Source: Armatimonadota bacterium (GTDB lineage Bacteria; Armatimonadota; UBA10988). From it: a stretch of DNA of 64,000 nt. Each line of letters opens with the position of its first letter. Position 1 is the stretch's first letter. Position numbers and translations under genes: made by a program. The stretch lies in NCBI GenBank assembly GCA_016235455.1, contig JACRKZ010000093.1:9225-73224 (forward strand), given 5' to 3'. Positions 1 through 64,000 of the stretch are shown piece by piece. Under the pieces are notes generated by a model. The model was not told the DNA's origin, searched no databases, and saw only the letters and a list, made by a program, of their open reading frames with translations.

Positions 1-14
1 ACCGCGAGGCGGAG

Positions 15-440
15 TTGGTGATGGATGCGGTGTTCGCGACGATGGGTTTGATGCGGACCGAGATGCGTCGGCGCCATCAGGGCGAGGTTTCGATGTCGCA
101 GTTCCCCATACTGCGCACGCTGGCCAAGCAGCCGGGCGTGTCGTTGGGTGAGCTGGCGGAACGGTTGGGGCTGCGGCCGCCCACTGTTTCGAGGCTTGTC
201 GATGACCTGGTGGCGCGTGGCTGGGTGCAGCGGACGCAGTCGACGTCGGATCGGCGGTCGGTGGCGTTGAGCCTGACCGAGGCTGGCGACGAGATGATGC
301 GCGAGGGACGCCGTGCCGGGCTGCTGAAGCTGGCCGAGCGCCTGTCCGCGCTGGACGATGACGAGGCGGCCCGGCTGGTGGCCGCGGCGGGTTCACTGCG
401 GCGGGCCGTGGTGGGCGTTGAGAACGAGCGAGGAGAGTGA
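15..440 (+). CDS. MarR family transcriptional regulator (may extend 5' beyond the window)
   Basis: wHTH motif LGELAERLGLRPPTVSRLVDDLVARGWVQR..SDRR..LSLTEAG; frame is open back to the window start; heads the efflux operon. Confidence 0.9.
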   Translation: MVMDAVFATMGLMRTEMRRRHQGEVSMSQFPILRTLAKQPGVSLGELAERLGLRPPTVSRLVDDLVARGWVQRTQSTSDRRSVALSLTEAGDEMMREGRRAGLLKLAERLSALDDDEAARLVAAAGSLRRAVVGVENERGE

Positions 441-1797
441 CCGTGCTGCTCAAGGGGTGGCGCCGACGGGTGTCGCGCCACCTGTGGCCGCGATCACCGC
501 GGAGGCGGCCAAGCCGGTGGCCGGCGATGGCGTGGTTCGTGTCAATCTGGCCCAGGCGCTGAAGCTGGGGCTGGCCCACGACCGTGATGTGCGCTCCAGC
601 GCCTACGACGCGGCGAGCGCTCGCGCCTCGGTCACCCAGGCCTGGTCGGTCTACCACCCGCAAGTGAGTTTTGATGCGTCGGCGCGCCTCTTCGACTCGG
701 CGCGCACGGGCATCACCAGCGGCGCCGGCGCGGCGGCCACCAACAGCTACGACGTGAGCCTGACGGTGACGCAGTTGCTGTTCGACCTGGGCCAGGGCCT
801 GTTCGACGTCTACCGCTCGCGCGAGCTGGCCAAGGTGGCCAGCTTCAACGAGTTCACCACCGCGTTGAGCGCGGCGCAGCGCATCTACGGCGACTTCTAC
901 GATGTGCTACGCACCGGCGCGCTGGAGACGCTGCAGCGTGAGGTGCTGGCCCAGGCCACGCGCCAGCGGCAGCAGGCCACGGCGCTGTTCGAGTCGGGCA
1001 AGGGCTCGCGGCTCGACGTGACCCGCTCCACGGTGGCCGAGAGCAACAGCAAGGTCGACCTGGAAGTCACCGCCAACGCCTCGCGCGAGGCACTGGCCCG
1101 GCTGCGGCGCGACCTCGGTCTGGCGCCGGCTACGCCGCTCGAGGTCAACGAAGCGACGGTCGTGCCGACGGTGGACGTGGAGTTGGTGAAGGCGCTGGGC
1201 CTGGGCGAGAAGAGGCCCACGGTGTTGGCCGCCGAGGCCCAGACCAAGGCGCAGCGACATGCGCTGGACAGTGCGCGCATCGCGCGCTGGGCCTCGTTCC
1301 AAGTGACCGGCAGCTACGACTACTACCTGAAGAGCAGCCGCGACGTGAGCAGTGAGTATGTGCTGGGCGCGTCGGTGTCGGTGCCCCTGTGGGACGGGCA
1401 GAGCGGTAAGTCGGCCGAGACGCGGGCCAAGCTGTCGTGGCTGCGGGCCGGCGAGCAGTTGCTCAAGGAGCGCGAGCAGGTGCGGCTCGATATCGAGCAG
1501 GCGCACTTGTCCAACCGCGATGCCACCGACCGGCTGACCTCGGCCGAGCGGGCCTCGGGGCTGGCGGCGGAGAGTCTGCTGCAGACCGAGGAGAGCTACC
1601 GGCTCGGCTCGGCGAGTCTGCTGGACGTGGGCGATGCCCGCACGGAGTACCAGCGCGCGGAGAGCAATCGCATCACCGCGCGGTTGGATAGGGATTTGGC
1701 GGCTTTGAACCTGATGGTGGCTGTGGGCCGGCTGCCGTTGACGGATGCGGCGCTCGCCGCGACCACCGGTGACGTGGCCAAGGAGACGGGTCGATGA
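437..1797 (+). CDS. TolC family outer membrane efflux protein (5' end or signal peptide disrupted)
   Basis: OEP motifs (LTVTQLLFDLG, VSVPLWDG, YRLGSASLLDV); the GTG at 437 after a GAGGAG RBS is out of frame with the body. Confidence 0.85.
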
Positions 1798-4133
1798 AGC
1801 GGTTTGTAGGGCAATACAAGTGGGTGATTGGCACGGTGGTGCTGGTCGGTCTGAGCATCGGTGTGCTGCGCATGCGCCAGACCGCCGAGACGGCGCCAGC
1901 CGCCGCGCCGACCACCGCATCGGTGACGCGGGGCACGATCAAGGCCACCGTGGTGGCCACGGGCGCCATTCAGCCGGAGACCTCGGTCGACGTGAAGGCC
2001 AACGCCGGTGGTGAGGTGACCTCGCTGCTGGTGGACGTGGGCGATGTGGTCAAGGCGGGCGACCTGCTCTGCACCATCGATCCCACCGACAGCCAGACCA
2101 CGGTGCGCACCTCACGCGCCGACCTGACCTCGTCCCAGGCCCAGGTCTCGCAGGCCCGAGCGGCCGACTCGCTCGACCGCATGACCCTGCCCGCCAAGGT
2201 GACCGATGCGGTGGAAGCGATCAAGGCATCGCGTGCCAAGCTGCGGTCAGCCGAAGAGAACCTGCGCCTGGCCCAGAGCACGGCCGCCACCGACATCGAC
2301 AGCGCCAGCCAGGATCTGCTCATCGCCAACGTGCGGGCCAACCGCGCCGGCACGTCGCTGACCATGGGCGAAGGCTCGGCCGATGCGCAACTACGCCAGG
2401 CGCTGCAGCAGCGCGAGCAGGCGGCGGCCAGCGTGGCCCAGGCGGAGGCGACGCTGTCGCTGGCCAAGGACGAGTACGCGACCGGCTTGGAGAGCGCCCA
2501 TCAGACCCGCGCCTCAGCGGCGGCGCGTCTGGAGCGCGCGCGGTTGGGTGCGTCGACCACGCCGGCCGGCGCCGACGCCGGTGTGCGTCAGGCCGAGGCG
2601 TCGTTGGCTCAGGCCAGGCAGCGGCTCACGCGCCTGACCAGCGCCACTCAGCCCAGCGCCTCCGCCAGCGCCGAAGGCGACTACGAGTCCGCCAAGGTCA
2701 GTCTGTCGGCTGCTGAAGCCGAGCTCAAGCGCCAGCGCGAGCTGTTCGCCAAGGGCTACGTGCCGTACACCGCGGTCGAAGGCGCCGAGACGGCGTTGGC
2801 CGCGGCGCGCGCCAAGAGCCAGGCGGCCAGTGAAACCTGGAAGAACCTGCGCAATTCGCAGTCGGCCGACCGCAGCGAGGCCGAGGCGGCCGTGGCGCAA
2901 GCCGAGGCCTCGTTGGCCCAGGCCAAGGAGACGCAGCGCGCGTCAGGCACCACCAAGTACGATGTGGCCGATGCCGAGGCGACGCTGAACTCGGCCGACC
3001 AGTCGCTGAAGTTGGCCGAGGCCGGGCAGAAGACGGTGCAGATGCGCACCGAGCAGCTGCGGTCGGCCAAGTCGGCCCTGGCCAGCGCCGAGGCTGGCGT
3101 GCAGGCGGCGCAGTCGCAGATGCTCGACGTCAAGCGACTGGGCAACGACGTGACCGAAGCGGGCTATACGGCCAAGCGCAGCGAGATCGCCAAGGCGCAG
3201 GCCGAGGCGAGCCGGCGCACGATCGAGATGCGCAGCGCGGATGTCGACGCGGCGCGGGCCGCGCTCAGGCAGGCCGAGGCGCAGCTCACGCAGGTCTACG
3301 CCCAGCGCTTCAAGCTGGCCCAGAACCGCGGCGCGGTGACCCAAGCGGCAGCCTCCGTGGTGCGCAACGAGGCGCAGGTGTTCAACGCCGAAAAGCAGTT
3401 GCGCGACACGATCATCCGCGCGCCGCGCGACGGCGTGGTCATCGACCGCTCGGTGGAAGAGGGCACGATCATCTCCTCGGGTCGCAGCAGCGTGACCGAG
3501 GGCACCAAGATCCTGACCCTGGCCGATGTGCGCCAGCTCTACTGCCTCGCGGCAGTGGACGAGAGCGATGTCGGCAAGGTCTACGCGGGCCAGAAGGCGC
3601 AGTTCAAGGTGGAGGCGTTCGGTGACCGGCAGTTCCCGGCCACGGTGCGCAAGGTCTACCCCAAGGGCACCGTCACGGCCAACATCACCCAGTTCACCGT
3701 GGAGTTGGCCGTCACCAAGACCGAGGTCATGCTGCGGCCTGGCATGTCCGCCGACATCGAGATCCTCACCGAGGAGCGCCCCAACGTGTTGGTCCTGCCG
3801 GCCGAGGCGGTGCGTGAAGGGCCGGGTGGCTTCTATGTCATGATGCCGGGCGCGGCCGGCGCCGGCAAGGCCAAGGCCAGCGGCGCCAAGTCCAGGAGCG
3901 GCGCCGGCGGGACCGGCGGCGCCGGCAAGCCGGCGGAAGACGGCACCAAGGTGCCGATCAAGGTCGGCATCACCACCGCCGAGAGCATCGAGATCGTTGA
4001 GGGCCTCAAGGAAGGCGACAAAGTGCTGGTGCCAGCCGCGGCAGGCAACGCCAAGGGCGGCGACAAGCAGAGCAACAACGAGCAGATGCAAAAGGCTATC
4101 AAGATGGGCATGAAGAGCATGGGCGCGAGGTAG
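1794..4133 (+). CDS. Efflux periplasmic adaptor subunit (MacA/HlyD-like) with a very long coiled coil
   Basis: N-terminal TM, lipoyl half-motifs (VDVGDVVKAGDLL; IRAPRDGVV), beta-barrel VDESDVGKV..GQ, LRPGMSA; ATGA overlap with TolC. Confidence 0.9.
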   Translation: MKRFVGQYKWVIGTVVLVGLSIGVLRMRQTAETAPAAAPTTASVTRGTIKATVVATGAIQPETSVDVKANAGGEVTSLLVDVGDVVKAGDLLCTIDPTDSQTTVRTSRADLTSSQAQVSQARAADSLDRMTLPAKVTDAVEAIKASRAKLRSAEENLRLAQSTAATDIDSASQDLLIANVRANRAGTSLTMGEGSADAQLRQALQQREQAAASVAQAEATLSLAKDEYATGLESAHQTRASAAARLERARLGASTTPAGADAGVRQAEASLAQARQRLTRLTSATQPSASASAEGDYESAKVSLSAAEAELKRQRELFAKGYVPYTAVEGAETALAAARAKSQAASETWKNLRNSQSADRSEAEAAVAQAEASLAQAKETQRASGTTKYDVADAEATLNSADQSLKLAEAGQKTVQMRTEQLRSAKSALASAEAGVQAAQSQMLDVKRLGNDVTEAGYTAKRSEIAKAQAEASRRTIEMRSADVDAARAALRQAEAQLTQVYAQRFKLAQNRGAVTQAAASVVRNEAQVFNAEKQLRDTIIRAPRDGVVIDRSVEEGTIISSGRSSVTEGTKILTLADVRQLYCLAAVDESDVGKVYAGQKAQFKVEAFGDRQFPATVRKVYPKGTVTANITQFTVELAVTKTEVMLRPGMSADIEILTEERPNVLVLPAEAVREGPGGFYVMMPGAAGAGKAKASGAKSRSGAGGTGGAGKPAEDGTKVPIKVGITTAESIEIVEGLKEGDKVLVPAAAGNAKGGDKQSNNEQMQKAIKMGMKSMGAR

Positions 4134-4141
4134 GGCGTGAG

Positions 4142-5345
4142 ATGAACCCACTAGAGGCACTTCGCATCGCGTTCAGTGCGCTGAGCGCCAACAAGATGCG
4201 CGCGGCATTGACCACGCTGGGTGTGGTCATCGGTGTGGCGGCGGTGATCGCCATGACCGCGCTGGGCCAGGGCGCGGCCAAGGATGTGCAGGCGCGGCTC
4301 AACAAGCTGGGCAGCAACCTGATCTTCGTCGCGCCCGGCCAGGCCGGCCGAGGCCCCATCTTCATGGGCTTCGGCAGCGCCGACACCCTGTCGCTGGAGA
4401 ACGCGGAGAAGCTGCGGCGCAGCATGCCCGAGCTGATCGCCGGCGTGGAGGCTGAGGTCAGCTCGAGCGAGCAGGTCAAGTTCGGCACCTACAGCAGCAA
4501 CTACCGCATCGTGGGCACGTACAGCGATTACTCGTTCGTACGCAACCCCGACATCGCCGACGGGCGGTTCTTCTCGCGCTTGGACGAGGAGGCCGCGCGT
4601 CGCGTCTGCGTGGTGGGCTCCAACGTGGCCCGCGACGTGATCAAGAGCGGCCGCGCCGTGGGCAAGCGGATCAAGATCAAGGGCATCCCCTTCGAGGTGG
4701 TGGGTGCGTTGGCCGAGACCGGCGGCTTTGGCCGTCAGGACGACCAGGTGTTCATCCCGCTGCGCACCTTCGTCCAGCGCATCAACTTCAGGCGCTACGC
4801 CTCGAACATCGGTGTGTCGGCGCGCGACGGCAAGAGCTTCGAGGAGGTGCAAGCCGGCATTCGGCGGTTCCTGCGCCGCGAGCACAAGCTGCGCCCGAGC
4901 CAGAAGGACGACTTCTCCATCGCCAGCCAGACCGATATCGCCTCGACGCTGAACGACACGAACCGCATCTTCACCATGCTCCTGGCCGGCATCGCCGCCA
5001 TCTCGCTGGTGGTCGGCGGCATCGGCATCATGAACATCATGCTGGTGACCGTGACAGAACGCACCCGCGAGATCGGCATCCGCAAGGCACTGGGCGCCCG
5101 CAAGCGCGATATCCAGTTGCAGTTCCTCATCGAGAGCTGCGTGCTGAGCATCCTCGGCGGCCTGCTGGGTGTGGCCATGGGCCTGGGCACGGCCCACCTC
5201 ATGCAGACCAAGATGGGCCTGACGGTGGATGTGAAGATGCAGTCGGTGGTGCTGTCGTTCGGCTGCGCCGCGGCCATCGGCATCTTCTTCGGCTTCTACC
5301 CGGCCAGCCGCGCGGCGGCCCTCGACCCGATCCAGGCACTTCGCT

Positions 5346-5353
<8 letters not shown>
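4142..5353 (+). CDS. MacB-family ABC transporter permease
   Basis: NKMRAALTTLGVVIGVAAVI; GGIGIMNIMLVTVTERTREIGIRKALGA; C-terminal LDPIQALRYE. Confidence 0.95.
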
Positions 5354-6074
<721 letters not shown>

Positions 6075-6130
6075 GCTGCCTCCGAGCCGCGGGGCAAGGA
6101 ATGCCGGCGGCGCGGGCGAAGTGAACCGCC

Positions 6131-6808
6131 ATGGAACGTCTAGGTCACCGCGGTGCGCCCAGCCTGGCCACCGAGAACACGCTACCCAGCTTCGCCGCGG
6201 CCGTGCGCCTGGGCGTCGACGCTGTCGAGCTCGACGTGCAGCTCAGCGCTGACGGGCGGCTCATGGTCATCCATGACGACACCGTCGACCGCACCATGCC
6301 CGGTAGCGGCCGCGTCGCCGACATGGACTCCGCCGACCTGCTGGCCCTGGGCGTGCCCACCTTCGCATCCGTTCTGGGCGTGCTGGCGGACCACTGCGGC
6401 CTGACCTGCGAACTTAAGGGCCCGGGCACCGGCCCGCCGGCCGTGGCCCACGTGAACGCCGCCGGTCTGTCCGCCACCACCGTCTTCACCTCGTTCGACC
6501 TCGATCGCGTGACCGCGGTCAAAGCCGCGCAGCCCGCGTTGCGAGTCGGCGGCATCAGTGGTCGGGCCGATGACGAGCTATTGGAGCGGCTGCTGGCCCT
6601 GGGCGCCGAGCTGGCCGACATCCATTGGGCCGCGCTCACCCCTGGGTGGGTCGAGTCGGCGCATGCCGCCGGCCTGCGCGTGCGCGCCTGTACCGTGAAC
6701 GACGAGGCCGCCCTGGCCCATGCGCTGGCCGCGGGAGTCGACGGGATCATGAGCGACCGGCCTGATTGGCTGCTCTCGGCGCTGGCTAGCGCTGCGCAGG
6801 GCACCTGA
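6131..6808 (+). CDS. Glycerophosphodiester phosphodiesterase
   Basis: GHRGA..ENTLPSF, ELDVQLSADG..VIHD, TVND, GVDGIMSDRP. Confidence 0.92.
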   Translation: MERLGHRGAPSLATENTLPSFAAAVRLGVDAVELDVQLSADGRLMVIHDDTVDRTMPGSGRVADMDSADLLALGVPTFASVLGVLADHCGLTCELKGPGTGPPAVAHVNAAGLSATTVFTSFDLDRVTAVKAAQPALRVGGISGRADDELLERLLALGAELADIHWAALTPGWVESAHAAGLRVRACTVNDEAALAHALAAGVDGIMSDRPDWLLSALASAAQGT

Positions 6809-7515
6809 TGGCCACGAACGTAGCCATGCCGACCTGCGAACACGAGTCGGCGCTCATCGCCGACGGGCTGCACATCGTGGCCGGCATCGACGAAGCCGGC
6901 CGCGGGCCGCTGGCCGGGCCGGTGGTGGCGGCAGCGGTGGTGCTGCCGCCGGGGCTGGTGATACCCGGCCTGACCGACAGCAAGAAGCTCGACGCCGCAG
7001 CGCGGGATCGGCTGTTCGACGTCATCGGCGAGTCGGCGCAGGCGGTGGGTGTAGGTCGCTGCGAGGCTGACGAAATCGATCAACTCAACATCCTGCGCGC
7101 CACGCTGACCGCGATGCGCCGCGCACTCGACTCCCTGGGCCTGGCCGTAGACGCCGTGCTGATCGACGGCAACCAGCGCCTGCCGGGCCTGGCCTGCCAC
7201 CAAGTGACGCTGGTCAAGGGCGACTCGCGCAGCATGTCCATCGCCGCGGCGAGCATAGTCGCCAAAGTCACGCGTGACCGCGAGATGTGCCGACTCGACA
7301 CATCGTACCCGGGCTATGGATTCGCGGGGCACAAGGGCTATCCGGCGCCATCGCACCTTGCCGCGCTGAGCGAGCTGGGTCCGTGCCCGGTCCATCGGCG
7401 CAGTTTCGGCCCGGTGCGCGCGCTGCTGGCCGATCCGCCGCCGCTGCCGCCCGCGCGGAGTCGGGGCGCCTCGGCCACTCAGTTGTCGCTGTTCGAGAAC
7501 GACGATGCGCGGTAG
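6808..7515 (+). CDS. rnhB: Ribonuclease HII
   Basis: GIDEAGRGPLAGPVVAAAV, DSKKL, VKGD..SIAAASIVAKVTRD, HKGY, HRRSF. Confidence 0.97.
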   Translation: MATNVAMPTCEHESALIADGLHIVAGIDEAGRGPLAGPVVAAAVVLPPGLVIPGLTDSKKLDAAARDRLFDVIGESAQAVGVGRCEADEIDQLNILRATLTAMRRALDSLGLAVDAVLIDGNQRLPGLACHQVTLVKGDSRSMSIAAASIVAKVTRDREMCRLDTSYPGYGFAGHKGYPAPSHLAALSELGPCPVHRRSFGPVRALLADPPPLPPARSRGASATQLSLFENDDAR

Positions 7516-7897
7516 GAGAGGCCCATCGCGCGGGCAACTGCTGGGTCGCCGGGCCGAGCGGGCGGTGGCCTGGCGGCTGTTCTGGCGCGGGTACCGGCTG
7601 TTGGCCCACAACTGGCGCTGCGCGTTGGGCGAGATCGACCTCGTGGCCCGCCATCGCGGCCAACTGGTGGTCATCGAGGTCAAGGCGCGACTCAGTGAAG
7701 ACCGCCTGCCGCCCGAGGCGCAAGTGGGTCGCGAGAAGCAATGGCGGCTCTGCCGGCTGTTGGATGCTTACCGTCGGGCGCATAACATGTGGCAGGTGCC
7801 CTGTCGTTTCGATGTCGCCGCCGTGGTGCTCGACGAGCGGGGCCGAGTACGCGAGTTGCGGCTCTGGCAGGATGCGTTCGAGTACCAGGACGCGTGA
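7505..7897 (+). CDS. YraN family (UPF0102) putative endonuclease
   Basis: NWRC..GEIDLVA..LVVIEVK, CRFDV; typical position after rnhB. Confidence 0.9.
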   Translation: MRGRRGPSRGQLLGRRAERAVAWRLFWRGYRLLAHNWRCALGEIDLVARHRGQLVVIEVKARLSEDRLPPEAQVGREKQWRLCRLLDAYRRAHNMWQVPCRFDVAAVVLDERGRVRELRLWQDAFEYQDA

Positions 7898-7986
7898 ACG
7901 GTCGGCCGCCGGGCAGAGGACGTGGACCTCGACAGCTCACCAGCACGAGCCTCGAGGGTGTGGTGGGGGATCGATTGGGTAGCCCC

Positions 7987-10491
7987 ATGCGCTGTGTGGT
8001 GTCGGGCACAAGCTGGGTCAGTCGGACCATCTGGCTGTTGCTTCTGCTGGTCGCGGGCGCGGCGCGGTTGGCGCTGGCCGCCGGTCCCAGTGCGCCGTTG
8101 CGCGTCGTCACCGACGACAACTACCCGCCCTACGTCTTCCGCGGTGGCAGCGGCGAACTCAGGGGCATTCTTGTTGATCACTGGCGTCTCTGGACCGCCC
8201 GGACAGGGCGGCCGACCAACCTGACCGGGATGGACTGGAATGAGGCCATTCGGCGCTTCGAGGCCGGCGAGTTCGACGTGCTGGACACGGTCTTCCGGAC
8301 CCCGCAGCGTGAGTTGCGCTACGACTTCACGCGTCCCTACGCGCGCATCGATGTGCCGCTGTTCTTCGACCAGAGCGTGTCGGGGATCAACAGTGCGCAG
8401 GACCTGGGCGGCCTGGTGGTGGCGGCCAAGGCGGGCGATGCCGTGCTGGAGACGCTGGCCCGGAGCGGCGTGCACAACGTGGTCACGTATCCCTCGTATG
8501 AGCGGCTGATCGCCGCCGCGGCGGCGGGTCAGGTGCGTGTGTTCACGGTGGACGGGCCGCCGGCACACTACTTCCTGACGCGCATGGGCGTCGCCGACCG
8601 GTTCCGGGAGTCGCCGCCGCTCTACACCGGCCAGTTCCACCGCGCGGTGCTCAAGGGGCGGGTGGCGCTGTTGCGCGAGGTGCAGGGAGGATTCGACCGG
8701 ATCTCACCGGCCGAGTTGCGCGGCATCGACGAGCGGTGGATGGGCTCACCAGTGACCATCGGCGGGCTGTGGCGGCAGTACCGCTACCCTGTGCTGGCGC
8801 TGATCGCCGCCTGGGTGCTGCTGTCGGGCTGGCTCTGGTCGCTGCGGCGCACGGTGGCTCACCGGACGGGCGAGTTGCGGGCCGAGGTGGTCGAGCGCGC
8901 GGCCAAGGAACAGGCGCTGGCCGACAGCCAGGAGCGGCTGGCCACCATCTTCAATACGGTCCACGAGGCCATCTTCATCCATGACGTGGAGGGCCGGATA
9001 TTGGACGTGAACCAAGCCGTGACCGAGCTGTTCGGCGTGTCGCGCGACGAGGCGCTGGCCCTGACCGTGCGCGACTTCTCGGCCGAGGACAGCCCGCTGC
9101 TCGAACTGCGTGAACGCTGGGGGCGAGCGCTCTCGGGCGAGTCGAGCTGGTTCGAGTGGCAGGCCCGTCGGCCGCGCGACGGCCAGCTGCTGCCGGTCGA
9201 GGTGTCGCTGCGCGGCGTGACCTTGGGCGGGCAGGCCCTGGTCCTGGCCAGTGTGCGCGACATTGCGCAGCGCAAACGCGCCGAAGCGGAGCGCGACGAT
9301 CTGGAATCGCAGTTGGCCCAGTCGCAGAAGATGGAAGCCATCGGGCGCCTGGCCGGCGGCGTGGCGCACGACTTCAACAACCTGCTCACGGTCATCCTCG
9401 GCCATTGCGACGACCTGCTAGAGGACTCCGGCCAGGCCGACACGCGCTGCGAAGAGATCGTCCAGATCCGCACGTCGGCGCTGCGCGCGGCGGATCTCAC
9501 GCGCCAGCTCCTGGCCTTCAGCCGGCGCCAGACGCTGCGGCCAGAACCGCTCGACCTGGGGCTGGTGGTGCTCGATATGGAGCGCATGCTGCGCCGACTG
9601 ATCGGCGAGGATATCGAGTTGGTGACCGAGATCGGCGCCGTGCTACGCAGTGTCACCGCCGACCGCGGCCAGCTCGAGCGCGTGATCATGAACTTGGCCG
9701 TCAACGCCCGGGACGCCATGGAGGCCGGCGGCCGCCTGTCCCTGTCGGTGTCCAACGAGCCGTTGCCGGACGGCCAGGCCGCGCTGCCGCCGGGCGACTA
9801 CGTGACCCTGATCGTGGCCGATACCGGACACGGCATGGACGAATCCACGCGCCAACACGTCTTCGAGCCGTTCTTCACCACCAAGGAGAAGACCAAGGGC
9901 ACGGGGCTGGGCCTGTCCACCGTGCTGGGCATCGTCAAGCAATCCGGTGGCGAGATCGTCTGCCACAGCGCGCTGGGCGCGGGCACGCGCTTCGTCATCT
10001 ACCTGCCGGCCAACAACACAACAACGACTGCGGCCGTGCCGCGTACGAGCCCTGGATCGGCGGTTGCTGGTCGCGGCGAGCATGTGCTGCTGGTGGAGGA
10101 CGACGACGCGGTGCGTCGATTGACCCAGCGGCAACTGGAGCGTCTGGGATTCGCCGTGACCGCCGTGGCCGACGGCCGCGAGGCGCTGGCGGCGTTCGAC
10201 GCCTTGCCGCAGGTGCCCGACCTCGTGCTGAGCGACGTCGTCATGCCCGGCATGAACGGCATGGCCCTGCTGCGCGAGATGGCCTCGCGCCGGCCCGGTT
10301 TGCGCGTGCTGCTGATGTCGGGTTACACGGACGATGCCATCGGCCGCAGCGGCGTCCTCGACCCGACGGTGCCGTTCCTGTCCAAGCCGTTCGGCTCGGC
10401 CGAGTTGCTGGCCAAGGTGCGCGCGGCCATCGATGGGGATCCACCACCCCTGGCCGCGAGAGGTCCTGAGAGCAGTCGCGAGCAGGCCTGA
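7987..10491 (+). CDS. Hybrid sensor histidine kinase (family-3 solute-binding sensor, PAS, HisKA, HATPase, receiver)
   Basis: DDNYPPY sensor; H-box AGGVAHDFNNLL; NLAVNARDAM, DTGHGM, FEPFFTTK, GTGLGL; receiver LSDVVMPGMNG. Confidence 0.93.
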   Translation: MRCVVSGTSWVSRTIWLLLLLVAGAARLALAAGPSAPLRVVTDDNYPPYVFRGGSGELRGILVDHWRLWTARTGRPTNLTGMDWNEAIRRFEAGEFDVLDTVFRTPQRELRYDFTRPYARIDVPLFFDQSVSGINSAQDLGGLVVAAKAGDAVLETLARSGVHNVVTYPSYERLIAAAAAGQVRVFTVDGPPAHYFLTRMGVADRFRESPPLYTGQFHRAVLKGRVALLREVQGGFDRISPAELRGIDERWMGSPVTIGGLWRQYRYPVLALIAAWVLLSGWLWSLRRTVAHRTGELRAEVVERAAKEQALADSQERLATIFNTVHEAIFIHDVEGRILDVNQAVTELFGVSRDEALALTVRDFSAEDSPLLELRERWGRALSGESSWFEWQARRPRDGQLLPVEVSLRGVTLGGQALVLASVRDIAQRKRAEAERDDLESQLAQSQKMEAIGRLAGGVAHDFNNLLTVILGHCDDLLEDSGQADTRCEEIVQIRTSALRAADLTRQLLAFSRRQTLRPEPLDLGLVVLDMERMLRRLIGEDIELVTEIGAVLRSVTADRGQLERVIMNLAVNARDAMEAGGRLSLSVSNEPLPDGQAALPPGDYVTLIVADTGHGMDESTRQHVFEPFFTTKEKTKGTGLGLSTVLGIVKQSGGEIVCHSALGAGTRFVIYLPANNTTTTAAVPRTSPGSAVAGRGEHVLLVEDDDAVRRLTQRQLERLGFAVTAVADGREALAAFDALPQVPDLVLSDVVMPGMNGMALLREMASRRPGLRVLLMSGYTDDAIGRSGVLDPTVPFLSKPFGSAELLAKVRAAIDGDPPPLAARGPESSREQA

Positions 10492-10498
10492 AGGCAAA

Positions 10499-10533
10499 GG
10501 GCGCGGAACCGGTCTGCCGACCCGTCCGCGCCC
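10499..10533. terminator. Putative bidirectional terminator hairpin between convergent genes
   Basis: GGGCGCGGA...TCCGCGCCC inverted repeat, flanked by AAA and TTCT. Confidence 0.55.
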
Positions 10534-10567
10534 TTCTGAGACACACTGCGCCCTGGTGCGCCGCAGC

Positions 10568-11884
10568 CTACACTTTGTCGGGCTCGGGCACGGTGAACGC
10601 CGCGGGGCTGTCGTGCCGAGCCAGCAGTGCATTGGCCTGCTCGTCGCCGGGGAAGACCATCTTCTTGGGGTCGAAGGTCAACGTGCGGCCACAGCGATAG
10701 GCGATGTTGGCCAGCGCGCAGAGCTGCGCCGACAGCACGCCCTCGCTCACCGGGCAGTTCAGGTCCTCGGACTTGCGTGAGCGCACGCAGTCGATGAAGT
10801 TCTGGAAGTTGTCGCCGCCGGCGCCGCCCACCGCGGGCAGCTTCTTGTCCTTGGGCCGGTCGATCACCCCGGTCTCTGTGCGCAGTGTGTAGTTGTCGCC
10901 ACTGCTCATGTAGCCGGCCGTGCCGTAGACCAGGTTGCCGATGCTGACCTTGGCCTCTTGATGCGTTGGCAGGCCGCGCACCTCGAACTGCAGTTCCACG
11001 CCATCGGGGTAGCCGAACGTGGCGAACTGCGTGTTGGGCGTCTCGCCGTCGTCGGTGTAGCCGTACCGCCCGCCAGCCGAGGACACGGTGGTCGGCGCGC
11101 CGCGGTTGAGGAACCAGCGGGCCTGGTCCATCTGGTGGACGCCCTGGTTGCCGATATCGCCGTTGCCGTACTCGAAGAACCAGTGCCAGTTGTAGTGTAC
11201 GTAGCGCTCCGAGAAGGCGCGGTGCTTGGCTGGCCCCTGCCAGACGTCCCAGTCGAGCCAGTCGGGCACGGCCGAGTCGGGCTTGATGCCAAGCGACTTG
11301 CGCGGCTTGAAGCACAGGCCGCGGCTCAGGTAGACCTGACCCAGGTCACCGTCCCACACCCGGCCAACCGCCGTGCGCGCGCCACCGTTGGCGCGGGTGT
11401 GGTCGTGGCCGATCTGCACGATGCGCTTGTACTTCTGCACCGCGGCGATAAACGATTGCCCTTCGGCCACGCCCCAACACGCCGGCTTCTCCACGTAGGC
11501 ATCCTTGCCCGCCTGGCAGGCCCAAATGCCCGCCAGCGCGTGCCAGTGGTTGGGCGTGGCGGTGAAGATGCAGTCGATCTCTTTATCCTCGAACAGGCGG
11601 CGCAGGTCCTGGTAGGTCTTGGGCCGACGACCGGTCTTCTTCTCGAGCGCCGCCGCGCCGCGCTCGAGCACGCGCTTGTCGACATCGCACAGCGCCACCA
11701 CGACGACGTCTTTCATCTTCAGGCAGGCGTCGATATGCGCCTGGCCACGGCCATTGAAGCCGATGACGGCGGCACGGACGGTGTTGGCCTGCGCCGTGGA
11801 CGACGGCGCGGCGCTGAGAATGGTCAAGCCGGCGGCGGCCAGGCCACTCGAGCGCAGGAAGTCACGACGATCCAGAGTGCTCAT
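10568..11884 (-). CDS. Tat-exported Gfo/Idh/MocA family oxidoreductase
   Basis: Tat signal MSTLDRRDFL; IGFNGRG, TPNHWH, YVEKP, NQGVHQMD. The real start is 11884, not the ORF-track 12802. Confidence 0.92.
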   Translation of the reverse strand: MSTLDRRDFLRSSGLAAAGLTILSAAPSSTAQANTVRAAVIGFNGRGQAHIDACLKMKDVVVVALCDVDKRVLERGAAALEKKTGRRPKTYQDLRRLFEDKEIDCIFTATPNHWHALAGIWACQAGKDAYVEKPACWGVAEGQSFIAAVQKYKRIVQIGHDHTRANGGARTAVGRVWDGDLGQVYLSRGLCFKPRKSLGIKPDSAVPDWLDWDVWQGPAKHRAFSERYVHYNWHWFFEYGNGDIGNQGVHQMDQARWFLNRGAPTTVSSAGGRYGYTDDGETPNTQFATFGYPDGVELQFEVRGLPTHQEAKVSIGNLVYGTAGYMSSGDNYTLRTETGVIDRPKDKKLPAVGGAGGDNFQNFIDCVRSRKSEDLNCPVSEGVLSAQLCALANIAYRCGRTLTFDPKKMVFPGDEQANALLARHDSPAAFTVPEPDKV

Positions 11885-11895
11885 GGCAGGCTCCC

Positions 11896-13164
11896 TCAGG
11901 CAGGCAGGCTGTAGCCGGCGGCATACGACGGTCGGGCCAGCAGTTTGTCGGCGTCCGGCGCGTCCACGAAGCGGCCCGCGGCCGGGTCGAAACGCAAGGC
12001 CCGGCCGAGTTTCAGGCTGATGCCGGCCAGCGCAATGTACTGCGCGGTGCGCACACCCGCCAGCAGCGGGCAGTTCACGTCGGCCGGCGCGTTGGCGCGC
12101 ACGGCCGCAGCGAAGTTGGCGACCACGTCGCTGCCGCCCGCGCCGGGCAGCTTGACCTGGGGCAGGCCTTCGGGCGCCTTGCCTTTGCCATCGTAGTCCA
12201 GGTGCGGCTCGAAGCCGTCGGCCTCGGTCAGCCAGCCGGTGGCGCCGTAGGCCATCGCGCCCACGCGCAGGCCGACCTCGTCCGGGCTGGGCAGCCCACG
12301 CACCTCGACAGCCAACGACCGCTTGTCGGCCAGGGTGAAGACCGCGTGTTGCACGTTGGGCGTGTCGCCCGGCACATCCTTGCCGAAGCGGCCGCCCGAG
12401 CTGTGCACGGCGATGGGCAGATCGGCGCCGCCGAGCAGCCAACGGGCGCTGTCGAGCGGGTCGAGCGCGCCGTCGCCCAGTTCGCCGTGCCCAAGCGCGC
12501 CGTAATGAGTCCAGCCACCGCTCAGCAGGCCGATGTTGAAGGCCAGCTTGCCCACGGGCCCTTGCCACTGGGGCCAGTGCAAAGTCTTGGGTGGGGCCGC
12601 GTCGCGGGTCGCCACCGTCGGCACATACGGCCGGTAGCAGATGGCGCGGGCGGTATGCACGGCGCCGACCACACGGCTCTGGGCGCGCACCACGCCGCCG
12701 CGCACGGCCGCCGCGGTGCGGTTGTCGTGGCCAACGGCCACGATGCGGCCCGAGGCTTTGGCCGCTTCCAGCAGGCGTTCGCCCTCGGCGAAGGACCAAC
12801 ACACCGGCGGCTCGACCAGCACGTCCTTGCCCGCGCGCAGGGCCATCAGCGTGGCCAGCGCGGTCCAGTGGGTGGGGACGGCAATGATCACGGCCTTGAC
12901 GGTCGGATCAGCCAGGAGTCGGTGCAGGTCAGCCTGCGGCTTGATGCCGGCGGGTGCCGTGGCCCAGGTCGTCTCGTCGACGTCGCAGGCAGCCACGAGT
13001 CGGGCATCGGCACAGGCTGCGAGTTGGGCCAGGCGCTGCAGGCCGCGGCGACCCAGGCCAACCAGACCGACACCCAGCGGCGCCGCCTGGGCCCGAGCCG
13101 CGGCGGTGGCGGCGGCCAGCACGGCCGCCTGTCCCGCGCCGCGCAGGGTAAGCGAATCACTCAT
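11896..13164 (-). CDS. Gfo/Idh/MocA-like paralog with degenerate catalytic motifs
   Basis: VGLGRRG Rossmann motif, collinear with the downstream paralog; EKP replaced by EPP, catalytic H absent. Confidence 0.85.
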   Translation of the reverse strand: MSDSLTLRGAGQAAVLAAATAAARAQAAPLGVGLVGLGRRGLQRLAQLAACADARLVAACDVDETTWATAPAGIKPQADLHRLLADPTVKAVIIAVPTHWTALATLMALRAGKDVLVEPPVCWSFAEGERLLEAAKASGRIVAVGHDNRTAAAVRGGVVRAQSRVVGAVHTARAICYRPYVPTVATRDAAPPKTLHWPQWQGPVGKLAFNIGLLSGGWTHYGALGHGELGDGALDPLDSARWLLGGADLPIAVHSSGGRFGKDVPGDTPNVQHAVFTLADKRSLAVEVRGLPSPDEVGLRVGAMAYGATGWLTEADGFEPHLDYDGKGKAPEGLPQVKLPGAGGSDVVANFAAAVRANAPADVNCPLLAGVRTAQYIALAGISLKLGRALRFDPAAGRFVDAPDADKLLARPSYAAGYSLPA

Positions 13165-13217
13165 GGGGCTTCCTCACTGGCCTGGAGGTTGGCCGGTGAC
13201 GCCCCGAATCCTTCTGG

Positions 13218-13601
13218 TCAGGCCAGTTCGTCGGACAGCAGGCGGCCTACGAGCTCGATCAGGTGCTGCGGCTCATAGGGCTTGGTAAGGTAGATGTCCG
13301 CGCCGCGGATGAGCCCCTCGCGTTCGTCGCTGTCCTGACCAAGCGCGGTCAGCATGATCACGGGCGTGTCGCGGAGTTCCGGGTCCTCACGAATGCAGGT
13401 CAGCACGTCCCACCCGCTCAGCTCGGGCATCATGACATCCAGGACCACCAGATCGGGCCGGTGGGCCTCGATGGCTTCGATGGCTTCGCGTCCGTCATAC
13501 GCCTCGATGACCTCATAGCCGGCGTATTCGAGATTGTGCCGGATGGCCAGCACAATCAGCTTCTCGTCATCGACGGCCAGCACTCGTTTTTTGCCCGCCA
13601 T
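13218..13601 (-). CDS. Single-domain response regulator (receiver)
   Basis: VLAVDDE, LVVLDVMMPELSG, MLTA, YLTKPY; alternative ATG at 13610. Confidence 0.92.
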   Translation of the reverse strand: MAGKKRVLAVDDEKLIVLAIRHNLEYAGYEVIEAYDGREAIEAIEAHRPDLVVLDVMMPELSGWDVLTCIREDPELRDTPVIMLTALGQDSDEREGLIRGADIYLTKPYEPQHLIELVGRLLSDELA

Positions 13602-13832
13602 GCGCCCCATCCTACGCGTTCATGCTACCACACCACCACCGCCGACGCAACGCGACACTCTCCCGGCCCGTGCGGCGCGGCGCCGTGCGCCACGCGGTGC
13701 GACCGGACGCGGTTAGCCCTCAACCACCGCGCTCGTGCACCGCGCTCGCGTGCGCCGCGAGCGCGCGATTGCCACGGCGCTGAGCCTCCGCTACAATCGT
13801 GCCTGCAACCAGGTGGTGGAAAGAGGCAAGGC

Positions 13833-14672
13833 GTGGACTTCGTCAAGCTGCACGGGCTAGGCAACGACTTCCTGATGATCGACGCGAGGGATAAGGCCGG
13901 CGTCGACTGGGCGGCCCTGGCGCGCTCGGCTTGCCACCGGAACTTCGGTGTTGGCGGTGATGGCTTGCTGCTCCTCCTGCCCAGCACGACATGCGACTGG
14001 CGGTTGCGCATCATCAACAGTGACGGCTCCGAAGCCGAGATGTGCGGCAACGGCATCCGCTGCTTCGCCAAGTGGCTGCGCGACCGAGGACTGGAGACGC
14101 GTGACACCTTCACCGTGGAAACCCTGGCTGGCATCATCACGCCCACCATCGTCGACTACGACGGCGGCGCCACCGCGCTGGTCGCCGTCGACATGGGTGA
14201 GCCACGCCTCGCGCCAGATCAGATACCGTTCGCCGCGGACCCAGGCACCGAGCAGGTGGTCGGCGCGCTGCTGCAGGTGGACGAGGAGCCGTTTCTGATC
14301 ACTTGCGTCTCCATGGGCAATCCGCACTGCGTGCTGTTCGTCGACGACCTGGACCAAGTCTCGGTGGAATCCTGGGGGCCGCAGATCGAACGGCACCCAC
14401 GCTTCCCGCAGAAGACCAACGTCGAGTTCGTGCAGGTGCACAACCGCCAGGAGATGACCATGCGCGTGTGGGAACGCGGCGCGGGCCGGACTCTGGCCTG
14501 CGGCACGGGCGCGTGTGCCTCGCTGGTCGCGGCCGTGCTCACGGACCGCGCCGATCGCGAGGCTGTGGTGCACCTCGACGGCGGCGATTTGCGCATTGCC
14601 TGGCCGCTGGCCGACAACCGCATCGTGATGACGGGCCCGGCCACCACCGCCTTCTGGGGCTCGCTGGCCTGA
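13833..14672 (+). CDS. dapF: Diaminopimelate epimerase
   Basis: KLHGLGNDF, NSDGSEAEMCGNGIRC, SMGNPH, ERGAGRTLACGTG; GTG start at 13833. Confidence 0.97.
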   Translation: MDFVKLHGLGNDFLMIDARDKAGVDWAALARSACHRNFGVGGDGLLLLLPSTTCDWRLRIINSDGSEAEMCGNGIRCFAKWLRDRGLETRDTFTVETLAGIITPTIVDYDGGATALVAVDMGEPRLAPDQIPFAADPGTEQVVGALLQVDEEPFLITCVSMGNPHCVLFVDDLDQVSVESWGPQIERHPRFPQKTNVEFVQVHNRQEMTMRVWERGAGRTLACGTGACASLVAAVLTDRADREAVVHLDGGDLRIAWPLADNRIVMTGPATTAFWGSLA

Positions 14673-14718
14673 CCAGGACCACCGGCTCGGGTCGCGCACG
14701 TGTCCGAGCCACAACCCA

Positions 14719-14943
14719 CTACGACTCACCCTCCTCCTTGGCCCCCCGCGGGCCGCGCGCGATGAACCGCTTGAGCCGCCGTTCCAGCTGCGCGCGCGGC
14801 AGCCACACCTGATGGCCGCAACCAGCGCACTCTATCTTGAAGTCCGCGCCGCTGCGCATGACCAGCCAGTGGTTGGCGCCACAGGGATGGGCCTTGCGCA
14901 ACTCCAACTCGTCGCCAACGTAGATGGGCAGGATGTCAGCCAC
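14719..14943 (-). CDS. DUF951 family small Zn-binding protein
   Basis: VGD.LELRKAHPCG..W...R.GADFKIECAGCGH. Confidence 0.88.
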   Translation of the reverse strand: MADILPIYVGDELELRKAHPCGANHWLVMRSGADFKIECAGCGHQVWLPRAQLERRLKRFIARGPRGAKEEGES

Positions 14944-15030
14944 CAGGCTCGCCTCCGGATCTCAAATCTCGGCAAGCCGCTCTGTGAGCGGTGTAGCGCA
15001 TACATTCCGGGAGTATTACGGGAAAGTCGC

Positions 15031-15059
15031 TTGACAGTTAGCGACGCTCTGCCTATACT
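15031..15059 (+). promoter_or_regulatory. rrn P1 sigma70-type promoter
   Basis: TTGACA-17nt-TATACT. Confidence 0.85.
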
Positions 15060-15193
15060 CCGGACCTGTCGCCGGTGAGGCCGGAGACGGGGGGCGAAGC
15101 GAAGCCGCGAGGCGGAGCGAGCCCAGCACCTAGATACCAGAGATCCTGGGAGCAGCGCAAGGGCGGCGAGAGCGGCCGGAGCTGAAGAAGGGG

Positions 15194-15222
15194 TTGACAG
15201 AGAAGACCAACTCAGGTAGACT
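15194..15222 (+). promoter_or_regulatory. rrn P2 sigma70-type promoter
   Basis: TTGACA-17nt-TAGACT, in tandem with P1. Confidence 0.8.
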
Positions 15223-15266
15223 GAGAAATTGGTCGTCCGCGATACGGGCGATGAACCGGAAGCGGC

Positions 15267-15292
15267 GGTACCTTGAAAACTGAATAGCGTAC
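15267..15292 (+). other. 16S processing-stem 5' arm with boxA-like sequence
   Basis: GGTACCTTGAAAACTGAATAGCGTAC pairs with 16898-16923 (GTACGCTATTCAGTTTTCAGGGTACC), one G-U. Confidence 0.8.
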
Positions 15293-15310
15293 ATTCCACG
15301 ACCAAGCGTC

Positions 15311-16839
<1,529 letters not shown>

Positions 16840-16951
16840 GGGACACCTGGTACCAGATGAGAGTCTGGCATCAATCCCAGGTCGAGCGGTTGACAAAGTA
16901 CGCTATTCAGTTTTCAGGGTACCCCTCGGTAGCCAGGCGGCTTTGCCCGAT

Positions 16952-17025
16952 GGGCTAGTAGCTCAGATGGTTAGAGCGTCCGGCTGATAACCGGGAGGTC
17001 GGTGGTTCGAATCCACCCTGGCCCA
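16952..17025 (+). tRNA. tRNA-Ile (GAT)
   Basis: Acceptor GGGCTAG/CTGGCCC, anticodon loop CTGATAA, T-loop GTTCGAA; located in the ITS; CCA not encoded. Confidence 0.97.
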
Positions 17026-17035
17026 TGAGAGTGTC

Positions 17036-17108
17036 GGGGATGTAGCTCAGCTGGGAGAGCAGCTGCTTTGCACGCAGCAGGTCACCGGTTCGAGCCCGGT
17101 CATCTCCA
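17036..17108 (+). tRNA. tRNA-Ala (TGC)
   Basis: Acceptor GGGGATG/CATCTCC with G3-U70, anticodon loop TTTGCAC, GTTCGAG. Confidence 0.97.
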
Positions 17109-17292
17109 ATGATCCGGTCCAGGCAACTGGGCGGGGCCAACAACCAGATTGAGGCAGGAAGTCCGGCACAGCCGGGCGGAGGGCCCCATAGCCCGCTTGG
17201 CGGGCGATGTACCTAGACAACTGAATATGGATAGCGCAAGCTGTAGCCGTGATACCGAGTTTATACAGCCCCTGACCTTTGGTTCAGGGGAA

Positions 17293-20214
<2,922 letters not shown>

Positions 20215-20345
20215 ATTCCCCTGAACCAAGGGTCACAGGCCTACAGCAGCGTCACCGCAAGCGGTGACGTCAGGCTCCGCTTCCGCGGAGCCGACCCGCG
20301 CGCTATCCAAACACCGCCAGGCTGAGCCTGGTGTGTGCCAAGTTT

Positions 20346-20461
20346 CCGGGTGGCCATAGCGGAGGGGTCACACCTCTTCCCATTCCGAACAGAGCCGTTA
20401 AGCCCTCCTGCGCCGATGGTACTGCACGGGCGACTGTGTGGGAGAGTAGGTCGCTGCCCGG
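20346..20461 (+). rRNA. rrf: 5S ribosomal RNA
   Basis: CCGGGTGGC...CCCATTCCGAAC...GATGGTACT...GAGAGTAGGTCGCTGCCCGG. Confidence 0.97.
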
Positions 20462-21889
20462 TTCCTTTCTGCGCGTAGAGCTTGCTCGGGCGTTCGCTTC
20501 AGGCGTTGGAGTGCTGCCCCGCGGCGCGCCGAGCCTCAGGCAGGCCCGCTCCGCGTCGACGGGTACACCGCTAGGCGGCGTCGGGCCTGCAGGGAGGCCC
20601 GCACGCGCAGCAGGCCTCCTCGGTTCTGCGGTGTCCCGCGGGCTGGCCTGACCAGTGAGCACCTGCCTATGAGATACGAGGGCTCGGGCGGGCCCTTGCG
20701 GGGCGAGCGGGTGCGTGGTGTGGTCGACAACACCGTGTTCGGCGGCGGACAGGCGCCCATCTTGACTGGCTGGGCCAGGCCTTGAGGATCACCTCGTGTT
20801 CCCCGGTTCGCTGCGGAGTACGGAGCGCTGGGTGACCACGGCGCAGACGGCACTGTTTGGGGCTCGTGCATGCACCGGCTCGGCGGCGATGCTGGACCGA
20901 GCCATGTCAACTGCAGAGCGGTAGCCGAGGGCCGGAGCGTCGGCTGTGGCCGCTGGCCGTGACGGCTCATTGCTGGTGGTGGACGCAAAGGATGGCCGGA
21001 CGGCGTGTGCGGTGCCTGCGGACCGGTCGCGGCCCACGGAGGCCTATGGGCGGAGCAAGGCGCGGGACACGTGGTCAGGCGGTCACAGAGCCAAGTCGTC
21101 AGCGGCTCGGCGGGGCCCGTCCAGGAGCCATGGCCGCAGAGCGAGTGGCATGGCGCTGCGATTGGCCCGCTTGCCTGGTTGCTGCCCGTGTCGCGTTGCC
21201 GATTGCGGTCGCGAAGAGGACCCTAGCCAGAATGCCAAGTCAGGGGCCAGGTGGACCCGGGTGAGGCCGCGCGCTTCTACTTATGGGGGCGCATCGACCG
21301 GTGCCCAGCCTACGCCGCCGTAGCCCGGCTCCTGGGCAAGCCGTCCGGGTCAGCGCTATCCTGGCCATCAGCAGCGCAGCACGCCTGTCTGCACGCCCTT
21401 GCGCAACACGGGAAGCGACCGCGGCCCCCTGGTCAGCACGCCGAGTCAGGCCTACCAGACTGCGCCGAGCAGCGCGCGCGGGGCAGGCAGGCCACCGTCT
21501 CGCAGTGAGGGTGCCGCGCACGTCGCGCCGCAGCCTCTAGCACCACAAGCTCTTGACGAGCAGTGCCCACAGACGCTCCCGGGCGTTTCGGCCCACGCTT
21601 CGACGATGCATGCTTCAACAGCGCTTGTGCACCTGGCCGGTGTCCAGGCTGGAGGGCAGCTGGAATCAAGCGACACACGCATGAAGGTCGGGCACTCATT
21701 GCTGCTCTCCCAGAGCGGCTCCGCCTACGCCAAGTCGCCCCTTCCGCGACAGGAGGCCAACACGGCGCCAGGCGAACGGAGCCCGCTGTCCGAGGCCTCG
21801 GTGTGCTGCCCTTGCCCTCTCTGCCCGGCGGGCCGCGCTTGCGCTAGATCCGGCCTATGGCGCCCGGTGACCAGGTCTCCCGCCCGGAG

Positions 21890-22120
21890 TCTGCGAGCCG
21901 AGCTCCTAGCGGGCGACGATGTCGACCTGCCTGGCAGGGCCTGGGCCGCCGACCCGCGAATCATCGCAGCCTATCGGGACGCAGCCGCACCACACGCGGG
22001 CCGTGTGCCCAAGCGCACCGTCGACGTGGCGGTCAGGGACGGGGTGGCGGGCTTCGCCGACGGTCGCGCTCCCGATGCCATGGCTGACCCGCTGCATCAT
22101 ACTATCCGCACCATGCCATG
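21890..22120 (+). pseudogene. Remnant of an NAD-dependent epimerase/dehydratase (C-terminal part)
   Basis: 22005-22115 reads VPKRTVDVAVRDGVAGFADGRAPDAMADPLHHTIRTM, resembling the C-terminus of extended SDR sugar epimerases as I recall it; no intact Rossmann N-terminus. Confidence 0.5.
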
Positions 22121-22137
22121 GCTGGGGATGCGCTATC

Positions 22138-23589
22138 GTGACCACCAGACCACGCCCCCTGCGGAGCGTCATGCTCTGTCAGCCCAACTTCGCCTGGTGC
22201 GGCCGCCGCACCTGGAACCTGCTGCCCTACGGCCTCGGCCTGCTCAACGCCTGCCTCAAGCAGCGCGGCTACGACTCATGGCTGCTTGACCCCAACGCCG
22301 CCAACCTGAGCGAGGAGGAGGTGCGGGCCGAACTGCGCCGCACGCGGCCTGACGTGGTGGGCATCACGACCTTCTCAAGCGAATACCTGGACGAGCCGCG
22401 CATCATGAGCCGGCTGGTCAAGGAGGAGCTGCCCGAGACGCTGGTCATTCTGGGCGGGGCGCTGCCGACGGTGTGGCTTGAGGCGATCATCGACGACCCA
22501 AACATCGACTACCACGTGACCGCCGAAGGCGAGTACCGCCTGCCGGCCTTGCTCGACGCCCTCAACCGCGGCGATGCTCCGGCGCTGGCCACCATCGATG
22601 GCCTGGCCTCGGCGCACCCGGTGCCCTTCGAGCGGCCGTCGGCCGGCTTCGTCGAGGACCTGGACGCGCTGCCGGTACCCGACTACGGCGGGCTGGACCT
22701 CGCGGACTACACGGAGTACCGCCACGTGCAGGCGCACACGGTGCTGCCGCGCCAGTGGCCCTATGAGACCACCATCACCAGTCGCGGCTGTCCCTATCGC
22801 TGCTGCTTCTGCGCCGGCCGCACCGTCAGCGGTGCCCGCGTACGCCTGCGAAGCGCAGCCCATGTGCTGGCCGAGGTCGACCTGATGCTGGCGCGCGGCA
22901 CGCGTGAAGTCATCTTCCTCGACGACCACTTCCTGGCCAATCGCGACCGTGCTCTGGCCATCATGGCTGGCATCCACGAGCGCGATCCCCAGATGACCTG
23001 GAAGTGCGTCAATGTGACGCTTTGGCATCTGGACGAGGAACTGCTGGCGGCGATGCTGGCCAGCGGCTGCAACCAGATCACCGTGTCCGTTGAGTCGGGC
23101 AACCAGCAGGTGCTGCGCGACATCGTGCACAAGCCCATCCAGTTGCCGACCGTGGCCCCGTTGCTGGCCAGGGCGCAGGCCATGGGCTTCGAGATCGCCG
23201 TCAACTTTGTCCTGGGCTTCCCCGGCGAGACCTGGGAGCAGATCCGCGAGACGGTATGCTTTGCTGAAGCACTGCCGGCCGACCTGGTGCTGTTCCACAT
23301 CGCTACACCCATGCCGCGCACCGAGTTGTGGGACGTCTGCCAGCGCGAGGGCTGCCTGGCCGAGGAGGCGTCGTCGGCGGGGTACACCACGGGCCGCATC
23401 TCCACCGACGAGTTCAGCCCGCAGGACCTGCAGATCCTGCGGGCCTACGAGTGGGATCGCATCAACTTCGCCAGCCCTGAGCGCCGCGCCCGCATTGCGC
23501 GCATGTCTGGCTTGACGCTGGACGAGCTCGATCAATGGCGGCGCCGAAGCCGGCGGCAACTCGGCCGCGTGCTGGCGGGGCAGGCCTGA
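22138..23589 (+). CDS. B12-binding domain radical SAM protein
   Basis: PYGLGLL..PDVVGIT..ILGGALPT..EGE cobalamin domain; TSRGCPYRCCFC; FLDDHF; VESGNQ; FVLGFPGET. Start uncertain (GTG 22138 or ATG 22171). Confidence 0.92.
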   Translation: MTTRPRPLRSVMLCQPNFAWCGRRTWNLLPYGLGLLNACLKQRGYDSWLLDPNAANLSEEEVRAELRRTRPDVVGITTFSSEYLDEPRIMSRLVKEELPETLVILGGALPTVWLEAIIDDPNIDYHVTAEGEYRLPALLDALNRGDAPALATIDGLASAHPVPFERPSAGFVEDLDALPVPDYGGLDLADYTEYRHVQAHTVLPRQWPYETTITSRGCPYRCCFCAGRTVSGARVRLRSAAHVLAEVDLMLARGTREVIFLDDHFLANRDRALAIMAGIHERDPQMTWKCVNVTLWHLDEELLAAMLASGCNQITVSVESGNQQVLRDIVHKPIQLPTVAPLLARAQAMGFEIAVNFVLGFPGETWEQIRETVCFAEALPADLVLFHIATPMPRTELWDVCQREGCLAEEASSAGYTTGRISTDEFSPQDLQILRAYEWDRINFASPERRARIARMSGLTLDELDQWRRRSRRQLGRVLAGQA

Positions 23590-23603
23590 GCGGACGTAGG
23601 TCG

Positions 23604-24056
23604 ATGACCAATCCGGCAAAGATGCGGCGTGCCATGCTGCGCGTCCGGCGCGTCGCGGAAGCTGTCGCCGTCGGTGTCTGCGCGGTACCGGCGCCACAAG
23701 ACCACGGGCTCAGCGCGCGCCGCTCGCACGAGCACTGCCTGATGCGCGGCGGCGACCCGGCGGTCATGATGGCGGAGCCGCATGGGCGGGTCAATGCACC
23801 TGATCGGCCTGCGCGTGGTCTGCCTGGGCGCCGTGCTCATCGTTGGCAGGCCCAAGCCTTGCGCGCTGCAACATACCAGTGAGGCCAGCCGTGGAAGCCT
23901 GATCAGTCTGAAGACCGCGGCCACGTTGCGCGACCGGCTGGCGCGCCGGTTTGTCAACTTGTTCAGCTTCGCGATGAACGACGATGTCGTACACACCGGC
24001 TGCGCGCCGGTGGCCGACTGCCTGCCGGCCATGGCGGTCGGCCAGCAGGGGCTAGG
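23604..24056 (+). pseudogene. Degenerate class I SAM-dependent methyltransferase remnant
   Basis: GAVLIVGRPK...SLISLKTAATLRDRLARRFVNLFSFAMNDDVVHTG resembles the F.MNDEVVHTGF-type C-terminus of glycan-cluster methyltransferases; N-terminal SAM motif missing or frameshifted. Confidence 0.5.
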
Positions 24057-24063
24057 AGCCGCC

Positions 24064-25290
24064 ATGCCAGACGTGATGACGCCCGCCGAGACGATGATCC
24101 GGATCGAACGACTGGTGGCCCAGGGCCTGGTGCGCGAGGCTGCGGAGGTCGCCGCCGCCGCGCTCTGGCAGCATGCCGACCAACCAGACCTGCTGCTGGC
24201 CATGGCCGCGCTGAATGAGCACTTGGGCGAGACCGAGTTGGCCCTCGGCGCCTACGAGCGGGCCTGTGCCGTGGCCGCCGACCGCGTCGACGCTTGGCGC
24301 GGGTGGGTCGACGCCCTGACCCATGCTGGGCGTGCCGCCGACGCCGGACCGGGGCTGGCGCGGCTCATGGCGCTGCAGCCACCGATCTGGCAGCAGGTCA
24401 CCGTGGAGGTCACCACCTACTGCAACCTGAAGTGCCGCGGCTGCGCGCGCACCATCGACGCGGCGCGCGGCCAGTGGACCAACCGCCATATGAGCGTCGA
24501 CTCGTTCCGCCGCATCGTGGAGGCCATCCCGCCCACCGCCGAGATCGTCACCCAGGGCGTGGGCGAGCCGACACTGCACCCCGACCTGCCCGGCATCATC
24601 GCCGTGGCGGCGGGCAGCGGCAAGTTCGGCTGCATCTGCTTCACCACCAACGCGCTGGTGCGCGATGCGGACTACCACCAGGAACTGTTCGACCGTGGGC
24701 TGAGCCATCTGCTGGTATCCGTGGACTCGCTGGAGCCCGACTTGGCCCAGACCGTGCGGGGCGGCACCAACGCAAGCGATCTGCGCGAGCGGCTGGCTAT
24801 TCTGTTGCGGCGCTTCCCCGGCCGGGTGATCGTGGAGATCACCCTGGGTGGCACCAACTTGCATGGGCTGGCCCAGACCCTGGCCGACCTGCAGGCGACC
24901 GGCGCAGGTCGCGTCAACATCCATCCATTCGACGACATGGGCCTGCCCGACGACTGCCTCAGCCGCGAGCGCAGGGCCGCCATCGCGCAGGTGGTGCCTG
25001 ACCTGCGGCGCGCCTTCCCCGGTCTGCATATCGAGTTCCACAATGCCGATCCTTCTCCGGCGGTCTGCCGGCATCCGCTGTTCGAGCCGGCCATTCGCGT
25101 CGACGGCAGCCTGACCCCCTGCTGCCGCATCCTCGACGACGGCGGCTTCAGCTTCGGCAACCTGCTGGAGCAGTCGTTCGAAGAGGTGTGGTTCGGCACT
25201 GCCACCGACCGTTGGCGCCGCGCATTTGAGCAGCGCTCGCCCGACCTCTGCGCGGGCTGCCCGATGTTCCTGCCCCGCCCGGGCGCCTGA
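24064..25290 (+). CDS. TPR-containing radical SAM protein with a SPASM/twitch domain
   Basis: AGGAG RBS and ATG at 24064; N-terminal TPR-like helices; EVTTYCNLKCRGC; GVGEPTLHP; C..P...IRVDGSLTPCC..FGNLLEQSFEEVW..CAGC. Confidence 0.88.
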   Translation: MPDVMTPAETMIRIERLVAQGLVREAAEVAAAALWQHADQPDLLLAMAALNEHLGETELALGAYERACAVAADRVDAWRGWVDALTHAGRAADAGPGLARLMALQPPIWQQVTVEVTTYCNLKCRGCARTIDAARGQWTNRHMSVDSFRRIVEAIPPTAEIVTQGVGEPTLHPDLPGIIAVAAGSGKFGCICFTTNALVRDADYHQELFDRGLSHLLVSVDSLEPDLAQTVRGGTNASDLRERLAILLRRFPGRVIVEITLGGTNLHGLAQTLADLQATGAGRVNIHPFDDMGLPDDCLSRERRAAIAQVVPDLRRAFPGLHIEFHNADPSPAVCRHPLFEPAIRVDGSLTPCCRILDDGGFSFGNLLEQSFEEVWFGTATDRWRRAFEQRSPDLCAGCPMFLPRPGA

Positions 25291-25882
25291 GGCGACCTGC
25301 CGTGGCCCAGACCAACATTCAGGACCGCCACGCGTAGGCGTCGCGCCGCTGCGACAGTGCGTCGCTCTCATGGGGTGCAGCGCCTTACTGGGCCGCCCGG
25401 CGCTCCGTCACTCGCCAGACTGGCAGCCAGTCACCAACTGCGGTCCAGTTCCTCGTCCGCGGTCTGCGGGATAGTCAGCACGTGCTCCAGCCCGCCGGCC
25501 TCGGCAGGGCCCAGCCCCATGCGCCTGAGTACCAACGGCTCGATTGCCCCGCTGGCTTGCTGCTCCCTGAGCAGCGCTGGTCATGCTGCTCTCCGGGCTT
25601 CGCCTGCCGTTCATGCACTCGCACAGCCCCTGCACGCCACCGCCAACGACGCGCGCTGCGCTGGGATCGTCCATGCCGGCGCCGCCCACCCCGGCCGAAC
25701 GGCGCAGATGGATGGAACCACGCCATGCGCCTCGTCTCCCTTGCTTCATCTGCTCACCGTGCGGGGCCAGCGCGCCTGCGCACCGACGCCGGTGCACCAG
25801 ACTGACTGATGCCAGACAATCGCCGACGCCGATTGTGCGCGGGCGAAGCGGTCGCTGGCCTGTGTGCCAAGGAGACCATGAT

Positions 25883-27211
25883 ATGAGGCGATGCCTGACG
25901 TTGCTGGCGACCGTTGCGGCCGCCGGCCTGGTGGGCTGCGGCAGCGGCTCCGCGGGCGGCCAAGCCGCCAATCCGGCCTTCGCGCGGATGACGGTCGGAC
26001 AGGGCACCAGCCCGACGACGGGTGCCATTGCGGGCAGCGTCACCGATGCCGCCGGCTCGCCGGTGGCCCAAGCGGCAGTCGTGGTTACCACGGGCGGCAC
26101 GGGCCGCGCCGCGGGGCAGGGCTCGTTCTCCGTGACTACGGACGCGCTCGGCCATTTCGCCATCGGCAACATGACACCAGGCAGATACCACGTCGACGCG
26201 ACGCACGACGCCTATGGCGGCATGAGTGAGGATGTCGTGGTATCGGCTGGCCAGAACCACGACATGGGCGCCATGCACATGGCCCCGACGGGCCAGTCGG
26301 GCATGGGCGGCGGCGCCATGGGCCCACAGCCCGATGGCGCCAGCGCCGGTAGTGGCATGGGCATCATCCTGGGCCTCGTGACCCACGACGACGACATGCC
26401 GTTTGAGGGCGTGACGCTGACCACCGGCAACGGCCACTTCACGGCCACTGGGCCCGACGGCCTGTTCGCGCTCGGGAATCTGCCGCCGGGCCACTACGAT
26501 GTGACCGCCAGCGGCGCCGAACACCACGATGTCATGCTGAGCGCCGACGTGACCGGTCAGCAGGTCGCTGGTCCGCTGCACTTCATGATGCTGGACGGCC
26601 AGGGCGCGGCCGTGCCGGGCTCAGCGAGTCTGGCCGGGCAGGTCATCAACGCGGCCACGCACGCAGCGGTCGCCGGCGCACAGGTCTCGGTCATGGCGGG
26701 CACGCCCGTCACCTCGATGGCCGACGGCACCTTCGCCCTGGCCGGCGTACGGCCCGGCATGCGCATGCTGCGCGTTACGGCAAGCGGTTACCTGCCCTAT
26801 GCGCAGCCCGTCATGCTCCAGAACGGCGACGCCTTGACTGACGTGGTCGTGGCACTGGACACCGTGCCAGCCAGCGCCTCCGCCACTGGCACCATCCACG
26901 CCATGGTCACCGACTCGGTGAGTGGCCTGCCCATCGGCGGCGCGGCGGTGCAGATCGACAACCGTCGCCCGTTCCACACCGGTGCCGATGGCACCGCCAC
27001 GATCACCGGGGTGCCAGCGGGCGCCCATGCGGTGCGCATCGGGGCACGCAGACATCTCATGCACGAGGAGCAGGTGACGGTGCTGGCCGACCAGACCGTG
27101 CACGTACCAGCGGCGCCGCAGCCGGCCACCGATCTGCAAGTCGGCGACGGCCATGGCCCCATGGGCCACGGCGGTGGCGGCGGCGGTGGTATGGGCGGAA
27201 TGCGCCACTGA
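25883..27211 (+). CDS. Lipoprotein with about four carboxypeptidase-regulatory-like beta-sandwich repeats, His/Met-rich
   Basis: Lipobox LVGC; repeats G.V.D..G.P...A.V...T...G.F...PG.Y; GGAG RBS. Confidence 0.8.
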   Translation: MRRCLTLLATVAAAGLVGCGSGSAGGQAANPAFARMTVGQGTSPTTGAIAGSVTDAAGSPVAQAAVVVTTGGTGRAAGQGSFSVTTDALGHFAIGNMTPGRYHVDATHDAYGGMSEDVVVSAGQNHDMGAMHMAPTGQSGMGGGAMGPQPDGASAGSGMGIILGLVTHDDDMPFEGVTLTTGNGHFTATGPDGLFALGNLPPGHYDVTASGAEHHDVMLSADVTGQQVAGPLHFMMLDGQGAAVPGSASLAGQVINAATHAAVAGAQVSVMAGTPVTSMADGTFALAGVRPGMRMLRVTASGYLPYAQPVMLQNGDALTDVVVALDTVPASASATGTIHAMVTDSVSGLPIGGAAVQIDNRRPFHTGADGTATITGVPAGAHAVRIGARRHLMHEEQVTVLADQTVHVPAAPQPATDLQVGDGHGPMGHGGGGGGGMGGMRH

Positions 27212-27447
27212 CGACGGCTTGGCCAATAGCCTATGCAGAGCGAACAGGGCCGAGCAGCGCCGCTGCTTGGCCCCGTTCGCTTGGGGCTTGGGGCGCACGG
27301 CGCCATCGCGGGCACGCGGCCCTTGGCGGCCGAGTCTGCACGGTCGTCAGTTGCCTGGGCACGACCTGGCAAAGAAGGCCGAGGGCCCAAGACAGCTGTG
27401 GACCGCGGCGCGGAGCTGAGCGCCACCTACCCGCGCGCGGCCAGCGG

Positions 27448-27456
27448 TGCTACACT
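27448..27456 (+). promoter_or_regulatory. Extended -10 promoter element
   Basis: TGcTACACT about 25 nt upstream of the hydrolase start; the same 13-mer occurs at 63886-63898. Confidence 0.5.
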
Positions 27457-27481
27457 GCCGCGACCGATGCGGGAGGCAACC

Positions 27482-29845
27482 ATGCGGATCCTAGGGGCGA
27501 GTCTGGCGGTGTTGTTGTGCCTGGCGCCGACGCTGGCCGACACCACGCTGACGGCCGGCGCGCTGGGCGCGACCGTCGCGGACAGCGGTGGCCTGACCAG
27601 CCTGACCGTCGATGGTGTCGAGTGGCTGGGCCCCAAGGCTGGCGGGCTGCGCGGCTTCTACTTCTACCAGGACAAGCCGCTGACGCTGAGCAAGGTGGAG
27701 AAGCAGGGCGCTGCCGCCGTGCTGGCTAGCGCCGACTTTGGCAGCGTGCGCTACGAGTTCGGCGAGGCCGGCGGCACGTGGTTGGTCACCAACGCCACCG
27801 ACAAGCCGATGGAGTTCGTCGGCCTGTTCGAGGCGCCGACACATGTGGCCAACGACAAGGGCGAGATGGTCAAGGCGCTGGGCAACCAGCCGTGGCCGAC
27901 CACGTCGTGGTTCGTCGACAAGCGCAAGCTGACCATCACCGGAGGCACCCGCATCTGGGGACCCTACTCCAAGACGTTGGAGGTGTGGCACTGCACGCTG
28001 GCGCCAAAGGAGGCGCGCACCATCACGTTGACGCTGGGCAACGCGTCCGAGGCGGAGCTGTCGGTGATGGCGGGCAAGGCGCCAGCGCCGACCGCACCGG
28101 CCGTGCCGGCCGCGCCGGCTGCGCCGGCGTTGGGCGAGCGCGTGGTGATGTGCGATGCCTACAGCGCGACGGTCGGCGAGGACGGATGCGTGACCAGCCT
28201 GAAGACCGGCGGGCAGGAGTTCCTGGTCAGCGCCGCGGGCTTCCCGCGCGGTGGCTATTTCTTCCAGGGCACGGGCATCGTGCGCATGGCCCGAGTCAAC
28301 CAGCCCGAGCCTGGCGTGGTGCTGGCCGACGGCGACAAGTGTGCAGCCAAGTATGAGTTCGCCGCCAAGGGGCAGACCTGGAGCCTGACCAACAAGACGG
28401 ACCAGCCGATGCTGTTCGTGGTGGTGATGGACGCCGGGGTGGGCGCGGTGTGCAACGAGCAGGGCACGTTCGCCAAGCCGCCCATCGAGCGCCCGTGGGG
28501 CACGGCGACGTGGTTCCGCGGCGAGGCCAATGTGACCCTGGCCGGCGGCACGCGCATCTGGGGACCTTGGAACGACAAGCACGCCATCTGGGAGACATCG
28601 ATCCCGGCGCATGGCACGACCAAGGTTGACGTCAAGGTAGGCGCGGCGAGCCCCGAGCAGGTGGGTCAGGCGCTGAAGGTGGCAGCCGCGGCGCGTGAGG
28701 TGCCGCGTGATCCGGACGGACCAATGTGGGATTTGCAGCGCTTCGCGGCCGCGCCGCGTGTGTGGCCGGCCGAGGGCTTCACCAGCCCCGACTGCCGATC
28801 CGTCTACTTCGAGGGACCAGCCTACCAGGGCAAGCCGACCAAGGTGTTCGCCTGGATCGGCCTGCCCAAGGTCGAGCCGGGCACGAAGGTGCCGGCCATG
28901 GTGCTGGTGCACGGCGGAGGTGGCACGGCATTCGACGCGTGGGTGCGGCGCTGGACCAGTCGCGGCTACGCGGCCATCGCCATGGACACCTGCGGCTGCG
29001 TGCCGCACGGCGAGTACGGCAAATGGGACCGCAACCCCGAAGGCGGCCCTCCCGGCTGGGGCGGCTACGGCCAGATCGACGATCCGCGTGAGGATCAGTG
29101 GACCTTTAACGCCGTCGCGAGCGCGCTGCTCGCTCATTCACTGCTGCGCAGCCTGCCCGAGGTCGATCCTGACCGCGTCGGGCTGACCGGCATCTCGTGG
29201 GGCGGCTATCTGGCCAGCCTCCTGGCCGGCGTCGACTCGCGGCTCAAGTGCGTCATCCCCGTGTATGGCTGCGGCTTCACCAACGAGCACAGCTTCGCGG
29301 GTAGCGTCGCCGCGCTGGGGCCGGAGCGCGCCGCGCGGTGGATGCGCTGGTGGGATCCGTCGGCCTATCTGGCCAACGCCAAGATGCCCATGTGCTGGGT
29401 GACCGGCACCAACGATTTTGCCTACACCTTCAATGCGCTGCAGAAGAGCTATCGACTGCCCACCGGGCCGCGCACGCTGTGCATCCGCCTGCGCATGCCG
29501 CACGGCCATGGCGACGCGGGCGAGGGGCCGGCAGAGATCTTCGCCTTTGCCGACAGCGTGCTCAAGGGCGGCGTGCCGCTGGCCAAGATGAGCGCGGCCA
29601 AGCGCGACAAGCTGGCGGTCTCGGCGACGGTGGAGAGCCGCGCGGCGATCAAGAAGGCGGAGCTGTGCTTCACCAAGGACCGCGTGCGTTGGCCTGACCG
29701 CCTTTGGCAGACGGTGCCGGCCACCCTTGACGGCACCCGCCTGAGCGCCACACTGCCCGAGGGTGTCAGTTGCTGGTACCTCAATGTGTTCGATGATCGG
29801 GATCTGTGCATCAGTACCGAGCACGAGGAGATTCCGGCCGGCTGA
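27482..29845 (+). CDS. Secreted alpha/beta hydrolase (acetyl xylan esterase/peptidase-like) with a duplicated N-terminal domain
   Basis: Signal peptide; VLVHGGGG, nucleophile GISWGG, D in GTND, H in MPHGH; two ~190-aa N-terminal repeats, each containing GGTRIWGP. Confidence 0.85.
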   Translation: MRILGASLAVLLCLAPTLADTTLTAGALGATVADSGGLTSLTVDGVEWLGPKAGGLRGFYFYQDKPLTLSKVEKQGAAAVLASADFGSVRYEFGEAGGTWLVTNATDKPMEFVGLFEAPTHVANDKGEMVKALGNQPWPTTSWFVDKRKLTITGGTRIWGPYSKTLEVWHCTLAPKEARTITLTLGNASEAELSVMAGKAPAPTAPAVPAAPAAPALGERVVMCDAYSATVGEDGCVTSLKTGGQEFLVSAAGFPRGGYFFQGTGIVRMARVNQPEPGVVLADGDKCAAKYEFAAKGQTWSLTNKTDQPMLFVVVMDAGVGAVCNEQGTFAKPPIERPWGTATWFRGEANVTLAGGTRIWGPWNDKHAIWETSIPAHGTTKVDVKVGAASPEQVGQALKVAAAAREVPRDPDGPMWDLQRFAAAPRVWPAEGFTSPDCRSVYFEGPAYQGKPTKVFAWIGLPKVEPGTKVPAMVLVHGGGGTAFDAWVRRWTSRGYAAIAMDTCGCVPHGEYGKWDRNPEGGPPGWGGYGQIDDPREDQWTFNAVASALLAHSLLRSLPEVDPDRVGLTGISWGGYLASLLAGVDSRLKCVIPVYGCGFTNEHSFAGSVAALGPERAARWMRWWDPSAYLANAKMPMCWVTGTNDFAYTFNALQKSYRLPTGPRTLCIRLRMPHGHGDAGEGPAEIFAFADSVLKGGVPLAKMSAAKRDKLAVSATVESRAAIKKAELCFTKDRVRWPDRLWQTVPATLDGTRLSATLPEGVSCWYLNVFDDRDLCISTEHEEIPAG

Positions 29846-29868
29846 GACAACGGCGATCCGAATGGCGG

Positions 29869-29930
29869 ACCGGCTTCAGGCGGGGCACGGGCGTGAGTCC
29901 AGAGCGGCATGTCGCCTGAAGGCGGTACTC
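29869..29930. repeat. REP-like imperfect inverted repeat
   Basis: ACCGGCTTCAGGCG ... CGCCTGAAGGCGGT (13/14 complementary) followed by ACTC. Confidence 0.45.
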
Positions 29931-29993
29931 TCCGCGGCAGGCCCAGCAGGCGTGGGTCGCGCGCTCACAATGTGGTAGAACAACCGGAGGACC

Positions 29994-31394
29994 ATGCCCA
30001 ACGCACACCAGCCAGCCGACAGCCCTGCCGCCCGGCCCGCCGAACGACGGCGGCGGCTCAACACGGCCCTCAGTCTGGCCGGCGTGGTGGGCGATGCGGT
30101 GGTGCTCAACCTGGCCATGGTGCTGGCCTTCTGGTTGCGCTTTCGTAGCGGCTGGCTGGCCGTGCCCAAAGGCGAGCCGCTGACGCTCGAAGCCTACTGG
30201 GGCGCCATGGTCGCGGTGACCGGCGTGTGGTGGGTGGTGTTTGGCTGGCTCGGCCTGTACCGGCCGCGTCCCTGGTCCACCGCGCTCGATGAAGCCTATC
30301 GCGTGCTCATTGCGTCGGTCGGCGTGCTGGTGGCGTCACTGGCGCTCAGCTTCCTGTATCGCTCGTCAGAGTATTCGCGGCTGACTGCCGGGCTGGCCTT
30401 CTTCCTGGCGGTGCTGCTGGCCATGACCCAACGGGCCGTGGGGCTGAGGCTGGTCAAGGGCCTGCTGCGACAGCCAGGCTATCGCACCCGCGTGGCGCTG
30501 CTAGGCACGCCGCCCGAGGTGCGCGAGGCGATTGGCGATGACCGTGAGGTGGTGCTCGAGCTGCCCGCCGATGCCGATCATCTGGCGCAGGTGCGCTGTG
30601 GCGTCGAGCACGGCGACATCGATGAGGTCATGCTCAGACGGCACGGCTTGGACAGCAACACGCTCGTGGCACTGTTCCGCGCGTGTGAGTCGGTCGGCGC
30701 GGCAGTGGTACTTGTCGCCGACCAGGTTGACCTGCTGCTGGCGCGGGGCACGCGCGAGGACACGGCCGGAGTGCCGCTGGTCCGGGTGCGCGACGTGCCG
30801 CTGGATTCCGCGCAACGCGCCATCAAACGGCTGGCCGACCTGGTCATCGGCGGCGTGCTGCTGGTGCTGTGCGCGCCGCTGATGCTGCTGTTGGGCCATC
30901 TGGTGCGCCACGGTTCGCCGGGGCCGGCGCTGCTGCGGCAGACGCGCGTGACCGAAGGCGGGCGCCAGTTCGCGTGCCTCAAGTTCCGCTCCATGGTGGT
31001 CGACGCCGAGGCCGGCACGGGCGCCGTGTGGACCCAACGCGGCGACCCGCGCGTGACGCCCATCGGCCGGTTCTTGCGGCGCACCAGTCTCGATGAACTG
31101 CCGCAACTGATCAATATCGTGCGCGGTGAGATGAGCCTCATCGGCCCGCGGCCCGAGCGGCCGGAGTTCGTCAATCAGTTCATCGAGGAGATCCCGCGCT
31201 ACGACGATCGCCATCGCATGCCCGCCGGCCTGACCGGCTGGGCGCAAGCCAATGGCGAGCGCGGTAGCGACAGCCAGATCGGCCGGCGCACGCGGTTCGA
31301 TCTGTTCTACGTGGATAACTGGTCGCTGATGCTCGACCTGCAGATCCTGGTCAAGACCGCCGCCGAGGTGTTCTTCCATCGGGGAGCCTACTGA
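29994..31394 (+). CDS. Polyprenyl-phosphate sugar phosphotransferase (WcaJ/WbaP-type priming glycosyltransferase)
   Basis: Four N-terminal TMs, KRLADL, KFRSM, DPRVTPIGRFLRRTSLDELPQL, GEMSLIGPRPE, GLTGWAQ. Confidence 0.95.
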   Translation: MPNAHQPADSPAARPAERRRRLNTALSLAGVVGDAVVLNLAMVLAFWLRFRSGWLAVPKGEPLTLEAYWGAMVAVTGVWWVVFGWLGLYRPRPWSTALDEAYRVLIASVGVLVASLALSFLYRSSEYSRLTAGLAFFLAVLLAMTQRAVGLRLVKGLLRQPGYRTRVALLGTPPEVREAIGDDREVVLELPADADHLAQVRCGVEHGDIDEVMLRRHGLDSNTLVALFRACESVGAAVVLVADQVDLLLARGTREDTAGVPLVRVRDVPLDSAQRAIKRLADLVIGGVLLVLCAPLMLLLGHLVRHGSPGPALLRQTRVTEGGRQFACLKFRSMVVDAEAGTGAVWTQRGDPRVTPIGRFLRRTSLDELPQLINIVRGEMSLIGPRPERPEFVNQFIEEIPRYDDRHRMPAGLTGWAQANGERGSDSQIGRRTRFDLFYVDNWSLMLDLQILVKTAAEVFFHRGAY

Positions 31395-31395
31395 C

Positions 31396-33576
31396 ATGGC
31401 CAAGATTCGCTGGCGACCGGCCGATGTGGCCATGGCGGCACTGCTGCTGGCCACGGCCGTGGGCCTGGGCTGGGCTTGGCTCGACCGGCCGCTGGTGGGC
31501 AACGACATCGAGTGGCAGTACCTGCCGGGCCATGCCTGGCTGGGTCGCGCGGTGGCCGGCGGCGAACTGCCGCTGTGGTGCAGCGAGGCCGGCGCGGGCT
31601 TCCCGCTCGTGGCCGAGGGGCAGATCGGCCCGTTCTATCCCGGCAACCTGCTGCGCGTGACCAGCCTGCCACCGTGGCGGGCCTACGGCCTGACCATGCT
31701 GCTGCATCTGGCGCTGGCTGGGCTGGGCGTGTATGTGCACCTGCGGCTGCTCGGCGCGCGCCGGCTGGCGGCGCTCATCGCCGGCATGACGTTCATGGGC
31801 TCCGGCCCCATCCTTGCGCGCGCGGTCCATCTGAACCTGTTCGAGGGCCTGTGCTGGCTGCCCTGGCTGGGCGTTGGCCTGGAGTTGGCGCTGCGTGGCC
31901 GGCGGGCGCTGGTCGGCGGTGTGGCCGTCGGCATGATGTTGCTCGCGGGGCACCAGCATCCGCTGCTGCTCTCCACGCTGTTCGCGCCGCTCTACCTGAT
32001 CGGCCGCCGTCTGGTCGGCGATGTGGACGCCAGCTGGCGCGATCTGCCGAAACGGGTCCTGACACCGTTTTTGCTGGGCGCGCTGCTGGGGGCCGCGGCC
32101 TGGCTGCCGTTGGCGGAGCTGGTGCCCCAGGGCGAGCGCGCGGCGGGGCTCACCCTCGAGTCGCGAACCGTGCTGTCGCTGGAGCCAGCGGGACTCTATG
32201 CGCTGATCGCTCCGCAGTGGTTCGGCTCGCCCCATGCGGTCGACCAGTCGCCGATGCGGCGGTTCGGGGTGGTGCTCCCGTATGAGTGGTGCCCGTATGT
32301 GGGCCTGGTGCCGCTACTGGCGCTGTGCTGGCTGGGCGGGCTTGGGCGGCGCTGGCGTTGGTTGTTTGGGCTCATGGCGCTGGGCGGGCTGCTGTTGGCC
32401 ATGGGCCGCGTGCTGCCGTTCTACCCAGCGCTCAGCTACCTGCCGGGCTGGTCCATGGTGCGCGGTCCGGGCCGGCTGCTGCCGTTGTTCGCCTACGGCC
32501 TGGCGCTGCTGCTGGGCCTGACCTTGAGCGAGCACACGCTGCGCGGCGGGCCCGTAGGGCGGCCCAGGCTCTACGCCCTGCTGGCCACACTGTTTGCTGC
32601 CCTGCTCCTGGCCGGGATAGCGTGGCTCCTGGCCACGGCGCCGAGCCGCAATGGTGAGCCCTGGTGGCGTGCCGGATCGGTCGTGGGCTGCGCCACGCTG
32701 CTGCTGGCGCTGCGGGTCAAGGCCGGGCGTGGTCGGCTGTGGCTGTCGGCCTTGGCGCTGGTCGTGGCCGCCGACCTGATCAGCGCTTTCTCGGGCTACT
32801 ACGCGCTAGGCGAAACCGACTACTACGACCCACCGGTGGGCGTTGCCGCCATGGGTGACGCGCCGGTGCGGCTGATGGCACCCGACTACCACGGCGTGCT
32901 TGGATCCAACCGCCATCTGCTCTATCCCGGCATCGCCAACGTCGGGCTGCGCAGCGTCTTGGCCACGGCACGCACCATGCACCTCGGCGCTCTGCTGGAG
33001 AAAGGCCGTCGCGATGGCGATAGCGCGGGCCGCACCTGGCTGTCGTTGCTGCGAGTGACCGCGACGCAGTCCCTGCAGACGCCCGAGCGGTCGGTGCCGC
33101 GGCTGCGGCTGAAGCCCACCGGTGTGCCGCCGGCGCCGGATGCCTGGCTGGTGCCGCGTGTGGAACGGGCCGCTTCGGCCCAGGCCAGCCTGGAGCGCGT
33201 CTCACGGCCCGACTGGCGGCCTGACGCCGTGGCCCTTGTCGAAGGCCGCGCGCCGGCGGTGGCGGCGTCCACCCTCGGCACGATCGGTGTGGTGCGCCAC
33301 CTGTCGCGCCAGCGGCTGGCCGTGGCGACCGATTGCCAGGAGGCGCAGATGCTGGTGGTTGGTCAGTCGGCCTATCCCGGCTGGCGCTGCTATCAGCAGG
33401 GCCGCTCCAGTGCGGTGCGCGTGGTGGATCACGCCCTGGCCGGGGCGGTCGTGGCGCCGGGCCGGGGCTGGGTACGGCTCGTCTTCGAGCCGACCACGCA
33501 GCGGTTGGGCCTGTTCCTGAGCTTGCTGGGACTGGCGCTGGTGGTCGCGATGTGGATCGGTGGGCGCCATGAGTGA
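31396..33576 (+). CDS. YfhO-like multi-TM GT-C membrane protein
   Basis: ND..WQYLP, G.LPLW...GAGFP, many TMs, AGHQ, C-terminal YPGW..V..GAVV..G...VRLVFEP. Confidence 0.75.
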   Translation: MAKIRWRPADVAMAALLLATAVGLGWAWLDRPLVGNDIEWQYLPGHAWLGRAVAGGELPLWCSEAGAGFPLVAEGQIGPFYPGNLLRVTSLPPWRAYGLTMLLHLALAGLGVYVHLRLLGARRLAALIAGMTFMGSGPILARAVHLNLFEGLCWLPWLGVGLELALRGRRALVGGVAVGMMLLAGHQHPLLLSTLFAPLYLIGRRLVGDVDASWRDLPKRVLTPFLLGALLGAAAWLPLAELVPQGERAAGLTLESRTVLSLEPAGLYALIAPQWFGSPHAVDQSPMRRFGVVLPYEWCPYVGLVPLLALCWLGGLGRRWRWLFGLMALGGLLLAMGRVLPFYPALSYLPGWSMVRGPGRLLPLFAYGLALLLGLTLSEHTLRGGPVGRPRLYALLATLFAALLLAGIAWLLATAPSRNGEPWWRAGSVVGCATLLLALRVKAGRGRLWLSALALVVAADLISAFSGYYALGETDYYDPPVGVAAMGDAPVRLMAPDYHGVLGSNRHLLYPGIANVGLRSVLATARTMHLGALLEKGRRDGDSAGRTWLSLLRVTATQSLQTPERSVPRLRLKPTGVPPAPDAWLVPRVERAASAQASLERVSRPDWRPDAVALVEGRAPAVAASTLGTIGVVRHLSRQRLAVATDCQEAQMLVVGQSAYPGWRCYQQGRSSAVRVVDHALAGAVVAPGRGWVRLVFEPTTQRLGLFLSLLGLALVVAMWIGGRHE

Positions 33577-35101
33577 GGGGTTGCGTCGCCGGCTGCCGGG
33601 TCTGGCGCTGTTCGGCGTGGTGATGTTGTGCTTCGTCTTCGGTACCGTCTTCGCCACGGGCGAGCGCCCCAACCAGGACGAGGGCTGGTACCTGAACGCG
33701 GCACGGCTGGTCATGGCCGGGCACACACCGTATGTCGATTTCGCCTACGTGCAGCCGCCCCTGCTGCCGTATGTCTACGGCCTGCTCGGCGGGCATCACA
33801 CCCTCGAGGCCGGCCGCGCGGTGAGCCTGTTGTTCGGCACGCTGACCGTGCTGCTGGTCGGGTTGGCCGCTTGGCGTGACGGCGCGCTGAGCGGCCTCGT
33901 CGCCGCCAGCCTGCTGGCCTTCTGCCCCTTCGCGCTGTCGCAACAGAGCATCGTCAAGACCTATGCGCTGACCAATGCGCTGACCGCGCTGGCGCTGCTG
34001 CTGGCGCTGCGGGTGCCCGGGCGGCGCGGCCTGGTCGGCGCTTCGCTGGCCTTCGCCCTGGCGGCGTTGACCCGTAACTCCGCCGCGGTGGTGCTGGTGG
34101 CCTGGTGGCTGTGGCTGGCCGTCGACCGTGAGCGGCGGCGCGACCTGCCGCTGGCCGTCGCCGCGTCGTGCGCGCCGCTGGTCCTGGCCTACCTGCCGTT
34201 GGGCCTGATGGACCCCGCGGCGCTGCGCTACAACCTGGTTGGCCACCATGCCGCGCAAAGCGCCGGCGGCGACCTGGGCCAGGTGCTCGTGGCAGCCATT
34301 GTCGTCGTGCGCCAGATGACCGCCGCGGCGCCGGCCATGGCCGCGCTCATCGCGGCTGGGCTGTGGCTGGAGCGGTCCACGGCCGACCGCGGGCCGCTCG
34401 ATCTGGCAGCGCTGCTGTTTGGCCTGCTGGCGGCGGGCCATTTCGTTTCGGCGCATCCCTACCAGGAGTACCAGGTGCTCTGCCTGCCGGCTGGCGCGGT
34501 GCTGGCCGGGCTGTGCTGGGGGCGCATCACCGCGCGTTCGGCTGAGCGCGCCACGCTCCTGGCACTGCTGACGGCGGTGGTCGGACTGGTGCCGTTGCTG
34601 GCCATGGGGCCGACATTGTGGAAGCTGCCCGGTCTGGCCATGCCCGGTGGGATCCACGCTCCGCTACGCAAGGTCGCGGCCATCGTGCGCGCCAATGTGC
34701 CCGCCGGCCAGCCCGTGCTGACCTTCCAGAGCGACGTGGCGGTGGAAGCCGGCCGGCCGCTCACGCCCGGGCTGACGCTCGCCTCGTTCAGTTTCGTCTC
34801 GTCAGACGACGAGGCCCGCCGGCTGCACCTGATGAGCCCCGGCTTGCTCCGCGCCGAACTCGAATCGCGTCGGCCGGCCGCGGTGGTGGTGTCGCCGGGC
34901 GATCTGGCGCGCATCTTCCGCGCGCGCTGGAAGGAAGACCGGTTGGTGCCGGCCGAGGGGCTGGACACCGATGCGCGCCGCCTGTATGAACCCATTGTCG
35001 AGGCGCTGGACACCAACTACCGGCTGGTCGGCAGTGTCGACGGCGTCGGCCAGTTCGGTGAGTCGTTCTGGGTACTGGCGCGGCGAGGAGAAGCACGGTG
35101 A
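33569..35101 (+). CDS. ArnT/PMT-like GT-C glycosyltransferase
   Basis: NQDEGWYL, PY.DF.YVQPPLLPY after the first TM; about 11 TMs. Confidence 0.75.
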   Translation: MSEGLRRRLPGLALFGVVMLCFVFGTVFATGERPNQDEGWYLNAARLVMAGHTPYVDFAYVQPPLLPYVYGLLGGHHTLEAGRAVSLLFGTLTVLLVGLAAWRDGALSGLVAASLLAFCPFALSQQSIVKTYALTNALTALALLLALRVPGRRGLVGASLAFALAALTRNSAAVVLVAWWLWLAVDRERRRDLPLAVAASCAPLVLAYLPLGLMDPAALRYNLVGHHAAQSAGGDLGQVLVAAIVVVRQMTAAAPAMAALIAAGLWLERSTADRGPLDLAALLFGLLAAGHFVSAHPYQEYQVLCLPAGAVLAGLCWGRITARSAERATLLALLTAVVGLVPLLAMGPTLWKLPGLAMPGGIHAPLRKVAAIVRANVPAGQPVLTFQSDVAVEAGRPLTPGLTLASFSFVSSDDEARRLHLMSPGLLRAELESRRPAAVVVSPGDLARIFRARWKEDRLVPAEGLDTDARRLYEPIVEALDTNYRLVGSVDGVGQFGESFWVLARRGEAR

Positions 35102-36186
35102 AGCTGGCGCTGGTCCATGAATGGCTGACCAACATGGCGGGCAGTGAGCGCGTGCTGGGCGCCATGGCCGAGCTGTGGCCCGCCGCGCCGGTCTACACCA
35201 GCGTCTACGCGCCCGAGTCACTGCCGCCTGAGTTCGCGCCCGGCTCCATGGACGTGCGCTGCTCGTGGCTCCAGCAGGTGCCCGGCGCCAACCGCCACTG
35301 GCGCGCGCTGCTGCCGTTCATGCCCAGCGCGTTCGAGAGCTTTGACCTCAGCGGCTACGATACCGTCATCACCAACTGCCATCAGTGCGCCAAGGGCGTG
35401 CTGACCCCGGTGCATACGCGGCACATCTGCTACTGCTACACGCCGATCCGCTATGCCTGGGAGATGCCGCACCGCTATCTGGCCGAGGCCGGGCCGCTCG
35501 CACGCCTGCTGCTGCCGCCCGTGCTGCGGCGGCTGCGCGTCTGGGACTACGTTGCTGCCCAGCGGCCGGACCACTACATCGCCATCTCGCGGTTCGTCGG
35601 TCGGCGCATCGAGAAGCACTACCGCCGCGCCGTGGATGCCGTCATCTACCCGCCGGTGGTCACCGCTGACTACGCGCCGGCAGCCACGCGCGAGGACTTC
35701 TACCTGGTGGTCTCGCGGCTGGTGGGCTACAAGCAGGTCGACCTGGCTGCCGCGGCGTTCACCGAGCTGGGCCTGCCGCTCAAGATCGTCGGCGTCGGCC
35801 CCGATGAGGCGCGCGTGCGCGCCGCCGCCGGGCCGACCGTCGAATTGCTGGGCTGGCGCGACGACGCCGCCGTGCGCGACCTCTACAGCCGCGCGCGCGG
35901 CTTGGTCTTCTGCGGCGTCGAGGATTTCGGTCTGACACCCGTGGAAGCTCAGGCCAGCGGCTGCCCGGTGGTCGCGTTGGGCCGCGGCGGCACGTTGGAG
36001 ACCGTGGTCGAGGACGAAACCGGCCTGTTCTTCGCCGAGCCGACCGTCACCGCGCTGGCCGACGCCGTGCGGCGCTTTGCGGCGCGCGACTGGTCGGTCG
36101 AGGCCTGCCGAGCCAACGCGCGCCGCTTCGATGTCGCGCTGTTCAAGCAGCAGTTGGCCGACTTCGTGGCGGGCACTGCTGGCTGA
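35098..36186 (+). CDS. GT4 family glycosyltransferase
   Basis: LVHEWL...GSERVL, CYCYTPIRYAW, VSRLVGYK, EDFGLTPVEAQASG.PV. Confidence 0.93.
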   Translation: MKLALVHEWLTNMAGSERVLGAMAELWPAAPVYTSVYAPESLPPEFAPGSMDVRCSWLQQVPGANRHWRALLPFMPSAFESFDLSGYDTVITNCHQCAKGVLTPVHTRHICYCYTPIRYAWEMPHRYLAEAGPLARLLLPPVLRRLRVWDYVAAQRPDHYIAISRFVGRRIEKHYRRAVDAVIYPPVVTADYAPAATREDFYLVVSRLVGYKQVDLAAAAFTELGLPLKIVGVGPDEARVRAAAGPTVELLGWRDDAAVRDLYSRARGLVFCGVEDFGLTPVEAQASGCPVVALGRGGTLETVVEDETGLFFAEPTVTALADAVRRFAARDWSVEACRANARRFDVALFKQQLADFVAGTAG

Positions 36187-36194
36187 GCGGGCTG

Positions 36195-37739
36195 CTACTG
36201 CTGCTCCACCCGCGGCAACTCGACATCGGTGATGGCGAACGGCAGGCTGCCGACCTTCGTGCCGGGGTCAATCAGGCCGACCAACATGCGCGGCACCTCC
36301 GCCGAGGCGCTGATGCTGTAGAGCACGCGCGCCACCACGCGCTTGTCGCCGTCGCGGCTCTGCTGCAGGTTGACCTGCGACATCTCCATGCGCCTCCGGC
36401 CAGACTTTGTCTCCAGTACGACCACGGGAACGAGTGGGTGACTGGCCGGGCTGCCCATGCCGCCCATGCCCGGCATGCCCATACCGGGTATTCCGCCAGG
36501 CATGCCACCCGGCATCCCCATACCAGGCATGCCACCCGGCATCCCCATGCCCGGCACGCCACCGGGCATATCCATGCCGGGCGGCGGCCCTTGGGCCAGG
36601 ATGGTCACTCGCGGCTCGTCTTGCGCGGCGGGCACAGCGCCGAGGCCCGGCGGGCCGGGCGGCAGGACGGGGCCCATGCCGCCGCCGGGCATCCCCGGAC
36701 CCATGCCGCCGGGCGGCATGCCCGGGCCCATGCCGCCGCCCGGCATGCCCGGGCCCATGCCGCCGCCCGGCATGCCCGGGCCCATGCCGCCGCGCATGTT
36801 TTGGCCGCGGCCGCCACCGTTGGCCTGCGTGGCGCGGATGAGCTTGGTGAGTGCGTCGGTGAGCGGCATGGAGATGCTGAGTTCGGCTGTCCAGGTCTTG
36901 GGTGTGCCCTCGTATTCGGCACAGTGGACCAACGTCACGTCGATGTCGTGCTCCGACTGTTGCTGGTTGTCCTGAGCCAGGTCGCCGAACTCGAAGATGA
37001 CTTCCTGCGCCTCGGGCAGCACAGCCAGCGTGCCGGTCAGTTCGTCCAAGTGCTGCAGCGGCGCCTTGGGCAACTGGAAATCGAGGCTGAAGCTATCGCG
37101 GTACTGCGCGCCGCGCTGGATGGGCAGGTACTCGAGGCCCTGCGTGGCGCGGACCTTGGCGTCGAGCACGGTGCCGTCGAACTTGGCCCCTCCGGTGAGC
37201 CCAGCGCCGAGCAGCGTCCGCGACGCCAGTTCGCTGTCGGTCTCGAGTTGGAGCATCGTGGTCAGCGCCTGTCGGCCGACCGCCCGGCCGCCGATAGTGA
37301 TGCTACTGGCATCTTCCACGGTGATGTTGGTCAGAGCCACGCGGTAGGCGCCGACTTTGACCGTCGGTCGCTCGGGTTCGTGCTGCTGCGGACCCATGCG
37401 CGAGCCGATCATCAGGCTGGTGCCCATGTTCTGCACCACCAGGCCCTGCTCGCGCAACATGGCCAGCACCGCGCGCAGCGACTGACCTTCGGCCTTCAGG
37501 CTGATCTTGGGGTCGACGCGGTCCAGCAACTCCTCGGGGATCGCATCGATGTTTCCGCCCGGCGCCATGGTGCCGATAGCCACACCCGTCTGCGCGGCCA
37601 GCGCCGAGGCCACCGCACTCAATCGCGTGTCCATCGCGTTGATGGTCACCGGTGGGTCGATGACGCTCAGTGGTGCGGCCGGGGCGGCCGCCGTCATCGC
37701 CAGAGCGGCCAGGGCCGCCGCATACACGCGATTGGTCAT
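36195..37739 (-). CDS. Secreted hypothetical protein, paralog 5 of 5 (STN-like N-domain, GMGPGMPGG repeats)
   Basis: Signal peptide; SVIDPPVTI; ISLKAEGQSLRAVL; FEFGDL..QQQSEHDIDVTLV; LVGLIDPG..LPFAITDVELP. Confidence 0.85.
   Translation of the reverse strand: MTNRVYAAALAALAMTAAAPAAPLSVIDPPVTINAMDTRLSAVASALAAQTGVAIGTMAPGGNIDAIPEELLDRVDPKISLKAEGQSLRAVLAMLREQGLVVQNMGTSLMIGSRMGPQQHEPERPTVKVGAYRVALTNITVEDASSITIGGRAVGRQALTTMLQLETDSELASRTLLGAGLTGGAKFDGTVLDAKVRATQGLEYLPIQRGAQYRDSFSLDFQLPKAPLQHLDELTGTLAVLPEAQEVIFEFGDLAQDNQQQSEHDIDVTLVHCAEYEGTPKTWTAELSISMPLTDALTKLIRATQANGGGRGQNMRGGMGPGMPGGGMGPGMPGGGMGPGMPPGGMGPGMPGGGMGPVLPPGPPGLGAVPAAQDEPRVTILAQGPPPGMDMPGGVPGMGMPGGMPGMGMPGGMPGGIPGMGMPGMGGMGSPASHPLVPVVVLETKSGRRRMEMSQVNLQQSRDGDKRVVARVLYSISASAEVPRMLVGLIDPGTKVGSLPFAITDVELPRVEQQ
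36670..36792 (-). repeat. 27-bp coding tandem repeat (about 4.5 copies) encoding GMPGGGMGP
   Basis: gggcccatgccgccgcccggcatgccc units starting at 36670, 36697, 36724, 36751, 36778. Confidence 0.9.
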
Positions 37740-37741
37740 CC

Positions 37742-39196
37742 TTATCCTCCGTCGGGCGCCTCCTTGCCGGAAGCACCCAGCACTGTCTCGTTTGGCCCCA
37801 GGGGCGCGGGCTCGCCCAGGAACACGTCGCCGAACCGCACCGTCTGGTAGTCCACCGCGCGGCCGAAGTCCACCAGGCCCACACGCAGCTTCGTCGGCTG
37901 CTCACGGATGCCCACGGCGCGGGCCACGTAGCGCAGCGTCAGGCGCGCCGTCGCCGGGTCAAGGCTGATCTCGCGCAGCCCGACCGCCATCGTGCGGCGC
38001 CCATGCTCGCCTTCCAGCAGCACCACCGGCGCCAGGGGGTCGGTGGCTGTGTCGACCCAGGCGCCTACTGGCACCACCCGCCGCCGCGAGCCGTCGTTGG
38101 CGCGGCCCGCGAACGGCATCGGCCACATGCTGACGCTGTCCCATACGGAGTCGACCCCGCCAATGCCGGTTACACCCGGCGAGATGACAGTTTGCGGCAG
38201 GCTTGGCTGATCGGAGTCGATGGGCATCTGCAGCGCGCTCAGTCGCGGCCCGGCCGAGCCGGAGACCGCCACACGCGACAGCAGGTGCTGCAGCGGGCCG
38301 CTCATGGGACGCACCACGGTCAGCATGGCCTCGACCGCTTCCAGCCGGCGGTCATCGACCAGTCTGTGCAGGACTACCGACGCGCCCGGCTGCTCGGCGC
38401 GCTGTTCGGGCATGCCGTACGGATCGAACGTGAACACGCGCTCCTCGGCATCGCGGCACCAGGCCACCAGCAACGTCTGGTAGCCGATGCGGGTCAAGGC
38501 CGCGCCCGACCACGGCACGACATACTCGAGCGTGCCATCGGCGCCCAACGGCTCGAACGGCCGCGTGGGCGGTCCATAGCCCGTGGCCATGACGTCGCCG
38601 ACGCGGAAGACGGACTCCACGCGTGCGCCAAGCAGCGCGCGCGACAGCAACTCCGTCTCGGCCCGCACCCGGTAGCGCAGCCGCGTGACGCGCCGGGTCA
38701 GGCTCTGAGCACCGCTCTCGAGTTCGCGTTCGGTAGTCGTGGCAGCACTGCTGAGCGTGACGCGATAGGGGTAGTCAGCTTCGGCAGCCGGCGCCAGATC
38801 GCCCAGCGTTGCGGCACCGCTGGCCGCTCCGCCGGAGATGGCGATGCTGTCGCCGCGCGGCTCGACATCGTAGCCCTGGCCGGCGAGCAGGTTGAGCACC
38901 GCGCGCAGGCCGACATCCTTGACCGACAATGACAGCCGGGGCACCAGATCGGCATCGCTGCCCTGCGCCGGGCCTGGCCGCCGGGTCCACGGCGAGTCGC
39001 CGCGGCCGACCATGCGGCCAAAGTCGAGCGCATCGGGTACGACCACACCGTAGCCAGTCTGCTCCTGGATCTCGGTCGCTAACCGGGTGAACGGCACCTC
39101 GTCCAGCGTGAAGGTCAGGCGTGGATCGAGCACGCTGTCGGCGGCTGACGCGACCGCCGGCAGCAGGCAGAGAAGTGAGCACAGCCATGTGCGCAT
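37742..39196 (-). CDS. Secreted hypothetical protein, paralog 4 of 5
   Basis: Signal MRTWLCSLLCLLPAVASA; SVLDPRLTF; LSLSVKDVGLRAVL; LAPVVLLE; LRVGLVDFG. Confidence 0.8.
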   Translation of the reverse strand: MRTWLCSLLCLLPAVASAADSVLDPRLTFTLDEVPFTRLATEIQEQTGYGVVVPDALDFGRMVGRGDSPWTRRPGPAQGSDADLVPRLSLSVKDVGLRAVLNLLAGQGYDVEPRGDSIAISGGAASGAATLGDLAPAAEADYPYRVTLSSAATTTERELESGAQSLTRRVTRLRYRVRAETELLSRALLGARVESVFRVGDVMATGYGPPTRPFEPLGADGTLEYVVPWSGAALTRIGYQTLLVAWCRDAEERVFTFDPYGMPEQRAEQPGASVVLHRLVDDRRLEAVEAMLTVVRPMSGPLQHLLSRVAVSGSAGPRLSALQMPIDSDQPSLPQTVISPGVTGIGGVDSVWDSVSMWPMPFAGRANDGSRRRVVPVGAWVDTATDPLAPVVLLEGEHGRRTMAVGLREISLDPATARLTLRYVARAVGIREQPTKLRVGLVDFGRAVDYQTVRFGDVFLGEPAPLGPNETVLGASGKEAPDGG

Positions 39197-39303
39197 GGGC
39201 ACCCCCGGATCGTGGCACGGTCGGGCCGCGGCGCGGGTGCCGAGGCTCACCGAGGGTCACCCATTCGACAGCCGACCTGATCCTCCTCTGTGTCGACGAC
39301 CGG

Positions 39304-40863
39304 CTAGCGCGCGTCGGCCGCCGGCAGGTCCACGGCCGTGAACGCGAAGCCGACATTGCTCGTGCGCTGGCCGTAGTCCACCAGCCCGATGAGGAGGCGC
39401 TGCACCGGCTCGGCCGGCGCGGGGCCCTGGGCGGTGCAAGTCACGACGATGCGGTCGCCCGGAGCGGCGGCGCCTGGCGCGCCACCGCCGCCGCGGCTCT
39501 GCTGGCGCAGCACCAGCGGATAGCGGCCCTTGGCGGTCTCCATCACGATCATCGGCGCCAGGCCGTTGATCAGACCGGATCCGACGAGGACCGAGTCGAA
39601 CGCCGGCTGGACCAGGCCGCCGCCGGGCAGCCCGAGCACTGGCGGGTTGGCCGGCATGATCTGCACGCCGACGGGCGGCGGCGGCGGCGCGTCTGCTGGC
39701 GGGCCTTCGACCTGCCTCATCACGCCGTTCGGGTCCATCTCGAACCGCTGCGTGACGCCGTTGCGCGTAATGGTCACGTTGCCCTGGCGCTGGACCTGCA
39801 CGTTCGGCTGCGGCTGGCCCAACCCGCCGGGCAGGCCCGGCACGGCGACCGCCGGCGGGATGGCCGCCGGCGGCCCGATCTGGAGTTGGATAGGCGCATC
39901 GTGCAGCCGGAACGCCTCGGGACCCGCCATCCCGCCCATGCCCAGCCCGCGCATCGGTCGCCCCTGTTGCTCATTGGCCTCGGTCTTGGGGTAGGAGACG
40001 GTGACCTGGGCCTCGACGGGCAGTGGCTGGCCGACGGGGCTGAAGCCGCCTTGGGTCTGGCCGAAGCGCACCAGCGTGACGTCGATGTCTCCCTCGGTCT
40101 GTTGCTGGCCGGTCTTGTCCAGGTCGCCGAACTCGAGCGCGACCTCCTTGGCGTCGGGGTAGACGCGTAGCGAGCCGGTCAGCGAGTCGATGGTCGACAC
40201 GGGCTTGATGGGCAGCGCGAAGATCAGGCTCAGGTTGTCGGTCAGCCCCACGCCCGGCAGCGGCAGCCAGCCGGTCTGGGTGCGGGGTGCCTGCGCGGCG
40301 AGTTCTGCGCCGTCCAGCTTGAGCTGGTAGTCGGCGCCATAGCCGATCAGCGCGCGACTGGCGACCTCCGTGTCGCAGTCCAGCGTCAGCTCGACGCGCG
40401 TCTGGCGGCGTGACGGCATGGGGCCACCGAAGCGGCGGTACTCGACGTTCTCGGTGGTCAGGCTCTGGAGCTGCACGCGGTACGCGCCGACCTTGGCTTC
40501 CGGCCGTGGCTCCGCGGCTCGGGCGTTGGGCACACCGATGACCTGCACCTGCCCACCGACCATCTGCACCGTAACGCCCAGGGCCGTCAGTCGGCGCAGC
40601 ACCTGCCGCAACGTCTCGTCCTTGACCGACAGGGAGACGTTGGGGTCGAGCCGGCGCCGATGCTCCTCGGGCATGTTGCCCCATTGGACGCGGGCCATCG
40701 GCGAGGCGACCCCCACACCCGACCCGCGCGACAGCGTGTCGAGCACCTGGCTGAACGGGACTTCGCGCAGGTCGAAGGTGAGACGCGGATCGAGTACGCT
40801 GAGCGGCGCCGCGTGCGCGCGCAGAGCAATCCCCAAAAGGCAGAGGGCCAGGCAACGTCCCAT
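39304..40863 (-). CDS. Secreted hypothetical protein, paralog 3 of 5
   Basis: Signal; SVLDPRLTF; VSLSVKDETLRQVL; LEFGDL..QQQTEGDIDVTLV; LLIGLVDYG..VGFAFTAVDLP. Confidence 0.85.
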   Translation of the reverse strand: MGRCLALCLLGIALRAHAAPLSVLDPRLTFDLREVPFSQVLDTLSRGSGVGVASPMARVQWGNMPEEHRRRLDPNVSLSVKDETLRQVLRRLTALGVTVQMVGGQVQVIGVPNARAAEPRPEAKVGAYRVQLQSLTTENVEYRRFGGPMPSRRQTRVELTLDCDTEVASRALIGYGADYQLKLDGAELAAQAPRTQTGWLPLPGVGLTDNLSLIFALPIKPVSTIDSLTGSLRVYPDAKEVALEFGDLDKTGQQQTEGDIDVTLVRFGQTQGGFSPVGQPLPVEAQVTVSYPKTEANEQQGRPMRGLGMGGMAGPEAFRLHDAPIQLQIGPPAAIPPAVAVPGLPGGLGQPQPNVQVQRQGNVTITRNGVTQRFEMDPNGVMRQVEGPPADAPPPPPVGVQIMPANPPVLGLPGGGLVQPAFDSVLVGSGLINGLAPMIVMETAKGRYPLVLRQQSRGGGGAPGAAAPGDRIVVTCTAQGPAPAEPVQRLLIGLVDYGQRTSNVGFAFTAVDLPAADAR

Positions 40864-40930
40864 GGATGACTCCCGGTGACCGTTGCACTGGCCCTCTGTC
40901 GAGAGCCGGCTCTCTTGCGAGAGCCAGGCG

Positions 40931-42502
40931 CTACTGGAGCGGTACGTTCGGCAGAGCGAACGGCACGTTGGCCGTCTTGTCGCCCGGGTCGATCACACCG
41001 ACCAGAACGGACTTCGCCTCGGCGGCGGCACCCGTCAGCGGCACGCGCATGGTCACTGTGAGAGTGTTACCCGCGAACCGCACCGTGCGTTCACACGACT
41101 TGGGGTCGATGCCGATGCGCTTGCCCGGCGCCGTCTCCACGGCCACGGCCTGCAGCAGCCAGCGCGCCACGGCCGCCATGTCCAGCCGCACCGGCTGGTC
41201 GCCGATGAAGGCCATGCCGTCGGCGCCAAAGCCGCCACGACCACCGAAGCCACCAAAGCCACCGAACCCGCCGGGCCCGCCGCCACCACCTTGGCGACCT
41301 TGCCGGCCGGGGTCAGGCTGACCGGGTTGGCCAGGCTGACCGGGCTGACCGGGCGCCTGGGCGAACTGCACGCCGCCGTCGGCCGGCGTGGCCAGCGCGA
41401 ACCGCAGGCCCGGCTCAGCCTGAGCCTGACCGCCAGCGGCCGGGGCTCGTCCCGGGGCACCGGGCGCACCCGGCGCGGCACCGGGCGCGCCCGGGCCGCC
41501 ACCAGGACCGCCAGGACCACCTGGGCCACCACCGCGACCGCCGCCGAAGCCGCCGCCACCGAACATGCCGGCACCGGTCTCGATGCGCAGCGGGCCGTTG
41601 GCATTGGCGAACACGCCGGACAGACGCTGGGCCATCTCAGGACCGAGCGTGCGCTTGAGCGTCAGGTTGACCGTCTTCACGTTGCCGGCGGTCTGCACGC
41701 CAACCAAGGTCATGTCGATGCCGGCATCCGTCTGCGTCTGGTTGGCCGCGGCCAGATCGTCGAAGACGAAGCTGCGCTCGACGCAGTCGGTCAGGACGAT
41801 GAGCTGGCCACTGACCGCGTAGGAGGTCAGGGGTGTGGTCGGCAACTGGTAGGCCAGATCGAACAGGCCGTTGCGCGGCGCGATGGGCTGCGGCGTGTTA
41901 TTACCGCCACGGCCGAAGCCGCGCTGGCGCATCTCCGCCGGCTGCCCGTTGATGGCCGACTGCACGGTACCATCGATGCCCATGACCGCCAGCAGCGCCG
42001 AGGGCGAGGTGGGGGCCACGGCCAACTCGAAGGTCAGGCCGGAGAACGAGTTCGGGTCATTGGGGCCGAACCCGGTGGTCAGCATGTTCACCGCGCGGTA
42101 GTTGTTGAGCACCAGCGCCCACTTGTCGGCCTTGGCCACGGGCCGCGTATCGACCAGCGGCGCATTGGCCGGCGCCGCCACGGTCGACGGCGTGAGCTCC
42201 CAGGACATCTTCGCCGCCTGGTAGCTGAGCGTGCCGCCGACCTGCACGGCCAGCGCCGCCAGCACCTGCGACAGCGGGTTGCCCGCCGCGATGATGGTCA
42301 CGGTCGTCGTGGCCGGCTTGGCGTCGGCCGGCAGTTCGACCTTCACGCCGCCCGCGGCCGACAACTGCGTCAGTGCCTCGGCTAGCGCGACGCCCTTGAG
42401 ATCCAGCGTGATCGGCGGGTCGTAGACCGAAGTGGCGGCCGCCCACAGCGGGCTCGTCGCCAGCGCCAACACGCACACCAGTGTGAAGAGCTTGCGCGTC
42501 AT
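40931..42502 (-). CDS. Secreted hypothetical protein, paralog 2 of 5 (GGP/GAP/GQP/GGF repeats)
   Basis: Signal; SVYDPPITL; FVFDDL..NQTQTDAGIDMTLV; VLVGVIDPG..VPFALPNVPL; ATGA overlap with the upstream paralog. Confidence 0.85.
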   Translation of the reverse strand: MTRKLFTLVCVLALATSPLWAAATSVYDPPITLDLKGVALAEALTQLSAAGGVKVELPADAKPATTTVTIIAAGNPLSQVLAALAVQVGGTLSYQAAKMSWELTPSTVAAPANAPLVDTRPVAKADKWALVLNNYRAVNMLTTGFGPNDPNSFSGLTFELAVAPTSPSALLAVMGIDGTVQSAINGQPAEMRQRGFGRGGNNTPQPIAPRNGLFDLAYQLPTTPLTSYAVSGQLIVLTDCVERSFVFDDLAAANQTQTDAGIDMTLVGVQTAGNVKTVNLTLKRTLGPEMAQRLSGVFANANGPLRIETGAGMFGGGGFGGGRGGGPGGPGGPGGGPGAPGAAPGAPGAPGRAPAAGGQAQAEPGLRFALATPADGGVQFAQAPGQPGQPGQPGQPDPGRQGRQGGGGGPGGFGGFGGFGGRGGFGADGMAFIGDQPVRLDMAAVARWLLQAVAVETAPGKRIGIDPKSCERTVRFAGNTLTVTMRVPLTGAAAEAKSVLVGVIDPGDKTANVPFALPNVPLQ

Positions 42503-44085
42503 TGCGCACCTCCTTGGCCGCCCTGGCCACCTTCAGCACCACCGCGGCCGCCGCGGCCGCCACGGCCACCACGGCCACCACCGCCGTCACCACCAGCTCC
42601 GCCAGCGCCAGCGCCCGGCTGACCGGGCTGACCGGGCTGACCGGGCTGGCCGGGCTGGCCTCCAGGGCCGCCAAAGCCGCCCGGCCCGCCAGCGTTGTTG
42701 GGTCGAGGCGCGGGGATGGCGATGTCATTGACGATGACGATCTGGTCCTTGGCGGACACACCGGGGTCGAGCACGGAGACCACCAGGCGCTGCGCGCCCT
42801 GCACGGCGGTCGGCCAGGTGGCGACCAGATGCGTGGTCAGCGTATCGCCCTTGAGCGTGAACTCGCGCTGCTGCGACGAGGTGCGGGCATAGGCGAAGCC
42901 GGCCGGCGCCTTGGAGAAGGCTACCACGGGCACAATCCAGGCCGGAAGGGTGCGCATGCCGCCCATACCACCCATGCCGCCGCGTCCGCCGCCGCCGTTG
43001 GTGTCCAGCACCGAGCCGACGTCGATCTTGCCGTCCGCCGCGACGGGCAGCGCCTTGAGCTGCTCAACCGCCGTGGGACCCAGCTTGGTGGTGACGGTCA
43101 GATCGGCTGTGGCGGGCTGGTCGCCGGCCGCGGCGGTGAAACTGTTGAGCGTCACTTCCACGTTGCCGGCGGCCTGCTTGGCCCCAGCCTGCGCGGGGTC
43201 GAGCGTGACCAGGCGCTCGGCGATCTGGTCATAGAGCTTGAGGCTCAGGTTGACCTGGCGCACGGCCTTGATTTCCGGCGCGCCGGCCGGCAGCTCGAAC
43301 GGCAGATCGAAGTTGCCGTTGGCCGGATTGGTGGCCAGCAGTTGGCCCGACAAGCCGGCGACCGGCTTGAAGGTGACCGTGGCTTCGGGCAGCACGGTGG
43401 CTTCAACCGACTCGACCGAAATGCCGGCGACCTTGGCGTCGGCCAGGGCCGTCGCGCCGTCCACAGCGACCTCCAGGGTCAGCGTGGCGTTGGGCTGGTG
43501 CGCCGGACGCGGCCCGAAGAAGTGCTCCGTCGTGCGGGCGTAGCGCAGATTGTTGACCATGATGCCCAGGTCACCCACCACGCGAAACGGCGGCTGGGAC
43601 TGGTTGCGGCCCATGGCCGGCAGCACGTAGTAGGTGCCGCCCACGCGCTGCACGCGCTGGTTGTACTGGCGCGCCAGTACGTCCAGCACGTAGCCCAGCG
43701 GAAAGCCGTTGGCCTGGGTGGTGATCTGCGGATCGAGCATGTCCAGGAACCGGTTGCCGCCCTGGCCACCGGCGCCCGGCTGACCGGGCTGGCCACCGGC
43801 ACCGGGCTGGCCCGGCTGGCCCGGCTGACCACCAGGCATGCGACCGGCCATCATGCGCACCGCGGCCTGGTCGAAGTTGTAACCGGTCTGCGCGCCGATG
43901 AACTTGAGCACCTCGGACAGCCGCTGCCCCGACGCATTGATGGTCACCAGCGGCTCGACCAGGCTGATCTGGGCCGGGGCCTGCTGGGCAGGGCTCGGCC
44001 CAGCGGCCAGCGCTACGCTCAGCGCGGGCGCGGCCCAGAGCCAGCCGCGGCTCCGGCACCGAAAACGTGTACCCATGTTGGTCAT
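42499..44085 (-). CDS. Secreted hypothetical protein, paralog 1 of 5 (GQP repeats)
   Basis: Signal; SLVEPLVTI; LDPQITTQANGFPLGYVL; LVVSVLDPG; start at 44085 or 44076 (44076 gives better RBS spacing). Confidence 0.85.
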   Translation of the reverse strand: MTNMGTRFRCRSRGWLWAAPALSVALAAGPSPAQQAPAQISLVEPLVTINASGQRLSEVLKFIGAQTGYNFDQAAVRMMAGRMPGGQPGQPGQPGAGGQPGQPGAGGQGGNRFLDMLDPQITTQANGFPLGYVLDVLARQYNQRVQRVGGTYYVLPAMGRNQSQPPFRVVGDLGIMVNNLRYARTTEHFFGPRPAHQPNATLTLEVAVDGATALADAKVAGISVESVEATVLPEATVTFKPVAGLSGQLLATNPANGNFDLPFELPAGAPEIKAVRQVNLSLKLYDQIAERLVTLDPAQAGAKQAAGNVEVTLNSFTAAAGDQPATADLTVTTKLGPTAVEQLKALPVAADGKIDVGSVLDTNGGGGRGGMGGMGGMRTLPAWIVPVVAFSKAPAGFAYARTSSQQREFTLKGDTLTTHLVATWPTAVQGAQRLVVSVLDPGVSAKDQIVIVNDIAIPAPRPNNAGGPGGFGGPGGQPGQPGQPGQPGQPGAGAGGAGGDGGGGRGGRGGRGGRGGAEGGQGGQGGAQ

Positions 44086-44106
44086 CTCCCTCAGACGATG
44101 GGGCCA

Positions 44107-44133
44107 TAGACGCTGGCCCAGACGGAAGGTTCA
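44107..44133 (-). promoter_or_regulatory. Putative ECF sigma factor promoter of the five-paralog operon
   Basis: Minus strand TGAAC-16nt-CGTCTA (AAC/CGT consensus), 20-30 nt upstream of the start. Confidence 0.55.
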
Positions 44134-44294
44134 CTCAAACGTCACAGTGCCCATGGATCTTGTCGGGCAGGGCGTCAGACCAGCGGATCCGGGCCATTTC
44201 GCGGGCCCCACGGCCATGTGCTGACCCGTCCCGCCTCTTGCCGTGCCGGCGGTCCAGTGATATCGTGAGACTAGCTGGATCTGGAGGGCGAGAT

Positions 44295-44528
44295 ATGCTG
44301 ATCGTTAAGGTCACCGAGCGCGAAGACGGCACGATCGTCGCGGAGACCCAACGGCAGGTGTTGGCGCAGTTCCAGGGGCAGACCAGGCAGGATGTGGTTG
44401 CCTATCTGGAGCACAAAGCGCGCTCATGCGGGGAAGACCTGCGAATTGTCGAGAGCTTCGACGACTTCGACCCGAACGGGCGGCTCACGGACCGTGACTT
44501 CCGGCACATGATGAAGCGACACTTCTGA
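44295..44528 (+). CDS. Small hypothetical protein (77 aa)
   Basis: GGAGGG RBS, ATG at 44295, coding-like codon usage (MLIVKVTEREDGTIVAETQ...). Confidence 0.7.
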   Translation: MLIVKVTEREDGTIVAETQRQVLAQFQGQTRQDVVAYLEHKARSCGEDLRIVESFDDFDPNGRLTDRDFRHMMKRHF

Positions 44529-44562
44529 GACGAAGCGACGGCTCAGGTCAGGCGAAAAGGGT

Positions 44563-44598
44563 CGAGCGGCCAGCCCCCGTACGGTGACCGGCCGCTCG
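44563..44598 (-). terminator. Putative terminator downstream of the cold-shock gene
   Basis: CGAGCGGCC...GGCCGCTCG stem followed by a T-run on the minus strand. Confidence 0.55.
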
Positions 44599-44610
44599 TG
44601 GGTAGAATGC

Positions 44611-44820
44611 TCAGGATTCCTTGGGCTGTACGGCTACGGCTCGTGGGCCGCGCCCGTCATCGTTGATCTCGTACTCAACCTCTTGGCCCTCAAACAGCGT
44701 CTTGTAGCCTGCTGAGTCGATCACCGAGTAGTGAACGAACACGTCCTGGCCACCGTTGTCCTGTTCGATGAAGCCGTAACCCTTTTGATCGTTGAACCAT
44801 TTGACCTTGCCGACCGGCAT
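44611..44820 (-). CDS. Cold-shock protein (CSD)
   Basis: [33 protein letters not shown]. Confidence 0.97.
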
Positions 44821-44916
44821 GGGACACTCCAAATCCGGCTGCTCTCCGCCGCGTTCACGACCTCCCCAGTACTAGTCACGTCTGGTTGGCGGTCGGTTCA
44901 TCCGGATCCAACCCCC

Positions 44917-44946
44917 ATTGTAATCAACTTCGGTCCCGCTCTTCAA
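44917..44946 (-). promoter_or_regulatory. sigma70-type promoter of the cold-shock gene (~90-nt 5' UTR)
   Basis: TTGAAG-18nt-TACAAT on the minus strand. Confidence 0.6.
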
Positions 44947-44995
44947 GATGCTCCCGGGGGTACGAGTCCGCGTTACTCAACCGTTTCACAACACT

Positions 44996-45757
44996 CTACA
45001 AGCCGGCGCAGCACGGGCACCAGGGGTCTTTGGGCACGTTCAGGGCGAATGCGTCGCCTGCCATGGTATCGAATAGCATGACACGGCCCAAAAGCGGCGC
45101 CACGCGGGGATGTTGCGGCAGCAGCAGCTTGAGTGTCTCGGCGGCGCAGCAGCAACCCACCTGACCCGCCAGCGGGCCCAGCACGCCTTGTGTGGCGACC
45201 TCGGCGGGTGGCGCCGGGAACCGGCAGCGATAGCACGGCCCGCCCAACGCGGGCGCATAGACCGCCACCTGCCCCTCGCCCTGGTAGACGCTGCCATCGA
45301 TCCACGGCCGGCCAAGGCGCACGCAGGCGTCGTTGACCACATAGCGCAGGGCGTAGCTGTCGCCCGCGGCAACGACGGCATCGTACTCGGCCAGCACCAA
45401 CTCGGCGTTGTCGGCCGTGAGCGCGATGCTCAGGCCGCGCACCTCGACCTCGGGGTTGGCCTGCGTCAGCCGGGTGGCGGCTCGCTCGGTCTTGAGCAGG
45501 CCCAGGTCAGCCGGCCCGAAGAGGATCTGGCGGGGCAGGTCGGCGGGCGCCACGCGGTCGTGGTCGATCAGTGCCAGTCGGCCGACGCCCGCGGCGGCCA
45601 GATACAGCGCGCACGGCCCACCCACGCCGCCCAGCCCGACCACCGCCACCGACGCATCACGCCACGCCTGCTGCCCGGCCTGGCCGACCTCGGGCAGCAT
45701 GATCTGGCGCGCGTAGCGTTCGTGGTCCAGTGCGCTGAGCATGGTTGCCGTCCTCAC
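44996..45757 (-). CDS. HesA/MoeB/ThiF family adenylyltransferase
   Basis: ERYARQIMLPEVG..GQ, VVGLGGVG, YLAAAGVG, CYRC and CPCC Zn ligands. Confidence 0.9.
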   Translation of the reverse strand: MRTATMLSALDHERYARQIMLPEVGQAGQQAWRDASVAVVGLGGVGGPCALYLAAAGVGRLALIDHDRVAPADLPRQILFGPADLGLLKTERAATRLTQANPEVEVRGLSIALTADNAELVLAEYDAVVAAGDSYALRYVVNDACVRLGRPWIDGSVYQGEGQVAVYAPALGGPCYRCRFPAPPAEVATQGVLGPLAGQVGCCCAAETLKLLLPQHPRVAPLLGRVMLFDTMAGDAFALNVPKDPWCPCCAGL

Positions 45758-46593
45758 CTGTGCCGCTCGGCCGCGCCGCGCAGCCTGTCGAGCACCTCGT
45801 CGTCGTCGGGCACGCGACCGGGCACCTGGCCCAGGCGTACGCCGGGCTTGGTGGCGCCGTGGAAATCCGAGCCGACGGTGATGGCCAGCCGCCAGCGCGT
45901 GGCCAGGTCGCGGTACAGCCGACGTTGGCGCGGCGTGTGCTGCGGGTAGTACACCTCCAGCCCGTCGAGTCCTCTGGCCACCCAGCGGCTCAGCGTGTCG
46001 GCCAGATCGGCCGGGCTAAGCCGCGTCTGGCAGGGATGCGCCAACACCGCCGCGCCGCCGGCCGCGTGGACCAGTTCGATGGCGTCGCCGGGCGACAGGT
46101 CCTCGCGCGGCACATACAGCGGCGAATCGTCCGCCAGGTAGCGCTCGAAGGCCTGGTAGATGCTGCTCACCGCGCCCAACTCCACCATGGCCTGAGCCAT
46201 GTGCGGGCGGCCGATCTGCTCGCCGCCGGCCAGTCGGTCGAGCTGTTCCATCGTAACGGCGAAGCCGGCGGCGTTGAGCCGCTCGACCATGGTCACGTTG
46301 CGCACGCGGCGCGCGGCCTGCAGTTGGGCCAGCACGGTCCGCAGCCCAGCGTGGTGCGGGTCGATGTGGTAGCCCAGCAGGTGCAGGTTGCCCCGCGCCC
46401 AGGTCAGGCTGAGCTCCACGCCGACGATGATCTCGACATCCTGGCGATCGTCGGGCAGCCGGTCGTAGGCGTCGACGTTGTCGTGGTCGGTGATGGCCAG
46501 CGCGCGCAGGCCCGCGGCGGCGGCGGCGGCCACCAGTTCCGCCGGCGTCAGCGTGCCGTCGGAGCAGACGGTATGGCTATGCAGATCGATCAT
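45754..46593 (-). CDS. PHP domain metal-dependent phosphoesterase (TrpH/YciV-like)
   Basis: MIDLHSHTVCSDG, AITDHD, GVELS, HLLGY, GRPH, LAHP, GSDFHG. Confidence 0.93.
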   Translation of the reverse strand: MIDLHSHTVCSDGTLTPAELVAAAAAAGLRALAITDHDNVDAYDRLPDDRQDVEIIVGVELSLTWARGNLHLLGYHIDPHHAGLRTVLAQLQAARRVRNVTMVERLNAAGFAVTMEQLDRLAGGEQIGRPHMAQAMVELGAVSSIYQAFERYLADDSPLYVPREDLSPGDAIELVHAAGGAAVLAHPCQTRLSPADLADTLSRWVARGLDGLEVYYPQHTPRQRRLYRDLATRWRLAITVGSDFHGATKPGVRLGQVPGRVPDDDEVLDRLRGAAERHR

Positions 46594-47918
46594 GCTCGCT
46601 CTGTCCGCACCCACTCGGCCAAGCGATGCGCCAGCGCGGTCACGTCGCCGGCGCCCATGACGAGCCATGTCTCGCGGTCGCCGGCGGCGGCGGTCAGGCG
46701 CGCGAAGGCGTCGTCGTGCCCACCCACGTAGGACACGCCGGCCGCCTCGCCACCCGCCACGGCGGCCACCTGCGCGGAGTCGACACCCAGCGTGTCATGC
46801 TCGCGCGCGGCGTAGATGTCGCACAGCAGCGTCTCGTCGGCGGGGTCGAAGACCCCGGCATACTCGGCCAGCAGCGCCCTGGTGCGCGCGAACTGGTGCG
46901 GTTCATAGACCACTCTAAGGCGTCGGCCCAGTTGCGTCGCCGCCAGCACCGTGGCGCGCACCTCGGCCGGATGGTGAGCATAGTCGTCGACCACCACGAT
47001 GCCGCCGCTATCGACCAGCCGCTCGAAGCGCCGTGCCGTGCCGCCGAACCGCCCGATCAACTCCGCGGCACGGGCCAACGGCACGCCGGCCTCGACCGCG
47101 GCGGCGACCGCGGCGGCGGCGTTCTGGGCGTTGTGGCGGCCCACGGCGGCCAGTTCCACCGTCACGCTCTCGCCTTCGGGCGAGGTCAGCGCAAAGCGTT
47201 GCCCGACGGCGCTGGGCACGGGCTCGCCGGTGCGCCAATCGGCCCCGGCGGCGAAGCCGTAGGTCTGCACGCGGCACACCGCCGCGTCGGCCAGGGCGGC
47301 GGCGGTGGGGCAGTCGGCGCCCAGCAGCAGCAGCCCGTCGGGCCGCACCTGGCTGACGAACTGGCGGAACGTCGCGACGTAATCGGCCAGGTCCACGTAG
47401 ATGTCGGGGTGGTCGTTCTCGACGTTGGTGACGATGGCCGTGCGCGGTTCGAGCGCCAGGAAGGCCCGCGCATACTCGTCGGCCTCGACCACCACCCACT
47501 CGCCGGCGCCGACGCGGCAGTTGGTGCCATAGTTGCCCACCAGGCTGCCGACCAGGAAGGTCGGGTCGAGCCCGGCCTCGACCAGGATGACCGAGGCCAT
47601 GCCTGACGTGGTGGTCTTGCCATGCGTGCCGGCCACGCACAGGCCGCTCTTGGGATTGACCGCGGCGCCGAGCACATCCGCGCGACTCCGAATCGGCAGG
47701 CCGCGTTGTCGCGCGGCAGTCAACTCGGGATTCTCGGCCGGCACAGCGGCCGAAACGGCCAGCCAATCGACGTCGTCGGCCAGGTTGGCCGCGTCGTGTC
47801 CGATGTAGACGGTGATGCCTTCGGCGGCCAGCGCGCGCGTGTAGTCGGAGGCGGCCTGGTCCGAGCCGGAGACGCGATGTCCCTGGGCGGTGAGCAGCCG
47901 GGCGATGGCGCTCATCAT
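46590..47918 (-). CDS. murC: UDP-N-acetylmuramate--L-alanine ligase, 5'-truncated in this sequence
   Basis: MSAIA..VSGSD, VAGTHGKTTT, VEADEY, TNVENDHPD, DDYAHHPAE; N-terminal IGIGG.G motif missing. Confidence 0.92.
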   Translation of the reverse strand: MMSAIARLLTAQGHRVSGSDQAASDYTRALAAEGITVYIGHDAANLADDVDWLAVSAAVPAENPELTAARQRGLPIRSRADVLGAAVNPKSGLCVAGTHGKTTTSGMASVILVEAGLDPTFLVGSLVGNYGTNCRVGAGEWVVVEADEYARAFLALEPRTAIVTNVENDHPDIYVDLADYVATFRQFVSQVRPDGLLLLGADCPTAAALADAAVCRVQTYGFAAGADWRTGEPVPSAVGQRFALTSPEGESVTVELAAVGRHNAQNAAAAVAAAVEAGVPLARAAELIGRFGGTARRFERLVDSGGIVVVDDYAHHPAEVRATVLAATQLGRRLRVVYEPHQFARTRALLAEYAGVFDPADETLLCDIYAAREHDTLGVDSAQVAAVAGGEAAGVSYVGGHDDAFARLTAAAGDRETWLVMGAGDVTALAHRLAEWVRTERA

Positions 47919-50900
47919 GCAGCCAGCGGTCCAGGCTCGGGCAGATCAGCCAGCGGGCCAGCGTGATCCCCTGGCGTGGCAGTTTGCGCCGAGGCTCGGT
48001 GGCGGCGACCTTCTGGACCGCGCGCCGCGGCTCGGCCAGAGCCAGGGCGGCGAGCTGAGTCGTGACGCTCGACACGTCCGGCGCCAGCGCGTCCGCGGGC
48101 GCCGCGCCAACGATCTGCGGGTGCCCCTCGTCGAGGCTGCGTTCCAGACCCGGATCGAGCAGTGCACGGGCCACCTGCAACGGGTCGGCGCGCGGCGCCG
48201 CGACGTAGCTGTAGCCGCGCCTGCTCGCGGGCCGCACGCCGCGGCTTGGTGCGGGCAGGGCGTCGAGCCAGGCACGGGTGGCGATGGGCGCCGCCTCGGC
48301 GGCCAGGGGGATCAGCCAGTCGGGCGTGGTGTCACACAGCGCCTCGTCGACCAGGCGTTCGGCGGCATCGGCGGTCGCCAAGGTGGCGGCGATGAGCCGG
48401 GCATCGGCCGCCAGTGGCGCCGGCAAGGCCTTGAGCAGCGCTTCGCCACCGGGCCGAGCGGCCAGCGCGGGCAGCCAACGCTCCGCGGCGTCCTCATCGA
48501 ACGAGGCGCCCATCCACCGTAACGCGGCGGACGCGGCGGCGGCGTGCGCGCCCAGGCGAGCCAGACCGACGATGTTGGTGCGGCGGAGGGCGCGTAGCGA
48601 GTCGGGGCTGGCGTGAGCCAGGGTGGCGTCCATCAGGTCCGCTCGGCGGCCAGCATAGCGCGCCATGGTGAACAGCCACTGCCGTGTGTGGGCCGGCGTG
48701 GTGTCCGCTGTCAGCACGCGCCGCAGCGCCTCGATGGCGCCGGGACGGTCGAGTTGTGCGGCAAGGAATGCGCGCAGGTCCCTGGCCTCGGCCGTCTCGT
48801 TGGGCGGCACGGGCGTCTGGTCGAGCAGCTCGCCGGCGCGAGCCACCTCGCTCGCGGCGGCCAGCGCCAGCCCGACGGTCAGCCGCAGCACGGTGCGTTG
48901 GCTCGCATCGAGAGCATCGGCCAGGCGCAGTGCGCCGAGCATCGCCGTCGGGCGCGCCAGCACGGCGCCCGGCAGCGCCTCCTCAAGCAGCGCGCGGCCC
49001 GCCGTAGCGTGCGGGTCCAGGGCGGCCAGCAACTCGACCGCGCGGCCGGGGTCGATCTCGGCCAGCAGCGTCGGCACGGCGGCCTGGCAGCGGTTGTCGT
49101 GCGTCGGTGTCGTCCAGATGTCCATGAGCAACGCTTCGGCGGCGTCCCGCATCTGGTCGCGGCTCGGTGTCACCACCGGGCGGACGGTGATGGTCAGGTC
49201 GCCGCCGTCCGCGGCGGTGGTGCCTTCGCCCGCCAGCGCGCCACGACCGGCGACGAGCCGGATCGGGCCGGGCCGCAGGTTGGCGAGCGCGAAGCGCCCC
49301 TCGTCATCGGACCAGGCGCGTGCGGGCGGGTGGCTGTCGGCGTCGTCGCAGGTGGAGACCAGAGCACCGGCCAGCGGCTGGCCGGCGGCATCGACCACGC
49401 GGCCGGCCGCGCGGCCAGCGCGCCGCTTGAGCACCAGGTCGGGCAGCGTCACCTGCTCGCCGGCGGCGGTGCCGGACACGCCATCGGGGTCGCAGTCAGG
49501 GAGGTCGCCGGCCATCACCAGGAAATGGCCGCCGCGCGGCACCGCAAGCGGTCCACTGAGGGCGTAACGACCCTCGGCGTCGGTCGTCGCGCGGTAGTAC
49601 CACTCGACGCTGTTGGCCTTGGCGCCGGCGTCGATACGCAGCGGCGCGTGAACCACTGGCTGGCCGGCCTTGTCGAGCACGCGGCCGGCGATGGCGGTGC
49701 GCGCCAGGGCCGGCACCACCACCCGCTGCGCCGTCGCCGACCAGGTGGCCAGGTCGACCGTCTGCTGGGCACGAACGACCTCGCTGGGCTCGACCACATG
49801 GAGATTGGACTGTCCTTCGTGAGGCACGGCGCGCAGCGTGCAGCGGCCGGCGTCGTCGGTATCCGCCATGCGGTGCAGCGAAGGGCCGAGCAGGTAGACC
49901 CCAACTCCGGCCACCGGCCGGTCCTGGTCGTCGACCACGGTGACGGCCACGTCGCGGCCGCGCTCGAAGCGTACCGGCAGCTCCTGCGTCGGCCTGTCGG
50001 CGGCCAGCGTGCCGGTCAGGCGCTGCTCGCGCCGGGCCCAGCCGTCCTCCTGAGGCGCGTGGCAGGTCAGTTGGTACGGGCCGGGCAGGCAGCGCATTTG
50101 CAGGCGGCCGTCGGCGCCCGTGCGCAGCTCCCGCGCCGTGCTCCCCGGCTGCGGCTCACCGACGATGATCGCCACATCGGGTATCGGCGCGCCGGTCGCG
50201 GCGTCGGTGGCGACCAGCGTGACCAGCATGCCGGGCTCGCCAACTAGGTCGGTGCCGGCCGTGGTGGCCGAGGGCGCCAGCGGCACCTTGTCGCGGTTCG
50301 GCGTGAGGGCTGGGCCGGTGGGGTCATCCAGGCCGACCTGCACATACCGCGCGCGCAGATGGCCTGAGCGGTAGCGCCCCTGGGCATCGGTGCGCACCGT
50401 CTGCGTGGCGCCGATGTCGGCTGCGGGGCGGATGACGATGCCGTTCACCCCCGCGGCGGCGGCTTGGAACTCGGGCGCGGGCCGAATGGTCACCGTGCAG
50501 CCGGCCAGCGCGCGGCCCTGGCGGTCGGTCACGCGACCGCTGACCACGGTCGGCGGCGCCAGCCGCACGGTCCAGTCGCCGCGGGCATGGCCATCAGGCT
50601 GCGCGGGCCCGATGACACGCTGGGTCGGGTGCGTCACCTCGACCCAGGCGCCCAGCGGCGGCCAGCGGTCGAACCGCCACGCGCCGTCGGCGCTGGTGGT
50701 GCAGGTCAGGTCGCCCTGCGGCCAGGCGACGTTGAGCCAGGGGAAGAGTGGGTCGGCCAGGCCGGTCACGGTCACCACGGCGCCGGCCACGGGCTGGCCC
50801 TCGGGGGTCAGCAGGCGGCCGGTACGCTGGACCCACGACCGGAGCGTGATCGTCACCGGCATCTGGCAAGCGGATGCGTCCAATGGCAGGAGGCCCTGGC

Positions 50901-51147
50901 CCTGGTCGTCCCAGGCCACGACGGTGCCGTTCATGCCGTTGATAACGCGCGGGTTGTCCAGGTGGAAGCGGCCCTGCTCATCGGCTGTGGTCTCATGCCG
51001 GTCTCCGCACCAGCAGTCCTCCCACGCCAGCCGCGCGCGCGCCGCCGGCTGACCATCGGGCCGCAGTACACGCCCGTTCAACTCGTCGGCCCAAGCGCCG
51101 GCCGTAACCAACAGCACACCCAGCCACGCCCACCACCACCTGATCAT
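47919..51147 (-). CDS. Large secreted protein with carboxypeptidase-regulatory-like repeats and a helical C-domain (3' end lost at the junction)
   Basis: Signal; repeated GRV.D..G.P.AGA.V...TDA.GR; homology to the neighbouring paralog ends at ..LARWLICPSLDRW, then runs into murC sequence. Confidence 0.8.
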
Positions 51148-51244
51148 TCCCGGTCCCCTCGAGCAGGTTGTTTACAACCATGTGTTACCTACCCCGGACC
51201 AACGTGGGTCAAACGCGCCGGCATGTCGGGTGGCCGGCCGAGCC

Positions 51245-54200
51245 TCAGGCACCGGGCCGCGCGCCAGCGGTCAGCCAGGCCAGCAGCATCTCACGGCGCG
51301 GCCAGTCGGGCTGCCACCGCGCTGGGCTCGGCCGGCTAAGGAAGCGGCCCAGGTCGTAGAGCGCCCGCCGCCGACTGGACTCCTCGGGGATGGCTTGGGC
51401 CATCTGCAGGGCACGTCGCGCGTCCAGCAGGCTCAGGGCGAGGAGCTGGGCCGAGCCCACGACCTGTCGGGCATCGCCTGGGAGCAGGTAGTCGCGCTCC
51501 AGGTCGCGCTGTGACTCACACTCTGACCGGACCATGCCGGGGTTGAGCACCAGCAGGGCGGCACGACGGGCCAGGTCGGCAGACGAGACGCTCGGCGGCT
51601 GGAGGAAGTGCATGGTCATCGGCGGCGCCTGCCTGGCAAGCCAGGCACCTATGGCCTCCGGCGAACGCATCGCGGCCAGCGGCAGCCAGTCATCGCCGCC
51701 GAAGTCGGACAGCGCGTTGGCGAGCGCCAGGGCGCTCAACTCGACCGGAACGCCGGCCAGGAGCGCCGCGGCGGGTTGGGCCGTTGCCGGCAGTCGATCG
51801 CGCAGGGCTGCCGCGCGTGCACTCGGTCCTGCCGCGAGCACCGGCAGCCAGCGCTGCCAGTCCTTGGCGTCGTAGCCGTCGCCGAGCGTGTGCAGGAGTG
51901 AGTCCACGGCTGCCTCGGGACTGCGGCGGGCCAGCGCCACGGCGTTGGCGAGTTGTGCGCGCTCCACGGAGGCGTGGTTGACCACGGCGTTGGTGATCGC
52001 GTCCAGCAGGTCCTGGCGAGCACCGGTCAGCCAGGCCAGCGTCACCGCCCAGTCGCGGTCCGTGCCCGGTATGGACGCCCGGTCCAGCGCTTGCCGCAGC
52101 GCCACACCTGCGCCCGGCCGGTCCAGTCGCGCGGCAAGCAGCGCGCGGGTTGCCTCGGTGACCGCGTGAGCCGGCTCGGTCAGCGGCGTCGCGTCGAGCA
52201 GTTGCGCCGCCATCGCCGGTTGTCCATCATCGACCAGCGCCAGACCAGCGATGAGCCGCACTGCCGCGCGCAGCGGGCCGGGCAGCCGGTCGGCCAAGCG
52301 CAGCGTACCGACCATCTCGCTTGGGGCGGCGTCGATCGCGTCCAGCAGGTCGAGCGCGAAGCCTCGGCCATCGCCGATGGCACCGCCGGCGGTGCGTTCC
52401 AGGAGCCTGGTCGCCGCGGGGGCGTCGACGCTGGCCAGCAGGCCGGGGCAGTTGTCGGGCCAGCCGGCCTGCAGGGCGCGACTGGCGACCGCGCACCGCT
52501 CGGCGTCGCTGGTCCAGGTGATGGGCCGCAGCACCAGGTCAGGCCCGTCGGCGCCGTCGGACAGCATGGCCTCGCCATAGCGCTGGTCGAGGCCGGCGAC
52601 GATGCGGCGCGGGCCGTGCTCGAGGCCGGAGAGCACGAAGCGCCCCTCGGCGTCGGTGCGGGTCGAGTAGTCGTCATGGTGGAACCCGTCAGGTGAACGG
52701 ACCACCGCGTAGAACACCGGCCGTCCATCGCTGTCCACCACTCGGCCGCGCACCACGGCGTCGACGGCGACCATGACTATGTCCGGCAGTTGGGTCTGGG
52801 CAGCACCCGTAGACACGCTCACCTCTGTCGAGGTCCTTCCCTCGGCCCAGACGGAGAGCGTGTAGGGCTGGCTCGCCGGCGGCCCCATGTCGCCGGCCAA
52901 CTGGTAGAAGCCCTCACCATCGGTTTCGGCCTGGAAGCCCCAACTCGATTGGTCCGACGGCACCACCGCTTCCAGCCGCAGTGTCGCGCGCGACGCAGGC
53001 CGGCCCAGGTTGTCGAGGACGCGTCCACTGAAGGTAGTTCGGTTCACCGGTGCCACGTCGAACGCGACGGGCGCGGGCCGATGGGCAGTGGCATCGACCG
53101 TCAGTTCGCCGCGCACCAGACCGCTGGGTTCGATGGCGGTCAGGACGACCTCTTTGCTCGGCGGCACGGCGGGCAGCACGAACCGACCCAGATGATCCGT
53201 GGTGGTCGCCGAGTTGCTACGGTCGCGCTCGATGGTGATGCCGTCCAGCGGTCGTCCGCCCTCGGTGACGACGCCGCGTAGCTCGCGGCCGCGGGTCAGC
53301 CGCACAGTCACCGAGGTCCTCGCGGTATGGGTTCTCAACATGCCCTGGACGGAGGTCTGGTCGGCCTCGGCGAACCAGCTCCACGGCAGCTCCCAGGCCA
53401 AGTCGAACGCGCCGGGCAAGGCCCGCAGCGTCAGGTGCCCGTCGTCGCCAGTGCGCGCCGCGGTCGGGGCCACGGTGTCTCCATCGCCCACCGAGCCCCA
53501 CACCCGGACCCCGGGCACGCCTCGCCCTGTGCGCTCGTCGACGAAGGCCACGTCCAGCAGCGCGCCCGGCTGGGCGACGAAGTCGATGCCCTCTACCGTG
53601 CTGCCCTCCACCAGCTCCACCCGCTTGGCGGCGCCGGCCACGACCGGGCTGCGCAGGCTGGACAGGCCGACGAGCACCGCCCCCTGCCACAGCGTGTGCG
53701 TCTCCAGGTGCCCGAACCGGTAGCGGCCCGCGGCATCGGTCCGGGCCACCCCGCACTCGTCGCCCGACGCTTCGGCAGTTAGCACCGCGCCACGCACGGG
53801 CCGACCGCTGGGATCGGTGACGCGGCCGGAGACGCTGCTGGCCGGACCCACGCGGTAGCGCGGCCGGCGGTTCGTCCAGAGATGGCCGGCATCCTCGGGC
53901 ACGACGCGGTACTGGCGATGGCTCACCGCCAGCACGCCGTCGCACGCCGGCCACCGGTCGACGTGCCAACGCCCGCGCGCATCGCTTGTGGTGGCTACGT
54001 CGAGCGCCGCGGGCACGGGCACCGTCTCCGACGCGCCGCGACCTACCGGCAGGCGCGCCAGTCGCACGGTTGCGACAGCCAGCGGCTGGTCGTCGACAGT
54101 GAGCAGTTGGCCGGCGGCCCGGACCCACGGGGCCAGCGTCAGGTCCAGCCTGGCTGGCTCGGTGATGCCCAAGGAGGGCTCCGGCGGCCAGTCGTCACCG

Positions 54201-54535
54201 ACGATGACAGGAGACGTGATAAGGCCTTCCTCGATGCCCGGAAAGTAGTACTGCGGCGGGCGCAGCCGGCGTGCCGTGGTGTCCGCCGCCAGACCATCGG
54301 GCCCGTAGGCGACGACCGCGCCATCCCAGGCGAGATCAAAGTGGTCGCTCTCGAACCGGTAGCGCCCACGCTCGTCCGCCTGTTGGCGATGCTCCAGGCC
54401 GCAGCCGCAATCGACCATCACGACCCACGCGCCGGCCGCGGGTCGACCGCCGGGCAAGGTGACGCGCCCCTCGAGCACCGCGCCGCCCGCCTGCGCGCAG
54501 GCCAGCAGCAGGGCCAGGCCGACCGACCGTGTCAT
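51245..54535 (-). CDS. Large secreted protein with carboxypeptidase-regulatory-like repeats and a helical C-domain (paralog)
   Basis: Signal MTRSVGLALLLACAQA; same repeat pattern; shared motifs DC.CG..H, LRLAD.L, LAA.LDRPGA. Confidence 0.85.
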   Translation of the reverse strand: MTRSVGLALLLACAQAGGAVLEGRVTLPGGRPAAGAWVVMVDCGCGLEHRQQADERGRYRFESDHFDLAWDGAVVAYGPDGLAADTTARRLRPPQYYFPGIEEGLITSPVIVGDDWPPEPSLGITEPARLDLTLAPWVRAAGQLLTVDDQPLAVATVRLARLPVGRGASETVPVPAALDVATTSDARGRWHVDRWPACDGVLAVSHRQYRVVPEDAGHLWTNRRPRYRVGPASSVSGRVTDPSGRPVRGAVLTAEASGDECGVARTDAAGRYRFGHLETHTLWQGAVLVGLSSLRSPVVAGAAKRVELVEGSTVEGIDFVAQPGALLDVAFVDERTGRGVPGVRVWGSVGDGDTVAPTAARTGDDGHLTLRALPGAFDLAWELPWSWFAEADQTSVQGMLRTHTARTSVTVRLTRGRELRGVVTEGGRPLDGITIERDRSNSATTTDHLGRFVLPAVPPSKEVVLTAIEPSGLVRGELTVDATAHRPAPVAFDVAPVNRTTFSGRVLDNLGRPASRATLRLEAVVPSDQSSWGFQAETDGEGFYQLAGDMGPPASQPYTLSVWAEGRTSTEVSVSTGAAQTQLPDIVMVAVDAVVRGRVVDSDGRPVFYAVVRSPDGFHHDDYSTRTDAEGRFVLSGLEHGPRRIVAGLDQRYGEAMLSDGADGPDLVLRPITWTSDAERCAVASRALQAGWPDNCPGLLASVDAPAATRLLERTAGGAIGDGRGFALDLLDAIDAAPSEMVGTLRLADRLPGPLRAAVRLIAGLALVDDGQPAMAAQLLDATPLTEPAHAVTEATRALLAARLDRPGAGVALRQALDRASIPGTDRDWAVTLAWLTGARQDLLDAITNAVVNHASVERAQLANAVALARRSPEAAVDSLLHTLGDGYDAKDWQRWLPVLAAGPSARAAALRDRLPATAQPAAALLAGVPVELSALALANALSDFGGDDWLPLAAMRSPEAIGAWLARQAPPMTMHFLQPPSVSSADLARRAALLVLNPGMVRSECESQRDLERDYLLPGDARQVVGSAQLLALSLLDARRALQMAQAIPEESSRRRALYDLGRFLSRPSPARWQPDWPRREMLLAWLTAGARPGA

Positions 54536-54606
54536 CCCGTATGTCCCCTTCGCATCGCTTGGCACCGATACCCGCCGAGACCCGCGATTGTGACAGACCG
54601 GCCAAT

Positions 54607-55235
54607 CTACTCCACCGCCACCCCCGTCACACACACCGTGCTCTCCCCAACCTCACTGCCGTTGGCGAAGGTCACCGTGGCGGAGCCCGAGGTCGGCACG
54701 AACGCCAGCTCCCCCGCGACGAACGCGTCGACGCCCAGCACGAGCCGGTGGTTGGCCAGGCTCTTGCCATCGGCGGCGGTGACCGACACGGTCAGCACCT
54801 GCTCGCGCGGGCTGGTCGCGTCGGCATAGGCGCGCGCGGCGGCCTGCCAAGTCAGGCGGTAGCGTTGGCCGGGTTTGAGGCCGTCGAGCGTCTGCCGCAG
54901 TGTCGTGCCACCGTACTGGAGGAAAGCGAAGTGCGTGTCGGCCGGCACCTGCGTCGGGCCCATGTTGCGCAGGCCGCCGAGCAGCGGCTGCAGGCCGACA
55001 TGGCCGGGATTGCTCGCGGTCCAGCCGACGATGGGCCGGCATTGGCTGATGTAGCCGGTGGCCCGCTCCACGGCGAAGTCGGCCGCGTTGTCGGCGAAGC
55101 CGCCGTTGGTCAGCAACGGCTGCGGCACGGCCTCGAATCCGCCGATGGGCGTCCACTTGGCCACCTGATAGCGCGGCGGGCCGGCATAGCCGCCGGTGCG
55201 GGCCGTGTGGCCGGCGGCGCCGTCCCAGGTCAGGC
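54607..55235 (-). CDS. C-terminal portion of the GH31 protein (CBM/galactose-binding-like domain), split off by a 55-bp duplication
   Basis: In frame with GH31 once one 55-bp copy is removed; LLTNGGFAD..LRQTLDGLKPGQRYRLTW jelly-roll-like pattern. Confidence 0.65.
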
Positions 55236-55345
55236 TGACGGTGCATTGCTGGCCGCGCAGGTAGTCGTTGGTCAGGCCATCGTCCTCATATGACGGTGCA
55301 TTGCTGGCCGCGCAGGTAGTCGTTGGTCAGGCCATCGTCCTCATA
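55236..55345. repeat. Exact 55-bp tandem duplication
   Basis: 55236-55290 is identical to 55291-55345. Confidence 0.97.
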
Positions 55346-57337
55346 CAGCACGTACGGCCCAGTCGGCGTGCCGTAGACCCGTGCCTCGAGCTCGAACACG
55401 GTGTCGGCGGCGATGTGCTCCACCGGCCGCGCCAGGGGCAGGATGGCGCCTTCGCGCACGTACAACGGCATCTGATCCAGCGGCTTGCGCACCGCCACGC
55501 TGCGGCCGCCGGCGAGGATCTCGTTGGTCCAGAAGTCGCACCACCGGCCGCGCGGCAGGTAGACCTGGCGGCTGGCCTGCCCGGCGAACAGCGGCGCCAC
55601 CAGCAGCGACGGGCCGCACATGAACTGGTCATCGATCCCGCGCGCCGCCGGGTCGCCGGGCCAATCCATGATCAGCGCGCGGATAGGCGGCGTGCCGTGC
55701 AGACGGTACTCGTTGAACGCGGCATACAGGTAGGGCACGAGGCTCATGCGCAGTTCGAGCAGGCGCCGCACGATGACCGTGGCCTCCGGCGCCTCGGGCA
55801 TGACCTCGCCGCGGTTGCTCTTCTCGGCGTTGATCTGCTGCCAGGGCGGCAGCTTCATGTACCACGGATCGATCTGCGCCAGGGGCGAGAAGATGACCGT
55901 CTGCACGCGCCGGTAGAGGTCTTCCAGCGAGCTGGCCTCGCGCACCTCGGGTACCCACAGCAGGCCGCCAAAGCCCTGGTTGGCCAGCCCGCGCACGTAG
56001 CAGCGATGGTCGTAGCTGTCGCTGTAGACCACGTACGGCAGCGGTGCGGCCAAGGCCCCCGACTGCCGCACGAGTCCCCAGGTGCGGCGGTTGGCGGCGG
56101 TTAGCGGCTCGAGCAGCGTCTGCTGGTAGAGCAGACCGAACAGCGAGTGCATCTGCTCGCCGTCGAGCCCCGAGGGGAACCTGCTGGCCGTGGGGAACGA
56201 CCAGGGCTCGGGGCCAAACGGCTGGTAGTCGCACTCGTCGAGCTTGACCGCGTCGACGCCCTTGCCGAACAGCACCTGCTGATGGTGCTCAGAGAAGATG
56301 CGCCGTGCCTCGGGCAGGGCGAAGTCGGGCACCAGGCCGCCCCACACGCGGTAGTCACCGGACATCGGGCGCAACGCCTCGTGGATGGGCGAGTCGGGGT
56401 GAGTGAAGGCGTGCTGCCACACGCTGACATGGAAACCCAGCTCGCGCAGTTGCCGCAGGTAGGCATCGGGATCGGGGAAGCGGCCCTTGTCCCACACAAA
56501 CGAGCAGGAGTAGGCCTTGGTCTGCCAGCCGGGCTCCAGTCCGAACACGTCGCACGGAATATGCTGCTCGCGCAGCTTTCGCGCCAGGCTCAGGCCGTCC
56601 GCCGCGCCGAAGTCGCTCTTGCCGCGGTAGACCATGCCCAGGCCCCACAGCGGCGGCACCGCGCCACCGCCGGCGAACAGCACATAGCGCCGCACGGCAT
56701 CGAGCAGCGCCGGCCCGGCGAACAGGTAGACATCGACGCCCTGGGCCGCGGGCGCCTCGACCAGCATGTGGCGCACGGCGAGCCCGCGCGCGCGGTACAG
56801 GTCGGCGGTGTTGTCGGCCATGGCGCCCGCGCCCGACGCCGCATCCTCGACTGGCGCCACGTTGCCGACGTTGAAGGTGGCAAAGCGCGCCGTATCGACA
56901 TACACGCCGTAGCCGGCGGTGGAGACATAGAACGGCACCGGCGCGTGGGACGGCCCCGCGGGATCCTCCGGCCCGTCCGAAGGAATCAGCATCTGGCGCC
57001 GGCCGCTCTTCTCGAACCAGCGCGTGTTGAGCCCCAGGCCATAGATACCCTCATCGGTGCCCAGCGGCAGCCGCAACGAGCAGCCGCGCGCCGACACGGC
57101 GACGTGCAGCTCGGCGGCGGCGAGCGGCGGCTTGTCGACCGCGGGCATCGCGGCCAGAGCCTCGGCGGCGATGGGCGCGGAGCGGAAGTGCGTGGGCGTC
57201 AGCGCTTCGGGCTGGCCGAAGCGGCAGCGCCAGACGCCTGGGGCGACGGGGGTGATCTCCATGGGCACGGCTCCGGGCGCGGCGGCCAGGCAGGCGAGTT
57301 GGAGCAGGAGGCAGCAGGCCGTGGTCATGCGCAGCAT
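55286..57337 (-). CDS. Secreted glycoside hydrolase family 31 (main part)
   Basis: YGLG, HAPVPFYVS..GYGV, PPLWGLG, IPCDV, WDKGRFPDP, KLDECD nucleophile, LRMSLVPYLY, DQFMCGPSLLVAP, LYEDDG; likely start 57328. Confidence 0.9.
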   Translation of the reverse strand: MLRMTTACCLLLQLACLAAAPGAVPMEITPVAPGVWRCRFGQPEALTPTHFRSAPIAAEALAAMPAVDKPPLAAAELHVAVSARGCSLRLPLGTDEGIYGLGLNTRWFEKSGRRQMLIPSDGPEDPAGPSHAPVPFYVSTAGYGVYVDTARFATFNVGNVAPVEDAASGAGAMADNTADLYRARGLAVRHMLVEAPAAQGVDVYLFAGPALLDAVRRYVLFAGGGAVPPLWGLGMVYRGKSDFGAADGLSLARKLREQHIPCDVFGLEPGWQTKAYSCSFVWDKGRFPDPDAYLRQLRELGFHVSVWQHAFTHPDSPIHEALRPMSGDYRVWGGLVPDFALPEARRIFSEHHQQVLFGKGVDAVKLDECDYQPFGPEPWSFPTASRFPSGLDGEQMHSLFGLLYQQTLLEPLTAANRRTWGLVRQSGALAAPLPYVVYSDSYDHRCYVRGLANQGFGGLLWVPEVREASSLEDLYRRVQTVIFSPLAQIDPWYMKLPPWQQINAEKSNRGEVMPEAPEATVIVRRLLELRMSLVPYLYAAFNEYRLHGTPPIRALIMDWPGDPAARGIDDQFMCGPSLLVAPLFAGQASRQVYLPRGRWCDFWTNEILAGGRSVAVRKPLDQMPLYVREGAILPLARPVEHIAADTVFELEARVYGTPTGPYVLYEDDGLTNDYLRGQQCTVI

Positions 57338-57449
57338 CGTAACACCGGCTCCGGCGCTCTGCCAGACCCGCTGGTTGGGCCCGCACCAGCCAAGAAGGAA
57401 CCTTCCTGGCCACGTCCAACGCTAACCAAGTCGGCGAAAGGGGTTCACG

Positions 57450-59183
57450 ATGAACAGCCAAGGACAGGGCATGACGGGCAAGGGCAAGGCCGTCGTGGGT
57501 GTGGTGCTGCTGGCACTGGTGGCGGGCGGGGTCTTCCTGCTGCGCGACCAGTTGTTCCCGAAGGCCGGCGGGCCGAAGGGCACTGTCGATGCCAGCAAGC
57601 TCAACGGCCAGGTGGAAGCCCAGGATACGACCGGCATCACCACGGTGCAGGAGTACAAATACGTCGCCAAGGACAAACTGCCGCCCGTGCAGGGCACCAG
57701 CGGGTACACCTACAAGGACAAGACGGTCGAGTTCCCCATCAATGTGTGGATCGGCTGGCTGCCGCTGATCGCCGCCAACCAGGGCGCCGAACCCAATGAG
57801 AACAGCCTGTTCTACAAGAAGTACGGGTTCAAGGTGCGCTTCACGCTGATCGACGACCCGGTCGCCGCACGCAACGCGTATGTCAGCGGCAAGAGCCAGG
57901 TGCTGTGGGGCACGCTGGACATGATGGCGCTGTTCGCCCCGGGCCTGATGAAGGACAGCCGCACCTCGCCGCGCATCTTCCAGCAGATCGATTGGTCGAA
58001 CGGCGGTGACGGCATCGTCGTACGCGACACCATCAAGGAAGTGCGCGACCTCAAGGGCAAGACCGTGGTCTTCGCTCAGAACAGCCCGTCGCAGTACTAC
58101 CTGTACAACCTGCTGATCCGCTCGGGCCTGCAGCCCAGCGACATCAAGCCCAAGTACACCAACGACGCTTTCCAGGCGGCCAAGGCCTTTGTCTCCGACC
58201 CCAGCGTCGACGCTTGCGTGAGCTGGGCGCCGGACATCTACAACATCACCGACCCCGCCAAGGTCAAGGGCACCCGGCTGCTGAGCACGACCCAAGATGC
58301 CAACCGCGTCCTGAGCGATGTCTACGCGGTGCGCGCCGATTTTGCCAACGACCATCCCGAGGTGGTCGAGGGCCTGGTCAGCGGCGTGTTCGACGGGATC
58401 AACTGGCTGAAGCAGTCGCCCGACAACGAAAAGAAGGCCTATGCCTGGCTGGGCGCGCTCTACAAGTTCCCCGCGGCCGACGTGGAGAAGATGAAGAACG
58501 ACGCGTATGTCACCAACTTCGGCGAGAACCTCAAGTTCTTCTTGAACCGCAACAACCCGACCAACTTCGAGAACACCTGGAAGTCGATCAGCTACGTCTA
58601 CAAGCAGCTCGGCGTGATCGACAAGGAAGTACCCTTCGACCAGGTCATGGACTTTTCCGTGCTGGCCAGGCTCAAGAAGGACGGCAAGTACGCCGAGCAG
58701 ACGCAGACCGCCGCCACCGCCTTCAAGCCGCTGCAGTATGAGCAGGTGGCCGAGGGCAAGTCGCCGGTCATGCGCCAGAGCATCCGCATCCACTTCCCGC
58801 CCAACTCCTCCAAACTGGACGACCCCAAGCGCGATGACAACGGTCAGCCGATACCCAACACCAAGTACGACCCCGAGGTGGCCGACAAGCTCAAGAGTGC
58901 AGCCACCGTGGCCGGCCAGTTCGAAGCGGCGACCATCGCCATCACCGGCCACTGCGACTCGTCGATGAAGGGCCAGGCCGACTACAAGATGGTCAAGGAC
59001 CTGTCCGAGGCCCGGGCCAACGCGGTCAAGAGCGTGCTGGTCAACCAGTACAAATTCGACCCGAACAAGTTCGTGGTGCGCGGCAAGGCCTGGGACGAGC
59101 CGGCCAACCCCGACGACGCGCTCAACCAGGCGCTCAACCGTCGTGTGGAGATCGTCGTCTATCCGCTGGAAGCGGCCAAATGA
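57450..59183 (+). CDS. NitT/TauT-type ABC substrate-binding protein fused to a C-terminal OmpA-like peptidoglycan-binding domain
   Basis: N-terminal TM; WIGWLP, DWSNGGDGIV, LKGKTV, WAPD; OmpA-like IHF..NSS..GHCD..LSEARANAV..NRRVEI. Confidence 0.88.
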   Translation: MNSQGQGMTGKGKAVVGVVLLALVAGGVFLLRDQLFPKAGGPKGTVDASKLNGQVEAQDTTGITTVQEYKYVAKDKLPPVQGTSGYTYKDKTVEFPINVWIGWLPLIAANQGAEPNENSLFYKKYGFKVRFTLIDDPVAARNAYVSGKSQVLWGTLDMMALFAPGLMKDSRTSPRIFQQIDWSNGGDGIVVRDTIKEVRDLKGKTVVFAQNSPSQYYLYNLLIRSGLQPSDIKPKYTNDAFQAAKAFVSDPSVDACVSWAPDIYNITDPAKVKGTRLLSTTQDANRVLSDVYAVRADFANDHPEVVEGLVSGVFDGINWLKQSPDNEKKAYAWLGALYKFPAADVEKMKNDAYVTNFGENLKFFLNRNNPTNFENTWKSISYVYKQLGVIDKEVPFDQVMDFSVLARLKKDGKYAEQTQTAATAFKPLQYEQVAEGKSPVMRQSIRIHFPPNSSKLDDPKRDDNGQPIPNTKYDPEVADKLKSAATVAGQFEAATIAITGHCDSSMKGQADYKMVKDLSEARANAVKSVLVNQYKFDPNKFVVRGKAWDEPANPDDALNQALNRRVEIVVYPLEAAK

Positions 59184-60022
59184 CGCGAGCCCCCAAGGCG
59201 CCCCTGTGGCGGATCCGCGAGACCCTCTCGCCCGGCGTCACGGCCTTGCTCGGCCTGGTCGTGCCGGCGGCGGCGGTGGTGCTGTGGTGGTGGCTGACCC
59301 GCGAATCGACCCCCGGCGTGGTGGAGTCGCGCATCGTCAACATCAACATTCTGCCCGCGCCGGCGGAGATGTTTGCGCGCGACACGCTGCGCTCGCTGTG
59401 GTTCGAGCGTGAGCTGAGCCGCTCCGCGGTGGTCAGTCTCGGGCGAGTCTGCAGCGGCTTCGCCATCGCCGCGGCGGTGGCCGTGCCGCTCGGCGTGGCC
59501 ATGGGCGCGTTCACCAAGGTGGCCGCGCTGTTCCGGCCGTTGATGACCGCGGGCGGCTACCTGCCCGTGGCCGCGCTGGTGCCGCTGACGCTGGTCTGGT
59601 TCGGCACGGGCGAGGCGCAGAAGGTCGGCTTCCTGGCCATCGCCGTGTTCGTCTACCTGCTGCCCATGGTGGTGGCTGCCGTGGACGGTGTCGATCAGGT
59701 CTACCTGCAGACAGCGCAGACCCAAGGCGCCAGCCGCGCGCAGCTCGTGGCGCGCGTGCTGGTGCCCATTGCGTTGCCCAAGGTGTATGGCTCGCTGCGC
59801 CTGGCGTTCGGCGTGGCCTGGAGCTGGATCATCCTGGCCGAGGTGGTGGCGGCCGAGCGTGGGCTGGGCTTCATCATCAACACCGCTCAGGGCCGCGGTA
59901 CCAACATGGGCCATGTCTACCTGACGCTGGCCACGATCATCGGCCTGTCGTTCGTGCTGGACCGGCTGTGGGCCGGCGGCGACCAGTTGCTGTTCCCCTA
60001 CAAGCGAGGTGCTCATGCCTGA
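59180..60022 (+). CDS. NitT/TauT-type ABC permease
   Basis: LPAP, SLGRV..GF, LPVAALVPL..WFGTGE, EAA-like QTAQTQGAS, AEVVAAERGLG. Confidence 0.93.
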   Translation: MTRAPKAPLWRIRETLSPGVTALLGLVVPAAAVVLWWWLTRESTPGVVESRIVNINILPAPAEMFARDTLRSLWFERELSRSAVVSLGRVCSGFAIAAAVAVPLGVAMGAFTKVAALFRPLMTAGGYLPVAALVPLTLVWFGTGEAQKVGFLAIAVFVYLLPMVVAAVDGVDQVYLQTAQTQGASRAQLVARVLVPIALPKVYGSLRLAFGVAWSWIILAEVVAAERGLGFIINTAQGRGTNMGHVYLTLATIIGLSFVLDRLWAGGDQLLFPYKRGAHA

Positions 60023-60857
60023 GTCCTACGTGGCCCAAGCGTCGGGCGTCTCCAAGGTGTGGGACGCAGACACCCCGCAGGCCAAGCCGGCACTGGTCGA
60101 CATCAACTTCGCCGTGGAGGATGTGCCCGGCCGCGGCGAGTTCGTGGCCATGGTCGGCCCCAGCGGCTGCGGCAAGTCGACACTGCTGAACATGCTGGCC
60201 GGGTTCGACACGCACCTGCCGCCGACCACGGGCAGCCTGAGCGTGCTGGGCGAGCCGGTCGCCGGGCCGGACCGTCGGCGGGGCATGATCTTTCAGAAGT
60301 ACAGTTCGTACCCGCACCTGACCGTCTGGCAGAACATCGCCTTCGGGCTGAACCTGCACCGGCGCGACCTTGGCCTGAGCGCGCGCGAGGTGCGTGACCT
60401 GGCCTTCGAGTGGGCCGGCAAGGTCAACCTGGCAGGCTGTGAGAACCTCTATCCGAGTCAGCTCTCGGGCGGTATGCAGCAGCGTGTGGCCATCGCCCGC
60501 ACCTTGGCGCTCAAGCCGCGAATCATCCTCATGGACGAGCCGTTTTCTGCGCTCGACGAGCCCACGCGCTATGCCATGCAGGATCTCATCGTTGGCTTGT
60601 GGCGCGAGGTCGAGGCCACGGTGTTCATGGTCACCCACAGCCTCATCGAGGGCGTCTATCTGGGTGACCGACTCTGGATCTTCTCGCCTTCGCCGGGTAC
60701 CATCGCGCGTGAGCTCAACGACGTACCGCTGCCGGTGGAGCCGGCCATGGTGCAGCAGGCGCGACCGGAGTTCAGAGAGTATGTGGAGAACGTCACCCGG
60801 GAGTTCCTGGCGGTGACCGGCGCGCCCCCGGGCGTGGCGCGCGGGGCGGGAGGCTGA
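60015..60857 (+). CDS. NitT/TauT-type ABC ATP-binding protein
   Basis: GPSGCGKST, LSGGMQQRVAIAR, MDEPFSALD, VTHS. Confidence 0.95.
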   Translation: MPESYVAQASGVSKVWDADTPQAKPALVDINFAVEDVPGRGEFVAMVGPSGCGKSTLLNMLAGFDTHLPPTTGSLSVLGEPVAGPDRRRGMIFQKYSSYPHLTVWQNIAFGLNLHRRDLGLSAREVRDLAFEWAGKVNLAGCENLYPSQLSGGMQQRVAIARTLALKPRIILMDEPFSALDEPTRYAMQDLIVGLWREVEATVFMVTHSLIEGVYLGDRLWIFSPSPGTIARELNDVPLPVEPAMVQQARPEFREYVENVTREFLAVTGAPPGVARGAGG

Positions 60858-60862
60858 CTTCG

Positions 60863-61735
60863 ATGGCCGATGGCGGCACCTCCTGGTGGAAAGTGGTCAA
60901 AGCGGCATTCTCGTTCCGGTTTCCGGTGCGGGGCCTGGGCGGCGTGCCGCTCAACTTCCTGTGCCTGGCGGCGGGCGCGGTCTTCGCGCTGCTGTTCGCC
61001 ATCGCCGGGCAGATGGCGCCCGCCGCGGGCGTGGTCCTGCTGACCACGGCCTATGAGTTGGCCTACCTCTACTTCATGGCCTCGCTGCCGCGGTTCCGCG
61101 CCATGGTCGGCGCCGATGTGGCCGCGGAGGCCGCCGAGCGGCCGCGTCAGGCCGTGCGCCAACTGGCCAGCCAACTGAGCCGCGCCGCGGGCCAACGGCT
61201 GGAGCGCATCTCCGCGCTGCGTGGCGAGATTGAGTCGCTGCTGACCGAGAGCGCCGGTGCCGGCGAGTCCTGGGTCGACGCTTTACGAACCGGCGGCCTG
61301 GCCGACATCGAGCAGATGTCCGTGCGCCTGCTGTGGCACCAGGAGCGCCTGCGCGGCTACCTGGCCAGCGGCATGGGCGAGAACCTGCCCAAGCAGATCG
61401 AACTGCTCGAGCGCGAAGTCAAGGCGGCCAACCTGTCGCCCGCACTGCGCGACACCAAGCAGAAGACGCTCGACGTATTGCGCCAGCGCTGGGACCAGCT
61501 CGACCACATGCGCCAGACCTTCGAACTGGCCGGCGCCGAGCTGGACCGGCTCGAGCAGCACCTCGGGCTGCTGCGCGACCAGGCCGCCGCGGGCGAAGGC
61601 CTGTCGGGCATGGCCGAGCAGATCGACTCCGTGGTCACCGGCATCACCGATACCGCCGGCTGGTTGACGGACAGCGAGCGCATGTTGGGCGATGATGATA
61701 GCAGCACGGAGAGCGTCGACACGACCGCCTCGTGA
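60863..61735 (+). CDS. Membrane-anchored coiled-coil hypothetical protein
   Basis: Two N-terminal TMs followed by a long heptad-rich helical region; 5 nt after the ATPase. Confidence 0.8.
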   Translation: MADGGTSWWKVVKAAFSFRFPVRGLGGVPLNFLCLAAGAVFALLFAIAGQMAPAAGVVLLTTAYELAYLYFMASLPRFRAMVGADVAAEAAERPRQAVRQLASQLSRAAGQRLERISALRGEIESLLTESAGAGESWVDALRTGGLADIEQMSVRLLWHQERLRGYLASGMGENLPKQIELLEREVKAANLSPALRDTKQKTLDVLRQRWDQLDHMRQTFELAGAELDRLEQHLGLLRDQAAAGEGLSGMAEQIDSVVTGITDTAGWLTDSERMLGDDDSSTESVDTTAS

Positions 61736-61751
61736 TCGCCTGGAGCCTGAC

Positions 61752-62579
61752 GTGGAGAGCCCGGATCTGGATGTGAAGCTGGACGCCCTCCGGCAACGCC
61801 TGCGCAGCCTCGGCCGCGTGGCCATCGCCTATTCAGGCGGTGTGGACAGCACGTTCCTGGCCGCTGTGGCGCAGGAGGTGCTGCGCGACGGCGCGTTGGC
61901 CATCACCGCCGACTGGGATGTGGTGCCCCGCCGCGAGGTGGTCGAGGCGCTCGAGCTGGCCCGGCACATCGGCATCCGCCATCGCGTGGTCATCGCCGCC
62001 GCCGTGGCCGAGGACCCGCTGTTCCAGTCCAATCCGCCCGACCGCTGCTACCACTGCAAGGCCGCGCTCTGCCGGCTCATCGGCCAGCTGGCTGCCGCCG
62101 AGGGCTTTGAGCACATCCTGCACGGCGAGGTGGCCGACGACGCCGACGACTACCGGCCCGGCAAGCGCGCCGCCGACGAGGCCGGCCTGCTCAGCCCGCT
62201 GGCCGACGCCGGCCTGACCAAGCCCGAGGTGCGCCTGCTCTCCGCGCGCTACGGTCTGCCCACCGCCGACAAACCCAGCTTCGCCTGCCTGGCCTCGCGC
62301 ATCCCCTATGGCAGCGTGATCACCACCGAGAAGCTGCTGCAAGTCGAGAACGCCGAAGACCTGCTCGCCGCCGAGGGCTTCCGCCAGTTCCGTGTGCGCC
62401 ACCACGGCGACACCGCGCGTATCGAAGTGCCCAGCGAAGACCTGCCGCGCCTGCTCGAACCCGAGCGCTCGGCACGCCTGCACGAAGGCATCCGCGCGCT
62501 GGGCTTCCAGCACGTCACCGCCGACCTGCGCGGCTTCCACAGCGGCGGCCTGAATGAATACCTGCAAGTCTCAAAATAA
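61752..62579 (+). CDS. larE: LarE-family ATP-dependent sulfur transferase (PP-loop), copy 1
   Basis: AYSGGVDS, NPPDRCYHCK, DDYRPG, KPSFACLASRIPYG, RVRHHG..ARIEV, DLRGF.SG.LN. Confidence 0.88.
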   Translation: MESPDLDVKLDALRQRLRSLGRVAIAYSGGVDSTFLAAVAQEVLRDGALAITADWDVVPRREVVEALELARHIGIRHRVVIAAAVAEDPLFQSNPPDRCYHCKAALCRLIGQLAAAEGFEHILHGEVADDADDYRPGKRAADEAGLLSPLADAGLTKPEVRLLSARYGLPTADKPSFACLASRIPYGSVITTEKLLQVENAEDLLAAEGFRQFRVRHHGDTARIEVPSEDLPRLLEPERSARLHEGIRALGFQHVTADLRGFHSGGLNEYLQVSK

Positions 62580-62614
62580 GGTAGACTACTCCTGTTTGAC
62601 CATGGGAGCGATCC

Positions 62615-63460
62615 GTGACGACCGATCTGCAAGCCAAGTTCGATAGCCTCAAAGAGCATCTCCAGCGCCTGGGCCGGGTCATTGTGGCCTACTCGGGCGG
62701 GGTAGATAGCACGTTGCTGGCCGCCGTGGCGTACGATGTGCTGGGCGACCAGGCGCTGGCCGTGACCGCCGACTCGCCGAGTATTCCGCGGCGCGAGCTG
62801 CGCGACGCCGTGGCGCTGGCCGAGCGCATCGGCATGGCCCACCGCATCGTGGCCACGCACGAGGGCGACGACCCCAACTACCGCGCCAATCCGGCCAACC
62901 GCTGCTACTACTGCAAGTCCGAGCTGTTCAAAGTGCTTGGCGCCCTGGCCGAGGCCGAGGGCTGGCCGCACCTGGTCTACGGCGCCATCACCGACGACCT
63001 GGGCGACCATCGACCGGGCATGAACGCCGCGCGCGAGCACCAGGTGCACTGGCCGCTGGCCGCCGCCGGTCTGGACAAGAGCGATGTGCGAGCGCTTTCG
63101 GCGCACTACGACTTGCCCACCGCCGACAAGCCAAGCTTCGCCTGCCTGTCCTCGCGCATCCCTTACGGCCAGGAAGTGACGCCCGAGAAGCTGCGCCAGG
63201 TGGAGCAGGCCGAGGATCTGCTGTTGGCCGAGGGCTTCACCCAGCTCCGCGTGCGCCATCACGGCGACATCGCGCGCATCGAGGTGCCGGCGGACGACCT
63301 GCCGAAGCTGGTGCAAGACGGGCGGGCCGAGCGGCTGGTGGCGGGCATCAAGGCGCTGGGCTTCGCCTATGTGACGGCCGACCTGTTGGGCTTTAGAAGC
63401 GGGAGTATGAACGAAGGGCTGAAGGCCGAAGAGCAGGTGATTCCGCTGGCGGCGCTGTAG
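62615..63460 (+). CDS. larE: LarE-family ATP-dependent sulfur transferase (PP-loop), copy 2
   Basis: AYSGGVDS, NPANRCYYCK, DDLGDHRPG, KPSFACLSSRIPYG, GFRSGSMN. Confidence 0.9.
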   Translation: MTTDLQAKFDSLKEHLQRLGRVIVAYSGGVDSTLLAAVAYDVLGDQALAVTADSPSIPRRELRDAVALAERIGMAHRIVATHEGDDPNYRANPANRCYYCKSELFKVLGALAEAEGWPHLVYGAITDDLGDHRPGMNAAREHQVHWPLAAAGLDKSDVRALSAHYDLPTADKPSFACLSSRIPYGQEVTPEKLRQVEQAEDLLLAEGFTQLRVRHHGDIARIEVPADDLPKLVQDGRAERLVAGIKALGFAYVTADLLGFRSGSMNEGLKAEEQVIPLAAL

Positions 63461-63885
63461 GCGCGGTCAGCGATCCTGGGAGCGCCGCGCTCCCGCGCGG
63501 CACCCAGTGTCACCTACGCCCCTGCATCCTCGATCAGCCGCGCCAGTGCCGGTACGCCAATCTCCAGACTGGCATCGGCCGGAGGCGAAGCCGCAGGTCG
63601 ACATCGCGGCGGACCGGAGGCCAACGGTGGTCCTTCGGACCACTGCCAAACTGGGGATTGGCGCACCGGCGTCAGTGATGCCGGTGCGACGCTCGGGAGG
63701 CTGCCACCGCAGAGTGGAGAGCCGGACAACGTACCGGCTGTGGAGCGCATCGACGCTCGCCAACTCGTGCCACGCCCAGTGCTCGCCCACGTACCATCCT
63801 TGCTCGCCACCGCGATTCCGCCCCGGCGCGAGCGACCGGTGCAGGGGCGTGTCATCGCTCAACCCGCCGCGCCGCCGAACCCAGC

Positions 63886-63898
63886 GCGGTGCTACACT
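63886..63898 (+). promoter_or_regulatory. Extended -10 promoter element
   Basis: GCGGTGCTACACT, identical to 27444-27456, upstream of the next gene. Confidence 0.5.
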
Positions 63899-63946
63899 AC
63901 CCGCCGGCGGCAGGGCCAACGTAGGCCGCCGCACACGAGGTGAACC

Positions 63947-64000
63947 ATGTCGGTGATTCCGATTGCGCTACAGATGTACACGGTGCGCGACTACACCGCC
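63947..64000 (+). CDS. Sugar phosphate isomerase/epimerase (xylose-isomerase-like TIM barrel), 5' fragment
   Basis: GAGGTG RBS; MSVIPIALQMYTVRD is the typical LQ.YTVRD N-terminus; runs off the window. Confidence 0.75.
   Translation, partial: MSVIPIALQMYTVRDYTA

Follow-up and report, generated by a model that had tools for sequence, protein, structure and literature searches.

Five diverged, co-oriented paralogs with an N0/STN domain in an Armatimonadota genome belong to an unnamed protein family commonly encoded in tandem

Five co-oriented genes on the minus strand (positions 36195-44085 of the window, that is, of the whole 64-kb stretch of DNA analysed) are real, coding-like paralogs, and represent an elaborated form, specific to this lineage, of an unnamed family whose proteins measure about 360 aa and are commonly encoded in tandem. 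We are highly confident of the descriptive part of this finding, namely an ancient cluster of five paralogs, each with a signal-like segment and an N0/STN domain followed by two beta-sandwiches, as well as a variable loop. As to function, we favour a hetero-oligomeric periplasmic scaffold or adaptor set whose members would dock through their N0 domains, a tentative reading to which we assign a probability of about 0.4. The region is organized as follows.

44086-44291, minus strand: untranslated region upstream of A, ending at a small divergent ORF on the plus strand
42499-44085, minus strand: paralog A, 528 aa as the longest ORF
40931-42502, minus strand: paralog B, ORF of 523 aa
40864-40930, minus strand: B-C spacer, two adjacent 7-bp GC-rich hairpins with no T run
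39304-40863, minus strand: paralog C, ORF of 519 aa
37742-39250, minus strand: paralog D, longest ORF 502 aa, with a probable start at the ATG of 39196 that leaves 484 aa
36195-37739, minus strand: paralog E, ORF of 514 aa, the paralog modelled

The third-position GC content of A to E is 0.84-0.90, the overall value being about 0.71, which is what real genes should show. Translation of A probably starts at the second ATG (44076), located 9 nt after GAGGGAG, and the start of D at 39196 yields a normal-looking signal peptide and coincides with the beginning of the database entry P0003 (484 aa). The initial annotation had described a tightly linked operon, and the ORFs and junction sequences confirm the gene sizes, the ATGA overlap and the 2-nt D-E gap on which it relied. 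Linkage is tight at A-B, where the stop of A and the start of B overlap (42499-42502) and AAGGAGG lies 7 nt upstream of the ATG of B, and at D-E, where a GGAGG ribosome site is found just upstream of E. It is looser at B-C (67 nt, with the two hairpins) and at C-D (53 nt, or 107 nt with the start of D at 39196), and these gaps would allow separate regulation.

Folding of the B-C spacer gave a minimum free energy of -33.3 kcal/mol (z -3.0), with one of 200 shuffled sequences equally stable, and the hairpin motif has no second occurrence in the 64-kb window; the hairpins are possibly an intercistronic RNA structure. The promoter of the cluster is presumed to lie in 44086-44291, where a promoter scan returned no sigma-70-like match. 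The one promoter-like site in the promoter and terminator scan, around 44917-44946, is upstream of the csp gene, so that none was usable for the operon, and two terminator-like sites fell inside B, fewer than in shuffled sequences. No Rfam match (E <= 1) was obtained between 35900 and 45100. In other sequencing runs, all five length variants are multiples of 3 nt within low-complexity segments, the insert of E presenting an in-frame 3-nt variant at 36741, which fits translated loops that tolerate changes in length.

According to the models and fold searches, the common plan of the five proteins is a signal peptide, an N0/STN domain and two beta-sandwiches with a Gly/Pro-rich disordered insert of 26-131 residues. 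The putative signal peptides, and with them the presumed export and cleavage by signal peptidase I, were read by eye from the N-termini, as a hydrophobic signal-like segment directly preceding N0. The model of E (pLDDT 69, pTM 0.65) has its disorder confined to residues 310-431, and that of the short homologue P0028 reached a pLDDT of 88.5 and a pTM of 0.84. Paralog E is divided as follows.

37386-37667, minus strand: residues 25-118, N0/STN domain, beta-alpha-beta-beta-alpha-beta-beta, block pLDDT 76-93
36813-37376, minus strand: residues 122-309, strands of sandwich I, first strands of sandwich II and one helix
36447-36812, minus strand: residues 310-431, disordered insert (G 39%, P 22%, M 18%), pLDDT < 50
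36198-36446, minus strand: residues 432-514, rest of sandwich II and closing strand, (L/V)xGx(I/V)DxG ... PFxFxxVxLP

The linker extends over 131 aa in B (G 40%, P 15%, A 14%), 123 aa in C, where it is Pro/Gly-rich, 69 aa in D and 26 aa in A, which carries an extra G/Q/P-rich insert inside N0 (residues ~86-110) and a Gly/Arg-rich C-terminal tail (residues ~456-528). What had been noticed earlier as a "beta-rich core", a P(V/M)(V/I)xxE strand and a C-terminal motif is all seen, and can now be assigned more precisely to two beta-sandwiches, which the insert splits. Pfam, NCBIfam, PADLOC and PHROGs contained no complete-protein family for the five, thus no full-length match to a characterised family in the libraries searched, and Foldseek against the PDB (E <= 0.001) gave no match for the models of E and P0028. 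Library searches and models hence agree with the earlier statement that neither a barrel, nor a secretin core, nor an enzyme motif, nor a full-length family is recognisable.

All motifs first noted by eye were recovered in the alignment of the five proteins: S-x-x-x-P-x-x-T after the signal peptide is invariant, the LSLSVKD..LR.VL-type segment, P(V/M)(V/I)..E and (L/V).G.(I/V)D(P/Y/F)G are all present, and F.F.DL..Q.Q.E/D..ID(V/M)TLV occurs in B, C and E. Pairwise identity is 21-36%. With blastp, 7 of the 10 pairs matched at E <= 1e-3, in a tiny database that makes E-values generous; C-E (3.6e-35), C-D (2.7e-12) and B-C (8.6e-12) were the clearest examples, A-C (0.006) and B-D (0.015) were borderline and A-D was not significant. 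The profile A5, built from 50 distant short-form homologues and including no protein of the window, recovers, over N0 and core, C at 6.7e-40, E at 2.1e-32, B at 1.8e-27 and A at 4.1e-19, and D over the N0 part only (3.1e-6). D is the most diverged copy, joined to the family via C, E and its orthologue P0007. Alignment, blastp and A5 thus bear out the view of five true paralogs in one co-oriented and partly translationally coupled cluster, whose similarity extends beyond the signal peptides to N0 and core.

N0/STN domains are known to occur on the periplasmic side of envelope machines, and the initial annotation had noticed the likeness of the N-terminal segment to STN and secretin-N0 domains. 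This likeness is now established by fold scores and by the match of A5 to the PilQ N0 sequence (E 9.8e-5). With VIA-align, the N0 of E (residues 25-122) scored Z 9.9 against both the PilQ N0 4av2_A (rmsd 3.0 over 83 aa) and the FecR-type 4m0h_A (rmsd 1.9 over 72 aa), and that of P0028 (residues 19-104) reached Z 10.2-10.6 against solved N0/STN domains; the fold matches also list EscC, InvG, GspD and DotD. The Pfam STN model (PF07660, gathering score 28.4 bits) matches only C among the five, at 26.2 bits and thus below the cut-off, and 18 of 50 homologues at E <= 0.01, two of them over the cut-off (P0009, 35.7; P0023, 32.7). Since Pfam STN matches are mostly sub-threshold while fold and profile agree, the N0 found here is a divergent branch of the STN domain, known by fold and profile rather than by a curated model.

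What follows this domain differs from the secretin, transducer, anti-sigma and DotD-type systems compared. In the secretins PilQ, GspD/XcpQ, InvG and EscC, whose N-terminal fold is alike (EscC 3gr5_A, Z 8.6 for E; 4av2_A, Z 10.2 for P0028), N1-N3 ring domains and a gate are present, whereas the five have two beta-sandwiches instead, which in the models of E and P0028 reach the C-terminus; no Pfam Secretin match (PF00263, E <= 1) was found in them, and the same genome has three over the cut-off elsewhere. The STN of FecR/PupR-type proteins is similarly close (4m0h_A, Z 10.6 for P0028; 6ovm_R, Z 9.0 for E and 10.4 for P0028), but these proteins harbor a cytoplasmic anti-sigma domain and a transmembrane helix with STN last, and are paired with an ECF sigma gene, while STN comes first in the five, with no anchor. 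The transducers PupA (2a02) and FecA (1zzv), also alike in fold (Z 6.2-9.0), continue with a plug and a 22-strand barrel, both lacking from the five, which at 484-528 aa with sandwiches gave no Pfam match to Plug or TonB_dep_Rec. Proteins of the DotD/VirB7 type are likewise stand-alone N0-like envelope proteins and form rings with other subunits (DotD 6x62_Dd, Z 7.6 for E and 9.0 for P0028), but the five are much larger, with two extra sandwiches, and no genes for type IV secretion were found in the vicinity. Pfam DotD (PF16816) is over its cut-off in one of 50 homologues (P0043, 30.8 vs 27 bits) and does not match the five, in which no lipobox was evident by eye.

The sandwiches resemble proteins of unknown function, including 3fbq_A of Bacillus anthracis (Z 9.3 and 10.1 over 109-110 aa; Foldseek probability 0.96, E 3.2e-3), YcdA (4r4g_A, Z 7.5-7.6) and MPT63 (1lmi_A, Z 7.4), and the secreted or lipoprotein beta-sandwich protein YjhA (3cfu) is another close known system. 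However, these four share 8-13% identity with the family and have no N0, and the Z scores are in the range that the tool calls common for beta-sandwiches. Their functions being unknown, they provide no functional lead for the five.

Orthologues were identified for C (P0002, 64% identity), D (P0007, 51%) and E (P0004, 64%), each with a support of 100. A forms a clade with P0008 and P0012 (SH-aLRT 97) and B with P0016, P0017, P0019 and P0022 (support 97), in a tree where the placement of two G001 repeats rests on long branches. The sole contig returned by a metagenome scan (L057, 2316 nt) encodes a D-type C-terminus (54% identity, 3.7e-31) followed, after 2 nt, by an E orthologue. The longest metagenome contig reported for P0159 (A-type) and for P0016 (B-type) measures 14,607 nt in both cases. 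Since each paralog has its own orthologue and the D-E junction recurs on an unrelated contig, the sequences indicate that the five are an old, retained set of paralogs and not a recent duplication.

The first description had proposed a candidate undescribed system in the form of one operon. The family is indeed unnamed, but it is not confined to the operon, as a shorter form of about 360 aa without the insert occurs phylum-wide. Comparison by hhalign of profile A6, representing the long clade with the five, and A5 gave a probability of 100% (E 1.4e-41, 338 columns) with the insert unaligned, which indicates that, apart from the insert, the two forms share homology over their whole length; N0, the two beta-sandwiches and the closing ...PFxFxx(V/I)PLP strand, which define the family, are all found. 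Among 301 genomes of the phylum, which is probably Armatimonadota, 38 have A5 matches beyond N0, and in at least 18 of these 38, counted over the matches listed, the genes lie in tandem, as pairs or as arrays with a maximum of seven. Homologues are therefore not only singletons, tandem sets being common across the phylum: G133 encodes seven co-oriented members and G051 four, and pairs are present elsewhere, including a second, short-form pair of G000 on C122 (4995-7216). Fused forms also exist, an 803-aa ORF of G001 corresponding to two N0 and core repeats, and P0036, P0044 and P0060 having a duplicated core. Three genomes of the same taxonomic family (G003, G004 and G005) have one long-form copy each, of a different clade. 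All four homologues with a named organism are from Armatimonadota, and the ESM Atlas returned unnamed clusters only, the nearest of which it labels mostly as Planctomycetota. E alone as query against genome contigs found nothing, and full-text searches on Armatimonadota secretins and STN domains brought up, among the papers listed, no title or abstract opening dealing with this family.

The neighbours of family loci differ between genomes and are mostly housekeeping or unrelated genes, and no secretin or pilus gene lies beside a family member in nine annotated loci. Secretins are found in all 301 genomes of the phylum, so that co-occurrence cannot support a link. An FG-GAP neighbour of single-copy relatives was not found in G000 (one protein query, genome 93% complete). 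On the other strand, a convergent cluster of polysaccharide and glycosylation genes adjoins the array; it is not kept beside homologues.

The first description had taken diverged paralogs kept in one operon to suggest a hetero-oligomeric fibre, lattice or scaffold, or a bank of STN signalling adaptors, a proposal for which conserved paralog sets and gene order are the grounds. In the reading that we favour, partial translational coupling of the cluster would keep the amounts of the five subunits similar, and after export to the periplasm these would act together as a hetero-oligomeric scaffold or adaptor set. Like its counterparts in other proteins, N0 would dock through edge-strand contacts, its partner being either a different envelope protein or an adjacent subunit. 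The sandwiches would bear specific surfaces, and the flexible loops would serve as spacers or provide reach; the likeliest docking targets would be envelope-spanning machines, such as the secretin-based systems of the organism. The coupling signals, the conserved D-E order and spacing, the tandem habit and the fused two-unit forms all seem to fit joint action. On the contrary, tandem arrays are equally expected from duplication and divergence of independent binders, close relatives manage with a single long-form copy, and genomic context is uninformative. A complex prediction for D (484 aa) and E (514 aa), with a 26-row alignment each, gave 0.23 and 0.08 (mark 0.32), scores that argue in neither direction on whether the two bind.

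A possible, if doubtful, alternative is that the five work independently in the periplasm, as a bank of binders or adaptors which share N0 as a handle, offer their own sandwich surfaces to each ligand and form no stable complex. The low pairwise identity, an array size that varies from 1 to 7 between genomes, and the existence of single-copy relatives, with each subfamily kept on its own, would all be accommodated; the overlap, the 2-nt coupling, the D-E order in another organism and the fused forms fit joint action better, without excluding separate roles. The proteins could also be secreted or cell-surface structural or adhesive components of a coat, fibre or matrix, with extended loops and Ig-like adhesin sandwiches, given the sandwich matches to 3fbq, YcdA and MPT63, the low-complexity segments that differ in length between strains, and the convergent polysaccharide and glycosylation cluster next door. 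We consider this improbable, as no surface-anchoring or outer-membrane signal was matched in the libraries searched, N0/STN domains are known from periplasmic locations, the fold scores are of a common range, and the glycosylation cluster, encoded on the opposite strand, is not conserved beside homologues.

Cell-surface signalling relays, in which the partner of STN is a TonB-dependent transducer or an anti-sigma factor of the FecR type, following the model of FecA/FecR and PupA/PupR, come to mind since FecR-type and PupR STN, as well as the signalling domains of FecA and PupA, are among the best fold matches (Z 8.9-10.6). Secretin N0 domains, however, obtain scores just as high, and STN heads a soluble exported protein here, instead of forming the N-terminus of a receptor or the C-terminus of an anti-sigma factor. 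Moreover, only one Plug-domain receptor is shown in the genome, Pfam gave no FecR family match in the five, and no sigma gene was found among the scanned neighbours, nor any sigma or anti-sigma gene beside the array or nine other annotated loci, making such relays very unlikely. Phage baseplate hub proteins also carry N0-like domains, and baseplate hub or tail proteins are among the N0 matches (3d37, 1wru, 3gs9, 3cdd, 8kea; Z 6.5-8.7), which might point to an origin in a phage tail, tailocin or contractile-injection baseplate, as its remnant or its cargo. This origin is close to excluded: neither the five nor P0028 match PHROGs, no phage genes lie near the array, the N-termini resemble signal peptides, and the distribution is chromosomal, phylum-wide and beside housekeeping genes.

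As a docking module, N0/STN recurs in secretins, TonB-dependent transducers, type IV secretion cores and phage baseplates. In the present case, it heads a soluble exported family that none of the libraries searched names, and whose members occur across a diderm phylum that has been little studied, usually encoded in tandem sets. Extending the scaffold reading, an unlikely but specific version would see an undescribed class of periplasmic assembly made of free-standing N0 subunits, with a fixed five-subunit hetero-oligomer in this lineage, for instance as a ring or collar around an envelope-spanning machine or a bridge to it, the loops forming a flexible mesh and pairs being the minimal unit in the rest of the phylum. 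Without any complex, the family would still be a well-delimited candidate for a domain-family entry (N0 and nested double sandwich) with a high-confidence model. If the sets do form complexes, they would represent an envelope assembly not described before, in which the N0 module is put to a new use, and would help to understand how the envelope is built in a phylum from which few members have been cultured.

The locus is a five-gene cluster of ancient paralogs (A to E) that share an N0-plus-double-sandwich architecture with a disordered insert. The initial annotation described five co-oriented genes with an ATGA overlap and a 2-nt gap, and the reading frames and their junctions agree.

The five paralogs, with the length of the Gly/Pro-rich insert and the orthologues from other assemblies
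42499-44085, minus strand, ORF of A; insert 26 aa; orthologues P0008, P0012 (support 97)
40931-42502, minus strand, ORF of B; insert 131 aa (G 40%, P 15%); orthologues P0016, P0017, P0019, P0022 (support 97)
39304-40863, minus strand, ORF of C; insert 123 aa; orthologue P0002 (support 100, identity 64%)
37742-39250, minus strand, ORF of D; insert 69 aa; orthologue P0007 (support 100, identity 51%)
36195-37739, minus strand, ORF of E; insert 122 aa (G 39%, P 22%, M 18%); orthologue P0004 (support 100, identity 64%)

The ORFs encode 502-528 aa, and their third-position GC of 0.84-0.90, against a regional GC of about 0.70-0.72, fits what real coding sequence should show. AAGGAGG lies 7 nt 5' of the B start at the ATGA overlap of A and B, and GGAGG lies upstream of E at the 2-nt D/E gap. 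The 67-nt B-C spacer (40864-40930) holds two adjacent 7-bp GC hairpins, GGCTCTC-N4-GAGRGCC (fold -33.3 kcal/mol, z -3.0), with no T run; this motif, found nowhere else within the window, may serve between the two cistrons as an element for processing or stability. The C-D gap is 53 nt to GTG 39250 or 107 nt to ATG 39196, where D as entered in the database (P0003, 484 aa) begins with a normal signal peptide. For A, the second ATG, 44076, is the probable start. Read by eye, the N-termini of all five resemble cleavable signal peptides, which would mean Sec export and signal peptidase I cleavage.

In a run that is possibly the source, a single 11,199-nt contig spans 36764-44600 with 5 letters different and breaks solely within the Gly/Pro/Met repeat of E. 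Runs X4 and X5 of a second study gave short low-depth contigs on all five genes (0-4 letters different), one of which bridges the A/B overlap at 42071-42585. A 1620-nt contig across the D/E junction comes from run X3, which belongs to the study of the possible source. The five strain-level length variants listed from other metagenome runs are all multiples of 3 nt (36741, -3 nt; 41501, +9 nt; 41537, +3 nt; 42617, -9 nt; 43774/43775, +2 and +1 nt) and confined to the low-complexity, Gly/Pro-rich parts of E, B and A, a pattern that fits translated loops tolerant of length change.

Every motif named in the initial annotation is present in the alignment of A-E. The paralogy proposed there was confirmed by blastp among the five, with E <= 1e-3 in 7 of 10 pairs and two borderline (the tiny database makes these E-values generous) and no significant similarity for A-D in this all-against-all comparison. 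It was also confirmed by profile A5, built independently from 50 distant homologues, whose matches to A, B, C and E take in both N0 and core (4e-19 to 7e-40) and whose match to D is confined to the N0 part. A-E are the only long-form copies, that is, members with the insert, in the whole genome (93% complete).

The sole Pfam match among A-E was STN in C, below threshold (26.2 vs 28.4 bits), and NCBIfam, PADLOC and PHROGs gave no meaningful match; the earlier statement that no family was recognised for the full protein stands for these four libraries. The fold of E was read from an AlphaFold model (8-row alignment; pLDDT 69, pTM 0.65).

Segments of the E model
N-terminal helix, the signal peptide
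residues 30-113, beta-alpha-beta-beta-alpha-beta-beta domain
residues 126-292, beta strands
residues 295-308, helix
residues 310-431, disordered stretch
residues 439-507, six further strands

In this model, residues 25-122 superpose on N0/STN domains (VIA-align; PilQ 4av2_A, Z 9.9; FecR-type 4m0h_A, Z 9.9; PupR 6ovm_R, Z 9.0), with further matches to EscC, InvG, GspD, DotD, FecA and PupA, which bears out the STN/secretin-N0-like N-domain claimed earlier. Residues 122-510 fall on generic secreted beta-sandwiches (VIA-align; 3fbq_A, Z 9.3; YcdA 4r4g_A, Z 7.5; YjhA 3cfu_B, Z 6.3). The model of P0028, a 362-aa homologue of the short form (an unnamed family of about 360 aa) without the disordered stretch, gives the same picture (50-row alignment; pLDDT 88.5, pTM 0.84; N0 Z 10.2-10.6). 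Chains matching its first sandwich span 101-360 with about 110 residues aligned (3fbq, Z 10.1; adaptin-ear-like folds), and those matching the second lie within 225-344 (MPT63, Z 7.4; YajI, Z 7.5). On these models, sandwich II would be nested in sandwich I, which the last strand (...PFxFxxVPLP) would close. The long clade and the short family align by hhalign at 100% probability (E 1.4e-41, 338 columns), and the Gly/Pro-rich stretch stays unaligned, inserted within sandwich II. In A, the N0 domain contains a further insert, and the tail is rich in Gly and Arg.

In a quick maximum-likelihood tree of 36 rows and 398 columns (LG+G4; SH-aLRT as the only support measure), with six short-form proteins as the root, every window paralog groups with its own orthologues; judged from sequence, the set is old and has been kept. 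The single long-form copies of genomes G003, G004 and G005, from the same taxonomic family, form a clade apart (support 95), and two units from G001 have long branches and unsure placement. On metagenome contig L057, a D-type gene whose terminal part shares 54% identity with D 401-502 (3.7e-31) is followed after 2 nt by the E orthologue (64%), in the order and spacing of the window. An FG-GAP repeat gene (about 310 aa) directly follows the single copy in G003, G004 and G005 (L009 569-1489; L010 3161-4102; L053 3189-4115) and was not found in the window's genome (one protein query; 93% complete). An N-terminal membrane anchor can be read in the L010 copy, the one examined.

Tandem encoding extends across the family. 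Of 1.84 billion representative proteins, 494 match profile A2 (N0 plus core) at E <= 1e-3; the count falls to 76 at <= 1e-10 and to 22 at <= 1e-30. The matches include a close clade (430-580 aa), many 350-400-aa proteins that cover the profile, and others in which STN is repeated in tandem up to nine times. P0031 and P0037 (1655-1677 aa) have seven to nine tandem STN/N0-like repeats, a strong expansion of the N0 module itself among these relatives. Among 50 homologues, Pfam found STN in 18 at E <= 0.01 (2 over cut-off), DotD in 3 (1 over cut-off) and no other family. Source records label the homologues hypothetical. Four of the 20 looked up carry an organism name, each "Armatimonadota bacterium", whereas ESM Atlas gives unnamed clusters only, most commonly labelled Planctomycetota.

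A5 matched at E <= 1e-10 in 102 of 301 genomes of the window's phylum, many matches covering N0 only. With up to 6 candidates scored per genome, the counts being lower bounds, at least 38 genomes have a match extending past N0 among those listed, and in at least 18 of these 38 a stretch of about 2.5 kb carries no fewer than two members on the same strand. Direct inspection revealed seven co-oriented members plus one nearby in G133, one locus of four tandem members and one of two in G051, and pairs in G095, G003 and the window's genome. The last pair (G000:C122:4995-7216, L064) is of the short form, without the Gly/Pro insert; an RNase Y gene lies immediately downstream of it, and a CHAT/TPR protein is encoded opposite. 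Units are also fused, as in an 803-aa ORF of G001 with two N0+core units, and the core is duplicated in P0036, P0044 and P0060. The G133 row (called ORFs of about 413-455 aa; L049, G133:C8:1697000-1716999, 8677-18470; the eighth on the opposite strand) closely follows dnaN, recF, a DciA gene and serS and is thus near a probable replication origin.

Neighbours of the cluster
29994-36186, plus strand, glycan-assembly cluster (Bac_transf, YfhO-like, PMT_2-like GT-C, GT4), downstream and convergent
44292-44528, plus strand, 78-aa ORF without Pfam match, divergent from A
44611-44820, minus strand, cold-shock gene (CSD, 94.5 bits), converging on the 78-aa ORF

The stops of E and the GT4 gene are 8 nt apart, and ThiF, PHP and Mur-ligase genes lie further upstream of A. 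None of the window neighbours recurs beside homologues at nine other annotated loci, whose flanking genes have housekeeping roles or no evident relation to the family (dnaN-recF-serS, RNase Y, GGDEF, glycosidases, others). The genome encodes three secretins and one Plug-domain receptor; as secretins occur in 301/301 genomes of the phylum, their co-occurrence with the family is uninformative. Elsewhere in the window, a complete plus-strand rRNA operon (15302-20462: 16S, 15302-16836; two tRNAs, 16952-17025 and 17036-17108; 23S, 17291-20218; 5S, 20346-20462) accounts for a GC dip to 0.57. Two very large minus-strand proteins (47915-51147 and 51245-54634) have four matched stretches of CarboxypepD_reg each; for the first, the longest ORF (47008-51147) extends across the Mur-ligase gene, surely an over-call at the 3' end.

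The N0/STN module is already known, and A-E would be N0-domain envelope proteins; the whole protein, nested sandwiches, family and tandem habit were not found in the libraries or literature searched. We favour, at a probability of about 0.4, a hetero-oligomeric scaffold or adaptor set. A bank of independent binders comes next, as a doubtful yet serious reading. Surface or secreted structural proteins are unlikely, an STN signalling relay is improbable, and a phage baseplate remnant is very improbable indeed.

For a scaffold or adaptor set, three features suggest that A-E act together: the translational coupling, the retention of all five as a set, and the existence of fused forms. Docking is an established property of the N0 fold, and by analogy with secretins, transducers and DotD the N0 domain would be the docking element of these proteins.
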